Notes under the pieces: model-generated
Seen by the model: only the letters and a program-made list of their open reading frames with translations
Told to the model about the DNA's origin: nothing
Database searches by the model: none
Assembly: GCA_963728205.1 (NCBI GenBank)
Contig: CAVSIV010000006.1
Coordinates: 1,312,001 to 1,376,000, forward strand
Direction: 5' to 3'
DNA length: 64,000 bases
Source: an uncultured Chloroflexia bacterium
Lineage (GTDB): Bacteria; Chloroflexota; Dehalococcoidia; UBA2979
Translations under genes and position numbers: made by a program
Part shown: one piece after another, positions 1-64,000 of the stretch
Layout: each line of letters starts with the position of its first letter
How positions within the stretch are numbered: the stretch's first letter is position 1

Positions 1-681
1 GTTCTCGTGCGGCACGCGCATGTCGGTGAACGAGAGCTCGGTGGTGTAGTGCGCGCGCAGCACCTGCACGAGGCGCTCGACGCGGAAGCCGGGCGTGTCG
101 GTGTCGACGATGAAGGCGGTGATGCCCTGGCGGCCCCGCGTCGGGTCGGTGCGCACGTAGACGATGCCGTAGTCGGCGGTGTCGGCCCCGGAGTTCCAGA
201 GCTTGCTGCCGTTGATCACCCACTCGTCGCCGTCGCGCACGCCGCGCGTCTGGATCGCGCGCGCCGGGTCGGAGCCGCCGGAGGGCTCGCTGAGGCCGAA
301 GAAGCCGTGCTTCTCGCCGCGGATCGTCGGCCAGAGGTACTTCTCCTTCTGCGCCTCGGTGCCGAAGTAGAGCTGGCCCTGCGGGCCGGAGCCGAAGACG
401 CCGTAGGCCGGGGCGTAGAGGCCGGCGCGGTGCTGCGACAGCTCCTCGGCGATCAGCGTGCGCGTGACGGTGTCGACGCCCGGCCCGCCGTACTCCTCCG
501 GCACGTCCATCTGGTAGAGGCCCATCTCCTTGGTCATCGCGACCAGGCGGTCGCGGTCCGCCGGCGCCAGCGCGAAGGCGTCGGGGTCGAGGTCGGCCTC
601 GAGCGGGCGGATCTCCTCGCGGATGAATCGCCGCACGTTCTGGATGATGAGCTGCTGCGCCTCGCTCAGCTGGAAGTCCAT
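1..681 (-). CDS. Acyl-CoA dehydrogenase (3' end runs off window)
   Basis: Manual translation: MDFQLSEAQQLII...FFGLSEPSGGSDPA...WVINGSKLWNSGA, typical ACAD motifs; absent from ORF track because truncated. Confidence 0.92.
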   Translation of the reverse strand, partial: MDFQLSEAQQLIIQNVRRFIREEIRPLEADLDPDAFALAPADRDRLVAMTKEMGLYQMDVPEEYGGPGVDTVTRTLIAEELSQHRAGLYAPAYGVFGSGPQGQLYFGTEAQKEKYLWPTIRGEKHGFFGLSEPSGGSDPARAIQTRGVRDGDEWVINGSKLWNSGADTADYGIVYVRTDPTRGRQGITAFIVDTDTPGFRVERLVQVLRAHYTTELSFTDMRVPHEN

Positions 682-1094
682 GACGCCCCCTCGCTCTTCC
701 AGTGGTAGCGCCCGAGCGGCGGCAGCGGCTCCGGGTCCTCGCGGTTCGCCGCGGGCAGCTCGCCGTGATCCTCGTGGTAGCGCGAGAGCAGCTCGATCCA
801 GCGGCTGTAGTACATGTGGTTGACCTCGAAGCGGTACGACCGCGCGCGGCCGCGGATCGACGGCAGGTCGACGCCCATGCGCGGGTGCGTCCAGTTCTCG
901 CGCGCCAGCCGCTCCGGCGTCGAGAAGTGCCGGAACAGCTCGCCGCGCAGCCCGAACGGCGAGCGCCCGTCGGCCTTGCCGATGTAGATCACCGCTCCGT
1001 CGGCGTCGGCGAGCTCGTAGACGCCCATCGCGCCGGGCAGCGACCGCGCGGGGATGTCGTCGTCCCACGCGGTCCACGGCTTGCGGATCGGCAT
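666..1094 (-). CDS. Small GIY-YIG-like domain protein
   Basis: GVYEL...IYIGKA...LRGEL...ELL..Y...HGELPAAN pattern; overlaps downstream ACAD start. Confidence 0.65.
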   Translation of the reverse strand: MPIRKPWTAWDDDIPARSLPGAMGVYELADADGAVIYIGKADGRSPFGLRGELFRHFSTPERLARENWTHPRMGVDLPSIRGRARSYRFEVNHMYYSRWIELLSRYHEDHGELPAANREDPEPLPPLGRYHWKSEGASWTSS

Positions 1095-1104
1095 GCGGTG
1101 CCGC

Positions 1105-1548
1105 CTACCCGTCGCCGTCGCGGTCGAGCGTGAAGAAGAGCGCGGCGCGCTCGTCGGTCACGGCCTCGATGCGCGGGTGCACGCGCGCGCCGATGCGCAC
1201 GTCGGCGGGGTCGTCGAACAGCATCGCGGCGAGCATGCGCGGGCCGGCGTCGAGCCGCACGTTCGCGACCGCGTACGGCAGGTGCTCGGCGAAGGCGGGA
1301 TGGTAGCGCTGGTGCACGACGATGAACGAGTACACCTCGCCGCCGCCGTCGACGGCCACCCATTCGAGGTCGGTCGACGGGCACGCGTAGCAGAACGACT
1401 CCGGCGGGTACTGGTGCGCGCCGCAGGCGCGGCAGCGCTGCAGCCGCAGCTCGCCGGCGGCGAGGCCCTCCCAGTACGGGCGGTTGAGTTCGGTGACGTC
1501 CGGGAGCAGGTCGGCGAACGGGACCATCGCGGGGTCGACGGCGGCCAC
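1105..1548 (-). CDS. Zn-ribbon/OB-fold (DUF35, ChsH2-like) thiolase partner
   Basis: PYWEG..AGELRLQRCRACG...CYACP, GEVYSF, PYAVANVRLDAGPRM; GTG start inferred. Confidence 0.9.
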   Translation of the reverse strand: MAAVDPAMVPFADLLPDVTELNRPYWEGLAAGELRLQRCRACGAHQYPPESFCYACPSTDLEWVAVDGGGEVYSFIVVHQRYHPAFAEHLPYAVANVRLDAGPRMLAAMLFDDPADVRIGARVHPRIEAVTDERAALFFTLDRDGDG

Positions 1549-1550
1549 GG

Positions 1551-2690
1551 CTAGCCGCCCTTCGACAGGATCATCGTGGCGTGCGTCGTCATGATGCCGC
1601 CCTGCTGGCTGACGAGGCCGACCTCCGCGCCGTCGACCTGCCGCGGGCCGCCCTCGCGGCGCAGCTGGCGCACGGCCTCGACCACCAGCTGCGTGCCGGG
1701 CATGCCGGTCTCGGAGAGCAGCCCGCCCGAGGTGTTGCACGGCAGCTCGCCGCCGACCCACGTGCGGCGGTCCTCGTAGAACGCGCCGCCCTCGCCCTTC
1801 GCGCAGAAGCCGTAGTCCTCGAGCGTGATCAGCGGGACGACCGTGAAGCAGTCGTAGATCTCGCAGAAGTCGATGTCGGAGGGGCCGAGGCCGGCGGAGC
1901 GGAACGCGGCTTCGCCCGAGACCTTCGCGCCGCTCGTCGTGAGCGTGTCACGGCGGAAGAAGTCCCACGCGGGGTGGCCCTGGCCGAGGCCGTCGACGTA
2001 GACCGGCGCCTTCGCCAGGTCCTTCGCGCGCGCCTCCGTGGTGACGATGTACGCGGCGCCGCCGTCGGAGACGGGGCAGCAGTCGAGCAGGTGGAAGGGC
2101 TCGGCGACCCAGCGCGAGTGCTCGTAGTCCTCGAGCGTGATCTCGTCCTGGAACTGCGCGTTGGGGTTCATGCTCGCGTGGTGGCGGTGGGCGATGGCGA
2201 CGTTCGCGAGCTGCTCGTGGGTCGTGCCGTACTCGTGCATGTGGCGGCGCGCGATCATCGCGTAGGACGACGGCGCGCCGAAGAGGCCGGCGAGCGCGTC
2301 GTCGCCGCGCGGGCGCGCGTAGGAGGCGCGGGTGCCCGTGCGCGGGTTGTCGCCGTACGAGATCGCGATCACTTCGGCCTGGCCGAGCTCGATGGCGCTG
2401 ATCGCGTACTGGATGAGGCCGATGTTGCTGGCGCCGGCCTGGTCGAGCGTGCCCGTCACCTTCGGCACCACGCGCAGCGCCTCCGCGATGCGCGGGGCCC
2501 AGAGCATGGGGAAGGTCGAGGTGGGGGCCTTCGTCAGCACGCCGTCGAGGTCGCTTGCCTCGAGGCCGGCGTCGGCGAGCGCCGCGCGGATCGCGAGCAC
2601 GTTGTGGGCGACCTGCGAGACGCCGGGATTCATCCCGTAGGCGGTGTTGCCGACGCCGACGATGCAGTAGCGCTGGCTCAGGTCGCGCAT
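1551..2690 (-). CDS. SCP2/lipid-transfer-type thiolase family protein (possibly Ltp2-like aldolase)
   Basis: IVGVG, LLDCCPVSDGG, EIYDCFT, NTSGGLLS motifs; adjacent DUF35 gene. Confidence 0.9.
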   Translation of the reverse strand: MRDLSQRYCIVGVGNTAYGMNPGVSQVAHNVLAIRAALADAGLEASDLDGVLTKAPTSTFPMLWAPRIAEALRVVPKVTGTLDQAGASNIGLIQYAISAIELGQAEVIAISYGDNPRTGTRASYARPRGDDALAGLFGAPSSYAMIARRHMHEYGTTHEQLANVAIAHRHHASMNPNAQFQDEITLEDYEHSRWVAEPFHLLDCCPVSDGGAAYIVTTEARAKDLAKAPVYVDGLGQGHPAWDFFRRDTLTTSGAKVSGEAAFRSAGLGPSDIDFCEIYDCFTVVPLITLEDYGFCAKGEGGAFYEDRRTWVGGELPCNTSGGLLSETGMPGTQLVVEAVRQLRREGGPRQVDGAEVGLVSQQGGIMTTHATMILSKGG

Positions 2691-2820
2691 GCGGACCACG
2701 CGTGATCGCCTTCCCGTGCGGAGGGGGTCGCAGGGGCTCTTATACTCCGCGCCACCCGGCGGTGTCATGGCGACCTCCGGCGCGCGGCAGGCGGGGCGGC
2801 CGCGTTGGGACGTCGGCCGA

Positions 2821-2902
2821 CACAGCGGCGGCGTGTCTGCGACCAGGGGTCGCGGCCCCCAGGGGCCGCGCTGGCGTCGGCGGCGTGTCTGCCGCCGCTT
2901 GA
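2821..2902. repeat. REP-like family A, degenerate inverted doublet
   Basis: GTCGGCGGCGTGTCTGCCGCCGCT at 2876-2899, degenerate inverted copy near 2821-2843. Confidence 0.75.
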
Positions 2903-2931
2903 CGACGACGTTTCATCGGAGGAGCGGCCGT

Positions 2932-4125
2932 ATGCCGGGAGCGCTCGACGGGATCCGCGTCCTCGACCTCGCGCAGGGGAGTTTCGCGTTCGCCGGGAAG
3001 GTGCTCGCGGGGCTGGGGGCGGACGTCGTGAAGGTGGAGCCGCCGGGAGGCGACCCGCTGCGCGCGTGGCCGCCGTTCCCGGGCGACGCGCCCGACCCCG
3101 AGACCGGCGCGCGGCACCTGCACCTCGACACCGGCAAGCGCAGCGTCGTCGTCGACCTGGAGAGCGACGCGGGCCGCGACCTGCTGCGGCGGCTGGTCGC
3201 CGCGAGCGACGCGCTGATCGAGAGCTTCGAGCCCGGCTACCTGGCCGCGCGCGGGCTCGGCTACGACGACCTGCTCGCGACGCGGCCCGATCTCGTGATG
3301 GCGTCGATCACGCACTTCGGGCAGGACGGGCCGTACGCCGGCTATCGCGGCGCGGAGATCGTCGACGTCGCGCTGGGCGGCTATCTCAAGCTGACCGGCG
3401 ATCCCGACCGCGAGCCGGTGAAGCCGTACGACGATCTCGTGCTGCAGCACACGGCGCTGCACGCGGCGGTCGCCGTGGTCGCCGGGCTCGCGCACCGCGA
3501 CGCCACCGGCGAGGGCGACTGGTTCGACGTCTCGGCGCAGGAGGCGGCGCTCTTCCTGCTCGGCGGCGTCGCGCAGGCGTACCACTTCGACGGCATCGTT
3601 CCGCGCCGCGCGGGTGCGCGGCTGATGTTCACGAACCCGCGCTACGCCTACCCGTCGACGATCCGGCCGTGCAAGGACGGCTACGTCCACGCGCACTCGA
3701 ACAACCGGCACATCGATCTGCTCGCGGCGCTGATGCCCGACGCCGGCCTGGAGCCGCTGCTCGACACGCCGATGGGCAACGCGGACGCGATCGACGCGGC
3801 GATGGACGGATGGCTGGCCGAGCACGACAAGTTCGACGTCGTGCGCCGCGCCCAGGAGCTGCGGTTGCCGTTCACCGAGGTGCTCACGCCCGAGGAGATC
3901 CTGCGCGACCCGCACCTCGCGGCGCGCGGGTTCCTCGTGGAGATCGCGCATCCGGCGGCGCCGGCGCTGCGGCAGCCGGGCGCGGCCGCGCAGTTGAGCG
4001 CGACGCCGTGGCGCGTGGAGCGCGCGCCGCTGGTCGGCGAGCAGACGCGCGACGTGCTCGGCGGGCTGCTCGGCCTCGGCGACGACGAGATCGCGCGGCT
4101 GCGCGAGGCGGGGGTGGTCGCGTGA
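2932..4125 (+). CDS. CaiB/BaiF family III CoA-transferase subunit
   Basis: ALDGIRVLDL, LGADVVKVEPPGGDPLR, GKRSVVVDL, SITHFGQDGPY. Confidence 0.93.
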   Translation: MPGALDGIRVLDLAQGSFAFAGKVLAGLGADVVKVEPPGGDPLRAWPPFPGDAPDPETGARHLHLDTGKRSVVVDLESDAGRDLLRRLVAASDALIESFEPGYLAARGLGYDDLLATRPDLVMASITHFGQDGPYAGYRGAEIVDVALGGYLKLTGDPDREPVKPYDDLVLQHTALHAAVAVVAGLAHRDATGEGDWFDVSAQEAALFLLGGVAQAYHFDGIVPRRAGARLMFTNPRYAYPSTIRPCKDGYVHAHSNNRHIDLLAALMPDAGLEPLLDTPMGNADAIDAAMDGWLAEHDKFDVVRRAQELRLPFTEVLTPEEILRDPHLAARGFLVEIAHPAAPALRQPGAAAQLSATPWRVERAPLVGEQTRDVLGGLLGLGDDEIARLREAGVVA

Positions 4126-5560
4126 GCGGGCCGCTCGCCGGGGTGCGCGTGCTCGAGCTGACGACGGCGGTCGCGGGGCCGGTCGCGGGCTGCACGCTCG
4201 CCGATCTCGGCGCGGAGGTGATCAAGATCGAGGCGCCGAACGCGCGCGCGGCCGCGCACGCCGCGGCGCCGCCCCCGGTGGAGGGCGCGCCCGACCACCC
4301 GTGGAACCGCGCGCCGTTCTTCAACGACCTGCATCGCGGCAAGCGGCTGCTGAACATGGACCTGGCGCATCCGGAGGGGCGCGCGCTGTTCCTGCGGCTC
4401 GTGTCGATCAGCGACGTCGTGCTCGAGAACTTCTCGCCGCGCGTGCTCGGCAATCTCGGCATCGACTACCCGCAATTGTGCGAGGTGCGCCCCGACATCG
4501 TGCTGGTGTCGATGCCCGCCTTCGGCAAGAGCGGCCCGTACGCGACGCGCTCGTCGTACGGGCCGGGCATCGACGCGATGAGCGGGCTGTCGCACCTCAC
4601 CGGCTACCCCGACCGCGGGCCCGGCAAGCCGGCGCAGTTCTATTGCGACTACAGCGCCGGCCTCACCGCCGCGCTCGTGACGATGGCCGCGCTCCGGCAC
4701 CGCCGCCGCACGGGCGAGGGCCAGCGGATCGAGCTGTCGATGCTCGAGGGCGAGATGCAGCTGATCGCTCCGGCGCTGATGGACGTCGAGATGAACGGCC
4801 GCGTGCCGTCTCGCGCCGGCAACCGGGACGCGCGGTACGCGCCGCAGGGCGTGTACCGCTGCGGGGCTGGTGGTGACGCCGGGATACCCGGCGGGGCTGC
4901 TGGTGACGCCGGGATACCCGGCGGGGCCGCAGGTGGCACCGGGATACCCGGCGGGGCGCAGGTGGCGCCGGGATACCCGGCGGGGCTGCTGGTGACGCCG
5001 GGATACCCGGCGGGGCTGCTGGTGACGCCGGGATACCCGGCGGGGCTGCTGGTGACGCCGGGATACCCGGCGGGGACGCGTGGGTGGCGATCTCGGTGCA
5101 GGACGACGCGCAGTGGCGCGCGCTGGCCGCCGCGATCGGCCGGGCGGACCTCGCGGCGGACGCGGCGTACGCGGCGCTCGACGGGCGGCGCGCGCGTCAC
5201 GACGAGATCGACGCGCTGATCGCGGCGTGGACGGCGCAGCGCGAGCCGCGCGCGGCGATGGCGGCACTCCAGGCGGCCGGCGTGCCCTCCGGCGCGGTGC
5301 TCGACGTCGCGGAGGTCTTCCGCGACCCGCAGCTCCTGCATCGCGAGGCGTTCGCGTGGCAGCCGCACCCCGAGATGGGCCCGTTCCCGCACAGCCGCAC
5401 GGCGTGGCGATCGCGGCGCGCCCACCAGGGCGTCGCCGGCCCGGCCCCGCTGTACGGCGAGGCGAACGCGTACGCGCTGACGCTGCTCGGCGAGCCTGCG
5501 CACCGCGTCGCCGCGCTCACGGCGGACGGCGTGCTCGCGACGGAGCCGCGCGGCGGGTAG
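4122..5560 (+). CDS. CaiB/BaiF family III CoA-transferase, frameshifted within an internal tandem repeat (~4957)
   Basis: GTG start overlapping upstream stop; PLAGVRVLEL, LADLGAEVIKIE, ENFSPRVL, APQGVYRC; continues as WVAISVQDDAQW in ORF 5084-5560. Confidence 0.88.
4861..5075. repeat. Intragenic tandem array of 7 x 30-bp palindromic units
   Basis: Unit GCGGGGCTGCTGGTGACGCCGGGATACCCG; hairpin CGCCGGG-ATA-CCCGGCG spans unit junctions; 4th unit is 29 bp. Confidence 0.95.
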
Positions 5561-5596
5561 CGGCCCGGACGGGCCTCGTCCGATATCCTGCGCGCC

Positions 5597-6085
5597 ATGG
5601 CGGACCTGATCGAGGACCTCTTCCGGCAGAACGAGTGGGCGAACCTGCGGCTGATCGAGGCGTGTCGCGGGCTGACCGACGAGCAGCTCGACGCGGCCGG
5701 GGTCGGCGCGTTCGGGTCGATCCGGCAGACGCTGATGCACCTCGTGGGGTCGGAGGCGGCGTACGTGCGGCGCCTCGGCGGGCAGCCGGCGCCCGCGTTC
5801 GAGCGCGGGCAGGCGTGGCCGGGGTTCGACGCGGTGGAGGCGGTGGCGCGCGCGGGTGCGACGGGGCTGATCGAGCGCGCCGCCACGCTGAACGTGATGC
5901 CCGAGTCGTACGACGACGGCGAGGGCTACGACATCGACCGCACGGTGGTCCTGGTGCAGGCGATGGACCACAGCACCGAGCACCGCGGCCAGATCTGCAC
6001 GATCCTCACGAGCATCGGCGTCGAGCCGCCGGCGCTCGACGGCTGGACGTGGGGCGAGGACACCGGGCGCATCAGGCCGAGGTAG
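5597..6085 (+). CDS. DinB/YfiT family metalloprotein
   Basis: N.WANLRL, GSIRQTLMHL, HSTEHRGQI metal-binding His pattern. Confidence 0.9.
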   Translation: MADLIEDLFRQNEWANLRLIEACRGLTDEQLDAAGVGAFGSIRQTLMHLVGSEAAYVRRLGGQPAPAFERGQAWPGFDAVEAVARAGATGLIERAATLNVMPESYDDGEGYDIDRTVVLVQAMDHSTEHRGQICTILTSIGVEPPALDGWTWGEDTGRIRPR

Positions 6086-6147
6086 CGCCGTCGCAACCGC
6101 GGCTCGCGCCCCGAGGGCCGAGCCGCCGCTCGTGGCTGTGCGGCCGG

Positions 6148-6181
6148 CGGCCGGGGATCGCCCATCGGCGATCCCCGGCCG
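6148..6181. terminator. 15-bp-stem hairpin between convergent genes
   Basis: CGGCCGGGGATCGCC-CATC-GGCGATCCCCGGCCG; no U-tract. Confidence 0.55.
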
Positions 6182-6209
6182 CGCGGCGTTCAGCGCCGCA
6201 TGGCCCGCA

Positions 6210-8033
6210 TCACTGCGGCTTCGGCGGGACGAGGCAGGTGACGGCGGGCGAGGTGTTGCCCGCTCCGTCGACCGCCGTGACGACGGCGTCGCCGGTCCCG
6301 ATGATGTGAACGCTCACGGCCCCGGCCTGGCCGGACGACGAGCCCATGAGCTGGGCGCTCGGCGTGGCGTCGGGGTCCTGGGTGTACTTGATGTTCGTGC
6401 CGACGGCGTACGGGCCGAAGACCGTCCCGCCCCCGCTGTCGGTGACGAAGATCTGGATGCCGTCGGCGCCCCAGACCGCGTCGGTCCCGCCGAGGCTGTA
6501 GAAGCCGTCAGGGTTCACGGGGCCGTTCGTCGTCGTGCCCGGCGGCGTGGTCCCCGCCGGCGGCGTCTTCTGACCGTGCGGGTTCACCGACTCCACGCAC
6601 GCAGCCGTCGGCAGCGACGCGTCGACCCAGTCCTTCGTGACCTGCTCGCTGTCGGTCTCGCCCGCGGGCGTGCCCAGCGTCACGCTCGCGTCGATCGTGT
6701 CGGTGCCGAGGCTCGACGGCGCGACGGGCACCGAGTAGGTGAACGTCACGACGCCGGACGCGTCCGTCTTGCAGTCCGCCGGCGCGCAGGTGCCGGTCGC
6801 ACCCGCGTTCTGGCCGCCCACCGTGAACGCGACGAGGTAGCCTCCCACGCTCCCCGCGGGGCCGTTGAGGGTGGCCGTCACCGTGTGCTCACTCGTCGTC
6901 CCGAGGTCGTTGGTGGCGGTGGCGGGCGACAGCACGAGGTCGTAGATCCCGACGGTCACGCACGTCGTCGTGTCCGCTGAGCCGCCGGTGACGTCGGTGC
7001 CGGAGGCGGTGACGCAGAGTTCGTGAGTGCCGGGGTTGAGGCCGGCCGTCTGCGTCGAGTAGCTCACGCTCTGCGGCCCGCCCTGCGGGAGGTCCGGCGT
7101 GATGTCCGCGTTCGAGATCGTCGTCGGCGTGCCGCCGTCGACGCTGAGCGCGAGCGTGGTCAGCGTCGATCCGATCAGGTTCGGGATCAGGTCGGGCAGG
7201 GTGTTGAGGTCGGGCACGTAGGTGCAGGTGCCGCCGTTCCCGGCGACATCCGCCAGGTCGCCCGCGGAGCCGCCGGTGCAGGCGCTCGAGCTGCCGATGG
7301 CGAGGGTGTTCACCACGGCGCCGGTGGCGAGCACCGCGTTCCGGGCGGCCGCGAAGCCGGCGCCGCCAAGGTTGCTCAGGCCGTCAGAGGCGAACACGAC
7401 CAGTTTCGCCGGGTCGGAGCTGGCGTTCAGCACGGCGAGCGTCTGCTGCAGCGCCGCTGTGTAGTTGGTCGCGCCCGCGGAGCCCGACTTCGCGGTGTAC
7501 TGCCCCACGACGTAGTTCGAGCCGCTGAGCGACACGGAGCTGATCACCGTGTTTCCGTCGCCGGGCGCGCCGAGGGGCGCGTCGCCGGTCGATGGCGTCA
7601 TGTCGGCGGTCCGGGCGTCGGCGCCGAAGGCGACGAACCCGATCTGGTGCACCGAGCCGCTGGCGGCGGCGCTGCTGTTCAGGCTCGTGAAGAACGTCTT
7701 CTCGCACTGCAGGCGTGTGCCGCACGCGCCCGCGCTGGCACCGGTGCTGGCGGAGGCGTCGAGCACGTAGACGATCGTCGCCTGTGGCGCGCCGACGCCG
7801 ATGCTGGCGGTCCCGCTCACGGTGACCGGTACGGGGGCCCCATCCGCGAGGATCTGCGTGCCCGCGACGGGGCTGTCGAGGCTGACCGCGAGCGTTGCGC
7901 CGTTGGGCAGCGTTGCACTGCTCGAGCCTGCGAACGCCGCCGATCCGCCCAGCATGAACGACAGGGCGACTGCAAAGACTGCGAGCACCATCGCCGCCGG
8001 CCAGGCGGAGATGATGTGCTGTTTCCGGATCAC
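6210..8033 (-). CDS. Secreted vWA-domain protein with Ig-like (Big-1-like) domains
   Basis: Signal peptide, MIDAS-like YVLDASAS...TNYTAAL...FASDG, CKTDASGVVTFTY Ig-like segment. Confidence 0.85.
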   Translation of the reverse strand: MIRKQHIISAWPAAMVLAVFAVALSFMLGGSAAFAGSSSATLPNGATLAVSLDSPVAGTQILADGAPVPVTVSGTASIGVGAPQATIVYVLDASASTGASAGACGTRLQCEKTFFTSLNSSAAASGSVHQIGFVAFGADARTADMTPSTGDAPLGAPGDGNTVISSVSLSGSNYVVGQYTAKSGSAGATNYTAALQQTLAVLNASSDPAKLVVFASDGLSNLGGAGFAAARNAVLATGAVVNTLAIGSSSACTGGSAGDLADVAGNGGTCTYVPDLNTLPDLIPNLIGSTLTTLALSVDGGTPTTISNADITPDLPQGGPQSVSYSTQTAGLNPGTHELCVTASGTDVTGGSADTTTCVTVGIYDLVLSPATATNDLGTTSEHTVTATLNGPAGSVGGYLVAFTVGGQNAGATGTCAPADCKTDASGVVTFTYSVPVAPSSLGTDTIDASVTLGTPAGETDSEQVTKDWVDASLPTAACVESVNPHGQKTPPAGTTPPGTTTNGPVNPDGFYSLGGTDAVWGADGIQIFVTDSGGGTVFGPYAVGTNIKYTQDPDATPSAQLMGSSSGQAGAVSVHIIGTGDAVVTAVDGAGNTSPAVTCLVPPKPQ

Positions 8034-8367
8034 GATGTTTCCTCCCCATACCCGGCCCTGGCGGCGTCCGATCCCGTCGGGAGATTCCCTCGTCTACAGC
8101 GGCGCATCCCCCCTTCTCGTGGCGATGAAGCGTGCGCAGTCTCTCACGCAGGATGTGTCCAGGTGTCGCCGAGAGAGGCGCGATACAAACGTTGTTGTCG
8201 ACTCTTCGTCAAGCGCGACAGGGACGACTATCAGAAGAGGTATAGGAATTGCGGGCGAAGTGTACGGACGATGAGCCCGCTCCCGGGCGTGGCTTGTGCT
8301 CCCCGGCTGCTGCGCCGCGCCGTACCATCGGCTCTGCGCAGAGGCGCGAACGGCAGGAGGACGACCG

Positions 8368-9264
8368 ATGGGCAACATCGTCGCAGTCGACGAGCAGACC
8401 GGGCGCAAGTTCTTCCTCGACGAGCCCGACGACCTGCAACCCGGCGAGGAGGTGACGTTCCTCCTGAACCTCCACGGCGGCGGCTCCGTCGGGATGTGGC
8501 AGCGCCAGTACTTTCCCGCCTTCCACTACGCGAACCGGTATCGGCTCGTGATCGCGACGCCGTCGGCGGCGACGAAGGAGCCGTCGCGGCGGTGGGTCGG
8601 GGAGGCGGACGACGCTCACCTGCGCAACATCGTCAACTCCGTGTTCGCGAAGTACGGGCTCGAGCACATCCGCGCGTTCTGGCTTGTCGGGCACTCGCAG
8701 GGCGGGATGACGTCGAACCGGCTGCTTGGCGACGACTTCTTCAAGGAACGCGTCGATGGATGGCTGAGCCTGTCGGGCGGCCGCATCGGGCCGATCGAGA
8801 TCCCGGAGTCGTTCTTCCGTCCGGGCGTGCCGCGGCCGCCGCGGCCGGCCGGCGACAGCGGGCCGCGGCCGGGTCGCGCGAGCACGCCGGATGCGGACAT
8901 CTCGTTCATCTTCGCGAGCGGCGAGCACGAGATGGTCGCTCTGCCGGAGACCTCGCCGTGGGCCGAGAAGTACGGCGCGGGGCCGCGGATGCGCCTGCCG
9001 GACGTGGTCGACGAGGAGCCCGGCCAGATCTACGACACGACGAGCGAAGGCAAGTCGACGCCGGCCTGGGGGCTGCGTGCGCGGCCGGGCACGGCGCAGG
9101 TCTACGCCTACCCCGGAGCGCGCGACGGTCGGGTGATCGCCGACGTCGTGCGGCTGGACAAGGGCCACACCGAGGGCCTGGAGCCGCGCATCACGGAGAC
9201 GCTGATCAGGATGCTGGTCGAGGCGCCGGGCGGAAAAGCGCGCCGCGCAGGCGCCGCCGGCTAG
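8368..9264 (+). CDS. Alpha/beta-hydrolase fold protein
   Basis: LNLHGGGS oxyanion region, GHSQGG nucleophile elbow, C-terminal GH; RBS AGGAGG upstream. Confidence 0.85.
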   Translation: MGNIVAVDEQTGRKFFLDEPDDLQPGEEVTFLLNLHGGGSVGMWQRQYFPAFHYANRYRLVIATPSAATKEPSRRWVGEADDAHLRNIVNSVFAKYGLEHIRAFWLVGHSQGGMTSNRLLGDDFFKERVDGWLSLSGGRIGPIEIPESFFRPGVPRPPRPAGDSGPRPGRASTPDADISFIFASGEHEMVALPETSPWAEKYGAGPRMRLPDVVDEEPGQIYDTTSEGKSTPAWGLRARPGTAQVYAYPGARDGRVIADVVRLDKGHTEGLEPRITETLIRMLVEAPGGKARRAGAAG

Positions 9265-9460
9265 CGCGCGGGCCGGGGCGCGGCGGGCGCGCATCGCCCG
9301 GCATCCCGGCTCGCATCACGGCGCCAGGGGGCCGACCGCCTCGAGATAGTCGCGCAGGGCACGGTCGTAGCGATTCGGATCGAGGTTCCAGGCCACGCGG
9401 ATTGACGGTCCATGGTCGGGACGGCGCGAGTTGCTGCGCGGGCCACCGCGCTGGACGAAG

Positions 9461-9506
9461 ACGACGATGGGGGCGGCTCGGCGCGCCGAGCCGCCCCCAT
9501 CGTCGT
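9461..9506. terminator. Perfect 46-bp palindrome between convergent genes
   Basis: ACGACGATGGGGGCGGCTCGGCGCGCCGAGCCGCCCCCATCGTCGT, 15 bp past the SBP stop. Confidence 0.6.
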
Positions 9507-9520
9507 GGTTGCTGCGACTC

Positions 9521-11320
9521 CTAGGTGTTCAGCCAGTAGTAGATGAGCTGCTCCGTCGGACCGCCGTATCCGCGCGTCTGGCGGATGCCGCGGACGCTCG
9601 GCTGGTACGTGTACCAGATGGTCGAGTGCGCGGGCATCGGCACGTAGTACATCTGCTCGTCGCTGATCTTCTGGATCTGCTTGATGTACCCCTGCCGCGT
9701 CGGCCCATCGAGCTCGGTCGCCTGCTTGTGCGTCAGGTCGGTGATCTTCGGGTCGCTGATCTTGCCGTGGTTCGCGGGGTCGTCCCCGAACATGCGGTTG
9801 AAGTAGGAGCCCGCTTCCGGGAACGGCGTCTCGATGCCGTAGGCGAGACCGTGGAAGTCACCACGGAAGGTGTGCGTGATGTACTTCGACGAGTAGTCCT
9901 GCGTCTCCGTCTGCGGCTGCAGGCCGACGTCCTTCAGCCAGTTGCCGGCGGCCTCGGCGTATGAGACCCAGACGCTGCCGTAGCCGTTGCCCGTGTACTG
10001 GTAGGTGAACGGCTGGCTCAGGTCGCCGCCGATCGCCGCGAGCAGCTTCTTCGCCTCCCCCGGGTCGTACTTGAAGAACTTCGATGACGGGCCCTGGTCG
10101 GCCGACTTCGGGTCGAGCCAGAACTTGGGGCCGAAGCCGGCCGGGATGATGTTGTTCCAGTCCATCGACTCGTCGAGGCCGGCGGCCGACAGCTCCTTCA
10201 CGGCCGACTCGAGCTCGAGCGTGCCGTCGCGGTCCATCGCCATCGACACCGCCTGGCGGTAGCGCGCGTCGCGCCACGGGGCCTTCGGGTCCATCGACTC
10301 GGGCGAGAAGTAGATGAAGAAGAGCAGGGCGGTGTTGATGCCGGACCACTGTAGCTTCGTGTTCTGCTGCTTCATCGTGAGGACGTCGTCGGCCTGCGGC
10401 GCGAAGAAGGTGAGGTTGCCGGCCTCGAACTGCGCCTTGCCGTTCGCGTACTCGGGGATGATGGGCTCCTCGATGCCGTCGAGGTACGGGAGGCCCTTCT
10501 CGAAGTACTCGGGGTGCTTCTTGTAGGACATCTTCGAGGAGACGACGTAGTTCGACAGGATCCACGGGCCGCTGCCGATCGGCGTCTTCGCCGGGTCGAA
10601 CCCGCCGTCCGCTTCCTTCGGCTGGATCCAGAGGATGTTGGCGTCGGCGAGGAACTCGAGGAACGTCGGCGACGGCGCGGGCAGCGTGAACTGCATCGTG
10701 TGGTCGTCGACGGCCTTCGCCGTCATCCCCTGCGGGACGAGCGACAGCGCGGGCGACTTGGGGTCCGTGAGCCGCTGCCACGAGAACATGACGTCCTCGG
10801 TCGTGACCTCGCGGCCGTTGACGGGAGCGACGTTCTGGAACTTCGCGCCCTGCTTGAGCTTCACGGTCCAGGTGATGCCGTCCGGGCTCTCGGCCGACTC
10901 CGCGAGGTCGGGGATCGGCTCCTGGCCGTACGGGTTCTTGTCCGGCTGCGCGTCGATGCGGTAGAGGCGGCTGTAGACGTGCGCGGCGACGCCCTTGGCC
11001 GAGTAGCTGAGGTTCGCGTACGGGTCGAGCGAGGTCGGGTCGATGGCGAGCAGGTAGCTGTACGTGCCGCCGGTCTTCGGTCCCTGCGCGGCGGCCGTCG
11101 CGGATGCGGCCGCGGTGGCGCCGCCGGCGGCGGACGTCGATGCGGCCGCGGCGGTGGCCGTCGGCGTGCCGTTGCTGCTCGAACCGCAGCCGATCAGCGC
11201 GGCGCCGGCGATGCCCGACCCGGCGAGCGCCGAGTACTTGAGCAGTGACCGACGGCCGACGCGTCGCCGTATGGCACCGCTCCAGTAGCCCCCGCCTCGC
11301 CCATCGCTTCCGATTCCCAC
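9521..11320 (-). CDS. Family 5 (peptide/nickel-type) ABC solute-binding lipoprotein with Tat signal, copy 1
   Basis: GRRSLLK twin-Arg, LIGC lipobox, DPTSLDP, PDLAESAE, PIGSGPW; start uncertain (11320 or 11380). Confidence 0.92.
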   Translation of the reverse strand: MGIGSDGRGGGYWSGAIRRRVGRRSLLKYSALAGSGIAGAALIGCGSSSNGTPTATAAAASTSAAGGATAAASATAAAQGPKTGGTYSYLLAIDPTSLDPYANLSYSAKGVAAHVYSRLYRIDAQPDKNPYGQEPIPDLAESAESPDGITWTVKLKQGAKFQNVAPVNGREVTTEDVMFSWQRLTDPKSPALSLVPQGMTAKAVDDHTMQFTLPAPSPTFLEFLADANILWIQPKEADGGFDPAKTPIGSGPWILSNYVVSSKMSYKKHPEYFEKGLPYLDGIEEPIIPEYANGKAQFEAGNLTFFAPQADDVLTMKQQNTKLQWSGINTALLFFIYFSPESMDPKAPWRDARYRQAVSMAMDRDGTLELESAVKELSAAGLDESMDWNNIIPAGFGPKFWLDPKSADQGPSSKFFKYDPGEAKKLLAAIGGDLSQPFTYQYTGNGYGSVWVSYAEAAGNWLKDVGLQPQTETQDYSSKYITHTFRGDFHGLAYGIETPFPEAGSYFNRMFGDDPANHGKISDPKITDLTHKQATELDGPTRQGYIKQIQKISDEQMYYVPMPAHSTIWYTYQPSVRGIRQTRGYGGPTEQLIYYWLNT

Positions 11321-11373
11321 AGTTCCCTCCGGAATCTGAGCGAGCGGTGGTGGGCGCGCGCGCTCGGTCGGCG

Positions 11374-11404
11374 CATTCATAATGTCGCCTGTGATTGGGG
11401 TCAA
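11374..11404 (-). promoter_or_regulatory. Conserved promoter/operator of SBP copy 1
   Basis: Minus strand TTGACC-17 bp-TATGAAT; 14-mer CGACATTATGAATG identical upstream of copy 2 at the same spacing. Confidence 0.6.
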
Positions 11405-11429
11405 CCGCCAGCACGGCTGCGCGGACAGC

Positions 11430-11481
11430 CGAACCGGCGCCGTTCGAAGCACGCCATGTGCCTCGAGCGGCGCCGGTTCGC
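11430..11481 (-). terminator. Long hairpin downstream of SBP copy 2
   Basis: GAACCGGCGCCG...CGGCGCCGGTTC inverted repeat with extended imperfect stem. Confidence 0.5.
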
Positions 11482-11507
11482 GGCGTTCCTGCCGTGATGC
11501 GGACTCG

Positions 11508-13290
11508 TTAGGTGTTGAGCCAGTAGTACAGCAGCTGCTCCGTCGGGCCGCCGTAGCCTCGGGTGGCCCGGATGCCGCGCACCTGCGGCTGGTATGCCGT
11601 CCATGCCGTGGAGTGCGCCGGCAACGGCACGTAGTACATCTGCTCATCGCTGATCTTCTGGATCTGCTTCATGTAGTCGGACCGCGTGTTCGGGTCCATC
11701 TCGACGGCCTGCTTCTTCGTCAGATCGTTGATCTTCGGGTCGTTGATCTTGCCGTGGTTGGCAGGGTCGTCGCCGAACTGGCGGTTGAAGTAGCTCCCGG
11801 CCTCGGGGAACGGCGTCTCGATGCCGTAGGCGATGCCGTGGAAGTCGCCGCGGAACGTGTGCGTGATGTACTTCGAGCTGTAGTCCTGCGTCTCCGTCTG
11901 CGGCTGCAGCCCGGCGTCCTTCATCCAGTTGCCGGCCGCCTCCGCGTAGTGCACCCAGACCGAACCGTAGCCGTTGCCCGTGTACTGGTAGGTGAACGGC
12001 TGGCTCGACGACGCACCGACGGCGTCGAACATCTTCTTCGCCTCGGCCGGGTCGAACTTGAAGAACTTCGCCGACGGGCCCTGCTCGGCCGACTTCGGGT
12101 CGAGCCAGAACTTCGAGCCGAACGACGACGGGATGATGTTGTTCCAGTCCATCGACTCGTCGAGACCGGCGGCCTTCAGCTCCTTGACGGCCGACTCGAG
12201 TTCGAGCGTGCCGTCGCGATCGACGGCCATCGACACGCCCTGGCGGAAGCGCGCGTCGCGCCAGGGGGCGTTCGGGTCCATCGCCTCGGGCGAGAAGTAG
12301 ATGAAGTAGAGCAGCGCCCCGTTGCTGCCGGACCACTGCAGGTTGGCGTCCTGCTTCTTCATCGTGAGGATGTCGTCGGCGGCCGGGACGAAGACGTTGA
12401 GGTTGCCGGCCTCGAACTGCGCCTTGCCGTTCGCGTACTCGGGGATGATCTGGCTCCTCGACGCCGTCGAGGTACGGGAGGCCCTTCTCGAAGTACTCGG
12501 GGTGCTTCTTGTAGGACATCTTCGAGGAGACGACGTAGTTCGAGAGGATCCAGGGCCCGGACCCGATCGGCGTTTTCGTGGGGTCGAACCCGCCGTCCGC
12601 CTCCTTCGGCTGGATCCAGAGGATGTTCGCGTCGGCGAGGAACTCGAGAAACGTCGGCGACGGTGCCGGCAGGGTGAACTGCATCGTGTGATCGTCGACG
12701 GCCTTCGCGGTGAGGCCCTTCGGGACGAGGGACAGCGCGGGTGACTTCGGGTCGGTGAGGCGCTGCCACGAGAACATGACGTCCTCGGTCGTGACCTCGC
12801 GGCCGCTGACCGGCGCGACGTTCTGGAACTTCGCGCCCTGCTTGAGCTTCACGGTCCAGGTGATGCCGTCCGGGCTCTCGGCCGACTCCGCGAGGTCGGG
12901 GATGGGCGACTGCTCATACGGGTTCTTGTCGGGCTGCGCGTCGATGCGATAGAGGCGACTGTAGACGTGCGCCGCGACGCCCTTGGCCGAGTAGCTGAGG
13001 TTGGCGTACGGGTCGAGCGAGGTCGGGTCGATGGCGAGCAGGTAGCTGTAGGTGCCGCCGGTCTTCGGGCCCTGCGCGGCGGGGGTCGACGTGGGGGCGG
13101 CGGTCGCGGAGCCCGCCGCCGTCGTTGGTACGGAAGCGGTTGTCGTAGGCGTGCCGTTGCTGCTCGAACCGCAGCCGATGAGGGCGGCGCCGGCGATGCC
13201 GGAGCCCGCGAGCGCGCTGTACCGCAGCAGCGAGCGCCGACCGATGCGACCGCGTGCGGCGCGGCTCCAGTACGAGCGTTGCCGGTCCAT
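11508..13290 (-). CDS. Family 5 ABC solute-binding Tat lipoprotein, copy 2, one-base frameshift at ~12450
   Basis: Highly similar to copy 1 along its length; extra base vs copy 1 at EEP/IIPEY splits it into two ORFs. Confidence 0.9.
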
Positions 13291-13368
13291 TCCGGTGGGT
13301 TCGGTGTTCAACAGGCCCCTCCAGGTCTCGGGGGCGAATCGTGAAGGTGGACGCCCCCGAATTGGCGG

Positions 13369-13399
13369 CATTCATAATGTCGTATGTAATGGGCGTCAA
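13369..13399 (-). promoter_or_regulatory. Conserved promoter/operator of SBP copy 2
   Basis: Minus strand TTGACG-17 bp-TATGAAT, same 14-mer as 11374-11387. Confidence 0.6.
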
Positions 13400-13426
13400 C
13401 CCGGCGGTGCGTGGGAGTAGCGCGCG

Positions 13427-14737
13427 CTACTCCCGCTGCGTGACGACGCCGGCCGCCACCAGCGCCGCGACCTCCGCGTCCGCGAGCCCGCACTCGCGGA
13501 GCACCTCCGCGGAGTGCTGGCCGAGCGCCGGCGCCGGGCGGGTGGCAACCACCGGCGTCACCGACATGCGCGCGAGCGGGCTCACGACGCGCTGGGGGCC
13601 GGTCACCGGGTGCTCGAGCGGCGTCATCATCCCCATCGCTCTGACCTGCTCGTCGTCGGACATCTCCTCGGCGAGGTGCACCGTCGATGCCGGCACGCCG
13701 GCCTCGACAAACGTCGATTCCCACTCCTCGGCCGGCCTGGCCATCAGCTTGCCCTGGATCTCGGCGCGCCAGCCCTCCACGAGGTCGTCCGCGCCGGGCG
13801 CGGCGGCGTCGAAGTCGGGCGAGTCCGTGTCGTCGTGCATGTCGAGGATGCGGCGGATCGTGTCGCGATTCTGCTGCGTGATCGCGCCGAGGATGAGCGC
13901 GCCCTGCTGCGTGTCGTAGCCGCGGTAGTAGAGGCGGTGCGACGTCAGCCGCGTGGTGCCGTCGCGCAGCGCGAGCATCTCGCGATAGGACTTTCCCTCC
14001 GCGCGCGCCGCCCGCATGCGGGCGAGCAGCGGGTCCCGCTGCGTGGCGTCGTGCACCGGCTCGCGCATCACCTTGTTCGACATCAGCTCGAGCGCGGTCT
14101 GCAGCAGCGACAGCCGGATCTCCTGGCCGCGGCCGGTGCGCGCGCGCTCGAACAGCGCGGCGCAGATCGCCATCGCGGCGGCGAAGGCGGTGCCCCGGTC
14201 GATGAACGGGGTCGCCTGCAGCCACAGTGGCGCGCCGTCGTCGTCGATCTTCCCCTCGGCGGCGATCATCCCCGAGTACGCCTGTGTCGCGATGTCCGAT
14301 CCCGCGCGCGTCGCGTACGGCCCGGCGTCGCCGAAGCCGGTGATGCTCGCCACGATGACGTCGGGCCGCACCGCGCGCAGCGACGCGTAGTCGATGCCGA
14401 GCCGCTCGGGCACGCCGGCGCGGTAGTTGCTGAGCACGACGTCGAAGTGCGGCGCCAGCCGGCGGACGAGGTCGCGCCCCTCGGGCCGCGCGAGGTCGAC
14501 GGTAAGCGAGCGCTTGCCGCGGTTCAGCGACTGGAAGTACTTGCCCTCGTTGGGCACGACGGCGCCGCTGTTGCGGCGGTCCTCGCCGCCGGGCGGCTCG
14601 ACCTTCACGACGTCCGCGCCGAGGTCCGAGAGGTGAATGCCTGCGACGGGCCCCGCGATGATCTGCGAGAACTCGAGGACGCGGATGCCGCGCAGCGGCC
14701 CGCCCGGGGCGTCGTTGGTGTCGTCGACGGAGGTCAT
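13427..14737 (-). CDS. CaiB/BaiF family III CoA-transferase
   Basis: PLRGIRVLEFSQIIAGP, LSDLGADVVKVEPP, LNRGKRSL, ITGFGDAGPYA. Confidence 0.94.
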   Translation of the reverse strand: MTSVDDTNDAPGGPLRGIRVLEFSQIIAGPVAGIHLSDLGADVVKVEPPGGEDRRNSGAVVPNEGKYFQSLNRGKRSLTVDLARPEGRDLVRRLAPHFDVVLSNYRAGVPERLGIDYASLRAVRPDVIVASITGFGDAGPYATRAGSDIATQAYSGMIAAEGKIDDDGAPLWLQATPFIDRGTAFAAAMAICAALFERARTGRGQEIRLSLLQTALELMSNKVMREPVHDATQRDPLLARMRAARAEGKSYREMLALRDGTTRLTSHRLYYRGYDTQQGALILGAITQQNRDTIRRILDMHDDTDSPDFDAAAPGADDLVEGWRAEIQGKLMARPAEEWESTFVEAGVPASTVHLAEEMSDDEQVRAMGMMTPLEHPVTGPQRVVSPLARMSVTPVVATRPAPALGQHSAEVLRECGLADAEVAALVAAGVVTQRE

Positions 14738-14803
14738 TGCCGCGTGCGCGGCACGCGCTCCGCGTGCGCGCCGTGCGGACGATGGCCCTCGCCGCCGTCT
14801 GGG

Positions 14804-15991
14804 TTATCCACGCGGCAGCCCGAGGCCCCGCGTCGCGATCACGTTCCGCTGCACCTCGGAGGTGCCGCCGCGGATCGTCGCGGGGACCGAGCGGATGTAC
14901 GCGTTCGTGTAGCCGCCGGCGGGCGTGCCGTCGTCCCACCGGTTCGCGGCGAGGCCGAACGCGCGCGTCGCGGTGAGCGCGAGACGCTGTCCGAGCTCCG
15001 AGGCGAACAACTTCGCCGTCGATGCCTCGTAGTTCGGGATCACGCCGCGGTTCTGCATCGAGATGATGCGCAGCGAGAAGTTGAACATCACCTCGGTCTC
15101 GACGTAGCGGTCGGCGATCGCACCGCGCGTCGCCGGCGGCGGGTTGCGGCGCTCGGCGCGCAGGTCGGCGATCAGGCCGTCGATGGTGCGCCGCGCGCCG
15201 ACGGCCGCGGAGATGTTCGAGCGCTCGAAGTCGAGCAGCGTCATCGCGACGTACCAGCCGCGGTTCTCGTCACCGACGAGATTGCGGGCAGGCACCCGGA
15301 CATCTTCGAAGAACGTCTCGTTGAAGTAGTGGTGCTCGCCCATGTCGATCAGCGGGCGGACGGAGAGGCCGGGCGCCTTGATGTCGTCGATCAGCAGGAA
15401 CGAGATGCCGCGGTGCTTCTCGGCGTCGGGGTCGGTGCGCACGAGCGCGAAGATGGCGTCGGCGGTGTGCGCGCCCGACGTCCAGATCTTCTGGCCGTTC
15501 ACGACGAAGTCGTCGCCGTCGCGCCGCGCTGAGGTCTGGAGCGAGGCGAGGTCGGAGCCCGAGCCGGGCTCGGAGTAGCCCTGCGCCCAGGCGACCTCGC
15601 CGCGCAGGATCGGCGGGAGGTACTGCGCCTTCTGCTCGTCGCTGCCGTGGACGATCAGCGTGGGGCCGAGCAGGCGCACGCCCGAGCCGCCCACGCCCGG
15701 GGCGCCGGCCGCGGCGAATTCCGCGTTGAGGATGAACTGCTCGTTGGGCGAGAGGCCGGCGCCGCCGTACTCGACGGGCCACTCCGGCGCGACCCAGCGG
15801 CGCTCCGTGAGCGCGGCCTGCCACGCGAGCGCGGCCTCGCGCGCGGCGGGGTCGTCCGACTTGCGGTCGAACTCCCACGCGCGCTCCTCGGGGCCCTCGC
15901 CGCGGCGGTAGCGGTCCGGCAGGCGCTCCTCGATCAGCGCGCGCACCTGCGCGCGGAACGCGGCCTGCTCCGGCGAGTCGTTCCAGTCCAT
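14804..15991 (-). CDS. Acyl-CoA dehydrogenase (FadE-type)
   Basis: [51 protein letters not shown]. Confidence 0.95.
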   Translation of the reverse strand: MDWNDSPEQAAFRAQVRALIEERLPDRYRRGEGPEERAWEFDRKSDDPAAREAALAWQAALTERRWVAPEWPVEYGGAGLSPNEQFILNAEFAAAGAPGVGGSGVRLLGPTLIVHGSDEQKAQYLPPILRGEVAWAQGYSEPGSGSDLASLQTSARRDGDDFVVNGQKIWTSGAHTADAIFALVRTDPDAEKHRGISFLLIDDIKAPGLSVRPLIDMGEHHYFNETFFEDVRVPARNLVGDENRGWYVAMTLLDFERSNISAAVGARRTIDGLIADLRAERRNPPPATRGAIADRYVETEVMFNFSLRIISMQNRGVIPNYEASTAKLFASELGQRLALTATRAFGLAANRWDDGTPAGGYTNAYIRSVPATIRGGTSEVQRNVIATRGLGLPRG

Positions 15992-16097
15992 GCGAGCACC
16001 TCCGTCGCGGCGCCCACTGTAATGGGTTCGATTCGAGGGGGCGTGCGGCGGCGTACGATGCGCGCCGCCCGGCGCTGACGACGAGGGGAGCATCGCG

Positions 16098-16886
16098 ATG
16101 CACGACGTGGACGGCCTGCGGTTCGAGCGCGACGGCGGCGTGGCGACGGTCACGTTCGACCGCCCGGAGAAGCTCAACGCGATCACCTTCGCGATGGTCG
16201 AGGGGATCACGGAGTTCGCGCAGGAGTGCGGCCGCGACGACGACGTGCGCGCGATCGTGATCACCGGCAGCGGGCGCGCCTTCTCGTCGGGCGACGACAT
16301 CGTCAGCGGCATGGGCGACCGCCCGGCGTTCCGCGGCATGAGCACCGACCGCGGCGCGCACTACCACCTCGTGCGGACGCTGCTCTCGGTGCCGAAGCCG
16401 GTGGTCGCCGCGCTCAACGGCCGCTGCCACGGCGCGGGCTGGGTGACGGCGCTGGCCAGCGATTTCCGCGTCGCGCGCTCCGACGTGCTGATTGGCGACA
16501 TCCGCTCGGAGAAGGCGATCTTCGCGAACCAGGGCGTGGGGCTGCTGCTGCCGCGGCTGATCGGCGCGTCGCGCGCGATGGACTTGCTGGTGACCGGCCG
16601 CGTGATCGACGCCGCCGAGGCGGAGCGCTACGGCATCCTCGTCCGCGTGTGGGAGCCCGACGCCTGGGAGCACGAGCTGGCGGCGTTCGTGGGCGCGCTC
16701 GCCGCCGGGCCGACGCGCACCTACGCGGCGTGGAAGGCGAGCGTGAACCGCGGGACGCTGATCGAGCTCGAGGCGTACACGGACCATGAGCGGATGCTGA
16801 ACCTGCAGCTCGCCGACTCAGAGGACCGCAAGGAGGGCGTGCAGGCATTCCGCGAGAAGCGCGCGCCGCACTTCAGCGGGCGGTAG
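16098..16886 (+). CDS. Enoyl-CoA hydratase/isomerase family protein
   Basis: DRPEKLNA, GRAFSSGDDI, PKPVVAALNG, EGVQAFREKR. Confidence 0.92.
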   Translation: MHDVDGLRFERDGGVATVTFDRPEKLNAITFAMVEGITEFAQECGRDDDVRAIVITGSGRAFSSGDDIVSGMGDRPAFRGMSTDRGAHYHLVRTLLSVPKPVVAALNGRCHGAGWVTALASDFRVARSDVLIGDIRSEKAIFANQGVGLLLPRLIGASRAMDLLVTGRVIDAAEAERYGILVRVWEPDAWEHELAAFVGALAAGPTRTYAAWKASVNRGTLIELEAYTDHERMLNLQLADSEDRKEGVQAFREKRAPHFSGR

Positions 16887-16924
16887 GCGCGGCGTCCCGC
16901 ATGCCGCGTGGCCTCGTCGCAACC

Positions 16925-17080
16925 GGCGGCAGACAGCCGCCGATGGGGGCGGCGCCGGTCGCCGGATTGGGCCAAGCGGCGGCAGACATGCCGCCGACGC
17001 GGGAGGCGGCGCCGGCCGACGAACGGCGGCGAACGGCGGCGTATCGCCGCCGGCACGTCGGCGGCGTGTCTGCCGCCGCT
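16925..17080. repeat. REP-like family A cluster (inverted doublet plus a third degenerate copy)
   Basis: AGCGGCGGCAGACATGCCGCCGAC 16975-16998, inverse 17057-17080, partial 16925-16943. Confidence 0.85.
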
Positions 17081-17100
17081 TGCGGCAAGGTCACGCGGCG

Positions 17101-17346
17101 TCAGGGCGTCGGCTGGCCAATCAGCGTTGTCGTGGAGCGGATGCCGGGGATCGCACGCAAGCGCGCGAAGACGAAGTCGTGCAGGTCCTGCAGCGACGCC
17201 GCGTGCACCTTCACCACCATGTCGTAGGCGCCCATCACGTGGTGCGCGTCGACGACGCCGGGCTCGTCGCGCAGCGCGGCCTCGACGCCGGCGAGCGCGC
17301 CGGGTTCGATCACGAGCAGCGAGAAGGCGGTCACCTCTGAGGCCAA
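17101..17346 (-). CDS. Lrp/AsnC ligand-binding domain-only protein
   Basis: HHVMGAYDMVVKV...LRAIPGIRSTTTLI. Confidence 0.85.
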   Translation of the reverse strand: MASEVTAFSLLVIEPGALAGVEAALRDEPGVVDAHHVMGAYDMVVKVHAASLQDLHDFVFARLRAIPGIRSTTTLIGQPTP

Positions 17347-17473
17347 CGTGCGTCTCCCAACCGCGCGGACCGGCGGCCGGGCGTGGGGCGCGCGACCTCC
17401 GACAATCTCGCCTGTTCGGCGCAGCAGGGCAAGCCCCGGGGGGCAGCGGCGCGCGGTCGCCGACGCGTCCGTG

Positions 17474-17887
17474 CTACGGCCGGTACTCCATCACCGATTC
17501 GTCCGGTGTGGCGAAGCCGAAGCGCGCGTAGAGCCCGTGCGCGTCGCGCGTGTGGAGGAGCCAGCGCTTGACGCGCGGCCCGCCCTCGATTGCCTCGCGG
17601 ACCAGGGCGACGCCCAGGCCGCGGCCGCGCGCTTCCGCGACGACGTAGACGTCGGCCAGGTAGGCGAACGTGGCGCCGTCCGAGACCACGCGGCAGAAGC
17701 CCACCTGCGCGCCGTCGCGGTACAGGCCGACGACACGCGTGGCCTCGCGCACCAGCCGCGCGACTTCGGCCCGACTGCGCCCGAGCGCCCAGTACGACTG
17801 CTCGGAGAGGAACGCCTGCACGGCGTCGACGTCGATGCGCGCGGGGTGGTCGTCGAGCGTGAACCCGTCCGGGAGGTCGCGTCGCAT
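17474..17887 (-). CDS. GNAT N-acetyltransferase
   Basis: YLADVYV...ARGRGLG, HTRDAHGLYARFGF. Confidence 0.92.
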   Translation of the reverse strand: MRRDLPDGFTLDDHPARIDVDAVQAFLSEQSYWALGRSRAEVARLVREATRVVGLYRDGAQVGFCRVVSDGATFAYLADVYVVAEARGRGLGVALVREAIEGGPRVKRWLLHTRDAHGLYARFGFATPDESVMEYRP

Positions 17888-18036
17888 CGGTTCACCTCCT
17901 GTCGGGGAGCGAGGCGGAACAGCCTAGCGCGGCCGGCCGCAGGTCCGCCCCTCCGGGCGACCGGGACGCGAAGAAGTCCATCGTGAGCGGGCCGCGCCGG
18001 GGCACTACCGTGCTCGGAGCGAGGAGGAGCCGGTCG

Positions 18037-18444
18037 ATGGCCGACCAGGACGACGTCCGCCGCATTGCGCTCGCGCTCCCCGAGACCGTCGAGGACGAGG
18101 ACCACTTCGGCTTCCACGTGCTGAGTCGCGGCAAGCGCAGGCAGTTCGCGTGGGCGTGGAACGAGCGCGTCGTGCCGAAGCGGCCGCGCGTGCCGCGGCC
18201 GGACGTCCTCGCGGTGCGCGTCGCGAGCCTCGCCGACAAGGACGCGCTCCTCGCCGTCGACCCCGACCGCTTCTTCACGGAGCCGCACTACAACGGGTTC
18301 CCCGCGGTGCTCGTGCGGCTCGCCATGGTCGAGCTCGACGAGCTCGAGGACCTGATCGTGGACGCGTGGCGCGTCCTCGCGCCGCGGGCGCTGGTGCGGG
18401 AGTTCGACGCCCGGGGAGAGGATGGGCGCGCGGCGCGGGCGTAA
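18037..18444 (+). CDS. MmcQ/YjbR family DNA-binding protein
   Basis: DVRRIALALPE...FFTEPHYNGFPAVLVRL...DAWR. Confidence 0.88.
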   Translation: MADQDDVRRIALALPETVEDEDHFGFHVLSRGKRRQFAWAWNERVVPKRPRVPRPDVLAVRVASLADKDALLAVDPDRFFTEPHYNGFPAVLVRLAMVELDELEDLIVDAWRVLAPRALVREFDARGEDGRAARA

Positions 18445-18478
18445 ACGGTGCCGCGGCGCACGGAGGGAGGAGAACGCC

Positions 18479-18775
18479 ATGGACGAGCGCACGGAGCTGG
18501 GCTCACTGCTCGACGCGCGGATCGCGGACGCGACGGTCGTGGAGGTGGTGCTCGCGCTCGCCACCGCGTCTGCGTTCTTCACACTCCTGTCGCAGCTGGG
18601 TGATCGACTGTTCTCGTTCATGGACGCACGCTACCCGACGTACTCGAACGCGTTCCTGCTGGCGGCGGTGGCCGCGTTCGTCGTGTGCGGCGGGCTGCTT
18701 GTCCTCGCGACGCGGCGGCGCTTGCGCATCGACCGCGACGCGGAGGTCGACGCCGCCCCGGACGGCGCGCGCTGA
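18479..18775 (+). CDS. Small two-TM membrane protein
   Basis: RBS then MDERTEL; two hydrophobic segments. Confidence 0.6.
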   Translation: MDERTELGSLLDARIADATVVEVVLALATASAFFTLLSQLGDRLFSFMDARYPTYSNAFLLAAVAAFVVCGGLLVLATRRRLRIDRDAEVDAAPDGAR

Positions 18776-18783
18776 CGCCCCCG

Positions 18784-19311
18784 ATGTCGATCACGTGCGC
18801 GGGATGCGGGGCGTTCCTGCCGCCCGGCGACTGGGTCATCGACCCGCGCGTCAACGCGTCGGGTGCGTGCCTGGAGCGGCGAGCGCGCGTGCTCGGGTTC
18901 GAGGCCGACCACATGGTCGCGGTCGGGCACCTGCACCAGCTGACGGTTGACGCGTACGGCGCGCAGCACGGGGGGCCGCGCGCACCGGCCATCGCGGTGC
19001 CGTTCGCGCTGATCGGGCTGCACCTGGCGCTCGACGCCGGCATGAGCGGCCTCGCGGTGCGCGGTGCGCACCAGCACCTCGCGCGGGGCGGCGGCCCGTG
19101 GCCGGCGTTCGTCGCGCCGGCGGCGCCCGCGTGGTCGACGGCGGCCGACGTGGCCGCGGCGACCGGCGTCGCGGCGTACGTTGCCGCGGTGCACGACTGG
19201 GCGGCGTCGGTGTGGGCGGCGTGGCGTCAGGAGCACGAGCGGGTGCGCGCGTGGGCGGAGGCGGAGCTTCCGCCCGAGGTGCGCGCGCGGATCGCGGGCG
19301 GCGCGGCGTGA
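18784..19311 (+). CDS. Conserved hypothetical protein (DUF5946-like)
   Basis: N-terminal CxxC, HQLTVDAYGAQH, FALIGLHL, WAASVWAAW. Confidence 0.75.
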   Translation: MSITCAGCGAFLPPGDWVIDPRVNASGACLERRARVLGFEADHMVAVGHLHQLTVDAYGAQHGGPRAPAIAVPFALIGLHLALDAGMSGLAVRGAHQHLARGGGPWPAFVAPAAPAWSTAADVAAATGVAAYVAAVHDWAASVWAAWRQEHERVRAWAEAELPPEVRARIAGGAA

Positions 19312-19321
19312 GGACGAACCG

Positions 19322-19795
19322 CTAGGGACCGCGGTCGCGGCGCGTGACGCGCCCGTCCGCGTCGATCTCGCCCAGGTGCACGCGCGTCGCCTTGATCGGC
19401 CGGCCGTCGTCGGCCAGCACGTAGGGGGCGACGACGACGCGCAGCGGCGCCAGCCCGCGGCGCTCGCGCTGCGCGTTGATCGAGCCGGCGGTGCCCGCGG
19501 TCTCCGCCGTCACCGCGATGGCGTCGTACACCGGCTCGAGCGCGAAGCCGAACGGGTGGTCGATCGCCACGATCGTTGCACGCGCGGCATAGCCGTGGGC
19601 GGCCAGGAACGCCTCGAGATCGGCGACGCGCTCGCGCCACGGCCGCACGCGTCGAGCGCGGTGCGCGTTCGCGAAGTCGTCGGTGGTGACGCCGATCGCG
19701 ACGCCCTCGTCGCCGGCGGCGAAGGCGGCGTCCAGCAGCGCGTGGTGGCCGCGGTGGAGGACGTCGAAGGTGCCGCCCATCGCGACGCGCGTCAT
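19322..19795 (-). CDS. coaD: Archaeal/eukaryotic-type phosphopantetheine adenylyltransferase (COG1019-like)
   Basis: VAMGGTFDVLHRGH, IGVTTDDFA, AVTAET, INAQRERRGLAPL, ADDGRPIKATRVHLGEIDADGR. Confidence 0.85.
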   Translation of the reverse strand: MTRVAMGGTFDVLHRGHHALLDAAFAAGDEGVAIGVTTDDFANAHRARRVRPWRERVADLEAFLAAHGYAARATIVAIDHPFGFALEPVYDAIAVTAETAGTAGSINAQRERRGLAPLRVVVAPYVLADDGRPIKATRVHLGEIDADGRVTRRDRGP

Positions 19796-20056
19796 CGCGG
19801 CGGGCCCGGAGCGAGCGGCGTGGAGGAGCCGAGGCGGGACGGGCGGTCGTGCGGGCGGAGGCGACGGCGCGGGAGCGGGCGGCGGCGTGCGGCAAGCATG
19901 TCGACCCCTTTCGGGGGGCGCCGCCCGCAGTCTAGCGTGGCGCCCGTCACGCGGCGCGGTGGTCGTGGCGGTGAGCCGGCGGCGGGCGGTGGTCTTCTCG
20001 ACGTCGGGGCTCGATACAATCGTGGTCGCCCGCGTGACGGGGGAAGGCAGGCGCGC

Positions 20057-20461
20057 ATGGCCACCGTCCAGGTCCGGTACATCGTCCACGACGTCGACGC
20101 AGCGATCGCGTTCTACTGCGGGCAGCTCGGCTTCACGGAGGTCATGCACCCCGCGCCGGCCTTCGCCATGCTCTCGCGCGGCGACCTCCGGCTCGCGCTC
20201 AGCGCGCCGAACCCGCAGGGCGGCGGGGGCCAGTCGATGCCGGACGGCACGCGGCCGGAGCCAGGCGGCTGGAACCGGTTCTCCATCGAGGTCGACGACA
20301 TCGAGACGACGGTCGCCGCGCTGCGCGCCGCCGGCGCGCACTTCCGGAACGACATCGTCACGGGCGTCGGCGGGAAGCAGATCCTCGTCGAGGACCCGTC
20401 GGGCAATCCCATCGAGCTGTTCCAGCCGACGATCGCGGAGGCGCGCCTCGACGGCCGCTGA
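20057..20461 (+). CDS. VOC/glyoxalase family protein
   Basis: VRYIVHDVDAAIAFY...PGGWNRF...GGKQILVEDPSGNPIELF. Confidence 0.92.
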   Translation: MATVQVRYIVHDVDAAIAFYCGQLGFTEVMHPAPAFAMLSRGDLRLALSAPNPQGGGGQSMPDGTRPEPGGWNRFSIEVDDIETTVAALRAAGAHFRNDIVTGVGGKQILVEDPSGNPIELFQPTIAEARLDGR

Positions 20462-20489
20462 GGCGGCTGTCGTGCCGGCGCCGGCCGAG

Positions 20490-20843
20490 CTACACGGCCC
20501 GGCTCGGGCGGTCTCGTGCCAGCTGGACCAGGAAGCACGGGTGGCCGTCCACGTCGGCGACGGCGAAGACCTTCCCGAACGGCAGCTCGCGCAGCTCCAT
20601 GGTGACGCGGGCGCGCGACGCAAGCTCGCGGTAGGCGGCTTCCGCGTCGTCGACGAGCCAGTACAGCTCAGGTTCGCGGGTGCCGCCCAGGGCCTCGTCG
20701 CCGGCGATCGCGAAGTGATCGAACTGGACGAACATGGGGTGGTCGCGCTGGACGGTGAGGCCGAGCACGTCGACGTAAAAGCGCTTCGCGGTCTCGACGT
20801 CCTGGACGTACTGGATCGGAAATCCGAACTGCGGGCGTGGCAT
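20490..20843 (-). CDS. VOC/glyoxalase family protein
   Basis: YVQDVETAKRFYVDVLG...PFGKVFAVADVDGH. Confidence 0.85.
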   Translation of the reverse strand: MPRPQFGFPIQYVQDVETAKRFYVDVLGLTVQRDHPMFVQFDHFAIAGDEALGGTREPELYWLVDDAEAAYRELASRARVTMELRELPFGKVFAVADVDGHPCFLVQLARDRPSRAV

Positions 20844-20897
20844 GATCGCGTCCTCCCCGGTGGGCGTGGGCGGTTCACGAACGGAACGTAGCACCCC

Positions 20898-21518
20898 CTG
20901 CCGACGCAACCTCCTCCGCCGTCGTTTCGTGGCCGTCGCATCTGCGTCATCGGGAACGCCGGCGCGGGCAAGACAACGCTGGCCCGCGCGCTCGCCGCTT
21001 GTCTCGAACTGCGCTACATCGACCGCGACGCCACCGTGTGGGGCCCGGGCTGGACCGCGCTGCCGCGCGCCGAGCGCCCCGCCGCCTTCGACGCCGCGAC
21101 GCGCGACGGAGGCTGGACCTACGACGGCCACCTGCGACGCGATCGTCCCGACGAGCAGGTCGTCCTCTCGCGGTGCGACACCATCGTCTGGCTGGACCTC
21201 CCGCGCCGCGTCGTGGCGTGGACCGGACTTCGCCGCTCGCTGAGCCGCATCGTCACGCGCGAGCGGCTCTGGAACGGCAACGTGGAGACCTGGCGCATGC
21301 TGCTGTCGCGCGAGTTCTCGGTCGCCTGGGCCTGGCGCAGCCACGCGCGATTGCAGCGCGACTACGCGGCGCTGTTCTCGGCCGGAGACCCGGCCGGCCG
21401 CGCGCTCGTGCGGCTGCGGAGCCGCGACGAGGCCGACCGCTGGCTCGCCAATGTCTGTGGTCGCACTCGCGCCGAGCCCGGTGCATCGGCGCAAGACTCG
21501 GTTCGACGTAATGGTTGA
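20898..21518 (+). CDS. P-loop kinase (adenylate kinase-like/topology modulation family)
   Basis: In frame upstream of ORF 21036: RICVIGNAGAGKTTLARAL; later WTYDG, DTIVWLDLPR; only CTG at 20898 available as start. Confidence 0.75.
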   Translation: MPTQPPPPSFRGRRICVIGNAGAGKTTLARALAACLELRYIDRDATVWGPGWTALPRAERPAAFDAATRDGGWTYDGHLRRDRPDEQVVLSRCDTIVWLDLPRRVVAWTGLRRSLSRIVTRERLWNGNVETWRMLLSREFSVAWAWRSHARLQRDYAALFSAGDPAGRALVRLRSRDEADRWLANVCGRTRAEPGASAQDSVRRNG

Positions 21519-21702
21519 GACACGGTCGAGGCGAGGAGCACGGCTTCGTCGCGCCGCCGCTGCCGCGTGCACGCGTCGTGTAGGAACCGTACTCACCCTG
21601 ACGCAAACGTTCGAACCGGCGCACGTACGATTGATGTGGATCGATGGCGGTTCAACGACTATGTTGCTCCGACACTCTGACCGGAGAGAGCAGGAACACC
21701 AG

Positions 21703-21990
21703 ATGCCCAAGTTCACGCAACTGAAGTCCGAGGATGTCGCCATCGGCCGAGAGCGCGCTGCGGAAGAGGCTCGGAAGCCATATCTCGACGCGCTGAAGGC
21801 GAGCGACGCCGGGCAGATCGACCTCGACCGCAACGAGATCCCATCGACGGTGAAGCGCCGCCTCGCGGATGCCGCCGCCGAGCTCGGGGTGAAGGTGCGG
21901 TCGAGCTGGACGGACGGCAACCAGCGCTCGCTGGTGTGGAAGAAGTCCGGCAAGCGCGGCGCGCCGCGCGGTCCCCGCAAGGCAGGCTAG
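21703..21990 (+). CDS. Small basic hypothetical protein (possible DNA-binding)
   Basis: RBS AGGA, MPKFTQLK..., TVKRRLADAAAELGVKV, K/R-rich tail. Confidence 0.7.
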   Translation: MPKFTQLKSEDVAIGRERAAEEARKPYLDALKASDAGQIDLDRNEIPSTVKRRLADAAAELGVKVRSSWTDGNQRSLVWKKSGKRGAPRGPRKAG

Positions 21991-22104
21991 CCGCCCGTCG
22001 CGGCCCACGCGTCCGGGCGGCCGCGGCCTTCACGGGCACACGGGCGCCTGGGCAGTGGCCGGGTAGCGGTTCGCCGGCCCGTGCGCTCGGCGCTTCGTCG
22101 CGCC

Positions 22105-22917
22105 CTACGCGGCCGAGTGGTGCGACGGCGTCGCCTCGACCATGGACGCCGCGACGACGCGCTCCACGTGCCGGTCTACCCACGACCGCCCGCCGAACTG
22201 GCGGAGCGTCGCGATCACGCCCTCCGCGTAGGCGCGCGCCACCGGGGTCATCGGGCGTGTCCGCGGCGTCCCGTGCGGGATGCCGAGCACCGACGCCGCC
22301 GAGCACGCGGTGACGACCACGCCGGGGAACGCGTACGGCTGCGCCGGCGTGCGCGGGGCCGGGAAGCCGATCGCCGCGACGAGCCACCGCGGGAGCTGCA
22401 ACTCGGAGCCGATGAGCGCCGCGACCTCGATCTCCGTGAAGCCGAGCAGCTCGCGTTCGGCCGCCACGAGGTCGAGCGCTTCGGTCTCGGCGAGCGTCAT
22501 CGCGGCCTGGAGGCCGTGCGGGAAGTAGCGATCGAGCGCCAGCCGCCCGAGCCGGTGGGCGAAGCCCGCGACGAACGCCTGGTTCGCGCGGTCGGGGTCG
22601 GCCACGGCGGCCGCCGCCACCACGCCGGTCGCGGCCGCATGGCGCCAGAACGCGTCGCCGTCGAGCGCCTGGCAGGTGGCGCCCCACCACTGCGTCAGCA
22701 CGCGCGTGACGTCGATCAGGCGCAGCCGGTCGTAGCCGATGCCGGACTCCGCACGCCGCAGCGGCAGCCAGCTGCCGACGCGCGACTCGTGGCCCTCGAG
22801 CACCGAGGTCAGCGCGCGAGCGTCGCGCCCCGGCTCCTGGAGGAGCGCGCGAAACGGCCGGAGATCCGGCGCGTCCGCGACCGTCTGACGAACGACCGTG
22901 TCGAGCGCGAATTCCAC
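22105..22917 (-). CDS. HDOD domain protein (degenerate)
   Basis: AFWRHAAATG, AFVAGFAHRLGRLAL, ERELLGFT..EVAA, LPRWL; GTG start inferred. Confidence 0.75.
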   Translation of the reverse strand: MEFALDTVVRQTVADAPDLRPFRALLQEPGRDARALTSVLEGHESRVGSWLPLRRAESGIGYDRLRLIDVTRVLTQWWGATCQALDGDAFWRHAAATGVVAAAAVADPDRANQAFVAGFAHRLGRLALDRYFPHGLQAAMTLAETEALDLVAAERELLGFTEIEVAALIGSELQLPRWLVAAIGFPAPRTPAQPYAFPGVVVTACSAASVLGIPHGTPRTRPMTPVARAYAEGVIATLRQFGGRSWVDRHVERVVAASMVEATPSHHSAA

Positions 22918-23111
22918 GATGGGGCCCCTCGGTACGCGCCGCGCTCCCCGGCCGGGGTCGGCATCGCATTTGCCAAGTCGATTGCGTGGCAATCGTCGCG
23001 GACGCGGTGCGATGGACGGACCCTCCAAGGTCCCGCCGTATGGGGCCGAAGGTCCCGGGCGCGGGTGCGCCGATCCGCGCAGTCGCGGTCGGTGCGACGC
23101 ATCGCGCCGCG

Positions 23112-23999
23112 CTACAGCGCGCCGATGGCGGTCAGCGCACGCCGCACGTCCTCGACGCCCGCGGCCGAGAGCGGCGCCTGTGGCGGAAGCGGATCGCCGA
23201 CCGCGTACCCCTGCAACGTGAGGCCGCCCTTGATGCACGCCGCGAGGTGGTGGCGCGCGAACGCCTCGTTCAGCGCCCACAGGCGTCGCTGCAGCTCCAT
23301 CGCGCCGCGCCAGTCCTCGCGGCGGCAGCGCTCGTAGAGCTCGACGCTCTGCCGCGGCGCGACGCACGCGGGCCCGGCCATCCAGCCCACGCCGCCGATC
23401 AGCATCACCGCCGTCGCGACGTGCGCCGACGCGGCGAACACCTGCAGGCGACCCTCGACGCGGTTGAGGATCGAGAGCAGCCGCCCGGTGTTGGACGAAG
23501 CGTCCTTGATGTACGCGATGTTCGGCACGTGGCTGAGCCGGTCGATGACGTCGAGGCTGAGGTCGGAGCGCTGGAACGTCGGGTTCGTGTAGAGCACGAC
23601 GGGGATCGAGACCGCCGCGGCGACGGCGCGGAAGTAGTCGGCGACGCCGTCGTCGGAGAGCGGGAAGTAGGCTTCGAGGATTGCGAGGATGCCGGCGCAG
23701 CCCATCGCCTCGAACGCGCGTGCCTGGGCGACGGCGTCGGCGGTGGTGGTGGCCGCCACGCCGGCGATCACCGGGACGCGGCCGCTTGCGGCCTCGAGCA
23801 CCACCTCGACGACGCGCCGTCGCTGCGGCCACGAGAGGTACGCGAACTCACCGGTGGAGCCGAGCGGCGTGAGGCCGTGCACACCGGCCGCGACGAGGTC
23901 GTCACAGAGTCGCGCGAGGACGTCGGCGTGCACTTCGCCGTCGGCGTCGACGGGCGAGACGAGGTAGGGGAAGACGCCGTGGAAGCCGGAGTCGGTCAT
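23112..23999 (-). CDS. Dihydrodipicolinate synthase/N-acetylneuraminate lyase family protein
   Basis: GSTGEF, LYTNP, YIKDASS Schiff-base lysine. Confidence 0.92.
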
Positions 24000-24048
24000 G
24001 CGCGGGCTCGTCTCAACGAACCGGCCCGGACTTCCGTCCGGGCCGGCA

Positions 24049-24070
24049 TCGGCGGCATGCTGCCGCCGCT
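24049..24070. repeat. REP-like family A single copy
   Basis: TCGGCGGCATGCTGCCGCCGCT. Confidence 0.7.
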
Positions 24071-24088
24071 TGACGCGTCGCTGGTGGA

Positions 24089-25324
24089 TTAGCCGCGTGG
24101 CAGGCCGAGGCCGCGCGTGGCGATGATGTTCCGCTGGATCTCCGACGTGCCCGCGGCAATCGTCGACGGGACCGACCGCACGTAGTTCTGGGTGAAGTCG
24201 CCGTCGAGCGGCGCCCAGTGGTTCGGCGGGTCCTTGTACGTGTTGCGGGCGTCGTCGTCGTGGCCCCAGAACATGCTGTAGAGGCCGAACACCTGCGTGC
24301 CCGTGCGCGCCAGCTTCTGTGTCAGCTCCGAGTTGAACAGCTTCGACGTCGATGCCTCGTAGTTCGGGATCAGGCCCGCCGACTGCATCGAGATGATGCG
24401 GAAGCTGAACTGGAACTGGACCTCGGTCTCGATGTAGCGGTCTGCGATCTGGTGGCGCAGCGACGGCAGCGCCTCGAGCCGCGAGCGCTGCTTGCCCTCG
24501 TCGCTGTCGACGTAGTCGAGCAGCTTGCGGATCGACTTGCGGCTCGTGATCGCGCCGGTGATGTTCGAGCGCTCGAAGTCGAGCAGAGTGGCGCCGACGT
24601 ACCAGCCGCGGTTCTCCTCGCCGACGCGGTTCTTCGCCGGCACGCGGACGTCCTCGAAGAACGTCTCGTTGAAGTGGTGGTGTCCGCCCATGTCGATCAG
24701 TGGCCGGATCGAGAGGCCCGGCGTGTGGATGTCCATGAGCAGGAACGAGATGCCGCGGTGCTTCGGGGCGTCCGGGTCGGTGCGCACGAGGACGTAGAGC
24801 CAGTCGGCGTACTGGGCGCCCGAGGTCCAGATCTTCTGGCCGTTCACGACGTAGTCGTCGCCGTCGCGGATGGCGCGGGTCTGGAGCGAGGCGAGGTCGG
24901 AGCCGGCGCCCGGCTCGGAGTAGCCCTGCTGCCAGTTCACCTCGCCGGAGAGGATCTTGGGGAGGTGCTCGGCCTTCTGCTCGTCGGTGCCGTGGACGAT
25001 CAGGGTGGGGCCGAGCTGGCTGACGCCCTGGCCGCCGACGGCCGGCGCGCCGGCCTGGGCCATCTCCTGCTTGAAGATGAACTGCTCCATGGGGGTGAGT
25101 CCGGCGCCGCCGTACTCCTTCGGCCAGTGCGGGGCGATCCAGCCCTTCGCGGCGAGGGCGCCCTGCCACTCGGTCGCCGCGTCGCGGGTTCCGGCGTCGT
25201 CGGACTTGCGGTCCTGCACCCATTCGCCGTGCCCGGCCTGGTAGCGGGCGGGCAGCTTCGTTTCGATGAGGGTTTGCACCTCGCGGCGGAAGGCCGCCTG
25301 CTCGGGGGTGTCTTTCCAGTCCAT
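24089..25324 (-). CDS. Acyl-CoA dehydrogenase (paralogue of 14804-15991)
   Basis: [58 protein letters not shown]. Confidence 0.95.
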
Positions 25325-25599
25325 GTGGGGCTCTCCTTCGCTGCGAGCGAACTGGCGCGCCGTCTGACCGAGGGCTGCGCGGTTCGGCGCGGCGATGATG
25401 CGCGGCGTGAACACGCACGTCAACGGCGGACGGCGGCCCGGACCGCGGACGCGGCACGGGCTCGACGCGCGATGTGGCGCGTTGCGGCTTCGCCCGCCCC
25501 CCGCACCGTTTCTCCACCATTGCTCAACCAGTCGACGACGAATCGCTCATATCTTCGCGCGCAGGGGGGTGGGCCCCGGGCCGGGGCAGGGGGACGGAC

Positions 25600-26064
25600 A
25601 TGCAGCAGTACATCGATCGTCTGCGCGAGCGGTACGTCGATCAGCCCGTGAAGTGGGCGGCGATCGCGGGGTTCGCGCTCGTGGTGCTCGGCGCCTTCGG
25701 GCCGTGGGCGACCGTGGGCGTCGCGGGCTTCCACGTCTCGGCGAACGGCTTCGACTACAACGGGGCGCTCGTGCTGATCCTGGCGCTCGCCGCGCTCGGC
25801 GGCATCGGCGCCTACACCTTCGCGCGGGGCGGTGTCCCGCTGGCGACGCTCCTCTGGGCGCTCGTTGCCTGCGCGGCCGTGATCGACGTGCTGGTGCTCA
25901 TCAACTTCCTCGACATCGTCGGCACGCGCGGCGTGGGCGTCGGCTGGGGGCTGTGGCTGACGGTCATCGGCGCGGTTGCCGCCTCGCTCGGCGCCGTCGT
26001 GCCGATGTGGGCCGAGATCCAGGCGCGCGGCCGCGACCTGCGCGGCGGCTCGCACACGTCCTGA
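25600..26064 (+). CDS. Hypothetical four-TM membrane protein
   Basis: GAFGPWATV...GVGWGLWL hydrophobic pattern. Confidence 0.75.
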   Translation: MQQYIDRLRERYVDQPVKWAAIAGFALVVLGAFGPWATVGVAGFHVSANGFDYNGALVLILALAALGGIGAYTFARGGVPLATLLWALVACAAVIDVLVLINFLDIVGTRGVGVGWGLWLTVIGAVAASLGAVVPMWAEIQARGRDLRGGSHTS

Positions 26065-26171
26065 GAACGCTCCGCCCGGGGGGCGTGCGCGACGGCGGAC
26101 GTGACGCCGTGGCGCTGCGCGGGGCCGTGCAGTCCGCCGCCCGCGTCGCCGTCGCATGCGACAATCGCCCC

Positions 26172-26543
26172 ATGGCGGTCGAGTCACTCAGCGCGATCAC
26201 GCTTGCGACGCGCGACATGGAGCGGGCGGTCGCGTTCTACGAGACGCTCGGGTTTCGTCGCGCCTGGGGACGGCCGGGCGGCGACTTCAACGTGCTCAAC
26301 GCCGGCAGCGCCTGGATCAACCTGTTCCTCGCCGAGCCCGACCGCGCCTGGGGCGCCTGGGGGCGCTTCATCCTGCACGTCGACGACGTCGACGCCGTCT
26401 ACGAAGCGCTGCGCGCCGCCGGATACGAGCCGGAGATGGCGCCGAGCGACGCGCCCTGGGGGGAGCGGTACTTCCACGTGAAGGACGCCGACGGCCATGA
26501 GGTCGCGATCGCGAAGCGGTTCCGCCCGCCGCGGACGGAATAG
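26172..26543 (+). CDS. VOC/glyoxalase family protein
   Basis: SAITLATRDMERAVAFY...DAPWGERYFHVKDADGHE. Confidence 0.9.
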   Translation: MAVESLSAITLATRDMERAVAFYETLGFRRAWGRPGGDFNVLNAGSAWINLFLAEPDRAWGAWGRFILHVDDVDAVYEALRAAGYEPEMAPSDAPWGERYFHVKDADGHEVAIAKRFRPPRTE

Positions 26544-26544
26544 G

Positions 26545-26573
26545 GCGAGCAGGCGCGTCAGGTCGCTGTTGCC
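26545..26573. repeat. Degenerate family B terminal repeat
   Basis: GGCGAGCAGGCGCGTCAGGTCGCTGTTGCC resembles 42675-42706. Confidence 0.5.
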
Positions 26574-26675
26574 GACCGGGCACGCACACGAGCGGCGGCC
26601 ACGCCACACGCCCGGCGGGTCCCAGCCCGAGCGGCCGCGCGCTTCCCTCGGCGCTCGCCGGCCGGAAGACCGGGC

Positions 26676-27758
26676 TCACACTCCCTGCGCGCCTCCGGAT
26701 CGCAGGCGCTCCGCGAGCGCTTCGCCGAAGGCGTGCGTGCCGAGCGGGCCGCCGAGGTCACGCGTGCGGTGCACCGGGTCCCCCAGCAGCGCGTCGACCG
26801 ACGACTCGATCGCGCGGGCGGCGGCGTCGTAGCGCGGGTCGGCGTGGCGGCGGCCGAGCCACTCGAGCAGCATCGCGGCGGAGAGAATCAGCGACGCCGG
26901 GTTCGCGACATCGGTGCCGGCGATGTCCGGCGCGGAGCCGTGCTGCGCCTGCGCCATGCAGTGCGCGTCGCCGGCGTTGACGGAGGCGGCGAGGCCGAGG
27001 CTGCCCGACAGCTCGGTGGCCTCGTCGGAGAGGATGTCGCCGTACATGTTCGTCGTGACGACGACGTCGTAGCGCGCGGCGTCGCGCACGAGCAGCGCGG
27101 CCATGGAGTCGACGAGCTGCTCGTCGTAGGCGACCGCCGGGTGCTCGGCGGCGACGCGGCGCACCTCCTGCAGGAACAGCCCCTCGGTGACGTGCAGCAC
27201 GTTCGCCTTGTGCACGGCGGTGACGCGGCGGCGGCGCGTCTCGGCGAGCGCGAAGGCGGCGCGCGCGATGCGCGCCGAGCCGGCCGCGGTGATCTTGCGG
27301 ACCGCGAGCGCGACGTCGGGTGTGGGCATGAACTCGCCGCTGCCGAGGTACATATTGCGGTCGGCGTAGAAGCCCTCGGTGTTCTCTCGCACGATCACGA
27401 GGTCCATTGCCGTGCGGCCCCAGTGCGGCACCGACGGGCGGGTGCGCGCGGGGCGGACGTTCGCGTAGAGGTCGAGCGCGAGGCGGAGGGCGCCCGACGG
27501 GTTCACGCCGCCCTCGGCCAGCGGCGGGTACTCGTGGTGCGAGACGGGGCCCATGAGGATGCCGTCGGCGGCGCGACAGGCGTCGAGCACCGCGGCGGGG
27601 AGGGTCGTGCCGTCGCGCGCGAGGCTCGCGAGGCCAATGTCGTGGGGCTCGAAGCGCAGGCCGAGCTCGAACGCGGCGTCGGCCGCCTCGAGGACGGCGA
27701 GGGTGGCGGCGGCGATCTCGGGGCCGATGCCGTCTCCGGCCAGGACTGCGATGCGCAT
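26676..27758 (-). CDS. Isocitrate/isopropylmalate/tartrate dehydrogenase family protein
   Basis: GDGIGPEI, RENTEGFY, HKANV, NMYGDILSDE, HGSAPDIAG. Confidence 0.93.
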   Translation of the reverse strand: MRIAVLAGDGIGPEIAAATLAVLEAADAAFELGLRFEPHDIGLASLARDGTTLPAAVLDACRAADGILMGPVSHHEYPPLAEGGVNPSGALRLALDLYANVRPARTRPSVPHWGRTAMDLVIVRENTEGFYADRNMYLGSGEFMPTPDVALAVRKITAAGSARIARAAFALAETRRRRVTAVHKANVLHVTEGLFLQEVRRVAAEHPAVAYDEQLVDSMAALLVRDAARYDVVVTTNMYGDILSDEATELSGSLGLAASVNAGDAHCMAQAQHGSAPDIAGTDVANPASLILSAAMLLEWLGRRHADPRYDAAARAIESSVDALLGDPVHRTRDLGGPLGTHAFGEALAERLRSGGAQGV

Positions 27759-27872
27759 GCGGCGCATCGTACGTGACGGGCCCGGGCGCGGGGGGTGTGA
27801 CGGGCGGGTGTAGGCTGCTGGGCGCGTCCGCTCGGGCGCGCGAAGAGGGAGGTCGCTCTGACCGAGGAAGTC

Positions 27873-29093
27873 GTGCCGGCGGAGGGCGCGCCCACGGCGG
27901 GCGCGCGCAGCGAGCACGGCTCGCCGCTCGAGGTGCTGCTCGTCGCCGGGCGGCTCGGCCTGACGTCGTTCGGCGGGCCGGTCGCGCACCTCGGCTACTT
28001 CCGCGACGAGTACGTCGTGCGGCGCGGGTGGGTCGACGATCACGCGTACGCCGACCTCGTCGCGCTGTGCCAGATGCTGCCGGGGCCGGCGAGCAGCCAG
28101 GTCGGCATCTCGATCGGGATGGTGCGCGCGGGGCTGCTCGGCGGGATCGCCGCGTGGCTCGGGTTCACCGTGCCGTCAGCGCTCGCGCTGATCGTCTTCG
28201 CCTACGGCCTGCGCGAATTCGACGTCACGAACGCGGCGTGGCTGCACGGCCTGCTGATCGCCGCGGTCGCCGTCGTCGCGAACGCGGTCTGGGGGATGGC
28301 GCGCAACCTCGCGCCCGACCGCGAGCGCGCGACGATCGCGGCGCTGGCGGCGATCGTGATGCTCGTCTCGCCGCACCCGCTGACGCAGATCGCGGTGATC
28401 GCCGTCGGCGCGGCGATCGGGTGGCGGCTGCTGCACGCGACGCCGCTCGCGCCTGAACAGGACACGGGGCTGCGCACGCCGGGGCGGCGCGTGGCCGTCG
28501 TCGCGCTCGTCTGCTTCTTCGCGCTGCTCGGGGCGCTGCCGCTGGCGCGGGCGTTCAGCACGAACCACGTGCTCGCGGTCGTCGACTCCTTCTATCGCGA
28601 CGGCGCGCTGGTGTTCGGCGGCGGGCACGTGGTGCTGCCGCTGCTGCAGGCGTCGGTCGTGCCGCCCGGCTGGATCTCGAACCACGCGTTCATCGCGGGG
28701 TACGGCGCCGCCCAGGCGGTGCCGGGGCCGCTGTTCTCGTTCGCCGCGTACCTGGGCGCCGCGATGACGCCCGAGCCGAACGGCTGGCTCGGCGGCGTGA
28801 TCGCACTCGTGGCGATCTACCTGCCGTCGTTCTTCCTCGTCACCGGGCTGCTGCCATTCTGGGGCGCGCTGCGCGCGCGCACGGCGGTGCGGTCGGCGCT
28901 GCTCGGCGTGAACGCGGCGGTGGTGGGGCTGCTGCTGTCGGCGCTCTACACGCCGGTGTGGACGAGCGCGGTGGCGCGACCGGCCGACTTCGCGCTGGTG
29001 GTCGCGACGTTCGCGCTGCTGGCGCTGTGGAAGCTGCCGCCGTGGATGGTGGTGGTGTTCGCCGCGGTGGCGGCGCAGGTGTTCTTGCGGTAG
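27873..29093 (+). CDS. chrA: Chromate efflux transporter
   Basis: LGLTSFGGPVAHLGYF, PGPASSQ, LVFGGGHVVLPLL, AQAVPGPLF. Confidence 0.93.
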   Translation: MPAEGAPTAGARSEHGSPLEVLLVAGRLGLTSFGGPVAHLGYFRDEYVVRRGWVDDHAYADLVALCQMLPGPASSQVGISIGMVRAGLLGGIAAWLGFTVPSALALIVFAYGLREFDVTNAAWLHGLLIAAVAVVANAVWGMARNLAPDRERATIAALAAIVMLVSPHPLTQIAVIAVGAAIGWRLLHATPLAPEQDTGLRTPGRRVAVVALVCFFALLGALPLARAFSTNHVLAVVDSFYRDGALVFGGGHVVLPLLQASVVPPGWISNHAFIAGYGAAQAVPGPLFSFAAYLGAAMTPEPNGWLGGVIALVAIYLPSFFLVTGLLPFWGALRARTAVRSALLGVNAAVVGLLLSALYTPVWTSAVARPADFALVVATFALLALWKLPPWMVVVFAAVAAQVFLR

Positions 29094-29116
29094 CGGGCGC
29101 GGGACTCCCCCCAACG

Positions 29117-29265
29117 CCCGGCGAGCGGAACGCGTTCCGCGTTCCCACTCAGCGTGCGTGTCCCGCCGTCGGCACCCACGCGGGTCGTGCGAGAACCGGG
29201 GTCGTTCGCGAGCCCGGCGGTCGTGCGGGCGAAGTCGGAACGCGGGACGCGTTCCGCTCGCCGGG
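29117..29265. repeat. Family C inverted doublet (32-bp arms)
   Basis: CCCGGCGAGCGGAACGCGTTCCGCGTTCCCAC 29117-29148 and near-perfect inverse 29234-29265. Confidence 0.8.
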
Positions 29266-29390
29266 ACGACACGTGACCTCCGTCACCGGAACCGCGTGGC
29301 TCACGCCAGCGTTAGGCGTCTGTCCGGCGGACTACGCTGGCATCTCGCCGGGCGGGTTGCCGCGATTGGGGACTCCTCACGCTGCCCTCC

Positions 29391-32177
29391 ATGCGCCGCC
29401 GCAAGCGGCTCATCCGATGGCTGCCCCTGCTGGCCGCGCCGATCGGCGTCCTCGCGGCCGTCTTCGCGTACGCGTTCTTCGTGCCCATCGCGCCGCTCGC
29501 CGCGCGCGCCGCCGCGCCGGGCGCCGTCGTCCTCGACGCCCACGGCGCCATCCTCGACCGCGACGTCTCGCAGGGGACCCGCATCCCCGTCGCGCTCGAC
29601 CGGGTCGCGCCGTCGATGGCGCAGGCGACCGTCGCCGCCGAGGACCGCCGCTTCTGGATCCACCCCGGCTTCGACCCGCTCGCGATGCTGCGCGCCGCCG
29701 TCCACCTGCCTTCGCACCCCACCGGCGCGTCGACCATCACCCAGCAGCTCGCGCGCCGGCTCTACTTGGCCGACCAGTCGCCGCCGCTCCCGCTGCGCAA
29801 GGCGCGCGAGATCCTGGTCGCCATCCGGCTCGAGGCGCGGTACTCGAAGGCCGACATCCTCGACGCCTACCTGAACGACGTCTACTACGGGCGCGGGGCG
29901 TACGGCGTGGAGGCCGCCGCGCGCGTCTACTTCGGCGTGAGCGCCGCTGACCTCAGCGTTGCGCAGTCCGCGTTCCTCGCTGGCCTGCCGCAGCTGCCGT
30001 CGCGCTACGACTCCGCCGCCGACCCCGCGCCGGCGCTCGCCCGCCAGCGCTACGTCCTCGACCGCATGGTCGCGACCGGCGCCATCGACCGCGCGCAGGC
30101 CGACGCCGCCGCGACCGCCGACCTCCGCCCCATCCCCGCGGCGCCCGCCGACCCCGCGCCGCAGTTCGTGCAGATGGTGCGCGACGAGCTCGCGCAGGTA
30201 GCGCCGGGGCTCGACGGGCGGCGCGACCTCGTGATCGAGACGACGCTCGACGCCGGCCTGCAGGCCGAGGCCCTGCGCTCCGCGGAGGTGCGCCTCGTGC
30301 GGATCGCCGACCACGACGCGCACGACGCGGCCGTCGTCGTGCTCGACCCGCGCACCGGCGCCGTGCTCGCGCTCGTCGGCAACGCGCGCTCCGACGACCC
30401 GCGCACCGGCGACCTCAACCTCGCGCTCGCGACGCGGCAGCCCGGCTCCGCGCTCAAGCCGTTCCTCTACGCGACCGCGTTCGAGCACGGGTACACGCCG
30501 GCCACGCCCGTGCTCGACGTTCCCACCACGTTCCAGACCCCGTCGGGCCCGTACGCGCCCAACGACTACGACATGCTGTTCCGCGGCCCCGTCCCGGTGC
30601 GCGTCGCGCTGGCGTCGTCGCTCAACGTGCCGGCCGTGCGCACGCTCGACGCCGTCGGCGTCGACGCGTTCCTCGCGACCGCGCACCGCTTCGGGCTGAC
30701 GTCGCTCAGCGCGAGCGAGGCGTACGGGCTCGCGATTGCCCTGGGCGGCGGCGACGTGCGGCTGCTCGACCTCACCGCCGCGTACGGCGCGCTCGCGAAC
30801 CAGGGCGTGCGCGTCGCGCCGTACACGATTGCGCGCGTGCTCGACGGCCGCGGCAACGTCCTCTACCGGCGGCCGGCGCCGCAGCCGGTGCGCGTGCTCT
30901 CGGAGCAGGACGCGTTCCTCGTGAGCAACATCCTCAGCGACCCCGTCGCGCGCGAGCCCGGCTTCGGCGCGGGGTCCGTGCTCGACACGCCGCTCGGCGC
31001 CGCCGTGAAGACCGGCACGAGCAGCGACTGGCGTGACAACTGGACGCTCGGCTACACGCCCGAGCGGGTCGTCGGTGTGTGGGTCGGCAACGCCGACGGC
31101 GCGCCGATGGTCGACGTCTCGGGCGTGAGCGGCGCCGGCCCGATCTGGCGTGACGTGATCACCGACGCGATGCAGGGCGTGCCGAACGCGCCGTTCGCGC
31201 CGCCGCCCGGCGTGGAGCAGGTGCGCGTGTGCTCGCGCACCGGCCTGCTCCCCGGCCCCGACTGCGCGACCACGAGCGTCGAGTGGTTCGTCGACGGCAC
31301 GGCCCCGACGCAGCGCGAGACGTACTACGTCGCCGCCGTGACGCCGGGCTCGCCCGACGTCGCGCCACCCGCGGCCGCGCGCCCGTGGGCGCTGGACGCC
31401 GGGATGACGCTGGCGGGGAGCGGCGCGACACCGCAGCGCACCGCGGGCGTGCCGCCCGCGGCCGGCGCCGGCGGGGCAACGGCGGGCACGACACCGCAGC
31501 GCACCGCGGGCGTGCCGCCCGCGGCTGGCGCCGCCGCCACGCTGGGCGCGACACCGCAGCGCACCGCGGGCGTGCCGCCCGCGGCCGGCGCCGGCGCGAC
31601 ACCGCAGCGCACCGCGGGCGTGCCGCCCGCGGCTGGCGCCGGCGCGACACCGCAGCGCACCGCGGGCGTGCCGCCCGCGGGTGGCGCCGGCGGGGCAACG
31701 GCGCACGCTGCCACCGCCGGCGGCGCGCCAGCCGCCGGCGTGGACGCCGACGGTGCGCCGACGGCCGCCGTGCCGCCTGCCGTACCGCCGGCAGCATGGA
31801 CCGGCGCACCGCCCGGCGCACCGCCGGCGGCTGGCCTGGCGCCCGCCGCCAGCGGCGGTGGTGTGCCCGCCAACGCCCGCGCCGCCGGCGGTGCGCCGGC
31901 GGACGCGCGCACGGTCGCGATTGTCGAACCCGCCGACGGCACCGTCCTCTTCGTCGCGCCCGAGCTGCGCGACCAGCAGCTGTGGCTGCGCGCGTCGGTG
32001 CCCGCCGGCGCGCGACTCACCCGCTTCTTCGTCGACGGCGCGCCCGCCGGCCAGGCCACCGGGGACGACCCCCGCGTGTTCTGGCCGGTCGCGCGCGGCG
32101 CGCACGTGATCCGCATCGAGGTCGTGCTGGCGGACGGGTCGACCGCTGTCGCGACGTCAGGCTATGTCGTCCGTTGA
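29391..32177 (+). CDS. pbpC: Penicillin-binding protein 1C-like transglycosylase/transpeptidase
   Basis: EDRRF, GASTITQQLAR, RQPGSALKP, SLNVPAV, KTGTS; adjacent to alpha-2-macroglobulin. Confidence 0.92.
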   Translation: MRRRKRLIRWLPLLAAPIGVLAAVFAYAFFVPIAPLAARAAAPGAVVLDAHGAILDRDVSQGTRIPVALDRVAPSMAQATVAAEDRRFWIHPGFDPLAMLRAAVHLPSHPTGASTITQQLARRLYLADQSPPLPLRKAREILVAIRLEARYSKADILDAYLNDVYYGRGAYGVEAAARVYFGVSAADLSVAQSAFLAGLPQLPSRYDSAADPAPALARQRYVLDRMVATGAIDRAQADAAATADLRPIPAAPADPAPQFVQMVRDELAQVAPGLDGRRDLVIETTLDAGLQAEALRSAEVRLVRIADHDAHDAAVVVLDPRTGAVLALVGNARSDDPRTGDLNLALATRQPGSALKPFLYATAFEHGYTPATPVLDVPTTFQTPSGPYAPNDYDMLFRGPVPVRVALASSLNVPAVRTLDAVGVDAFLATAHRFGLTSLSASEAYGLAIALGGGDVRLLDLTAAYGALANQGVRVAPYTIARVLDGRGNVLYRRPAPQPVRVLSEQDAFLVSNILSDPVAREPGFGAGSVLDTPLGAAVKTGTSSDWRDNWTLGYTPERVVGVWVGNADGAPMVDVSGVSGAGPIWRDVITDAMQGVPNAPFAPPPGVEQVRVCSRTGLLPGPDCATTSVEWFVDGTAPTQRETYYVAAVTPGSPDVAPPAAARPWALDAGMTLAGSGATPQRTAGVPPAAGAGGATAGTTPQRTAGVPPAAGAAATLGATPQRTAGVPPAAGAGATPQRTAGVPPAAGAGATPQRTAGVPPAGGAGGATAHAATAGGAPAAGVDADGAPTAAVPPAVPPAAWTGAPPGAPPAAGLAPAASGGGVPANARAAGGAPADARTVAIVEPADGTVLFVAPELRDQQLWLRASVPAGARLTRFFVDGAPAGQATGDDPRVFWPVARGAHVIRIEVVLADGSTAVATSGYVVR
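31425..31691. repeat. Intragenic in-frame array of 5 palindromic units in pbpC
   Basis: CGACACCGCAGCGCACCGCGGGCGTGCCGCCCGCGG core x5, spacings 63/60/48/48, encoding TPQRTAGVPPA. Confidence 0.93.
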
Positions 32178-32220
32178 CCCGCCGAGCCGGTCACCGGGGG
32201 GCGCCACGAGGTGAAGTGAG

Positions 32221-35200
32221 ATGACGAACCGGCTCTCCGACGCGTGGCGGCGCATCGTGCAGCGCGGGCGGGCGCATCCGCGCGCCATCGTGGCGTCGAG
32301 CGTCGTGCTCACGCTCGTCGTGTGCGGCGGGCTCGCGTTCGCGCTCGCGCGCGGCGGCGGCTCCACGCCGGCGTCGCCCGACACGCTCACGATCGAGCCG
32401 GGCGGCACGGCCGTGCCGCGCCTCGCACCCGTCGTCGTCCACTTCCCGCAGCAGCCGGGTCAGACCGAGGGCGCGCGGCTCGTCTCGCTGCAGCCCGCCG
32501 TGCCCGGCCAGTACGCCTGGCTCGACGACCAGACGCTGCTCTTCCAGCCCGACTACCCCGGCCTCGTGCGCGGCAGCCGCTACACCGTCACCGTCGACGC
32601 CCACGCCGCCGGCCTCACCGCGGACGCCACCCAGGCGTTCACCGTCGAGGGCAAGCTCACCGTCGACCACGTCATCCCGTCGGACGGCAACGTCGACGTG
32701 CCCGCCGGGGCGCACGTGCTCGTGCAGTTCAGCCGCTCCGTCGCGCCGCTCACCACGCTCGACGCGCAGGACGCCACCCCGCCGGTGAAGTTCGACCCGC
32801 CGCTGGCCGGCGCCGGCCGCTGGCTCAACACGTCGCTGTACGAGTTCGTCCCGACCGACCTGCAGCCGAGCACGACCTACCACGTGACCGTCCCCGCCGG
32901 GCTGACCTCGGCGTCGGACGGCGTGCTCGACGCCGACTACTCGTGGTCGTTCAGCACCTACCGGCCGGCCGTCGCGAAGTCCGACCCCGCCGACAACACG
33001 CAGTTCATGGCGCCCGACCAGGTCGTGTCGCTGACGTTCAACCAGCCGATGGACCGCACGTCCATCGAGCACCTGCTCGCCGTCACCGACGCGAGCGGCG
33101 CCGCAGTCGCCGGCGCGATCACGTGGAGCGACCAGGACACCGTCGTGCACTTCACGCCGTCGCAGCCGTGGGCGCTCAGCACGCGCTACACCGTGACCGT
33201 CCCCGCCGGCGTCGCCGGCGCGGCGGGCGGGGCGACCGCGACCGAGCGCACGATCACGTTCCGCACCGTCGACCCGCCGCGCATCGTCTCGACCACGCCC
33301 GCCGACGGCGAGACCGCCGCCGGCCGCTACGGCGTGCAGATCGAGTTCAACAACCCCGTCGACGTCGAGTCGCTGCAGTCGCGCGTCGCGATCAGCGGCA
33401 TCGCGCCCGACGACCTGCAGGTGATGGAGGGTGGGCCGAACGGCATCTACGTCGGCGTAAAGCTCCAGCCGTCGACGCACTACACCGTGAGCATCGCGGC
33501 CGGCGCGGTCGACCGCAGCGGCCAGCCGATCCCCGCGGCATCGTTCGCGTTCACGACCGGCGCGCTGCCGCCGTCGATCTCGTTCGCCGTGCCGTCGTGG
33601 GTCGCCACCTACTCGGCGACCACCGACGCGATCCTCTACGCGCGCGTCACGAACCTCGACCACGCGTCGTTCGCGCTCTACCGGCTGTCGGAGAGCGACG
33701 CGAACGGCATCCTCGACACGAACCAGCTCCCGAAGACCGGTGGCTTGTGGACGCCGCCGTCCGCGCCGATCCGCACGTGGGACGTGCCCGTCGACGGCGG
33801 GCAGGACGCCACCACGCTGATCTCGACGTCGCTCGGCGACGGCGCCCCGCTGCCGGCCGGCGAGTACTACGTGGCGTCGACCAACGGCGCCGTGTACTCG
33901 CAGCTCATGGTCAGCGTGGTCGACACCGCGATGGTGACGAAGCTCTCGCAGGACCAGCTGCTGGTGTGGGCGCTCGACTACGCGACCGGCAAGCCCGTAG
34001 CCGGCGCCACCGTCACCGCGAGCGGCCCCGGCCTGAGCGGAGCCGCCGCCACCGCGCAGACCGACGCCAGCGGCCTCGCCACCTTCACCGTGCCGTCGCC
34101 GCGCGACGTCTCGAACAAGGAGCGCGCGTACGTCGCGCACCTCGACGACCAGGGCCGCCACGGCGTGGCGTCGACGCGCTGGACGAACGGCGCGCAGCCG
34201 TGGCAGCTCGGCCTGCCCGTCGATTACTACCAGCGGCAGTACGTGGCGTACCTCTACACCGACCGGCCGATCTACCGGCCCGGCGAGACCGTCTCGTACA
34301 AGGTGATCGTCCGCGCCGACGACGACGCCAGCTACAGCGTCCCGAGCCCCGCGCCCGCGCTGCAGCTCGTCGTGCACGACCCGCAGTACAGCGACCTCGA
34401 GACGCAGGACGTCACGCTCAACGACCTCGGCACGTGGGGCGGCACGCTGTCGCTCGCCGAGGGCGCCGCCACCGGCCAGTACTCGCTCGAGCTGCGCGTG
34501 ACCGGGACCGGCAACCAGTTCGGGCCGGGCTACGAGAGCATCGGCGGCACCGCGTTCCAGGTCGCCGAGTTCCGCAACCCCGAGTTCCAGGTCGCCGTCA
34601 GCACCGATCGCGATCGCTACGTGAACGGCCAGACCATCGACGGCGCCGCGCAGGCGAACTTCTTCTTCGGCGGCGCGCTCGCCGCCGCGCCGGTGACGTG
34701 GGCCGCGCTCGCCTCGCCGACGTACATCCAGTCGAAGGACTTCCCCGGCTACTCGTTCAACGACTTCGACTACGCCCGCACCACGCAACCGCAGCAGCCG
34801 CTGCGCGCGCAGGGGACCGCGACCACCGACGCCGCCGGCAAGGCGACCTTCCAGGTCCCGGCCGTGCTCCAGGGCGACGAGGGCCCGCAGCAGTTCACGG
34901 TCTCCGCGACCGTCACCGACCAGAACCAGCAGCAGGTCGCCGACAGCACGACCGTCACCGTCGACACCGGCGCCGTCTACCCCGGCGTGAAGCCGGCCGA
35001 GTACATCGCGAAGAGCGGGCAGGCCGCCGAGATCGACGTCGCGTCGGTCGACCCGACCGGCGCCGCGCTGCCGCGGCGCGACGTCGTCGTGCGCGTCTAC
35101 GAGCGCGACTGGGTGACGACGAAGGTGCAGACCGCCGACGGCGGCAAGCACTACGTGAGCGAGCCGAAGGACACGCTCGTCGCGACGCTGCCGGTCACCA

Positions 35201-38200
35201 CCGGCGCCGACGCCACCGCGAGCGTGACCTACACGCCGGCGAAGACCGGCGAGCTGCGCATCGTCGCGTCCGCCACCGATGACAGCGGGCGGACGTCGAA
35301 GTCGTCGACGCAGATCTGGGTCGCCGGCACCGAGTTCGCCTCGTGGCAGGTGCGCAACGACGACGTGCTGCCGCTCGTCGCCGACCGCGACTCGTACGAC
35401 GTCGGCGACACCGCGCAGGTCCTCGTGCCGTCCGCCTTCGAGGGCGCGACCGGGCTCGTCACCATCGAGCGCGGCAAGATCATCTCGAAGACAACGCGCG
35501 CGTTCCCGACGACGGCCGAGACGCTGAGCATCCCGATCACCGACCAGGACGTGCCGAACGTCTTCGTCGGCGTCGTGCTCTACCGCCCGCCGACCGCCGC
35601 CGACCCGCTGCCGCGCTACCAGGTCGGCTACGTGGAGCTGCACGTGTCGACCGCCTCGCGGCACCTCGACGTCACCATCACGCCGTCGACCACGCAGGCG
35701 CAGCCGGGCGACACGGTCGACTACCACGTGCACGTCGCCGACGCCGCCGGCAAGGGCGTGCAGTCGGAGTTCTCGATCGCGGTCGTGGACAAGGCCGTGC
35801 TGTCGCTCGCGCAGGAGGTGGGCCCCGACGGCCTGCACGCGTTCTGGTACGAGCGCGGGCTCGGCGTCGCGACGGCGTCGTCGCTGGCCGTGTCGATCGA
35901 CCGCGCGAACGACGCGATCCCGGAGAGCCAGGCCGGCGGCAAGGGCGGCGGCGGCGAGTCGAACGCGCTGCGCTCGGACTTCCGCAACACCGCCGACTGG
36001 GAGGCGCAGGTCGCGACCGACGCCAACGGCGACGCCACGGTCTCGGTGAAGCTGCCCGACACGCTGACGACGTGGCGCGCCGACGTGCGCGCCGTCGACG
36101 GCGGCACGCGCATCGGCGAGGCGACGGCCGAGGTCGTCTCCACGCAGCCGCTGCTGCTGCGGCCGGCGCTGCCGCGCTTCCTGCGCGTCGGCGACGACGT
36201 CGGCCTGCGCATGCTCGTGACGAACACGACGCAGCAGGCGAGCGACGTCAGCGTGCAGCTGAACGCGGGCGGGGTGAACCTCACGGGCGATGCGACGCAG
36301 ACCGCGCACGTCGCGGCCGGCGAGACCGCCACGCTGGCGTGGAGCGCGCAGGCGAAGGCGGCCGGCACCGCGCACCTCGCCTTCACCGCGACCGGCAGTG
36401 GCGGGCTCTCCGACGGCGTCGCGCTCGACGTGCCGGTGCTCGTCGACCTCACGCCCGAGACCACCGCCACGGGCGGCGAGCTCGACGCGGGGGCGACGTC
36501 GGAGGCGGTCTACCTGCCGGAGTGGGCGGTCACCGACGGCGGCAGCCTCTCGGTCAGCGTGCAGGCGTCGCTCGCCGGCTCGCTCGGCGAGGAGCTGACG
36601 CACCTCGCGCCGCAGCCGTACGAGACGGTGGAACGCAAGGCGAGCCGGGTGGTCGCGACAATCGCCGCGCACCGCGCGGCGGGCGGCTCCGTGGTGGACG
36701 ACCAGGTGCGGTCCGACGTGGCGGCGCTCGTCGGCCTGCAGCACGTCGACGGCGGCTGGGGCTGGTGCGCGGACTGCGACTCGTCGCCGGCGATGAGCGC
36801 GTGGGTGCTCGTCGCGCTGGGCGACGCGCAGGCCGCCGGCGTGAACGTGAACGCCGACGCGGTGGCGCGCGGCCAGACGTACGTGTCGAGCCAGGCGGGG
36901 CAGGCGAGCGACGTCGCCGACCCGATGTCGCCGAACGACCGCGCGTACCTCTACTCCGCGATCGTGCAGGCGGCGGGCGGGGCGACCGGGTCGTCGAGCG
37001 GGGCGGCGACCGCCACCGCGACGGCGACGGCGACCCCCAATTTGCCGCCGCCGCCGGAGGGCAAGCCGACGAAGCCCGGCGCGCCGCCGCCGGTCGGCGT
37101 TGGCCTCGGTGTGACGGCGAACGCGCAGCGCGCGGCGTCGTCGCTGCGCGCGATCGTCGACCAGGACCGCTCGCAGCTCACGAACTGGGGTCGCGCCTGG
37201 GCGCTGCTCGGGCTCGTCGCCGACGACCGGGACGAGGACCAGCAGCCGGTCCAGTCGCTGATCACGGACCTCTCGTCGAGCGCCGTCGCCAGCGCGACCG
37301 GCGCGCACTGGGAGGACCGGCACGGGACGGCGGGCTACCAGCTCGTCGCCGCGATGCAGTCGAACCTCCGCACGACGGCGCTCGTCGTGCAGGCGCTGAG
37401 CGCGTCGCAGCCCGGCCACGCGCTGCTGCCCGAGGCCGTGCGCTGGCTCACGAGCGCGCGCACGGCGAAGGGGTGGAGCACGTCGCTCGAGCGGGCGCAG
37501 GCGGTGCGCGCGCTCTCCGCGTACGCGGTGGCGAGCGGCGAGACCGCCGCGAACTACAGCTACCGGGTGGCGCTCGGCGAGACGTCGCTGCTCGACGGCA
37601 CGTTCAACAAGTCGACCGCGCAGCAGGCGGCGACGAAGCAGGTGCCGCTCACGGACCTGCAGCAGGGTGCCGTGAACAAGCTGGCGTTCACGAAGAGCGG
37701 CAGCGGCCGGCTCTACTACGCGCTCGACCTGCGCTACCTGACGCCGGCCGCGCGCGCGGAGGCGCTGAACCAGGGCTTCGCGGTGTCGCACACGTACACG
37801 CTGCTCGACGCGCAGGAGGCGCCCGTGCAGCAGGCCGCGCTCGGCGACACCGTGCGGGTCGAGGTCACGGTCGTCGTGCCCGCCGACCGCAACTTCGTCA
37901 CGGTCGAGGACGCGCTGCCCGCCGGGCTCGAGCCGGTCGACACGTCGCTCGCGACGACCGACCCGGCGCTGAAGCAGCAGCTCGAGGAGGAGCGGCGGCA
38001 GGCGGCGACGGCCGGCCAGACGGACCAGGTCGCGCCGTGGTACCGCTGGTACTACAGCCCGTGGAGCCACGTGGACGTGCGCGACGACCGGGTCGTGCTC
38101 GCCGCGCAGCGGCTGCCGGCCGGCGTCTACACGTACGTCTACTACGCGCGGGCGACGGCGCCGGGGACGTTCTTCGTCGCGCCGCCGCACGCTGAGGAGA

Positions 38201-38256
38201 CGTACTTCCCGGAGGTGTTCGGGCGCGGGGACAGCGGGACGTTCACGGTGAAGTAG
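32221..38256 (+). CDS. Bacterial alpha-2-macroglobulin with N-terminal Ig-like (SbsA-type) domains
   Basis: TDRPIYRPGE, VAEFRNPEF, AVVDKAVL, RSDFRNTADW, LPDTLTTW, LPRFLRVGD, EDALPAGLEP, AEETYFPEVFGR. Confidence 0.95.
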   Translation: MTNRLSDAWRRIVQRGRAHPRAIVASSVVLTLVVCGGLAFALARGGGSTPASPDTLTIEPGGTAVPRLAPVVVHFPQQPGQTEGARLVSLQPAVPGQYAWLDDQTLLFQPDYPGLVRGSRYTVTVDAHAAGLTADATQAFTVEGKLTVDHVIPSDGNVDVPAGAHVLVQFSRSVAPLTTLDAQDATPPVKFDPPLAGAGRWLNTSLYEFVPTDLQPSTTYHVTVPAGLTSASDGVLDADYSWSFSTYRPAVAKSDPADNTQFMAPDQVVSLTFNQPMDRTSIEHLLAVTDASGAAVAGAITWSDQDTVVHFTPSQPWALSTRYTVTVPAGVAGAAGGATATERTITFRTVDPPRIVSTTPADGETAAGRYGVQIEFNNPVDVESLQSRVAISGIAPDDLQVMEGGPNGIYVGVKLQPSTHYTVSIAAGAVDRSGQPIPAASFAFTTGALPPSISFAVPSWVATYSATTDAILYARVTNLDHASFALYRLSESDANGILDTNQLPKTGGLWTPPSAPIRTWDVPVDGGQDATTLISTSLGDGAPLPAGEYYVASTNGAVYSQLMVSVVDTAMVTKLSQDQLLVWALDYATGKPVAGATVTASGPGLSGAAATAQTDASGLATFTVPSPRDVSNKERAYVAHLDDQGRHGVASTRWTNGAQPWQLGLPVDYYQRQYVAYLYTDRPIYRPGETVSYKVIVRADDDASYSVPSPAPALQLVVHDPQYSDLETQDVTLNDLGTWGGTLSLAEGAATGQYSLELRVTGTGNQFGPGYESIGGTAFQVAEFRNPEFQVAVSTDRDRYVNGQTIDGAAQANFFFGGALAAAPVTWAALASPTYIQSKDFPGYSFNDFDYARTTQPQQPLRAQGTATTDAAGKATFQVPAVLQGDEGPQQFTVSATVTDQNQQQVADSTTVTVDTGAVYPGVKPAEYIAKSGQAAEIDVASVDPTGAALPRRDVVVRVYERDWVTTKVQTADGGKHYVSEPKDTLVATLPVTTGADATASVTYTPAKTGELRIVASATDDSGRTSKSSTQIWVAGTEFASWQVRNDDVLPLVADRDSYDVGDTAQVLVPSAFEGATGLVTIERGKIISKTTRAFPTTAETLSIPITDQDVPNVFVGVVLYRPPTAADPLPRYQVGYVELHVSTASRHLDVTITPSTTQAQPGDTVDYHVHVADAAGKGVQSEFSIAVVDKAVLSLAQEVGPDGLHAFWYERGLGVATASSLAVSIDRANDAIPESQAGGKGGGGESNALRSDFRNTADWEAQVATDANGDATVSVKLPDTLTTWRADVRAVDGGTRIGEATAEVVSTQPLLLRPALPRFLRVGDDVGLRMLVTNTTQQASDVSVQLNAGGVNLTGDATQTAHVAAGETATLAWSAQAKAAGTAHLAFTATGSGGLSDGVALDVPVLVDLTPETTATGGELDAGATSEAVYLPEWAVTDGGSLSVSVQASLAGSLGEELTHLAPQPYETVERKASRVVATIAAHRAAGGSVVDDQVRSDVAALVGLQHVDGGWGWCADCDSSPAMSAWVLVALGDAQAAGVNVNADAVARGQTYVSSQAGQASDVADPMSPNDRAYLYSAIVQAAGGATGSSSGAATATATATATPNLPPPPEGKPTKPGAPPPVGVGLGVTANAQRAASSLRAIVDQDRSQLTNWGRAWALLGLVADDRDEDQQPVQSLITDLSSSAVASATGAHWEDRHGTAGYQLVAAMQSNLRTTALVVQALSASQPGHALLPEAVRWLTSARTAKGWSTSLERAQAVRALSAYAVASGETAANYSYRVALGETSLLDGTFNKSTAQQAATKQVPLTDLQQGAVNKLAFTKSGSGRLYYALDLRYLTPAARAEALNQGFAVSHTYTLLDAQEAPVQQAALGDTVRVEVTVVVPADRNFVTVEDALPAGLEPVDTSLATTDPALKQQLEEERRQAATAGQTDQVAPWYRWYYSPWSHVDVRDDRVVLAAQRLPAGVYTYVYYARATAPGTFFVAPPHAEETYFPEVFGRGDSGTFTVK

Positions 38257-38270
38257 GGGGTGGCGGCGGG

Positions 38271-38672
38271 CTACTCGCCCGCGGCGCCGGACTTCATGGC
38301 TTCCGCGATCGCCGCGAACAGGACCTCCGGCGACGCCGTCGTGCGCGTGCGGTCGATGCCGATCTCCGCCGGGTGGGACGTGTAGAAGATCACGATCGGG
38401 CGGACCGCGAGCACGTCGCCGAGCGCCGCGGGCACGTGGAGTCGCGCTCGCGGATCCGCCGGGTCGTCGCGAATGATGTCGCTGATCACCGCGTCGTACT
38501 TGCGCCGCCCCACCAGGTCCACCGCGCCGGCGTTGCACGCCGCCACGTCGACCGCGATGCCGCGCAGGCGGAGGAGGTTCATCTCCGCGACGTTGTCCTC
38601 CGGGTGATCGTCGACCCACAGCAGCCGGATGGTCGGAGGCCGGACGGTCGGAGGCCACCTCGCGCCGGGCAC
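38271..38672 (-). CDS. Stand-alone response regulator receiver protein
   Basis: LLWVDDHPEDN, YDAVISDI, IFYT; start uncertain. Confidence 0.75.
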   Translation of the reverse strand: MPGARWPPTVRPPTIRLLWVDDHPEDNVAEMNLLRLRGIAVDVAACNAGAVDLVGRRKYDAVISDIIRDDPADPRARLHVPAALGDVLAVRPIVIFYTSHPAEIGIDRTRTTASPEVLFAAIAEAMKSGAAGE

Positions 38673-38755
38673 ATCACGGGCATAGCATGCGTGCGCGCGT
38701 TGGTACGACCTCGGTGTGGCGCCTCCGCCAGTGCGAGCGCATGCGCCGAGGGACC

Positions 38756-40570
38756 ATGAACCCACCTCACTCTGCCCGCCCGTCGGACCGCCGGTCCTGG
38801 TTCAGCACGTCGCTGGTCGCGGCCACGATCGCCACCGCGATCGTCGCGCTGAGCCTGCTCCTCTCCACCGCCACCCCGGCGAGCGCCGCCCCGGCCACGC
38901 AGTGCAACGGCGAGCAGAACCTGCCCCTCCAGGGCCTCCGCTGCGCGGTCACCGTGGTCAACTACGTCACGCCGTCCGGCGCACTCTCCCCGTCGCCGTC
39001 GTCGACCGTCACCGTCACGCGCTGCGTCGGCGCGGACTGGCTGATCTCGAGCGGCGGCGGCACGTGCACGACCACGACGACCCTCTCGTCGACACCGGTC
39101 ACCACGGTCCAGCAGTGCGACAACTCCGCCAACGGCATCCACGCCGCGCTGATCTGCTCGGTGACGATCACGAACCACTTCAGCGCTTTGCCGGCGAGCC
39201 CGATCGTGCCCGCGACCGTCTACCAGTGCGTCCTGGCCTTCGCGAACGGGGCGGGTACCTGCTCCCCGGCGAACACGGGCGGCAGCATCAACTCGATCGG
39301 CGCCGCGACGGTCGGGCAGTGCGTCGACACGGGGAACATCGGCGGCACGCACGGTCTCTGCGCGGTGATCGCCGGCTCGACGACGACCGCGAGCCTGCCG
39401 GTGCACATCGACCAGTGCAACGACTCGGTGAACGGGGGCCTGGGCGAGGTCAACTGCAGCGCGACGGTCGTGAACGACGTGATCGCGCCGCCCACTCCGT
39501 CTCCCACTCCGGCGACGTGCGTCGACGCCGGCAGTCCCACGCCCGCGCCCGGCGCCGGTGGGGCGGGCGGAGCGGGTGGAGCGGGTGGTGCCACCGCCAC
39601 GCCCGACGCCGGTGGGGCGGGCGGAGCGGGTGGAGCGGGTGGTGCCACCGCCACGCCCGACGCCGGTGGGGCGGGCGGAGCGGGTGGTGCCGGCGGCGCC
39701 GGAGGTGCCGGGGGTGCGGGTGGTGCCGGAGGGGCGGGCGCCGGGGGCGTGAGCGTCGCGAGCATCGCCCTCCCGCCGTCGGACTGCACCCCGACCGCGA
39801 GCCCGACCGCGACGGTCACGCCCGCCGCCACGCCGACCGCGACATCGACTCCGACGGCGACCACTACGCCGACGACTACGCCGACGGCGGCGACCACGCC
39901 GACGGCGACGACCACGCCGACGGCGACGGCGACCCCCGTCGTCGCGAGCACGCCGCCCGCGGGCGGCTGCGGCGCCGTGCCGTGTGGCAGCACCGAGACG
40001 GTGTGCGATGGTCCGTGCACGACGGCGCCGACGGTGTGCGCCGGCGACTGCGCGGTGATCACCCTCACGATCTGCGCCACCGACTGCCAGCCGACCGTCG
40101 TCGTCGGCTGCCAGGGCGACTGTGGCGTGACCGTCACGACGGCGTGCGCAGGCCAGTGCGAGCCGGCGACGACGACCGCGTGCACGGGGCCGTGCGCCCC
40201 GGCCGCGCCTCCCATCACCTGCACGGGGCCGTGCCAACCCCCGGTCGTCGCGTGTACCGGCCCGTGCTCCGTGACGACGACCACCACGGCGGCCTGTATC
40301 GGTGCGTGCACGACCACCGTGACGATCGCGTGCGCCGGGGGGTGCACCGGGAGCCAGGCCGCCGCGGTGTCGGCCGAGCAGCTGGTCGCCGTGGCGCGCG
40401 CCGCCGTCGCGACGCCGCACGCCGGCTCACCGCTCCCGGCCGCGACCGGCATGGGGCCGGTCCCGCAGGGCCGGTCGACGTCGCCCGCGTGGCCCCTCGC
40501 GCTCGCGCTGGCCGCGGTGGGGGTCACCGCCGCGGGCGCCTACGCCGTGCGCCACCGGCGCGCGCCCTAG
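38756..40570 (+). CDS. Secreted Cys-rich repetitive surface protein with sortase-like C-terminal anchor
   Basis: Signal peptide, repeated V/I-x-QC motifs, GA and PT linkers, CxGxC repeats, LPAATG + TM + RHRR. Confidence 0.8.
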   Translation: MNPPHSARPSDRRSWFSTSLVAATIATAIVALSLLLSTATPASAAPATQCNGEQNLPLQGLRCAVTVVNYVTPSGALSPSPSSTVTVTRCVGADWLISSGGGTCTTTTTLSSTPVTTVQQCDNSANGIHAALICSVTITNHFSALPASPIVPATVYQCVLAFANGAGTCSPANTGGSINSIGAATVGQCVDTGNIGGTHGLCAVIAGSTTTASLPVHIDQCNDSVNGGLGEVNCSATVVNDVIAPPTPSPTPATCVDAGSPTPAPGAGGAGGAGGAGGATATPDAGGAGGAGGAGGATATPDAGGAGGAGGAGGAGGAGGAGGAGGAGAGGVSVASIALPPSDCTPTASPTATVTPAATPTATSTPTATTTPTTTPTAATTPTATTTPTATATPVVASTPPAGGCGAVPCGSTETVCDGPCTTAPTVCAGDCAVITLTICATDCQPTVVVGCQGDCGVTVTTACAGQCEPATTTACTGPCAPAAPPITCTGPCQPPVVACTGPCSVTTTTTAACIGACTTTVTIACAGGCTGSQAAAVSAEQLVAVARAAVATPHAGSPLPAATGMGPVPQGRSTSPAWPLALALAAVGVTAAGAYAVRHRRAP

Positions 40571-40666
40571 GCGCGGCAGTTGAGTCGGCGGGCGCGCCGC
40601 GCCCACCGCGCCCGCCGCGCGCCGGGGTGATCGGCGTCGGGCCGGCTCAGCGGCGACCCGGCGACG

Positions 40667-40904
40667 TCAGCGCGCGCACGCCGCTGCGCGGCGCAGCATC
40701 AGATCGCGCTCCGCCGCGTTGCGCGTCAGCGCCGCCGCGCGCTCGAACTCCACGCGCGCCTCGTCGCGGCGGCCCCGCTTCTCCAGCAGGTCCCCCCGCA
40801 CGCTCGAGAGGAGGTGATAGCCGCGGAGCGCCGGCTCCGCCGTCAGCGCGTCGACGACCTCCAGGCATCGCGCCGTGGTCGAACGAGATCAGGTATCGCG
40901 GCAT
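40667..40904 (-). pseudogene. Fused relic: YciI-like N-terminus joined to ECF42 sigma C-terminus
   Basis: MPRYLISFDHGAM followed out of frame by LEVVDALTAEPALRGYHLLSSVRGDLLEKRGRRDEARVEFERAAALTRNAAERDLMLRR. Confidence 0.75.
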
Positions 40905-40971
40905 GCCACGCTCCTGCTGTGGGCGCCCTGCTCGCCGCGGCGGGCGCGGGCCCGCGCCCGCCCGCCCGCGG

Positions 40972-42165
40972 TCACACCACCGCCGCCGTCACCGAGAGGA
41001 TCGGCGGCAGCGTGCCCGGCAGCCGCTGCCAGCGCTCGCCGCGGTCGGCGCTGGCAAACACCTCGCCGTTCGACGTGCCGACGTACACGCCCTCGGACTC
41101 CAGGCCGTCGGTGTCGAGGCCCTCGCGGTAGACGCTCTGGTAGTCGTGCGGGCCCGGGAGGCCCTTCGTCATCGCCTGCCAGCTCTTGCCGTCGTCCTGC
41201 GTGCGCCACACCGCGAACTGGCCGCGCGCGACGCGGAAGTTGTCCTCTTCGAACGCCAGCGGCACGACGTACGCCGCCGCCGGGCCGCGCTTCGACAGCG
41301 CGAGCGGGAAGCCGTGGAACGACGGCAGGCCCTCGGTCACGTCGAGCCACCCCGCCGGGTCGCCGAGGTCGTGCCGGAACACGCCGATGTGCGCCTGGCC
41401 CCAGAGGCGGTCGGGGTTCGTCGGGTCGATCAGCAGCTTGTGAAACTCGTCCTGCGCCGCCGGGTCGACGTTCTCCGGCAGCTTGAACACCTGCTCCATC
41501 TGCGCGGCCAGCTCCGGGAAGCGCTTCGCGAACTCCGCCTCCATCGCCTGCGCCATCGGCGTCTGCGGCACGATGCGGTGCGAGATCAGCTCCCACGACG
41601 CGCCGGCGTCCTTCGACTCGTACGTGCCGCCCGTGCTGATCGAGACGAAGACGTGCTGCGCGTCGCGCGGGTCGACCTGGATCGAGTGCAGCGCCGACTG
41701 CCCGCCGCCGCTGCCGCCCCACGCCGAGCGGTAGGGGTGGTTCATCAGGCCCTCGACCGGCGCCCAGCTCTCTCCGCCGTCCTCGCTGCGGAAGAGGCCG
41801 GCCGGCTGCGTGCCGGCGTAGACGACGCCGGGCTCGGAGGCGTGGCCGGGCTGCACGTGCCAGACCGAGCCGAGCCCGCCCGACATGAACTCCTCGGCCG
41901 TCGCTTGACGGCGGAAGCCGAGGCCGCGCGAGTTCCAGTCCCACGTCTTGCCCATGTCGTCGCTGCGCGCGACGAACGGCCCCCAGGCCCAGTGCGCGCC
42001 CGAGGCGAGCAGGCGCGGCGTCGCGCCGCGGGTGTCGGCCGCCATGTGGTAGACGGACCAGCCGGGCATGATCGGCTCGGCGAGCTCCCAGCGCTCGCGC
42101 TTCTCGTCGGACGAGTAGAGGAACGCGCCCTTCTTCGTCCCGACCAGCAGCTTCACCTGTGCCAT
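40972..42165 (-). CDS. BNR/Asp-box repeat beta-propeller (sialidase/Ycf48-like)
   Basis: LLVGTKKGAF and repeated RSxDxGxxW motifs. Confidence 0.9.
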   Translation of the reverse strand: MAQVKLLVGTKKGAFLYSSDEKRERWELAEPIMPGWSVYHMAADTRGATPRLLASGAHWAWGPFVARSDDMGKTWDWNSRGLGFRRQATAEEFMSGGLGSVWHVQPGHASEPGVVYAGTQPAGLFRSEDGGESWAPVEGLMNHPYRSAWGGSGGGQSALHSIQVDPRDAQHVFVSISTGGTYESKDAGASWELISHRIVPQTPMAQAMEAEFAKRFPELAAQMEQVFKLPENVDPAAQDEFHKLLIDPTNPDRLWGQAHIGVFRHDLGDPAGWLDVTEGLPSFHGFPLALSKRGPAAAYVVPLAFEEDNFRVARGQFAVWRTQDDGKSWQAMTKGLPGPHDYQSVYREGLDTDGLESEGVYVGTSNGEVFASADRGERWQRLPGTLPPILSVTAAVV

Positions 42166-42217
42166 CGTCGTCCCCCCGTGCGCGGCCGGCTGCGGCCGCG
42201 TGCCCGCGCCTGTTTTG

Positions 42218-42604
42218 CTAGCCGTCCCAGCCCGCCTCGACCAGCCGCTGCGCCGCCTGCCAGGCCGGGAACGCCGCCTCGAGCGTGCGCAGCCCCGACG
42301 GCGTCAGCGCCAGCCGGTGCTCGCGCGCGTCCTCCGACGGCGCCTCGGCGATCCAGCCGTTGCGCTCGAGGAGCGCCGCGCTGCGGGTGAGCGTCGTGCG
42401 CTCCAGTCCCAGCAGGTCCGCCAGCTCGCCCAGCCGCGTCGGCCCCTTCTGCGACAGCGCCGCCAGCACGGAGAACTGCGTCGCGCGCAGGCCGTGCGGA
42501 CGGAGGTGCTGCTCGTAGAGGCGCGTCAGCGCGCGCGCCCGCTTGCGGGCGATGAGGCAGGCGCACCGGCGCGTGAGCGAGAGGTCGATGGTGGTGGTCG
42601 GCAT
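42218..42604 (-). CDS. MarR family transcriptional regulator
   Basis: CACLIARKRARALTRLYE, TQFSVL, LERTTLTR, LTPSG. Confidence 0.9.
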   Translation of the reverse strand: MPTTTIDLSLTRRCACLIARKRARALTRLYEQHLRPHGLRATQFSVLAALSQKGPTRLGELADLLGLERTTLTRSAALLERNGWIAEAPSEDAREHRLALTPSGLRTLEAAFPAWQAAQRLVEAGWDG

Positions 42605-42674
42605 GGCGAAGAGTGTATATGCACGTATTCGGGAGTCAAGGGGGGCGGGGAGGAGGCGGGCGCACGCCCGCCGC

Positions 42675-42845
42675 GGCGAGCAGGGCGCCGTCAGGCCGCT
42701 GTTTCCATCTCCACGCGCGCCGCGACTCTGTCGCCGGACCCCGGCGGCCGCCGGGGCGAACGGCCGTGGCGCCGGCGGGCGTGCCCCCGTCGCCCCGCGG
42801 GCGCGTGGGGTGCCGGAAACAGCGGCCTGACGTCCCCTGCTCGCC
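42675..42845. mobile_element. ~170-bp MITE-like element (family B), copy 1
   Basis: Terminal inverted repeats GGCGAGCAGGGCGCCGTCAGGCCGCTGTTTCC (42675-42706) and near-inverse 42815-42845. Confidence 0.65.
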
Positions 42846-42861
42846 TCGGCGCGCGCCGGCC

Positions 42862-44220
42862 TCAGGACCCGCCGTGCCAGCGCGACGCGTGCTCGCGCTG
42901 CGTGTCGGTGTAGCCGCGGCCCGGCGCGAACAGGCGGTCGTAGTACGCGAGGTCGAGGTGGTGCGCCTGCACCCAGATGCCGGGGACGTGCATCGCGTCG
43001 ACGTGCGCGGGGAAGCGGCCGTACGTGTTCCAGATGTAGTTGCACACCGCCTTCGTGCAGGCGACGACCTCCTCCGTGTCGTGCGGCACCTCGTCGAGGA
43101 ACTGCCGGCCGTAGTCGCCGCGGTACAGCTCGCCGAACAGCGCCTGGTCGCGGTAGACGCCGCCCGCGCCGTACTTCTCGCCCAGCACCGCGTCGACGGC
43201 GGCGTCCATGTCCGGGTAGTAGGGCGGGCAGCAGCCCTCGAGCAGGCCGTCGAGGCCCACCGGGTTGGGCCGCCACGCCGGCACCGGGGTGATCGGCCGC
43301 AGCAGGAAGGTGCGCAGCCACTTCCTCGGGTGCTGGAAGCGGAAGCGCAGGCCCGGGCCGTAGCGCGCGTAGTCGGGGTCGCCGAGCAGCAGCGGGCCGT
43401 AGAAGCCGGCGTGCACCCAGCCGCCGAGCCCCATCGCCTGGATCGTGAGCAGCAGGTTCTGGATCAGCAGGTCCGACTCGATCGGGATGCGGAACGTCCC
43501 GAGCATGCCCAGCGGCAGCGGCAGGTCCTTGTTCAGGAAGCCGCTCTTCACCCACTTCCCGAGCCCCGCCTTGCGGTAGAAGTTCCACTCGTCGACGAAC
43601 ACGGGGCGCGTGCCGGGCTCCTGCGAGAAGAGGAAGAAGAAGCCGTTGATGTACTGCCGCGTGAGGTCGACGACCGGCAGCAGGATCGTGCTGCCGGGCA
43701 CGTTCGACACGTGCCGGTTGCTGCCGAGGTAGCACGGGAACTCGCGGGGGAAGTCGAGCCGGCGGTCGAGCACCTGCACCTTGCAGCGCTCCGTGTACTC
43801 GATGAGGCGCTCGGGCGAGAGGCCGTCGACGCTGAGGACGAGCGGGTCGAGGTCGTCCGGGCGCTTGAGGAAGTACGTGCCCGAGTCGTTGATGAGGAAG
43901 AAGTGCGTCGCCTGCGCGTTATCGGGGCTGCCGGCCGTGCGGCCGAGCATGTTCAGCATGGGCGAGCCGAGCACCGGGTCGCCGTGCTCGTTCTGGAAGG
44001 GCATGTCGGGCAGCGAGATGCCGGTGACGCCGGTGGCCGCGATCAGCAGCGCCTCCTCGAGCGGCGTCAGCGGCTCGGGGCGCTCGTCCGACGTGTAGCT
44101 CAGGCTCCCCGCCGGCACCGACGCGATGCCCTTGCTGATGCGCCGGGAGCGGCGATTGAAGAGCGCGTCGAAGAGGGGGTAGCGCAGCGCCTCGCGCATG
44201 CCGGGATGGTCGTTCGTCAT
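42862..44220 (-). CDS. Conserved hypothetical protein, possibly nitroreductase-like flavoprotein
   Basis: PLFDALFNRRSRRI, GRTAGSPDN, QNLLLTIQAMGLGGW. Confidence 0.7.
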   Translation of the reverse strand: MTNDHPGMREALRYPLFDALFNRRSRRISKGIASVPAGSLSYTSDERPEPLTPLEEALLIAATGVTGISLPDMPFQNEHGDPVLGSPMLNMLGRTAGSPDNAQATHFFLINDSGTYFLKRPDDLDPLVLSVDGLSPERLIEYTERCKVQVLDRRLDFPREFPCYLGSNRHVSNVPGSTILLPVVDLTRQYINGFFFLFSQEPGTRPVFVDEWNFYRKAGLGKWVKSGFLNKDLPLPLGMLGTFRIPIESDLLIQNLLLTIQAMGLGGWVHAGFYGPLLLGDPDYARYGPGLRFRFQHPRKWLRTFLLRPITPVPAWRPNPVGLDGLLEGCCPPYYPDMDAAVDAVLGEKYGAGGVYRDQALFGELYRGDYGRQFLDEVPHDTEEVVACTKAVCNYIWNTYGRFPAHVDAMHVPGIWVQAHHLDLAYYDRLFAPGRGYTDTQREHASRWHGGS

Positions 44221-44304
44221 GGCCTGACCTCGCAGTCGCGAATCCGAACCGTGTCGCCCACGGTTCGCCTGGCCCGGCCGCCGGCCGAGGATACGCGGCG
44301 GCCG

Positions 44305-44473
44305 GGCGAGCAGGGCGCCGTCAGGCCGCTGTTTCCAGCCGCGCGCGCGCCACGATCGCGCCGCCCCGTCCCGGCCGGCGACCCGGGCGAATCGCGGTGG
44401 CGCGGGCCGCGGTGTTGCGGTCGCCGGCCGGCGAGTGGGTCGCCGGAGACAGCGGGACAGCGCCCTGCCCGCC
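44305..44473. mobile_element. MITE-like element (family B), copy 2
   Basis: Identical 32-bp left end 44305-44336, degenerate right end 44445-44473, similar interior and length to copy 1. Confidence 0.6.
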
Positions 44474-44583
44474 GCGGCGCGAAGAAACTCCCCCCGCGCC
44501 TGTCGATCTCGGCCGTCGACGTTCGTGTAGATGTCGAAGCGGCCCGATACCCTGTCGGGCCCGACAGCCTGGAGGAGACCCTG

Positions 44584-44973
44584 ATGAAGCAGTACCTGCT
44601 GTCCGTCTACATGGTCGAGGGCGAGGCGCCGCCGGCGCCCGAGGTGATGAAGGAGGCCTTCCGCGACGTGGACGTGCTCAACCAGAAGATGCAGGCGCAG
44701 GGCGCCTGGGTCTTCGGGGGCGGCCTCTACCCGCCTGACACCGCGACCGTCGTCCGCGCCGAGAACGGCCGCGTGGTGACGACCGACGGCCCCTTCGCCG
44801 AGGCGAAAGAGCAGATCGGCGGCTTCTGGATCATCCAGGCGGAGGACCTCGACGCGGCCCTCAAGTGGGCCGGTGAGGCGTCGGAGGCGTGCAAGGGCGC
44901 GGTCGAGGTGCGCCCGTTCCAGCCCGAGGACGCGACCGCCGAGGACATCATCGCCACGCAGCAGGCCGGGTAG
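44584..44973 (+). CDS. YciI/DGPF family protein
   Basis: MKQYLL, TDGPFAEAKEQIGGFW, VEVRPF. Confidence 0.93.
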   Translation: MKQYLLSVYMVEGEAPPAPEVMKEAFRDVDVLNQKMQAQGAWVFGGGLYPPDTATVVRAENGRVVTTDGPFAEAKEQIGGFWIIQAEDLDAALKWAGEASEACKGAVEVRPFQPEDATAEDIIATQQAG

Positions 44974-45062
44974 TCCCGAAGCGATGCGCCGCGCCCGCCG
45001 GCGCGCGGAACGCGCGAGCGTTCCGACGGGCGCCGGCGGGCGGGCGACGGACGCCGGAGGCG

Positions 45063-46352
45063 ATGGTGACGCAGCAGCCCGCCGTCGACCATGAGGCAAT
45101 CGCGCGCGTCTTCCGCGAGGAGTCGGCGCGCGCGGTCGCCTCACTGGTGCGGGTCTGCGGCGACGTCGACCTCGCGGAGGAGGCGGTGCAGGAGGCGTTC
45201 GAGGTCGCCCTGCGCCGCTGGCCGTCCGCCGGGGTCCCCCCGAGCCCGGCGGGCTGGATCATCACCACCGCCAAGCACCGCGCCATCGACTGGCTCCGCC
45301 GCGAGCGCACGCGCGACGACCGCCACCGCCGCGCCGCCGCGCTGCGGGCCCAGCGGCGAACGACGACTCAGCGGCGTCGGATACGACGCCGACCTCCGAC
45401 CTGATCGGCGACGGCACCCCGATGGACGACGACCGCCTGCGCCTCGTCTTCACCTGCTGCCACCCCGCGCTCGCCGTCGAGGCGCAGCTCGCGCTCACGC
45501 TGCGGCTGATCGCCGGGCTGCGCACGCCCGAGATCGCGCGGGCGTTCCTCGTGCCGGAGGCGACGATGGCGCAGCGCCTCGTGCGCGCGAAGGCGAAGAT
45601 CCGCGACGCGCGGCATCCCCTACCGCGTCCCGCGCGACGCCGACCTGCCCGAGCGGCTGCGCTCGGTGCTGGCCGTCGTCTACCTGGTGTTCAACGAGGG
45701 CTATGTCGCGACCGCCGGCGCGTCGCTGGTGCGCGACGAGCTGTGCGGCGAGGCGATCCGCCTGGGGCGGCTGCTGGTCGAGCTGATGCCCGACGAGCCC
45801 GAGGCGCGCGGCCTGCTGGCGCTGATGCTGCTCACGGAGTCGCGCCGGCCCGCGCGCACCGCCGCCGACGGGTCGCTCGTGCGGCTCGCCGACCAGGACC
45901 GCGCGCGCTGGGACCGCGCCCTCATCGACGAGGGCCACGCGCTCGTGCGCGCCTGCCTGCGGCAGAACCGCCCCGGCCCCTACCAGCTGCAGGCCGCGAT
46001 CGCGGCCGTGCACGCCGACGCGCCGACCGCCGCCGCCACCGACTGGCGGCAGATCGTCGCGCTCTACGACCGGCTGCTCGCGCTCCAGCCGACGCCCGTC
46101 GTCGCGCTCAACCGCGCCATCGCCGTCGCCGAGGTCGACGGCCCCGCCGCCGCGCTCGCGCTCGTCGACGCGCTGGCGCTCGAGGGCTACCACCCGTGGT
46201 GGGCGACGCGCGGCGATCTGCTCGAGCGGCTGGGGCGGCGCGAGGAGGCGGCGGAGGCGTTCGCCCGGGCGGCGGAGATGACGGAGAACGAGGCGGAGCG
46301 GCGGTACCTCGAGGGGCGGGCGCGATTCCGTCCTAAGGGCTGGAGCCAGTAG
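45063..46352 (+). CDS. ECF42-type sigma-70 factor (DUF6596/TPR extension), frameshifted at ~45350-45410 and ~45612
   Basis: AEEAVQEAF, DDRLRLVFTCCHPAL, AQRLVRAKAKI, YLVFNEGY, QDRARWD, GPYQLQAAIAAVH spread over three ORFs; follows DGPF gene. Confidence 0.9.
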
Positions 46353-46365
46353 AACCTGTGTTGAG

Positions 46366-46421
46366 TTACCGGATACAGCCAGTAAGAATATTCTTGATTT
46401 ACTGGATGCAGCCTGTATGAT
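46366..46421 (+). promoter_or_regulatory. Promoter with tandem palindromic operators for mobile mystery operon
   Basis: TTACCGG-ATACAG-CCAGTAA (46366-46385), TTACTGG-ATGCAG-CCTGTAT (46399-46418); -35 TTGATT 46394, -10 TATGAT 46416. Confidence 0.65.
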
Positions 46422-46428
46422 AGAAGTC

Positions 46429-46905
46429 ATGTCACGTAGCGATAACACGAGAGCGCGTGCCCGACTCGACGGCCGCCTGGCGAAGCTCAGCTCACTCCGA
46501 ACCGAGCCGCGTCCGCACAGGGGATGGATTCGCGCCATCCGCGACGCGCTCGGTATGTCCGCCAGGGAGTTGGCCGCCCGCATGGGCGTCAGTCAACAGA
46601 CGATTCCCGATATCGAGCACAGCGAACTTCGCGACACAATCAAGCTCGACACGCTGAGGCGCGCTGCGGACGCTCTTGACTGTGACCTGGTCTATTTCCT
46701 GATTCCCCGCAGCAGCCTCGACGAGACGATCCGCGCGCAGGCTCGTCGCAAGGCCAGTGATCACCTCGAGCGCGTGGCCCATCACAGTCGCCTCGAAGAC
46801 CAGGCGCTCACCGCGGACGACACCAACGCGGAGATCGACGCGCTGGCATCGACGCTCGCCGACCGGAGAGGGCTGTGGTCGGAGTCCTCATCGCCACGGC
46901 GATAG
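46429..46905 (+). CDS. Mobile mystery protein A (XRE-HTH)
   Basis: PHRGWIRAIRDALGMS..ELAARMGVSQ, TLRRAADALDCDLVYFLIPR, HSRLEDQ, LW; probable leaderless start 46429. Confidence 0.9.
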   Translation: MSRSDNTRARARLDGRLAKLSSLRTEPRPHRGWIRAIRDALGMSARELAARMGVSQQTIPDIEHSELRDTIKLDTLRRAADALDCDLVYFLIPRSSLDETIRAQARRKASDHLERVAHHSRLEDQALTADDTNAEIDALASTLADRRGLWSESSSPRR

Positions 46906-46908
46906 GCA

Positions 46909-47496
46909 ATGACGGGCCCGCTCCTCCCTGTTGGCGACGGGCACACGGCCCTGTCCGATGAGGACGGAGAGGGGCTCATTCCCTCGTACATTGCCACGCG
47001 CGCGGATCTCTTCGACGCGGAAGAGCGCAACATCGCGAAGGCGATGCTCCGCCGCGCGCCGACAATCGACCAGCTTCTCGACGACCGGTATCTGCGCGGT
47101 CTCCATCGCGCGATGTTTGGCGATGTCTGGAAGTGGGCGGGCCGGTACCGCCTGAAGGAAACGAACATCGGCATCGCACCTGCTCAGGTGGCGGTGGCAG
47201 TCCGGGACCTGGTCGACGATGCGCGCGTGTGGGTCGCGTCGGCCACGTATGCGCCGGACGAACTCGCGGTTCGCTTTCATCACCGACTGGTGGCCATCCA
47301 TCCATTCCCAAACGGCAACGGACGCCACGGACGGGTTGCTGCCGACTACCTGGTGCAAGGCCTTGGCAAAGAAGCGTTCACATGGGGCGCCACTCGTGAT
47401 GCCAGCACGGAAGACCTGCGCGCGGAGTACAGGCGCGCGCTACAGCGAGCCGACCAGAATGACATCGCGGATCTTCTCGTGTTCGCGCGGTCCTGA
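46909..47496 (+). CDS. Mobile mystery protein B (Fic domain)
   Basis: LHRAMFGDVWKWAGRYR, RFHHRLVAIHPFPNGNGRHGR, ends FARS. Confidence 0.92.
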   Translation: MTGPLLPVGDGHTALSDEDGEGLIPSYIATRADLFDAEERNIAKAMLRRAPTIDQLLDDRYLRGLHRAMFGDVWKWAGRYRLKETNIGIAPAQVAVAVRDLVDDARVWVASATYAPDELAVRFHHRLVAIHPFPNGNGRHGRVAADYLVQGLGKEAFTWGATRDASTEDLRAEYRRALQRADQNDIADLLVFARS

Positions 47497-47669
47497 GCGG
47501 GCCGGCGGCCTCGGCGTCGGGGTCGCGCCACCACGCGGGCGCGCCGTAGCCGGCGTCCTGGTGCGGGGACTGGATGTCGACGTTGACGCTCTTACGTTCG
47601 CCGACGGGACGGCTACGGACGCTCACCGCGGCTCGTCCGCGTCGTAGAAGGTCGGGAGCGCGCCAGCGA

Positions 47670-48941
47670 TCAGCTCGATCGGTACGGCACGCGCGCGCGG
47701 GCTCCGAGGTCAGGGTGTCGCCGCCCGGGCTGGCGAGCTGTCGTTCGAGCGACGTGAACGCCTCGATCAGCTCGGGCGCCTCGAACGCCCGGTTGCGCCG
47801 GCCGACGTTGATCTGCTGAGCACGCCGCGCCTCGCGAGCCGCCGGATCGCCTTGTTCGTCGCCTCGAAGGTGCGGCCGATCAGGCCGGCGGCCGTGGCAG
47901 CCGTCAGGACCGGGGCGCGCGGGCAACGCGTCGATCAGCGGAACGCCGCGGAGTGCCGCGCGCCGCCCGACGCCCTCCCGCCACGCCTCCTGCAGCGCGC
48001 GCACGCGCTCCTCGAACGCGCTCGCGTCGCCACGGCTCGACTGCAGGCGGTCGCGAAGAGCGCGATCCAGCGGTTGACGCCCTCGTCCGCCTGCGGCGGT
48101 CCGGGGGCCGTCATAGCGGGTCGCGGTCAAGCCGCCGACATAGTCCCGCGAGAGCGTGGCCAGGACCAGCGAGACGGGCGGGAGGAACCAATCGGCGAGC
48201 CCGCGGCGTCTCAGGACGAGGTCGATCAGGGCGCGACCGGTCCGGCCGTTGCCGTCGGCGAACGGGTGGATCGTCTCGAACTGCGCGTGCGCGACGGCCG
48301 CCTGCGCGACGGCGGGCAGCGCGTCGTCGTTGGCGAGAAGGCGCAGAGGTCATGCAGGAACTCGGGGACGCGCTCGGGCGGCGGCGGGACGAAGGCCGCG
48401 GAGCACGGGTTGAAGGCACTGCCGCCGATCCAGTTCTGCTCCGTCGCGGACCGCCGCCGGCCGCCTGCTCCTGCCCGGTCCCCGCCAGCAGCCGCGGTGG
48501 ATCTCGCAGCAGGTCCTCCACCGGCAAGTGGCTGTCGCGTGCACCGCGTCTCCGTCGCCCAGAGCATCGCCTCGATGTTCCCCAGGACCTCCAGCGCGGT
48601 GACATCGCCGCGGGTCCTCACCGATGCCGGCGGCAACTCCGCCCTCAGCAGCCGCCGTCCCCCGACCTCGAGACCCTCGATGCGCGACGAAGCCACCGAC
48701 TCGGCGCGCAGCAGGAGCCGCGCGAGCGCCTCGGTGTCCACGAGCGCCTCGGCGGAGCTGGTTCAGCCGGACCGAGCGCCGCCTCGGCGTCGGCGACGTC
48801 CGCCGCGACGTCGCCGTCCAGCGAGAACCGTCGCCCCGCAACGGGATCCGGGACGTAGGTTTCGTAGTCGCAGGGGCGCCGGTCGCGGCGGGTGAGGCCT
48901 TCCGGCGAGGGTTCCCAGCGGTGACGTTCGAAGCTTGCCAC
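47670..48941 (-). pseudogene. Fic family protein with C-terminal HTH, multiply frameshifted as sequenced
   Basis: YETYVPDP, LLRAESVASSRIEG, QNWIGGSAFNPC, FETIHPFADGNGRTGR (~48233-48280), GRRNRAFEA in successive frames. Confidence 0.85.
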
Positions 48942-48950
48942 GGGCGCCTC

Positions 48951-48984
48951 CTTGTTCAAGGATAGCAACAATTCCTTGAACAAG
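48951..48984 (-). promoter_or_regulatory. Perfect 12-bp inverted-repeat operator over the Fic promoter
   Basis: CTTGTTCAAGGA-10 bp-TCCTTGAACAAG; minus strand has extended -10 TGCTATCCT and RBS AAGGAGG. Confidence 0.7.
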
Positions 48985-49099
48985 TGATGGCGCTGGTCAG
49001 GCTTCCACGCCAGGACGGGCGCCGCGGCGGCGCTCGCGACCGGCACCGCGATCCTCGAGCGGAAGGAGGAGCGGCGCTTGCCTCAAACGGTGGTCTGGG

Positions 49100-51223
49100 T
49101 CAAGGCCACGTCCTGATGAGTTCCGCCCAGGCCGGCTGAGCGCCTTTCATGACGGCGTGGAGTGCGCGTTCTTGTACTCGCCTCGTGCGCTGCCCGCGCC
49201 GGCTCCCGCTTGTGATCGTGACGTGGGCGGAATCGGACTGGATCGGCAGAATGATGCACTAGCTCAACCACTTACTCGCGACGGGGAGTGCCCGTCGGAA
49301 TACTCCGTTGCGAACCCAGTTCCCCCCATCCGGGACAGGTCGCCGAGCGGGAGTGGCAGTTGCGTACGCGAGCGCGAGCTTCGCGTGCGACCGGAGTAGC
49401 CCTTAGCAAGGAGCTCGTTGAAGACATCTAGCGCCAGCACCCGTGCGGTCGGGTCACTCAGCGCCGGATCTTGGAAACGCAGGCACCGCCCGCTCCCCCC
49501 TCAGGCAAAGTCCGGTCCGAGCGCGGCGCGCCATCGAATGGGGGATCGCGATCCTGTCCCGGTCACGGAAGAAGCGTGCGAGGACGGTTGGGCGGCTAGC
49601 GCGTCGACCGCGCAGCCCGACAGAGAACAGAAAATCGAACACCGCTGAGTTGGCGGGAAGATCGCGGCGGCCGCCAGGACCCACCCAGCCGAGAGTGCTG
49701 TGGCGGCGAGCAGGAGAGCTGCGTAGCGGGCAAGGTCTGGCTCCGCGTGTTGTGTGAGTTCCTCGAGCAGAAGCCGGAATCCGGTCGAGTCGACGCGGAT
49801 CTCCACTGAACACGCGATGGATTGCCTGACTAGCCGCGAGCGAGTTGTCGGCAGCTTTAATCAACGCATTGCCCGTTCTGTCGATCGCCGCCTCGCCCTG
49901 AACAACAAACTCGGGAGACCGACAGCCGTGCGCCCCGCTCTACGCACTCCGACTCTGCACTCCGTAGTGCTGCCCGATAGCGGCGAACGTCCGAAGTTGG
50001 CTCGCAGACATCGAGCGCATCTGTCAGGTCGGCGACGGTGAGTGAGTCGGGCGGCCGGGCCGCTAACGCGGTCTCGATCGCGTCCGCTGCGACGACATGC
50101 ATAGGGAACCGCTGGAGGTATTACCCCCACCACCCACGAGAGGTGGGGGTGGTCGACCAAGAGCCACTCGTCGCAGTGTGAAGGATGTCTTTGCGAGGAT
50201 TCAGACGGAGCAGTGAGTAGCGGAACTTCGAGTCGCTCTCAACTGTCCACGCTGGGCCGGTCCACTTCACCGATGAGCGGAACGCCGTGCGCAGTTCGCG
50301 CTGGGCGCGCCGCTCGTCCGAGCCGGGCGCCTCTAGGCGCAGTAGACCGCTCGCGACGCCCTCGTCGAAGTCCTCCTCCCGGTCCACCCGGCGAACCGTC
50401 TCGCTCCAGCCCTTCGGGGTAAGTCCGAGCCGACGTGCACCGACTTCCAGGAGACGGCAGCGCCCTTCGAACGTCTCGGCCCTCCTCTCCGAGCACGACG
50501 ATGTCATCGACGTACCTGGCGTACGTGACTGGACCGACGTCAACTTCATCAATCTCGAACAGCAAGAGTTCAGCAAGGATGCTGGAGGTCTCAGGTCCTT
50601 TGGGGGAGGCCGAACCCTCGTTGGCTATTCGGTGTCTCGCTCGTCCATCGCTCGAGGCACGCTAGCAAGAGGTTAGAAATCTTGAGAGATGTACCGCGAC
50701 AGGCGCCGCCTCAAGAGCGAATGGTCGACCGTATCGTAGAAGGACACAAGGTCGAAATCACCGCGGTATCGGAGATCCTTCCCGGAACGACTTCTTGAGG
50801 GTGTCTATATAGTGTCGATATCCAACGCGCCATGGCTTGAAGAATTGATTTGTTTGACGCCCAGCTAATATCCCGCTGAAGCGTCGCGTATAGGCCAGCC
50901 GAGTTTGTTGTGATGCGACCTGATCGCCAACGAGATTGCCAATCGCTTGGTAGACGTGCTGGTCGCGCAACGTGAGCATCGTGATTGGTAGGAGAAGGCC
51001 GCCAGACGCCTTCGGCATGAACTGAACAACCGGCGTCGTTGGCGCGAAGACTTCCCGGCATACATGCAACGCCAGCGCATGGGACACTTCCGGGCGCTCC
51101 GGCTAGGTATGCAGAGAGCATCGGTTCGTAGAGCGATTTGTAGTCAAGATTCGCGCCGAACTGCATCCTCTGGAGTGCCAGGTCGAAGTTCGTGTCGCGC
51201 GTAAATCGAGCCTCGAGAGCCAT
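49100..51223 (-). CDS. Reverse transcriptase (UG/Abi-like) with long C-terminal extension, multiply frameshifted as sequenced
   Basis: Manual stitching: FMPKASG..LPITML..DQHVYQAI; DFDLVSFYDTVDH (~50720-50760); GFGLPQ/GPETSSILAE (~50570-50615); YARYVDDI (YVDD 50503-50514); ends AWAELIRTWP*. Confidence 0.85.
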
Positions 51224-51265
51224 TGGGATTCCTATCGCCGTGACTCGGTCGTGAGCTGCGTCGAT

Positions 51266-51274
51266 ATCCTATCA
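51266..51274 (-). promoter_or_regulatory. Candidate extended -10 promoter for the RT
   Basis: Minus strand TG-A-TAGGAT ~42 bp upstream of ATG; AGGA RBS. Confidence 0.4.
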
Positions 51275-51321
51275 ACAGACTTGTCCTCGTATGCCGCAGG
51301 CGGATACCGTCATCGGCGACA

Positions 51322-51830
51322 ATGACTGATGAACGGCTTCCGTCGCGTGTCCCCGACTATGAGCCTCTCCTCACGGAGGGAATGCACTACCGCACGCTCG
51401 ACGAGCTGCGGGACCGCTGCGTTGCCACCTTCCCCCTTTCGTCAACCCGGCCCGGGCTGATGGCGAACCTTGACTCCGCGATTGCTAGACTGAATTCTGC
51501 CGGTGTGCCGGGTGAGGTGTTGATCGATGGCAGTTTCCTCACGGCGAAGATTGATCCCGCTGACGTCGACCTCGTGCTCCGAACGTCGGCGATGTGGTTT
51601 GAGAACGATGCGACGCCGGAGCAACGCGAGGCCGTCGAGCGATTCGACGCGGGCCTGCGGGACTCCGAGCACCTTGACGCGTACTACTTCTGCATTGGCC
51701 GGCGGAGCATCGGGTATGGGCACTCGGAGAAGCCGAGCGACAGAGCTGGACGAGGACGTTCGGCTTCAGCCGTGAGCCGCACCGGACGCCCAAAGGCATC
51801 GCCATAGTCAGGCTGACGGCAACACCATGA
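51322..51830 (+). CDS. Pol-beta-like nucleotidyltransferase (DUF6932-like), frameshift ~51690
   Basis: LIDGSFLTAKIDPADVDLV (GS..DxD), third Asp LDAY; shifted frame gives WTRTFGFSREPHRTPKGIAIVRL. Confidence 0.75.
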
Positions 51831-52767
51831 GCGAGCTCTCGTCAATCCAGGAAGACCTCATCGCGGCTCGTGAGCGCCTCTTCGCCATCAATCGCGCGAT
51901 CGCCCAGCACCCCGACTTCGGCAGCCCTCGTCTCTATGGCGCGCTCAGTTCGTCATCGGGCGGAGGCTCTGGAGCGCGAATTCTTGGACGCGGCGTCGGA
52001 TGCGGGTGTCGATGTCTGCCGTTACCAAGTGTTCTTGGCCGACGATGGTCCGCCGAGAGTTCAAGCGGTCAGCCGGGTTATAGATACATTCCAAACGTTG
52101 GTCACGACGGTTTATGCATCAATTCAGAATCGTGCGACGCGGGGTGTGGCCGGTCCGCTTCCGAAGGAGGCGGTAGACGCCACGTCATTCGGGCTTGGGT
52201 ACGTGTTCGTTGGATGCCGTTGGCATGGCGCTGACGATTCGGAACGAGCGGAACCTCTTCGGCGACTCTGCTCTCGACGACGCCATGGGCTTGGTGTTCG
52301 AGATGGCGAGATCAGACGCGCCGGCGCAACTTGCGAGCTTCGCCCAGCGGTTGGGTCCGCGGACCGTTCGCGCGCTCTATAACTGGACACGCTCACATCA
52401 GGCGAATGGGGTCGGCGTCGATATTCAGTGGCGCCGCGCGGAGACGCTGCGCGCGCGGCTCCTCATGCAGACGCCCGAGATAGGCAAGCTAGTGGCCGCC
52501 ATCGAGGCAGCCGGTGAACTGACCAGCGAATCGGTCACGCTGTCGATTCTATTGGTTGGAATTGATGCGGAGCGGAGCACATTCCATGCGCGGACGGATA
52601 ACGGAGACGGAATGACAGGAACTATTGGTGCGGATCTATCGCTTAGTAATCCCGCCCACGTTCCGGGACGCTACACGGCACATTTAACGCGACAGGTATA
52701 CCGACAATATTCGTATGAGGAAGATGTCGTTACGTGGGCGCTCGACAGCCTCGAGCCAGTGTCCTAG
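51827..52767 (+). CDS. Hypothetical ~310-aa partner of the nucleotidyltransferase, frameshifts ~51930 and ~52205
   Basis: ATGA overlap with upstream gene; three ORF pieces (51827, 51870, 52195) join into one plausible protein. Confidence 0.7.
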
Positions 52768-53235
52768 GCCCGCCGCGGGCACGGCGCCGCACCGAGTTCT
52801 CCTCGCTCCCACTGGACTTAGCGTCGGCCCGGTGACATCAGGGCGAGCATCGCGGTCTCCCCACCCTCCGTCACCGACCTTCCGGGACCACCACGTACAG
52901 CCGCGATACGCCGGTAATAGCAGAGAAGCTCCCGGCGACGATCGCGCCGAGCATCGTCAGCACGGCCAGCGCAACTACAAGCTCGCGCGGGGCGAGATTG
53001 CCGGTCGCGGTTCCATGCGCGCGATCGTACGGCGGCGTGAAGCAGCTCGGCGGTCAATAGCGAGACGCGCGGGTATGCGCGAGGCCGGACAGGGCGAGCC
53101 TGTTCCATGAAGGCGGGTCAGGGTTCATCGCGAGCGGCGCGGGGGGGAATACCGTGCCGCTCGCCGTCGAGCCGGCTCGGGCAGATGCGTGCCCCAGCGT
53201 GCGGCCACGCCGCCGTCCCCATAACCTGAAGGACC

Positions 53236-54813
53236 ATGATCTTCGCGGAAGACGTCCAGAAGTCGTTCGGCGGCGACGATGTGCTCGCCGGTGTCACCTT
53301 CTCCATCGGGGACGGCGAGCGCGTGGGGCTCGTCGGGCCCAACGGGAGCGGGAAGTCCACGCTCCTGCGCATCATCGCGGGGCAGTCGGCGCCCGACCGC
53401 GGCCGCGCCGGCCACCGCGGCGGCGACCTGGAGTTCCTGCGCCAGGAGGCGGGGCTCGACGACGACCTCCCGCTCGTCGAGGAGATGTGGAAGGCGTTCC
53501 CCGAGGCCGTCGCCGTCCAGGCGCAGCTCGACGCCGTCGCGGGTCGCCTCGAGCGCGGCGAGGGCGACCTCGACGCGCTGATCGAGGAGCAGGCCCGCCT
53601 CTTCGAGCGCTTCGAGGCGCTCGACGGCTACCGCGTCGAGAAGCGCATCGGCCGCGTGCTCGCCGGCCTCGGCTTCGCCCCCACCGACCACGAGCGCCCC
53701 TGCGGCGATTTCTCCGGTGGCTGGCAGATGCGCGTCGCGCTGGCGAAGGTGCTCGTCGACCGCCCGCAGCACATCCTGCTCGACGAGCCGACGAACCACC
53801 TCGACGCCGCCGCGCGCGACTGGCTCGGCGACGAGCTGTCGGAGTACCCGGGCACGGTGCTGCTCGTCACGCACGACGGCGCGTTCATGGACTACGTGGT
53901 CACGCGCGTGATCGAGCTGCGCGACGGCGGCGCCGAATCGTACACCGGCAACTACAGCGACTACCAGCGCCAGAAGGCCGAGCGCATCCACGCGGTCGAC
54001 CAGGCTGCGGCACGCCAGGAGCGCGAGCTGACGCGCCAGCAGAAGTTCATCAACCGCTTCCGCGCGACGGCGACGAAGGCCACCGCGGTGAAGAGCCGCG
54101 AGAAGGCGGTCGCGCGCGTGCAACGCGTGGAGCGCATCCGCGAGGAGGGCGAGGTCCACTTCCGGCTGGAGTCGGCCGGGCGGACGGAGCTGGACGTGCT
54201 GCGGGTCGAGCACGTGGGCTACGAGTACGAGGACGGCCACCCGGTGCTGGTCGACGTGAACCTGCACGTCGAGCGCGGGCAGAAGGTCGTGCTGATCGGC
54301 CCGAACGGCGGGGGAAAGTCGACGCTGCTGCGGATCCTCGCGGGGCGGCTCGAGCCGCTCGAGGGCCTGGTGGAGTGGGCGCCGCGGGCGCGTCGCGGCT
54401 ACTACGACCAGCACCAGGACGAGGCGCTCGAGCGCTCGCGGACGGTGCTGGAGGAGGTGCGCACGGCGGCGGGCCCGGAGCGGCCGGACGGCGCGCTGCG
54501 CGGCGTGCTCGGCCGCTTCCTCTTCACCGGCGACGACGCGATGAAGCCGGTGGCGGTGCTCTCCGGCGGCGAGCGCAGCCGGGTGGCGCTGGCGAAGTTC
54601 CTGATCCAGCCGTCGAACGTGCTGCTGCTCGACGAGCCGACGAACCACCTGGACATCACGACGCGCCGCAAGCTCGTCGACGCACTGGACGCGTACGACG
54701 GCACGATCATCTGCGCGAGCCACGACGAGGCGATCGTGGACAAGGTGGCGACGCGCGTGTTCGAGGTGCAGGCAGGGGAGGTCCGGGAGCTCGAGGAGCG
54801 GCGGCGGCTGTAG
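53236..54813 (+). CDS. ABC-F family ATP-binding protein
   Basis: Two NBDs: GPNGSGKST/FSGGWQMR/LLDEPTNHLD and GPNGGGKST/LSGGERSR/LLDEPTNHLD; no TM domain. Confidence 0.95.
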   Translation: MIFAEDVQKSFGGDDVLAGVTFSIGDGERVGLVGPNGSGKSTLLRIIAGQSAPDRGRAGHRGGDLEFLRQEAGLDDDLPLVEEMWKAFPEAVAVQAQLDAVAGRLERGEGDLDALIEEQARLFERFEALDGYRVEKRIGRVLAGLGFAPTDHERPCGDFSGGWQMRVALAKVLVDRPQHILLDEPTNHLDAAARDWLGDELSEYPGTVLLVTHDGAFMDYVVTRVIELRDGGAESYTGNYSDYQRQKAERIHAVDQAAARQERELTRQQKFINRFRATATKATAVKSREKAVARVQRVERIREEGEVHFRLESAGRTELDVLRVEHVGYEYEDGHPVLVDVNLHVERGQKVVLIGPNGGGKSTLLRILAGRLEPLEGLVEWAPRARRGYYDQHQDEALERSRTVLEEVRTAAGPERPDGALRGVLGRFLFTGDDAMKPVAVLSGGERSRVALAKFLIQPSNVLLLDEPTNHLDITTRRKLVDALDAYDGTIICASHDEAIVDKVATRVFEVQAGEVRELEERRRL

Positions 54814-54930
54814 GCCGCTACCTGCGCGCCCGGCGGACGCGTCCGCCGGCGGCGCACCGCACGCGTCCCGCGTGCGGCTACCGTTGCGGACCGCCGGTTG
54901 TGGCCGGCCGCGTGGGCTCGTGCCCCCGCC

Positions 54931-55055
54931 CGCCAAAGCGGCGGCAGACATGCCGCCGACAGGTCCGCGGCCGCGAGCCGCGTCCCCGCCGCGCGGGGCC
55001 CGCAGCGACCTGGTGGTCGCGATTTGTCGGCGGCATATCTGCCGCCGCTTTGGCG
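54931..55055. repeat. REP-like family A inverted doublet
   Basis: CGCCAAAGCGGCGGCAGACATGCCGCCGACA and inverse TGTCGGCGGCATATCTGCCGCCGCTTTGGCG. Confidence 0.88.
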
Positions 55056-55130
55056 CGGGCGGGCCCGCGCGGCCGCGGCGCCTGCCGCGGTCGTACACTT
55101 CGCCTCCATTTCGCGGCGTGAGGCAGGTTC

Positions 55131-56213
55131 GTGCGCCAGGAAGTCCGCTTCGCGATCTCCGCCGACGGCACGCGGCTCGCCTGGGCCCGCCATGGCTCGG
55201 GGCCGCCGCTGCTGCGTGTCGCCACGTGGCTGACCCACATCGAGCACGACTGGGAGAGCCCGATCTGGTCGCACTGGCTGGAGGCGCTCGGCCGGCGCTT
55301 CACGGTCATTCGCTACGACGAGCGCGGCTGCGGCCTCTCCGATCGTGAGCCGCGCGACTTGTCGCTGCAGGCCTGGCTGGCCGACGCCGAGGCCGTCGCC
55401 GACGCCGCAGGTCTCGAACGCTTCGCCCTGCTGGGCCTCTCGCAGGCCGGAGCGGTGGCGACGGCCTACGCGGCCGCGCATCCCGAGCGCGTGTCACACG
55501 TGATCCTCTGCGGCGCGTACGCGCGCGGGCAGCTGCGACGGGGCGACGTCGAGACCGCGCGCGAGAACCTCGAGCTGAACCAGTCGGTCATGCGGCTCGG
55601 CTGGGGCCGTGCGAACCCGGCGTTCCGCCGCACCTTCACCTCGCGCTTCGCTCCGGACGCGAGCGCCGAGCAGTTGAGCTGGTACGACGATCTCGCACGG
55701 CGTTCCACCAGCCCGGAGATGGCCGTCCGGCTGTCCGCCGCGCGGGCCGAGATCGACGTGACCGACGTCGCGCCCCTGGTCCGTGCACCCACGCTGGTCG
55801 TGCACGCCGGCGGAGACGAGGCCGTGCCGTTCGAGGAAGGTCGGCGCCTCGCGGCCCTGATCCCCGACGCGCGCTTCGTGCTCATCGACAGTCGGAACCA
55901 CATCCTGTTGCCGGACGAGCCGGCATGGACGACGTTCCTCGCGGCGATTGATGAGCTCACGGGCGGCCGGGCTGCGCCGTCGACCTCTGAGCGGTCGCCG
56001 GCGATCCGGCTCGCCGCGCGGGAACTCGAGGTGCTTCGCCTGGTCGCGGCCGGCTGCTCGAACGACGAGATCGCGGGCCGCCTCTACCTCAGCGTCCGCA
56101 CGGTCGAGCGACACCTGGGCAACATCTACGCCAGGCTCGGGCTCACCGGGCGCTCCGCACGCGCGGCCGCGGCCGCGCAACTCGAGCAACTCGAGCGAGA
56201 GGTTGGCGGTTAG
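55131..56213 (+). CDS. Alpha/beta-hydrolase-LuxR HTH fusion regulator
   Basis: [46 protein letters not shown]. Confidence 0.92.
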
Positions 56214-56351
56214 CCGCCGCTCCCCGGCGTCCACCTGGCGGGTACCCCCGATGCCGGGCGCTTCGCTCGCGCGCACTCTGCGCGCAGCAGCACGACGAGG
56301 CCGGCGCCGCCGTCCGCAGTCGTGCGTGACTGACACGGAGGGGGAGAAGCG

Positions 56352-56570
56352 ATGCCACTGATCCAGGTCAAGGTGATCGAAGGGGTGTTCTCGGACGCCC
56401 AGAAGAGCGAGATCGTCGGCAAGCTGACCGACGCCATGGTCTCGATCGAAGGCGAGAACCTGCGCCCGGTCACGTGGGTGCTCGTCGAGGAGGTCAAGAG
56501 CGGCGACTGGGGAATCGGCGGTCGGGGCCTGGCGGCAGCGGACGTGCAGGCGATGGCGGCGGGCGGCTAG
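56352..56570 (+). CDS. 4-oxalocrotonate tautomerase family protein
   Basis: N-terminal catalytic Pro (MPLIQV), QKSEIV..LTDAM, WGIGG. Confidence 0.93.
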   Translation: MPLIQVKVIEGVFSDAQKSEIVGKLTDAMVSIEGENLRPVTWVLVEEVKSGDWGIGGRGLAAADVQAMAAGG

Positions 56571-56637
56571 GAACAGCGCCCGGCGAGCCGGTCTCCCCGG
56601 GCGGTGAGAGTCGGCGCGGACAGCAAGGGAGAGCGAC

Positions 56638-57594
56638 ATGCACGGCGCGGGCGCGGTTCGGGGCGTCGAGTTCGATTCCCAGGGGATCCTGCTGCGCGGC
56701 CGACTGTACGAGTCGGCCGCGCGGACCCCCGCGCCCGCGCTGATCATGGCGCACGGCTTCAGCGCGACGATCGACGGCATGGTGGCCGACCGCTACGCCG
56801 AGGCGTTGCAGGCGGCCGGACTGACGGTGCTGCTCTACGACCATCCGTATCTCGGGCGGAGCGGCGGCGAGCCGCGGCATCGGATCAGCGCCTGGCGACA
56901 GGCGCGGGGCCTCATCGACGCGTTCGCGTTCCTCGCGCGAGAGCCGGGCGTGCTGCCCGATCGCATCGGCTTCTGGGGCGACAGCCTGAGCGCCGGGGTC
57001 GCGATGCTCGCCGCGGTGGCCGAGCCGCGGGTCGCGGCACTGATCGCGCAGGTGCCATCCTGCGGCGGCGACGTGCCGCCGGCGGCACCCGACGGCGACG
57101 AGGACCGCGCCGACCGCGCCTACGCCGAAGCGGTTCGCGAAACGCTGGCGCGCGACCTTGATGCCGGGGCCTTCGACGAGCGACCGGAGCGGCCGGTCGT
57201 GGCGGCCGACCAGCTTGCGCAGCCCTCGTGGCTGGAACCGCTGAGCGCCTTCCGCTGGTTCGTGGAGTACGGCGGCCGGTTCGGAACCGGCTGGGCGAAC
57301 CGGGCCACGCGCGCCGAGCCGGCGGGGGCCCCCGCGTACCTGCCGGTGCGCTGCGCCTCCCAGCTGCGGATGCCGGTGCTGTTCGTGGTCGCGCGCAACG
57401 ACGAGATGCCCGGCAGCCGCGAGGACGTTGCCCGGGACACGTTCGCCCGGCTGGCAGGGGAGAAGGAACTGCTCGAGATCGAAGGCGGCCACTTCGGCCT
57501 GCTCCACCACCCGAGCGCGATTTTCGATCAGGTGGCCGCGGCGCAGGCGTCGTTCGCGCGGACACACCTCGCGTACTCGGCTTCGCCGGTGTAA
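56638..57594 (+). CDS. Alpha/beta-hydrolase (S15/FrsA-like)
   Basis: MAHGFSAT, GRSGGEPR, WGDSLSA, GGHFG. Confidence 0.88.
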   Translation: MHGAGAVRGVEFDSQGILLRGRLYESAARTPAPALIMAHGFSATIDGMVADRYAEALQAAGLTVLLYDHPYLGRSGGEPRHRISAWRQARGLIDAFAFLAREPGVLPDRIGFWGDSLSAGVAMLAAVAEPRVAALIAQVPSCGGDVPPAAPDGDEDRADRAYAEAVRETLARDLDAGAFDERPERPVVAADQLAQPSWLEPLSAFRWFVEYGGRFGTGWANRATRAEPAGAPAYLPVRCASQLRMPVLFVVARNDEMPGSREDVARDTFARLAGEKELLEIEGGHFGLLHHPSAIFDQVAAAQASFARTHLAYSASPV

Positions 57595-57631
57595 CCGGCG
57601 ATCCCAGGCAGTTCGAGCTTCGAGGGACTGC

Positions 57632-57652
57632 CGGCGGCCCGTCTGCCGCCGC
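57632..57652. repeat. Degenerate REP-like family A copy
   Basis: CGGCGGCCCGTCTGCCGCCGC between convergent genes. Confidence 0.5.
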
Positions 57653-57682
57653 GTCGGCGTGGCCGCTATCCGGCTCGAGCCG

Positions 57683-58318
57683 TCACTTCCACGTCACTAC
57701 CTCCTCCAACGGCCGGCGCACGGCCGGCCGGAAGTCCTCGCCGGTGTAGTACGCCACCGGCAGCAGCGGGCCCTGCTCGAGCTCGGGAGGCAGCCCCAGC
57801 ACCTCCGCCACCTCGTCCGCGCGCTCGAGGTGCGTGGTGGTGATGGCGGCGCCGAGCCCGCGGGCGCGCGCGGCGAGCATGAACGACCACACGGCGGGGT
57901 ACAGCGAGCCCCAGTAGCCGGCCTCGGAGAGCGCGGGGCCGCGGTAGACGTGGTCCATGCAGGCGAGCAGCAGCACGGGAACGTCGCCCATGTGGTCGGC
58001 GAGGACGTCCTCGGCGGCCTCGTTGCGAGCGCGGCGGCGCGAGCGGGGGTCGTCGTCGGCGTAGCGCATGGGGTCGCCCTCGACGCGGTAGGCGCGGAAG
58101 ATCTCGCCGTAGATGGCGCCGACGCCGCGCCGCAGCTCCGGGTCGGTGATCACGACGAAGTGCCACGCCTGCGCGTTCGTGCCGGTGGGGGCCTGGGTCG
58201 CGACGCGCAGGCACTCCTCGATCAGCGCGGGCGGGACGGGGCGCGCGAGGTCGAGCCGGCGGCGCACGGTGCGCGTGGTCGTGAGCAGGCGGTCGACCGT
58301 GGCGAGGTCGAAGGGCAT
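57683..58318 (-). CDS. Nitroreductase family protein
   Basis: LLTTTRTVRRRLD, APTGTNAQAWHF, WSFMLAARARGLG. Confidence 0.92.
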   Translation of the reverse strand: MPFDLATVDRLLTTTRTVRRRLDLARPVPPALIEECLRVATQAPTGTNAQAWHFVVITDPELRRGVGAIYGEIFRAYRVEGDPMRYADDDPRSRRRARNEAAEDVLADHMGDVPVLLLACMDHVYRGPALSEAGYWGSLYPAVWSFMLAARARGLGAAITTTHLERADEVAEVLGLPPELEQGPLLPVAYYTGEDFRPAVRRPLEEVVTWK

Positions 58319-58370
58319 GGGCGGCTCCGATCGGTGGCGGAGGTGAGTGTAGGTCGCGCGGCCGACCGGC

Positions 58371-58498
58371 CGCCAAAGCGGCGCCAGACATGGCGCCGAC
58401 AGGGACGCGGCGCGAGCCGCGTCCACCCGTGGCGGGCGGCACCTGTCGCAACCTGCCGGTCGCGGCCTGCCGGCGGCATGTCTGCCGCCGCTGTGGCG
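58371..58498. repeat. REP-like family A inverted doublet with compensatory stem change
   Basis: AGCGGCGCCAGACATGGCGCCGAC 58377-58400 and GCCGGCGGCATGTCTGCCGCCGCT 58469-58492. Confidence 0.85.
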
Positions 58499-58577
58499 GG
58501 CCGGTCGGCCGCTGCGGGCCAACGCCGACGTGACGGTCCAGCCCTGGCGCCGTGCCGCCGGCGCGCCTGTGCTCGCC

Positions 58578-59915
58578 TCAGTCTCCCGCGCTCGCCGGCG
58601 CCGGCCGCGCCTCGGCCGCGCCTGTCGTCGCGCGCCGCAACGCCGGCCACGCCACCAGCAGCGCACCCACCACCGCCACCTGCGTCACCGCCAGCACGGG
58701 GTACAGCACGCGCAGCGACACCAGCTCGCCGGCGGCGGCGAGCGGGAACGTGACGAACTGCGCGAGGCCCTGGTTGAGCATCAGGATGCTGAACACGCGC
58801 CCGCGCACCTCGTTCGGCACGAGGTGCTGCAACAGCGTGATGGCGGCGACGTTCGTGCTCGCGATGCCCGCGCCGAGCCCGATGTTGCCGATCACCGCGG
58901 TGGGCACGGTCGCGACCGAGAACACGACGAACGAGAGCGCGAACCCGATCGCCCCGAGCGCGAGCACGCGGCCCCAGCGCTCGATGCGCATCGCGCGGCG
59001 CGCGAGCAGCGCCGAGGCGACGAAGGCGCCGGCGCCCCAGCCCATCGCGACCCAGCCGAAGTCGCGCACGGGGACGCCGACGACGGTGGTGATCCACGTC
59101 GGCCCGAGGTTCGCGACGGCGGGCTGGCCGAGCCCGGAGACGAGCAGCGTGACGGTGATGACGCCGAGCACGAGCCCGTGCCCGCGCGCGTAGGCGAACC
59201 CGGAGCGGACGTCGGCGGCAGTGTTGCCGAGGATGCCGGCGATGCCGGCCGACCGGCGGGGGACCGCGGCCGCCTCGCCGACGTCGCGGGCGCGCGGCGA
59301 GGCGTAGCGCATCGCGAGCAGCGCGGCGACGACGACGACGTTGCCGGCGACGGTGATCGCGTACGCGCCGCTGAACCCGAGCGCGTCCACGACGAAGCCG
59401 GAGGCGAAGAGCGAGAGCGGCAGCGAGACCTGCCCGCCGGCGCTGTTCAGCGAGAAGCCGGCGGGGGCGAGCTGCGGGCCGAGGACGTCGGGGACCATCG
59501 CCTGGCGCGTGGGGGTGTCGACGGCGCTGAAGGCGGCGGCGACGAACGTGAGCGCGAAGAAGGCGGCGAGCGTGGGCAGATCGGCGCGGCCGCGGATCAT
59601 CACAGCGGCGATCCCGAGGTTGACGGCGACGGCGCACGCCTGGCTGGCGAGGAGCAGGCGGCGGCGGTCGAAGCGGTCCGCGAGCGCGCCCCCGATGAGC
59701 CCGAACGGCAGCGCGCCGGCGCCGCGCACGGCGGCGAGCGCGCCCACCAGCAGCACGCGGGTGTCCGCGGGCGCGACGTGCTGGATCCAGAAGATCTGCG
59801 TGACGAAGCGCATCGGCATCATCGCCTGCCCGGCGACGACGGCGAGGAAGAGCAGGCGGTAGTCGCGCACGCTCAGGGGCGACGTGGGAGCGTGGCCGTC
59901 GGGTGCGCGCGACAT
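58578..59915 (-). CDS. MFS transporter
   Basis: GGALADRFDRRRLL motif A, PTRQAMVPD, VRGRVFS, ~12 hydrophobic segments. Confidence 0.92.
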   Translation of the reverse strand: MSRAPDGHAPTSPLSVRDYRLLFLAVVAGQAMMPMRFVTQIFWIQHVAPADTRVLLVGALAAVRGAGALPFGLIGGALADRFDRRRLLLASQACAVAVNLGIAAVMIRGRADLPTLAAFFALTFVAAAFSAVDTPTRQAMVPDVLGPQLAPAGFSLNSAGGQVSLPLSLFASGFVVDALGFSGAYAITVAGNVVVVAALLAMRYASPRARDVGEAAAVPRRSAGIAGILGNTAADVRSGFAYARGHGLVLGVITVTLLVSGLGQPAVANLGPTWITTVVGVPVRDFGWVAMGWGAGAFVASALLARRAMRIERWGRVLALGAIGFALSFVVFSVATVPTAVIGNIGLGAGIASTNVAAITLLQHLVPNEVRGRVFSILMLNQGLAQFVTFPLAAAGELVSLRVLYPVLAVTQVAVVGALLVAWPALRRATTGAAEARPAPASAGD

Positions 59916-60095
59916 GCGCGGGAGCATAGCGCCGCCGCCCCCGGCGAACCGTCCGGGCAACACCCACTCGCGCGGGAGCCGAGACGGCCGCCGCCCGGCC
60001 CGGACCGGGCGCGGGGTCGCAACCTCATTTTCCAGTCTGATAGGGTCGCGCGCGACCGCCGGAGAGTCACCTTGACCGGGAGAGCGATCCGCCAC

Positions 60096-61127
60096 GTGAC
60101 GACGCGACTGTCCCTCACGCGCGACCAGATCCTCGCGCACCGGCGACGCGCGCAGGCGCTCGATGCGCGGCTTCCGCCGGGCGCCGGCTCGCTGCGCCGC
60201 GCGGCGTGGGCGGGGCTGCAGGACAGCATGCCGCGCGCCGCGCTGCTCTCGATCCACGCCCGCGTCGAGGGCGCCGGCCCGTCGGCATGGGAGCACGCGT
60301 CGCTCGTCCAGCTCTGGGGGCCGCGCTTCAACGCGTACGTCGTCGCGGCGCGCGACCGCGCGGCGTTCTCGCTGGGGCGGCTGCCCGACGACGCCCGCGG
60401 CCGGCGGCGGGCGGAGGACGTCGCCGCGCGCCTGCACGCGTTCCTCGACGGCCGCCGCATGGCGTACGGCGAGGCGGGACGCGGGGTCGGCGTGCATCCC
60501 AACGCGCTGCGCTACGCGGCGCCCACGGGGACCGTCCTCATCCGCTGGGACGGCGCGCGACTGCCCGAGGTCTGGACGGCGCCGGCGCCGGAGATCGACT
60601 CCCGCGAGGCGCGCCTCGAGCTCGCGCGCCGCTACCTGCACCTCTTCGGGCCGACGACGCCCGCGGCGTTCCGCCGGTGGGCCGGCATCGGCCAGGCGCA
60701 GGCGCGCGAGGCGTTCGTCGCGCTCGGCGACGCGCTCCTGCCGGCGGCGACGCCGATCGGCGAGGGGTGGATCCTCGCTGCCGACGAGCCGTCGTTCCGT
60801 GCCGCCGCGGCGCCGGCGGCGGGCGCGCGGCTCCTCCCGAGCGGCGACGCGTACTTCCTCCTCCACGGCGCCGATCGCGAGCTGCTGGTGCCCGACGCGG
60901 CGCGGCGCGGCGAGCTCTGGACGCCGCGCGTGTGGCCGGGTGCGCTGCTCGTCGACGGCGAGATCGCCGGGACGTGGCGGCGGGCGAACGCGGACATGAC
61001 GGTTCACACGTGGCGCCGGCTGTCGCCGGAGCAGCGCGAGGCGGTCGAGGCGGAGGCGGCGTCGCTGCCGTTGCCGGGCGTCGAGGGTCCGGTGAGCGTG
61101 ACGTGGGTCGACGCAGCGCGCGCATAG
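60096..61127 (+). CDS. AlkZ/YcaQ-like winged-helix DNA glycosylase (HTH_42)
   Basis: LQDS, ELARRYLHLFGPTT, ARLLPSGDAY, LLVDGEIAGTWRR. Confidence 0.85.
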   Translation: MTTRLSLTRDQILAHRRRAQALDARLPPGAGSLRRAAWAGLQDSMPRAALLSIHARVEGAGPSAWEHASLVQLWGPRFNAYVVAARDRAAFSLGRLPDDARGRRRAEDVAARLHAFLDGRRMAYGEAGRGVGVHPNALRYAAPTGTVLIRWDGARLPEVWTAPAPEIDSREARLELARRYLHLFGPTTPAAFRRWAGIGQAQAREAFVALGDALLPAATPIGEGWILAADEPSFRAAAAPAAGARLLPSGDAYFLLHGADRELLVPDAARRGELWTPRVWPGALLVDGEIAGTWRRANADMTVHTWRRLSPEQREAVEAEAASLPLPGVEGPVSVTWVDAARA

Positions 61128-61220
61128 CGCGCGCGGGTCGCGCGGTCAGAGTCGGCGCGGTCGGCGTGGGTGCTGGTCATGGTGCGCGTGCCGGGCATGC
61201 GGGGCCCGGCGGTCCCGCAT

Positions 61221-61250
61221 CTGTCGGCGGCATGTCTGCCGCCGCTGTGG
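61221..61250. repeat. REP-like family A single copy
   Basis: CTGTCGGCGGCATGTCTGCCGCCGCTGTGG. Confidence 0.85.
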
Positions 61251-61286
61251 GTGCGGCTGCCCGCGTCCGGCCGGTGGGTGCCCGCG

Positions 61287-62465
61287 TTACCGCGCGGGCA
61301 CCCACTCGGGCAGCGCGTTCTCGGCGAGCTCGCCCGCCGGCGCGAGCGTGGCCACGTGCGTGACGCACGACCCGTCGGCCTTCGCGACGAACAGCCCGTG
61401 CTCGCCGTCGCGCTCACTGACGAACGAGAGCCAGCCGCCGTCGGGTGACCACGAGGGGAACATGTCGCTGTGCGCCTGCGTGCCGGTATCGAGCGGGCGC
61501 GCGTTGCCGCCGTCGGCGTCCGCGACCATGACGGCGAACCGTCCCTCGCCCCCGGCCGGCGCGAACCACGCGAGGTGCGCACCGTCGGGCGACCAGTCCG
61601 GGCGGTTCACGTCGCCGTCGAGCGACCGGACGGCGCCGCCGGCGGCCTCGGCGACCTGACCGTCGTAGGCGACCTGCTTGCCGTCGGGCGACCACGTCGG
61701 GGCGTGCAGCGGCATGCCGGGCGCGTCCATCAGCCGGAGGAAGCCGCTGCCGTCGGGACGGACGACGTCGACCTCCGGGCCGGCCGCGGGGGCCGCGCCG
61801 GGGCGGCGGACGGTGGCGATGAGAGAGCCGTCGGGCGACCAGGTCGGGAAGAGGTGGTCGGACGGGTCCTTGCTGACGGGCTGCTGGTCGGAGCCGTCGG
61901 CGTTCATCACCGACAGCGCGAGGATGCTGTCGCGGGCCGATACGAACGCGACGCGGCTGCCGTCGGGCGCCCACGCCGGGTAGGCGTCGCCACCGGTCGT
62001 GTCCGTGAGCCGACGCTCGGCACCGCCGAGGTCGAGGCGGTCGATGCTCGGGATTGTGGTGCCGCCCTCGCCCGGTCGACCGCGGACGATGAGCACCGAG
62101 GCGCCGGACGGCGACCAGGCCATGTCGAGAATCGTGCCGTGCTCGCTGTCGTCCGAGGCGATCTTCGTGGCGCCGCTGCCGTCCGCGGCGGCGGCGTAGA
62201 TGGCGCCCTCGGCGCGAACGAAGTAGGCGAGGCGGTCGGCGGGGTAGGCGCAGGAAACGTTGTCGGCGGCGGCGGCGGTCGCGGTGGCGGTGGGCGACCC
62301 GGTAGCGGTGCCGGCGGGCGACCCGGCGGCCGGAGGCGTGGTTGGGACGGGCGACGCGGTGCCGGCGACACCGCCGGAGCAGGCGGCGACGACGGCGGCC
62401 ACGGCGGCCACGGCGAGGATCAGCAGGGCGCGCAGCGGGCGGCTGGCGACGGCGAGTGGGTGCAT
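61287..62465 (-). CDS. TolB-like PD40-repeat beta-propeller lipoprotein
   Basis: AAC lipobox, six PxWSPDG-type repeats. Confidence 0.9.
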   Translation of the reverse strand: MHPLAVASRPLRALLILAVAAVAAVVAACSGGVAGTASPVPTTPPAAGSPAGTATGSPTATATAAAADNVSCAYPADRLAYFVRAEGAIYAAAADGSGATKIASDDSEHGTILDMAWSPSGASVLIVRGRPGEGGTTIPSIDRLDLGGAERRLTDTTGGDAYPAWAPDGSRVAFVSARDSILALSVMNADGSDQQPVSKDPSDHLFPTWSPDGSLIATVRRPGAAPAAGPEVDVVRPDGSGFLRLMDAPGMPLHAPTWSPDGKQVAYDGQVAEAAGGAVRSLDGDVNRPDWSPDGAHLAWFAPAGGEGRFAVMVADADGGNARPLDTGTQAHSDMFPSWSPDGGWLSFVSERDGEHGLFVAKADGSCVTHVATLAPAGELAENALPEWVPAR

Positions 62466-62672
62466 GAGCGTCCTCCGGTGCCGGTCGTGCCGGCTGCCTC
62501 CATAGGCGAGCATCGGTGTGGTGCCTCGCGCGAGGGGGACGCGCCTCGCGGGCTGCTGATCACAGAACGATCGCCGGCCGCCGCCAGTTCCCACGGCAGA
62601 GGCCGATCCGGCGCCGACCGATCGCGACCGGCCCCGTCGCGGCGCCGCGCGGATCCGGCGTGCGCCGCGGCC

Positions 62673-62702
62673 CTGTCGGCGGCATGTCTGCCGCCGCTGT
62701 GG
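62673..62702. repeat. REP-like family A single copy
   Basis: CTGTCGGCGGCATGTCTGCCGCCGCTGTGG identical to 61221-61250. Confidence 0.85.
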
Positions 62703-62718
62703 GTGGCGCGGCGCGCCG

Positions 62719-63882
62719 TCACCCGTCGCGCCAGCGTTGCTTGGCCTTCGCGCGGTTCCGCTTGCCGACCTCCTTCGACCAGCGCTTGTGGTCCTGCCGC
62801 GCCTCGGCGCGTTTGCGCGGGTCGTGCTTGCGCTCCTCCAGCGCGGCTTCGCGCTGCAGCTTGCGGTACGACATCAGCCGGTGTTCCTCGAGGGCGCCGT
62901 CATCGATCGCGGCGCGGACGGCGCAGCCGGGCTCGCGCTCGTGCGCGCAGTCGGCGAAGCGGCAGCGCGCGGCGAGCGCGGCGACGTCGTCGTAGACGCG
63001 GTCGACGGCCTCCTCTGCGTCCCACAGCCCGAGCTCGCGAATGCCCGGGGTGTCGATGAGCGCGCCCCCGCCGGGGAGCAGCACGAGGTGGCGCGCGGTG
63101 GTGGTGTGGCGGCCGCGCTGGTCGGCGGCGCGCGCATGGCTGGTGGCGAGCGTGTCGGCGCCGAGCAGCGCGTTGGCGATCGTCGACTTCCCGACGCCGC
63201 TCGCGCCGATCAGCGCGATGGTCCGGCCCGCGGTGGCGTAGGCGCGCAGGGCGTCGACGCCGTCGCCGGTGGCGGCGCTGGTCGCGTGGACGGCGATCGC
63301 CTCGCCGGCGACGCGGCGCACGGCGGTGACGGCGTGCTCGAGATCCGGCTGCAGGTCCGCTTTCGAGAGCACGACGACGGGCCGCGCGCCGCTCTCGTAG
63401 GCGAGGGCGAGCTCGCGGTCGAGTCGCCGCACGCGTCCGTCGGCCTGGATCGCGGTGCGGCGGCGGGCGTCGGCTCCGGCCGCGTCGCCGACGCCGGCGG
63501 GCACGACGACGAAGACGACGTCGACGTTCGCGGCGAGCACCTGCACGCCGCCGCGGAAGCGGCGGAAGGCTGAGGTGCGGTCGAGGACGGCCTCGACGAG
63601 GTCGTGATCCAGCCCGGGGACGGCGCGCAGCGCGACCCAGTCGCCGGTGACGGGCAGCGCCTCGGGGTCGCCGCCGAGCAGCGCGGTCGCCGGCGCAGCG
63701 TGGCGGTCGCCCGTCGGGGTCGCGACGAGCGCGCTGCCGCGATCGACGCGCACGACGCGGCCCGGCGCGAGGCCGGCGATCGCGTGGGGTGCGAAGCGGG
63801 CGGCGACGGCGTCGGTCCAGCCGTACGCCGCGAGCGGGTGGTCGGACGCGGGCCCGGTGGGCTCGCGGTCGGGAAGCGGCAC
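62719..63882 (-). CDS. rsgA: Ribosome small subunit-dependent GTPase A
   Basis: PVTGDWV, LAANVD, SKADL, GASGVGKST, GRHTTT, IDTPGIRE, CRFADCAHEREPGC. Confidence 0.95.
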   Translation of the reverse strand: MPLPDREPTGPASDHPLAAYGWTDAVAARFAPHAIAGLAPGRVVRVDRGSALVATPTGDRHAAPATALLGGDPEALPVTGDWVALRAVPGLDHDLVEAVLDRTSAFRRFRGGVQVLAANVDVVFVVVPAGVGDAAGADARRRTAIQADGRVRRLDRELALAYESGARPVVVLSKADLQPDLEHAVTAVRRVAGEAIAVHATSAATGDGVDALRAYATAGRTIALIGASGVGKSTIANALLGADTLATSHARAADQRGRHTTTARHLVLLPGGGALIDTPGIRELGLWDAEEAVDRVYDDVAALAARCRFADCAHEREPGCAVRAAIDDGALEEHRLMSYRKLQREAALEERKHDPRKRAEARQDHKRWSKEVGKRNRAKAKQRWRDG

Positions 63883-64000
63883 GATGAGTGCTCCTCGGCA
63901 GAGGGCGGCTCGTCGCGTGCCGGCGGACTTCGGGTGACGAGGTCTAGCGGAGGCGGCGCGAGCGAGGGGCCCGGGCGCGTTGACGTGTGACGCGGCGAAC

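Follow-up and report, generated by a model that had tools for sequence, protein, structure and literature searches.

UG19 was named by Mestre et al. (2022, PMC9226505) as a Class 1 group of the UG/Abi reverse transcriptases (RTs). In that paper's description of the group, the defence role of UG19 is a prediction made from individual loci, and its fused C-terminal domain is an unknown one, with a very distant HEPN homology. A literature search for experimental studies of UG19 found none. Class 1 enzymes are characterised as untemplated synthesisers in the account given in PMC13174585. DRT10 is UG17.

AbiA from Lactococcus lactis (PDB 8OZ7) has its parts in the same order as the UG19 relative modelled below, with an RT-like domain first, then a helical one and last, at the C-terminus, an all-helical HEPN domain. 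As described by Gapinska et al. (2024, PMC11077055), AbiA makes untemplated, protein-primed DNA, the priming sites are Tyr298/Tyr303 in a linker loop, and the HEPN domain is enzymatically inactive, its role being dimerisation. The palm motif of AbiA, reported there as RYVDD, resembles that of the UG19 family. An RT followed by a helical domain is also found in DRT4/UG15, DRT6/UG12, AbiK and Abi-P2, which are without the extra 200-residue C-terminal domain of UG19.

The locus studied here lies in a 64,000-nucleotide stretch of the genome of an uncultured Chloroflexia bacterium (assembly GCA_963728205.1, contig CAVSIV010000006.1, positions 1,312,001 to 1,376,000), hereafter the window. The best explanation of its sequence is a complete copy of a UG19-large gene, for a Class 1 UG/Abi defence-associated RT, damaged as sequenced and placed in a small defence island. 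The features of the gene are the following.

49100..51223, minus strand: full-length UG19-type RT gene, ATG at 51223, stop codon at 49100-49102
50200..51223 (boundary approximate), minus strand: RT (fingers and palm) domain, from the motifs and RT_UG19 positions 48-253
49620..50199 (boundaries approximate), minus strand: helical (alpha-repeat) domain of Class 1 UG/Abi, from the P0001 model
49103..49619, minus strand: C-terminal HEPN-like domain, from the alignment of relatives and the domain model
50998-51015, minus strand: motif PKASGG
50980-50991, minus strand: motif LPIT
50721-50756, minus strand: motif FDLVSFYDTVDH
50600-50617, minus strand: motif GFGLPQ
50584-50598, minus strand: motif GPETS, with a frame change between GFGLPQ and GPETS
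50503-50514, minus strand: motif YVDD
49501-49503, minus strand: apparent TGA in the C-terminal part
49408-49431, minus strand: motif LDVFNELL
49259-49261, minus strand: apparent TAG in the C-terminal part
49223-49237, minus strand: motif SDSAH
49103-49132, minus strand: motif AWAELIRTWP, followed by the stop at 49100-49102

All the motifs quoted in the original prediction were located on the minus strand in the order that it gave, spread over three reading frames, and the RT domain also contains the motif RDQHVYQAI. The predicted length of about 700 codons was borne out as well, since residues 1-696 of P0001, a relative of 700 residues, align to 51223-49106. A 114-residue piece (50761-51102) had 166 protein matches at E<=0.001 among 1.84 billion; most of these proteins are about 700 residues long, and the piece corresponds to their residues 50-150. 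When the whole gene was read through, with an X at each break, and scored against a profile of 107 relatives, it gave 522 bits (E 1e-160). On these sequence comparisons the RT signal at the locus is far beyond chance. General RT models gave little: among 12 stop-free pieces of the gene searched against Pfam, a single one matched RVT_1, below the cut-off (E 0.056), and the PF00078 profile run over the whole genome reached 13 bits, also under the cut-off. A word-indexed search with the 114-residue piece, restricted to longer proteins, left none of its 159 candidates with a score. When the RT DNA was searched for in 40 relatives and in its own genome, nothing turned up beyond the locus except two chance matches of 28 and 37 bases, a tblastn search of plasmids returned no match, and a metagenome scan for close RT relatives gave 181 pattern matches, none of which was confirmed.

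The original prediction had placed the gene in an uncharacterised clade of UG/Abi-type RTs with a helical C-terminal half. The RT type and the helical half proved right, and the clade is UG19. Four consecutive pieces of the window have the PADLOC model RT_UG19 (PDLC03756) as their best match, at profile positions 48-145 (E 7.6e-20), 144-176 (2e-8), 177-205 (1.3e-3) and 204-253 (3.6e-11), and a scan of the organism's own genome with RT_UG19 gave three matches, in the same places as the window pieces. The same model is the best one in all ten full-length relatives scanned, with E-values of 1e-86 to 1e-151 as compared to 1e-36 to 1e-51 for RT_UG21; its margin over the other PADLOC RT models is about 50 orders of magnitude in the relatives and 17 in the window piece. 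As in UG19, the RT is followed by helical repeats and then by a fused C-terminal domain; this extra domain is part of the same gene, as in the large variant, and not next door, as in the small one, and the alignment reaches 49106. Seven of 12 intact relatives adjoin restriction-modification, TIR, Fic or Lit-type genes. The window copy differs from a typical UG19 RT in being untranslatable as sequenced and in having neither the invariant arginine of motif 1 nor the arginine of the HEPN-like motif. Together with P0001, to which it is 48% identical, it forms a divergent branch, with at most 37% identity to the remaining relatives. The RT gene is an ordinary, damaged member of a family already catalogued in 2022, and no new system.

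The structure of P0001 was modelled with a pLDDT of 93.2 and has three domains: RT, helical and C-terminal. Residues 340-530, approximately, are helices throughout, so that on this model the helical repeat domain that is the hallmark of Class 1 is present; the corresponding stretch of the window aligns with these residues as well, through several frame changes. Over the whole length of the model (residues 1-700) AbiA was the only match (Z 17.6, 509 residues aligned, rmsd 6.5), although the sequence identity between the two is at most 9% and no AbiA model is among the best 25 of the 44-55 PADLOC matches of each relative. Residues 11-499 matched DRT6 (9wy8, Z 17.9, 429 aligned), DRT4 (9vdo, Z 17.1), UG15 (9l9s, Z 15.1), AbiK (7r06, Z 14.9) and Abi-P2 (7r08, Z 14.1), whose PADLOC models score far below RT_UG19 in the relatives. 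The catalytic residues D156, D238 and D239 are kept in the window copy, and of the 51 columns conserved at 90% or more its read-through retains 46, where family members retain 41-51 (median 50). R77 of RT motif 1, an arginine in 107 of 107 relatives, is a leucine in the window copy, which has one extra codon there, and no arginine codon was found in any frame of this stretch. Y28 (96 of 107 relatives) and S290 (72 of 107) are candidate priming residues of the family.

The suggestion that the tail could be HEPN-like is supported at the level of the family. The motif H-x2-R-x6-H is conserved, with the arginine in 103 and the histidine in 105 of 107 relatives, and across the aligned tails of 20 relatives the residues D, N, H, R, H and T occur at invariant positions. 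The tail domain was modelled with a pLDDT of 91.6, and 11 of its best 14 fold matches are HEPN or HEPN-containing chains, at scores that for helical bundles are not decisive below a Z of about 13: 2hsb (Z 9.2), AbiA (Z 8.8, 142 aligned), Roquin (8.3), 5yep and 7ae2 (both 7.5), with 1ufb, 1wol, Csm6, HepS and 4nqf as further HEPN chains. A Foldseek search with the tail gave no match at E<=0.001, the best one being the HEPN domain of sacsin (E 1.6). As had been noticed from the sequence, the arginine of Rx4-6H is missing in the window copy: the histidine of SDSAH is kept, proline stands at the arginine column, and no frame yields the arginine. Where the family carries arginine and histidine, the window tail has proline and isoleucine; in P0001 the arginine is shifted by one. 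Because the H-x2-R-x6-H motif is strongly conserved, unlike in the inactive HEPN domain of AbiA, the UG19 tail may be enzymatically active.

The gene had been called hidden; rather, it is broken as sequenced. An open frame, looked for as a mark of UG19 membership, was not found across the gene, which contains 11-16 small frameshifts and 1-3 apparent in-frame stops and whose longest stop-free stretch on its own strand is 185 codons. The frameshift-aware alignment to P0001 covered residues 1-696 with 332 of 694 residues identical (48%), 14 frameshifts and three stops; the profile version gave 11 frameshifts and three stops or 16 and one, depending on the penalty. The first eight breaks are common to every run (about 51094-51097, 50775, 50675-50681, 50599, 50457, 50164, 50121 and 49912-49915). 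All breaks involve one or two bases, most of them being +1, and the gene has 706 codons as compared to 700 in P0001. Two of the three stops disappear when nearby frames are read, and those frames contain the ERRC and VH motifs of the family. Since at least 11 frame corrections are needed, the protein cannot be made from the gene as sequenced. The homopolymer context of the breaks gives no clue to their cause, as it is produced both by slippage in vivo and by sequencing errors, and the phase of GC3 within the gene gives too weak a signal at its GC content of 60-66%.

The genes on both sides of the RT gene are also of the defence type.

51322..52767, plus strand: PADLOC candidate pair PDC-M63A and PDC-M63B, divergent from the RT gene
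51322-51807, plus strand: PDC-M63A (DUF6932)
52177-52764, plus strand: frame with a partial match to PDC-M63B
47381..48762, minus strand: SoFic-like Fic gene, directly downstream of the RT gene, split between two frames at about 48331-48334
46300..47496, plus strand: helix-turn-helix gene and Fic/Doc gene (PADLOC candidate PDC-S04), both open

The PADLOC SoFic profile matches the Fic gene in two different frames, at positions 43-172 (48334-48753) and 173-247 (48107-48331), and in Pfam, too, Fic_N is out of frame with the C-terminal half of Fic. The helix-turn-helix and Fic/Doc genes matched HTH_3 (E 9e-12), Fic (E 1.8e-12) and PDC-S04 (E 2e-17). PDC-M63A and PDC-M63B are probably frame-broken too: PDC-M63A has profile positions 4-86 in one frame (E 3e-19) and 123-150 in another (51678-51827), the latter a weak match (E 0.005); of PDC-M63B only profile positions 133-230 of 309 are matched, and 51827-52767 is covered by three overlapping frames. 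Among 401 genomes of the phylum, PDC-M63B matched in a single one, in a protein without similarity to the window, and a word-indexed search brought up no protein but the window's own. For the ABC-F gene at 53236-54813, two genomes of the genus carry orthologues with 80-83% identity; the rest of the window between 38 and 60 kb found no match in the contigs of those genomes, and no island borders were obtained. The GC content is 0.61-0.66 at 49-53 kb as compared to 0.72-0.78 elsewhere, which is consistent with foreign DNA.

The breaks in the RT gene may be consensus indel errors in the assembly, an explanation with an even or slightly better chance of being right. An indel-prone assembly, faced with a strain-variable cassette of lower GC, would have introduced most of the 11-16 breaks of one or two bases, and in the cell the UG19 gene would be intact or nearly so. 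The assembly frameshifts ordinary genes of the same window: the match to CoA_transf_3 changes frame near 5060, between profile positions 1-238 and 236-365, SBP_bac_5 is matched in two frames abutting at 12452-12457 (2-152 and 154-365), and near 45620 an ECF sigma domain is out of frame with its DUF6596 tail. What breaks the SBP gene is the duplication of one base within a short run, and this break resembles the pinned ones of the RT gene. A GC3-phase scan flagged 251 of 1458 same-strand frame junctions without a nearby stop genome-wide, five of them inside the window (two clear, one probable). The genome is in six contigs and only 89% complete by marker genes, which we also counted in favour of assembly error. 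Against a profile built without P0001, the read-through scored 501 bits, 17 X included, as compared to 569 bits for the intact P0001, and it carries almost no substitution damage, as the 46 retained columns also indicate. The small size of all breaks, a length close to that of P0001 and the two stops that disappear in nearby frames count for assembly error as well. The frameshifts in ordinary genes and a read-through that scores like an intact relative together point to consensus indel errors. Several observations argue against this. The breaks of the RT gene come at about one per 130-190 bases, some 80-100 times the rate of flagged junctions (about one per 16 kb, a lower bound). The neighbours are clean: no break interrupts the helix-turn-helix and Fic pair over its 1.2 kb, or a frame of 2014 codons at 32215-38256. 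The largest junction cluster elsewhere has three in about 2.5 kb, in a scan that is blind to denser clusters and to low-GC genes. Moreover, the change of R77 to leucine and the loss of the HEPN arginine are substitutions and not indels.

The gene may instead be a real pseudogene, that is, a horizontally acquired UG19 RT that was inactivated and is decaying with its neighbours in a defence island being lost; this falls a little short of an even chance. Here the 11-16 frameshifts are confined to 2.1 kb, with adjacent and core genes open, so that the damage coincides with gene limits, and three neighbouring defence-type genes (SoFic, PDC-M63A and PDC-M63B) also look broken. The loss of the invariant R77 and of the arginine and histidine of the HEPN-like motif also speaks for decay, the TAG at 49259-49261 persists in all four profile alignments, the low GC of 49-53 kb fits a foreign origin, and the RT DNA was absent from the 40 relatives searched. 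UG19 copies with 1-4 frameshifts were found in five other assemblies, which makes a real decay of UG19 genes plausible. However, neutral decay is expected to add several substitutions per indel, as known from mutation-accumulation work, and the read-through is within 68 bits of the intact P0001, and of the columns in which P0001 has the consensus residue, only one is lost uniquely in the read-through. Bacterial pseudogenes also tend to lose DNA, and no deletion of more than two bases is present in the RT gene. In addition, the same assembly breaks ordinary genes of this window in a like manner.

That the gene belongs to another class of RT (group II intron, retron, DGR or CRISPR-associated), or that its motifs stand in order by chance, is very improbable. 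The RT core of the P0001 model (residues 1-333) is nearest in fold to G2L4, group II intron and DGR RTs (Z 20-22.7), but such proximity is usual for any bacterial RT core, and RT_UG19 outscores all other PADLOC RT models both in the relatives and in the window piece. The original prediction had reported no retron, group II intron or DGR features and an upstream gap too short for a long non-coding RNA, and on both points it was correct: Rfam gave no family at 45000-54000 with E<=1, no tRNA and no DGR-like or otherwise meaningful repeat pairs were found, the repeats being short, GC-rich and chance-like, and only 98 bases separate the RT gene from the next gene upstream. Furthermore, the 370 residues after the palm form a helical repeat and a HEPN-like domain, with no maturase or thumb. 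Programmed frame changes, in which ribosomal frameshifting or RNA editing would read through the breaks, have as their sole point the protein signal preserved across frames, and are practically negligible given at least 11 shifts of two kinds in unrelated sequence contexts, a single frame in most of the best 25 relatives in other genomes and in the control L013, whose intact gene lies at 8001-10112, and the same type of break in unrelated ordinary genes of the assembly.

In this family one polypeptide joins the RT domain, the helical repeats and the HEPN-like tail. By analogy with the published work on AbiA and DRT4, we infer that upon phage infection UG19 would make untemplated, protein-primed single-stranded DNA, as AbiA, AbiK and DRT4 do, by a mechanism without non-coding RNA. 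For the HEPN-like domain there would be two possible roles, dimerisation in support of the polymerase, as in AbiA, or that of an RNase effector.

Because the assembly carries frameshifts in ordinary genes, findings of hidden, split or pseudogene character from this genome are suspect and need caution pending reads. The locus itself is of little weight, being one more damaged copy in a family catalogued in 2022. For the family, the structure comparisons and the motifs give a firmer footing to the HEPN homology of the UG19 tail, described before as very distant, and AbiA, as the closest solved architecture, provides a concrete design for the first UG19 experiments with an intact relative. If the breaks are errors, this high-GC bacterium would have a working, very divergent UG19-large enzyme, in a family that would be AbiA-like, single-chain and spread over many environmental phyla, with a HEPN domain that is perhaps an RNase effector; taken together, we regard this as possible but doubtful. 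If it is true, the branch formed by P0001 and the window copy, in which the arginine is shifted or missing, would be a natural test of the need for the H-x2-R-x6-H centre.

All the reverse transcriptase (RT) motifs quoted from this stretch were found in order over three frames on the minus strand, from 51223 down to 49100. The GC content of the window, mostly 0.70-0.81, dips to 0.61-0.66 at 49-53 kb. The longest open frame on the gene's strand within the RT span has 185 codons, and Pfam is nearly blind to the gene (RVT_1 in 1 of 12 stop-free pieces, E 0.056). An exhaustive phmmer search with a 114-residue piece (50761-51102) matched 166 proteins at E<=0.001, most of them about 700 residues long and aligned at their residues 50-150, and tblastn with five relatives covered the locus in three frames. 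The closest relative, P0001, has 700 residues and carries the label of a Dehalococcoidia assembly; it was compared to the locus with a purpose-made protein-to-DNA alignment that permits frame changes. Its residues 1-696 were placed on 51223-49106, with 332 of 694 positions identical; the alignment needed 14 frame changes and passed through 3 in-frame stops. With a profile of 107 relatives, low penalties gave 16 frame changes and 1 stop, and high penalties 11 and 3, respectively; the first eight breaks were identical across all runs. A control relative (L013) needed zero frame corrections. The frameshift-aware rebuilding proposed in the original prediction recovers a full-length protein (706 codons as compared to 700 in P0001), yet only with at least 11 corrections, and the gene is not functional as sequenced.

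The best PADLOC match of all ten full-length relatives was RT_UG19 (E 1e-86 to 1e-151), followed by RT_UG21 (E 1e-36 to 1e-51); Pfam reported RVT_1 alone. RT_UG19 was also best for the window pieces, at profile positions 48-145, 144-176, 177-205 and 204-253. A genome-wide profile scan returned these locations again, with no further copy in the genome. The gene is of UG/Abi type, as predicted from its motifs; the clade, which had been considered uncharacterised, is already named UG19 (Mestre et al., 2022, PMC9226505). In its passages on this group, that paper places UG19 in Class 1, the UG/Abi RTs with helical-repeat fusions, and describes an extra domain showing 'very distant homology with HEPN', which in UG19-large is part of the RT chain and in UG19-small the product of an adjacent gene. 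A defence role is predicted there from individual loci, and the groups given as tested are UG12, UG10, UG7 and UG28, UG19 not being among them. No experiments on UG19 were found in the literature naming UG19 together with reverse transcriptase; DRT10 is UG17.

The AlphaFold2 model of P0001, built from the alignment of the 107 relatives, had a pLDDT of 93.2 and a pTM of 0.92. Its RT core (residues 1-333) matched G2L4, group II intron and DGR RTs with Z 20-22.7. The helical C-terminal half read from the sequence is borne out by alignments of residues 11-499 with DRT6 (Z 17.9), DRT4/UG15 (17.1 and 15.1), AbiK (14.9) and Abi-P2 (14.1). AbiA was the sole structure aligning across residues 1-700 (Z 17.6, 509 aligned, rmsd 6.5). 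The structure prediction proposed for the C-terminus was run on 20 relatives (pLDDT 91.6), and this tail matched mainly HEPN proteins (2hsb, Z 9.2; AbiA, 8.8; Roquin, 8.3; 5yep and 7ae2, 7.5), at values below the decisive level for a helical bundle; Foldseek with the tail gave no match at E<=0.001. The motif H-x2-R-x6-H is kept in the family (R in 103 and H in 105 of 107), and the LDxFNE helix is likewise conserved. For the family, the suggested HEPN-like tail is probable.

The RT gene lies within a defence-type island, which contains the following neighbours:

46300-47496, plus strand: HTH and Fic/Doc pair, PADLOC candidate PDC-S04, both open
47381-48762, minus strand: SoFic-like gene next to the RT gene on its downstream side, in two frames, split at 48331-48334
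51322-52767: PDC-M63A (DUF6932) and PDC-M63B candidate pair, upstream of the RT gene and divergent
53236-54813: ABC-F gene, intact, after the PDC-M63 pair

For PDC-M63A, a weak match (E 0.005) puts the C-terminal end in a different frame, and the middle of the profile alone was found for PDC-M63B; both genes are probably broken. Of 401 genomes searched in the phylum, just one had PDC-M63B (E<=1e-5). Two genomes of the genus (G001:C65 and G003:C87) carry the ABC-F gene at a DNA identity of 80-83%; the rest of the window at 38-60 kb gave no match to the contigs of these genomes, so gene order around ABC-F is not conserved within the genus. Neither a tRNA near the RT gene nor flanking repeats were found. 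A second, better preserved SoFic-like gene is located on contig C6 of the same genome (491190-492137, minus strand; 201 bits, profile positions 52-358, one TGA within the match).

Around 12 intact UG19 relatives, where 51 of 99 listed frames were scanned, restriction-modification, TIR, Fic or Lit-type neighbours occurred at seven loci and no partner gene in more than two. This fits a stand-alone gene that moves in defence islands. In two related Acidobacteriota-type loci (L018, 6784-7944; L020, 371-1525) a DUF4172-Fic gene is directly upstream of UG19 on the same strand, and in the window a Fic gene is directly downstream; 2 of 12 loci are too few for an association. In another relative, L024, the UG19 match is interrupted (8001-9416 and 12026-12683, read-through residues 1-480 and 491-714, about 2.6 kb apart), as if by an insertion within the gene.

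Concerning the origin of the breaks, we give an assembly error, on indirect evidence, about an even chance. The read-through, i.e. the rebuilt protein with its 17 X, scored 501 bits as compared to 569 for intact P0001, against a profile built without P0001. Of 51 conserved columns it retains 46, where the family has a median of 50 and a minimum of 41. At three of the five missed columns P0001 is also off-consensus, twice with the same residue. Two of the three stops vanish when a few codons are taken from the neighbouring frame, and the family's ERRC and VH motifs are regained. Under neutral decay, each indel should be accompanied by several substitutions, and some deletions should be longer; the read-through shows almost no substitution damage and its breaks are all of 1-2 bases, which argues against a decayed gene.

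A genome-wide GC3-phase segmentation gave 1458 direct same-strand frame junctions, 251 of which were flagged because the frame of the upstream gene lacks a stop within 90 bases; 201 of these are +1 shifts, which the scan favours. Five flagged junctions are in the window. By Pfam, two of them clearly shift the frame of an ordinary gene and a third probably does so, the other two having no clear outcome:

4134-5557, plus strand: family III CoA-transferase (CoA_transf_3), profile 1-238 and 236-365, two frames near 5060
11511-13371, minus strand: ABC solute-binding protein (SBP_bac_5), profile 2-152 and 154-365, two frames abutting at 12452-12457
45095-46349, plus strand: ECF sigma domain with DUF6596 tail, probably two frames near 45620

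The SBP_bac_5 break, a single base duplicated within a short run, resembles those RT breaks that can be pinned. The genome consists of 6 contigs, yet is 89% complete. A local patch of raw-read quality would be explained if the cassette varied among strains and had low read coverage. No near-identical RT copy was found in the collections scanned (40 relatives' DNA, plasmids by tblastn, metagenomes).

That the gene is a real pseudogene, decayed in the cell's DNA, is a serious possibility that we place somewhat short of even. Breaks are 80-100 times as dense as flagged junctions genome-wide, and their position coincides with that of the gene, the adjoining HTH and Fic genes being open over 1.2 kb and a 2014-codon gene being open as well; the densest cluster elsewhere was three junctions in 2.5 kb, in a scan that is blind to dense clusters and low-GC genes. 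Moreover, where RT motif 1 has an invariant Arg, the window copy has Leu plus an extra codon, with no frame there giving Arg, and the HEPN Arg, already noted as not present in the sequence, is absent from every frame. UG19 copies with several frameshifts are also known: in five other public assemblies (L027, L030, L055, L034 and L032) the gene needs 1-4 frame corrections, with an additional TAA in L027, and there too the cause may be error or decay.

The structural features were shown on models of relatives, and for the window copy we infer them together with a likely mechanism. In its passages on mechanism, Gapinska et al. (2024, PMC11077055) describe AbiA DNA synthesis as protein-primed and untemplated, with priming at Tyr298/Tyr303 in a linker loop and a dimer-forming HEPN domain that is inactive, yet required for polymerase activity. 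With AbiA aligning over the full P0001 model (residues 1-700), UG19-large may be read as a single-chain system of AbiA-like design. Such a system would synthesise untemplated, protein-primed ssDNA, and its HEPN-like tail may act as polymerase support or as an RNase effector. By inference, Tyr28 (conserved in 96 of 107) and Ser290 (72 of 107, in a low-confidence linker) are candidate priming residues. An RNA partner would not be expected, since Rfam found no family in the RT region (45000-54000, E<=1) and the upstream gap is only 98 bases, in agreement with the original prediction. The analysis thus has two by-products: a warning on frameshifts in the GCA_963728205.1 assembly, and a useful reading of UG19-large as possibly AbiA-like.
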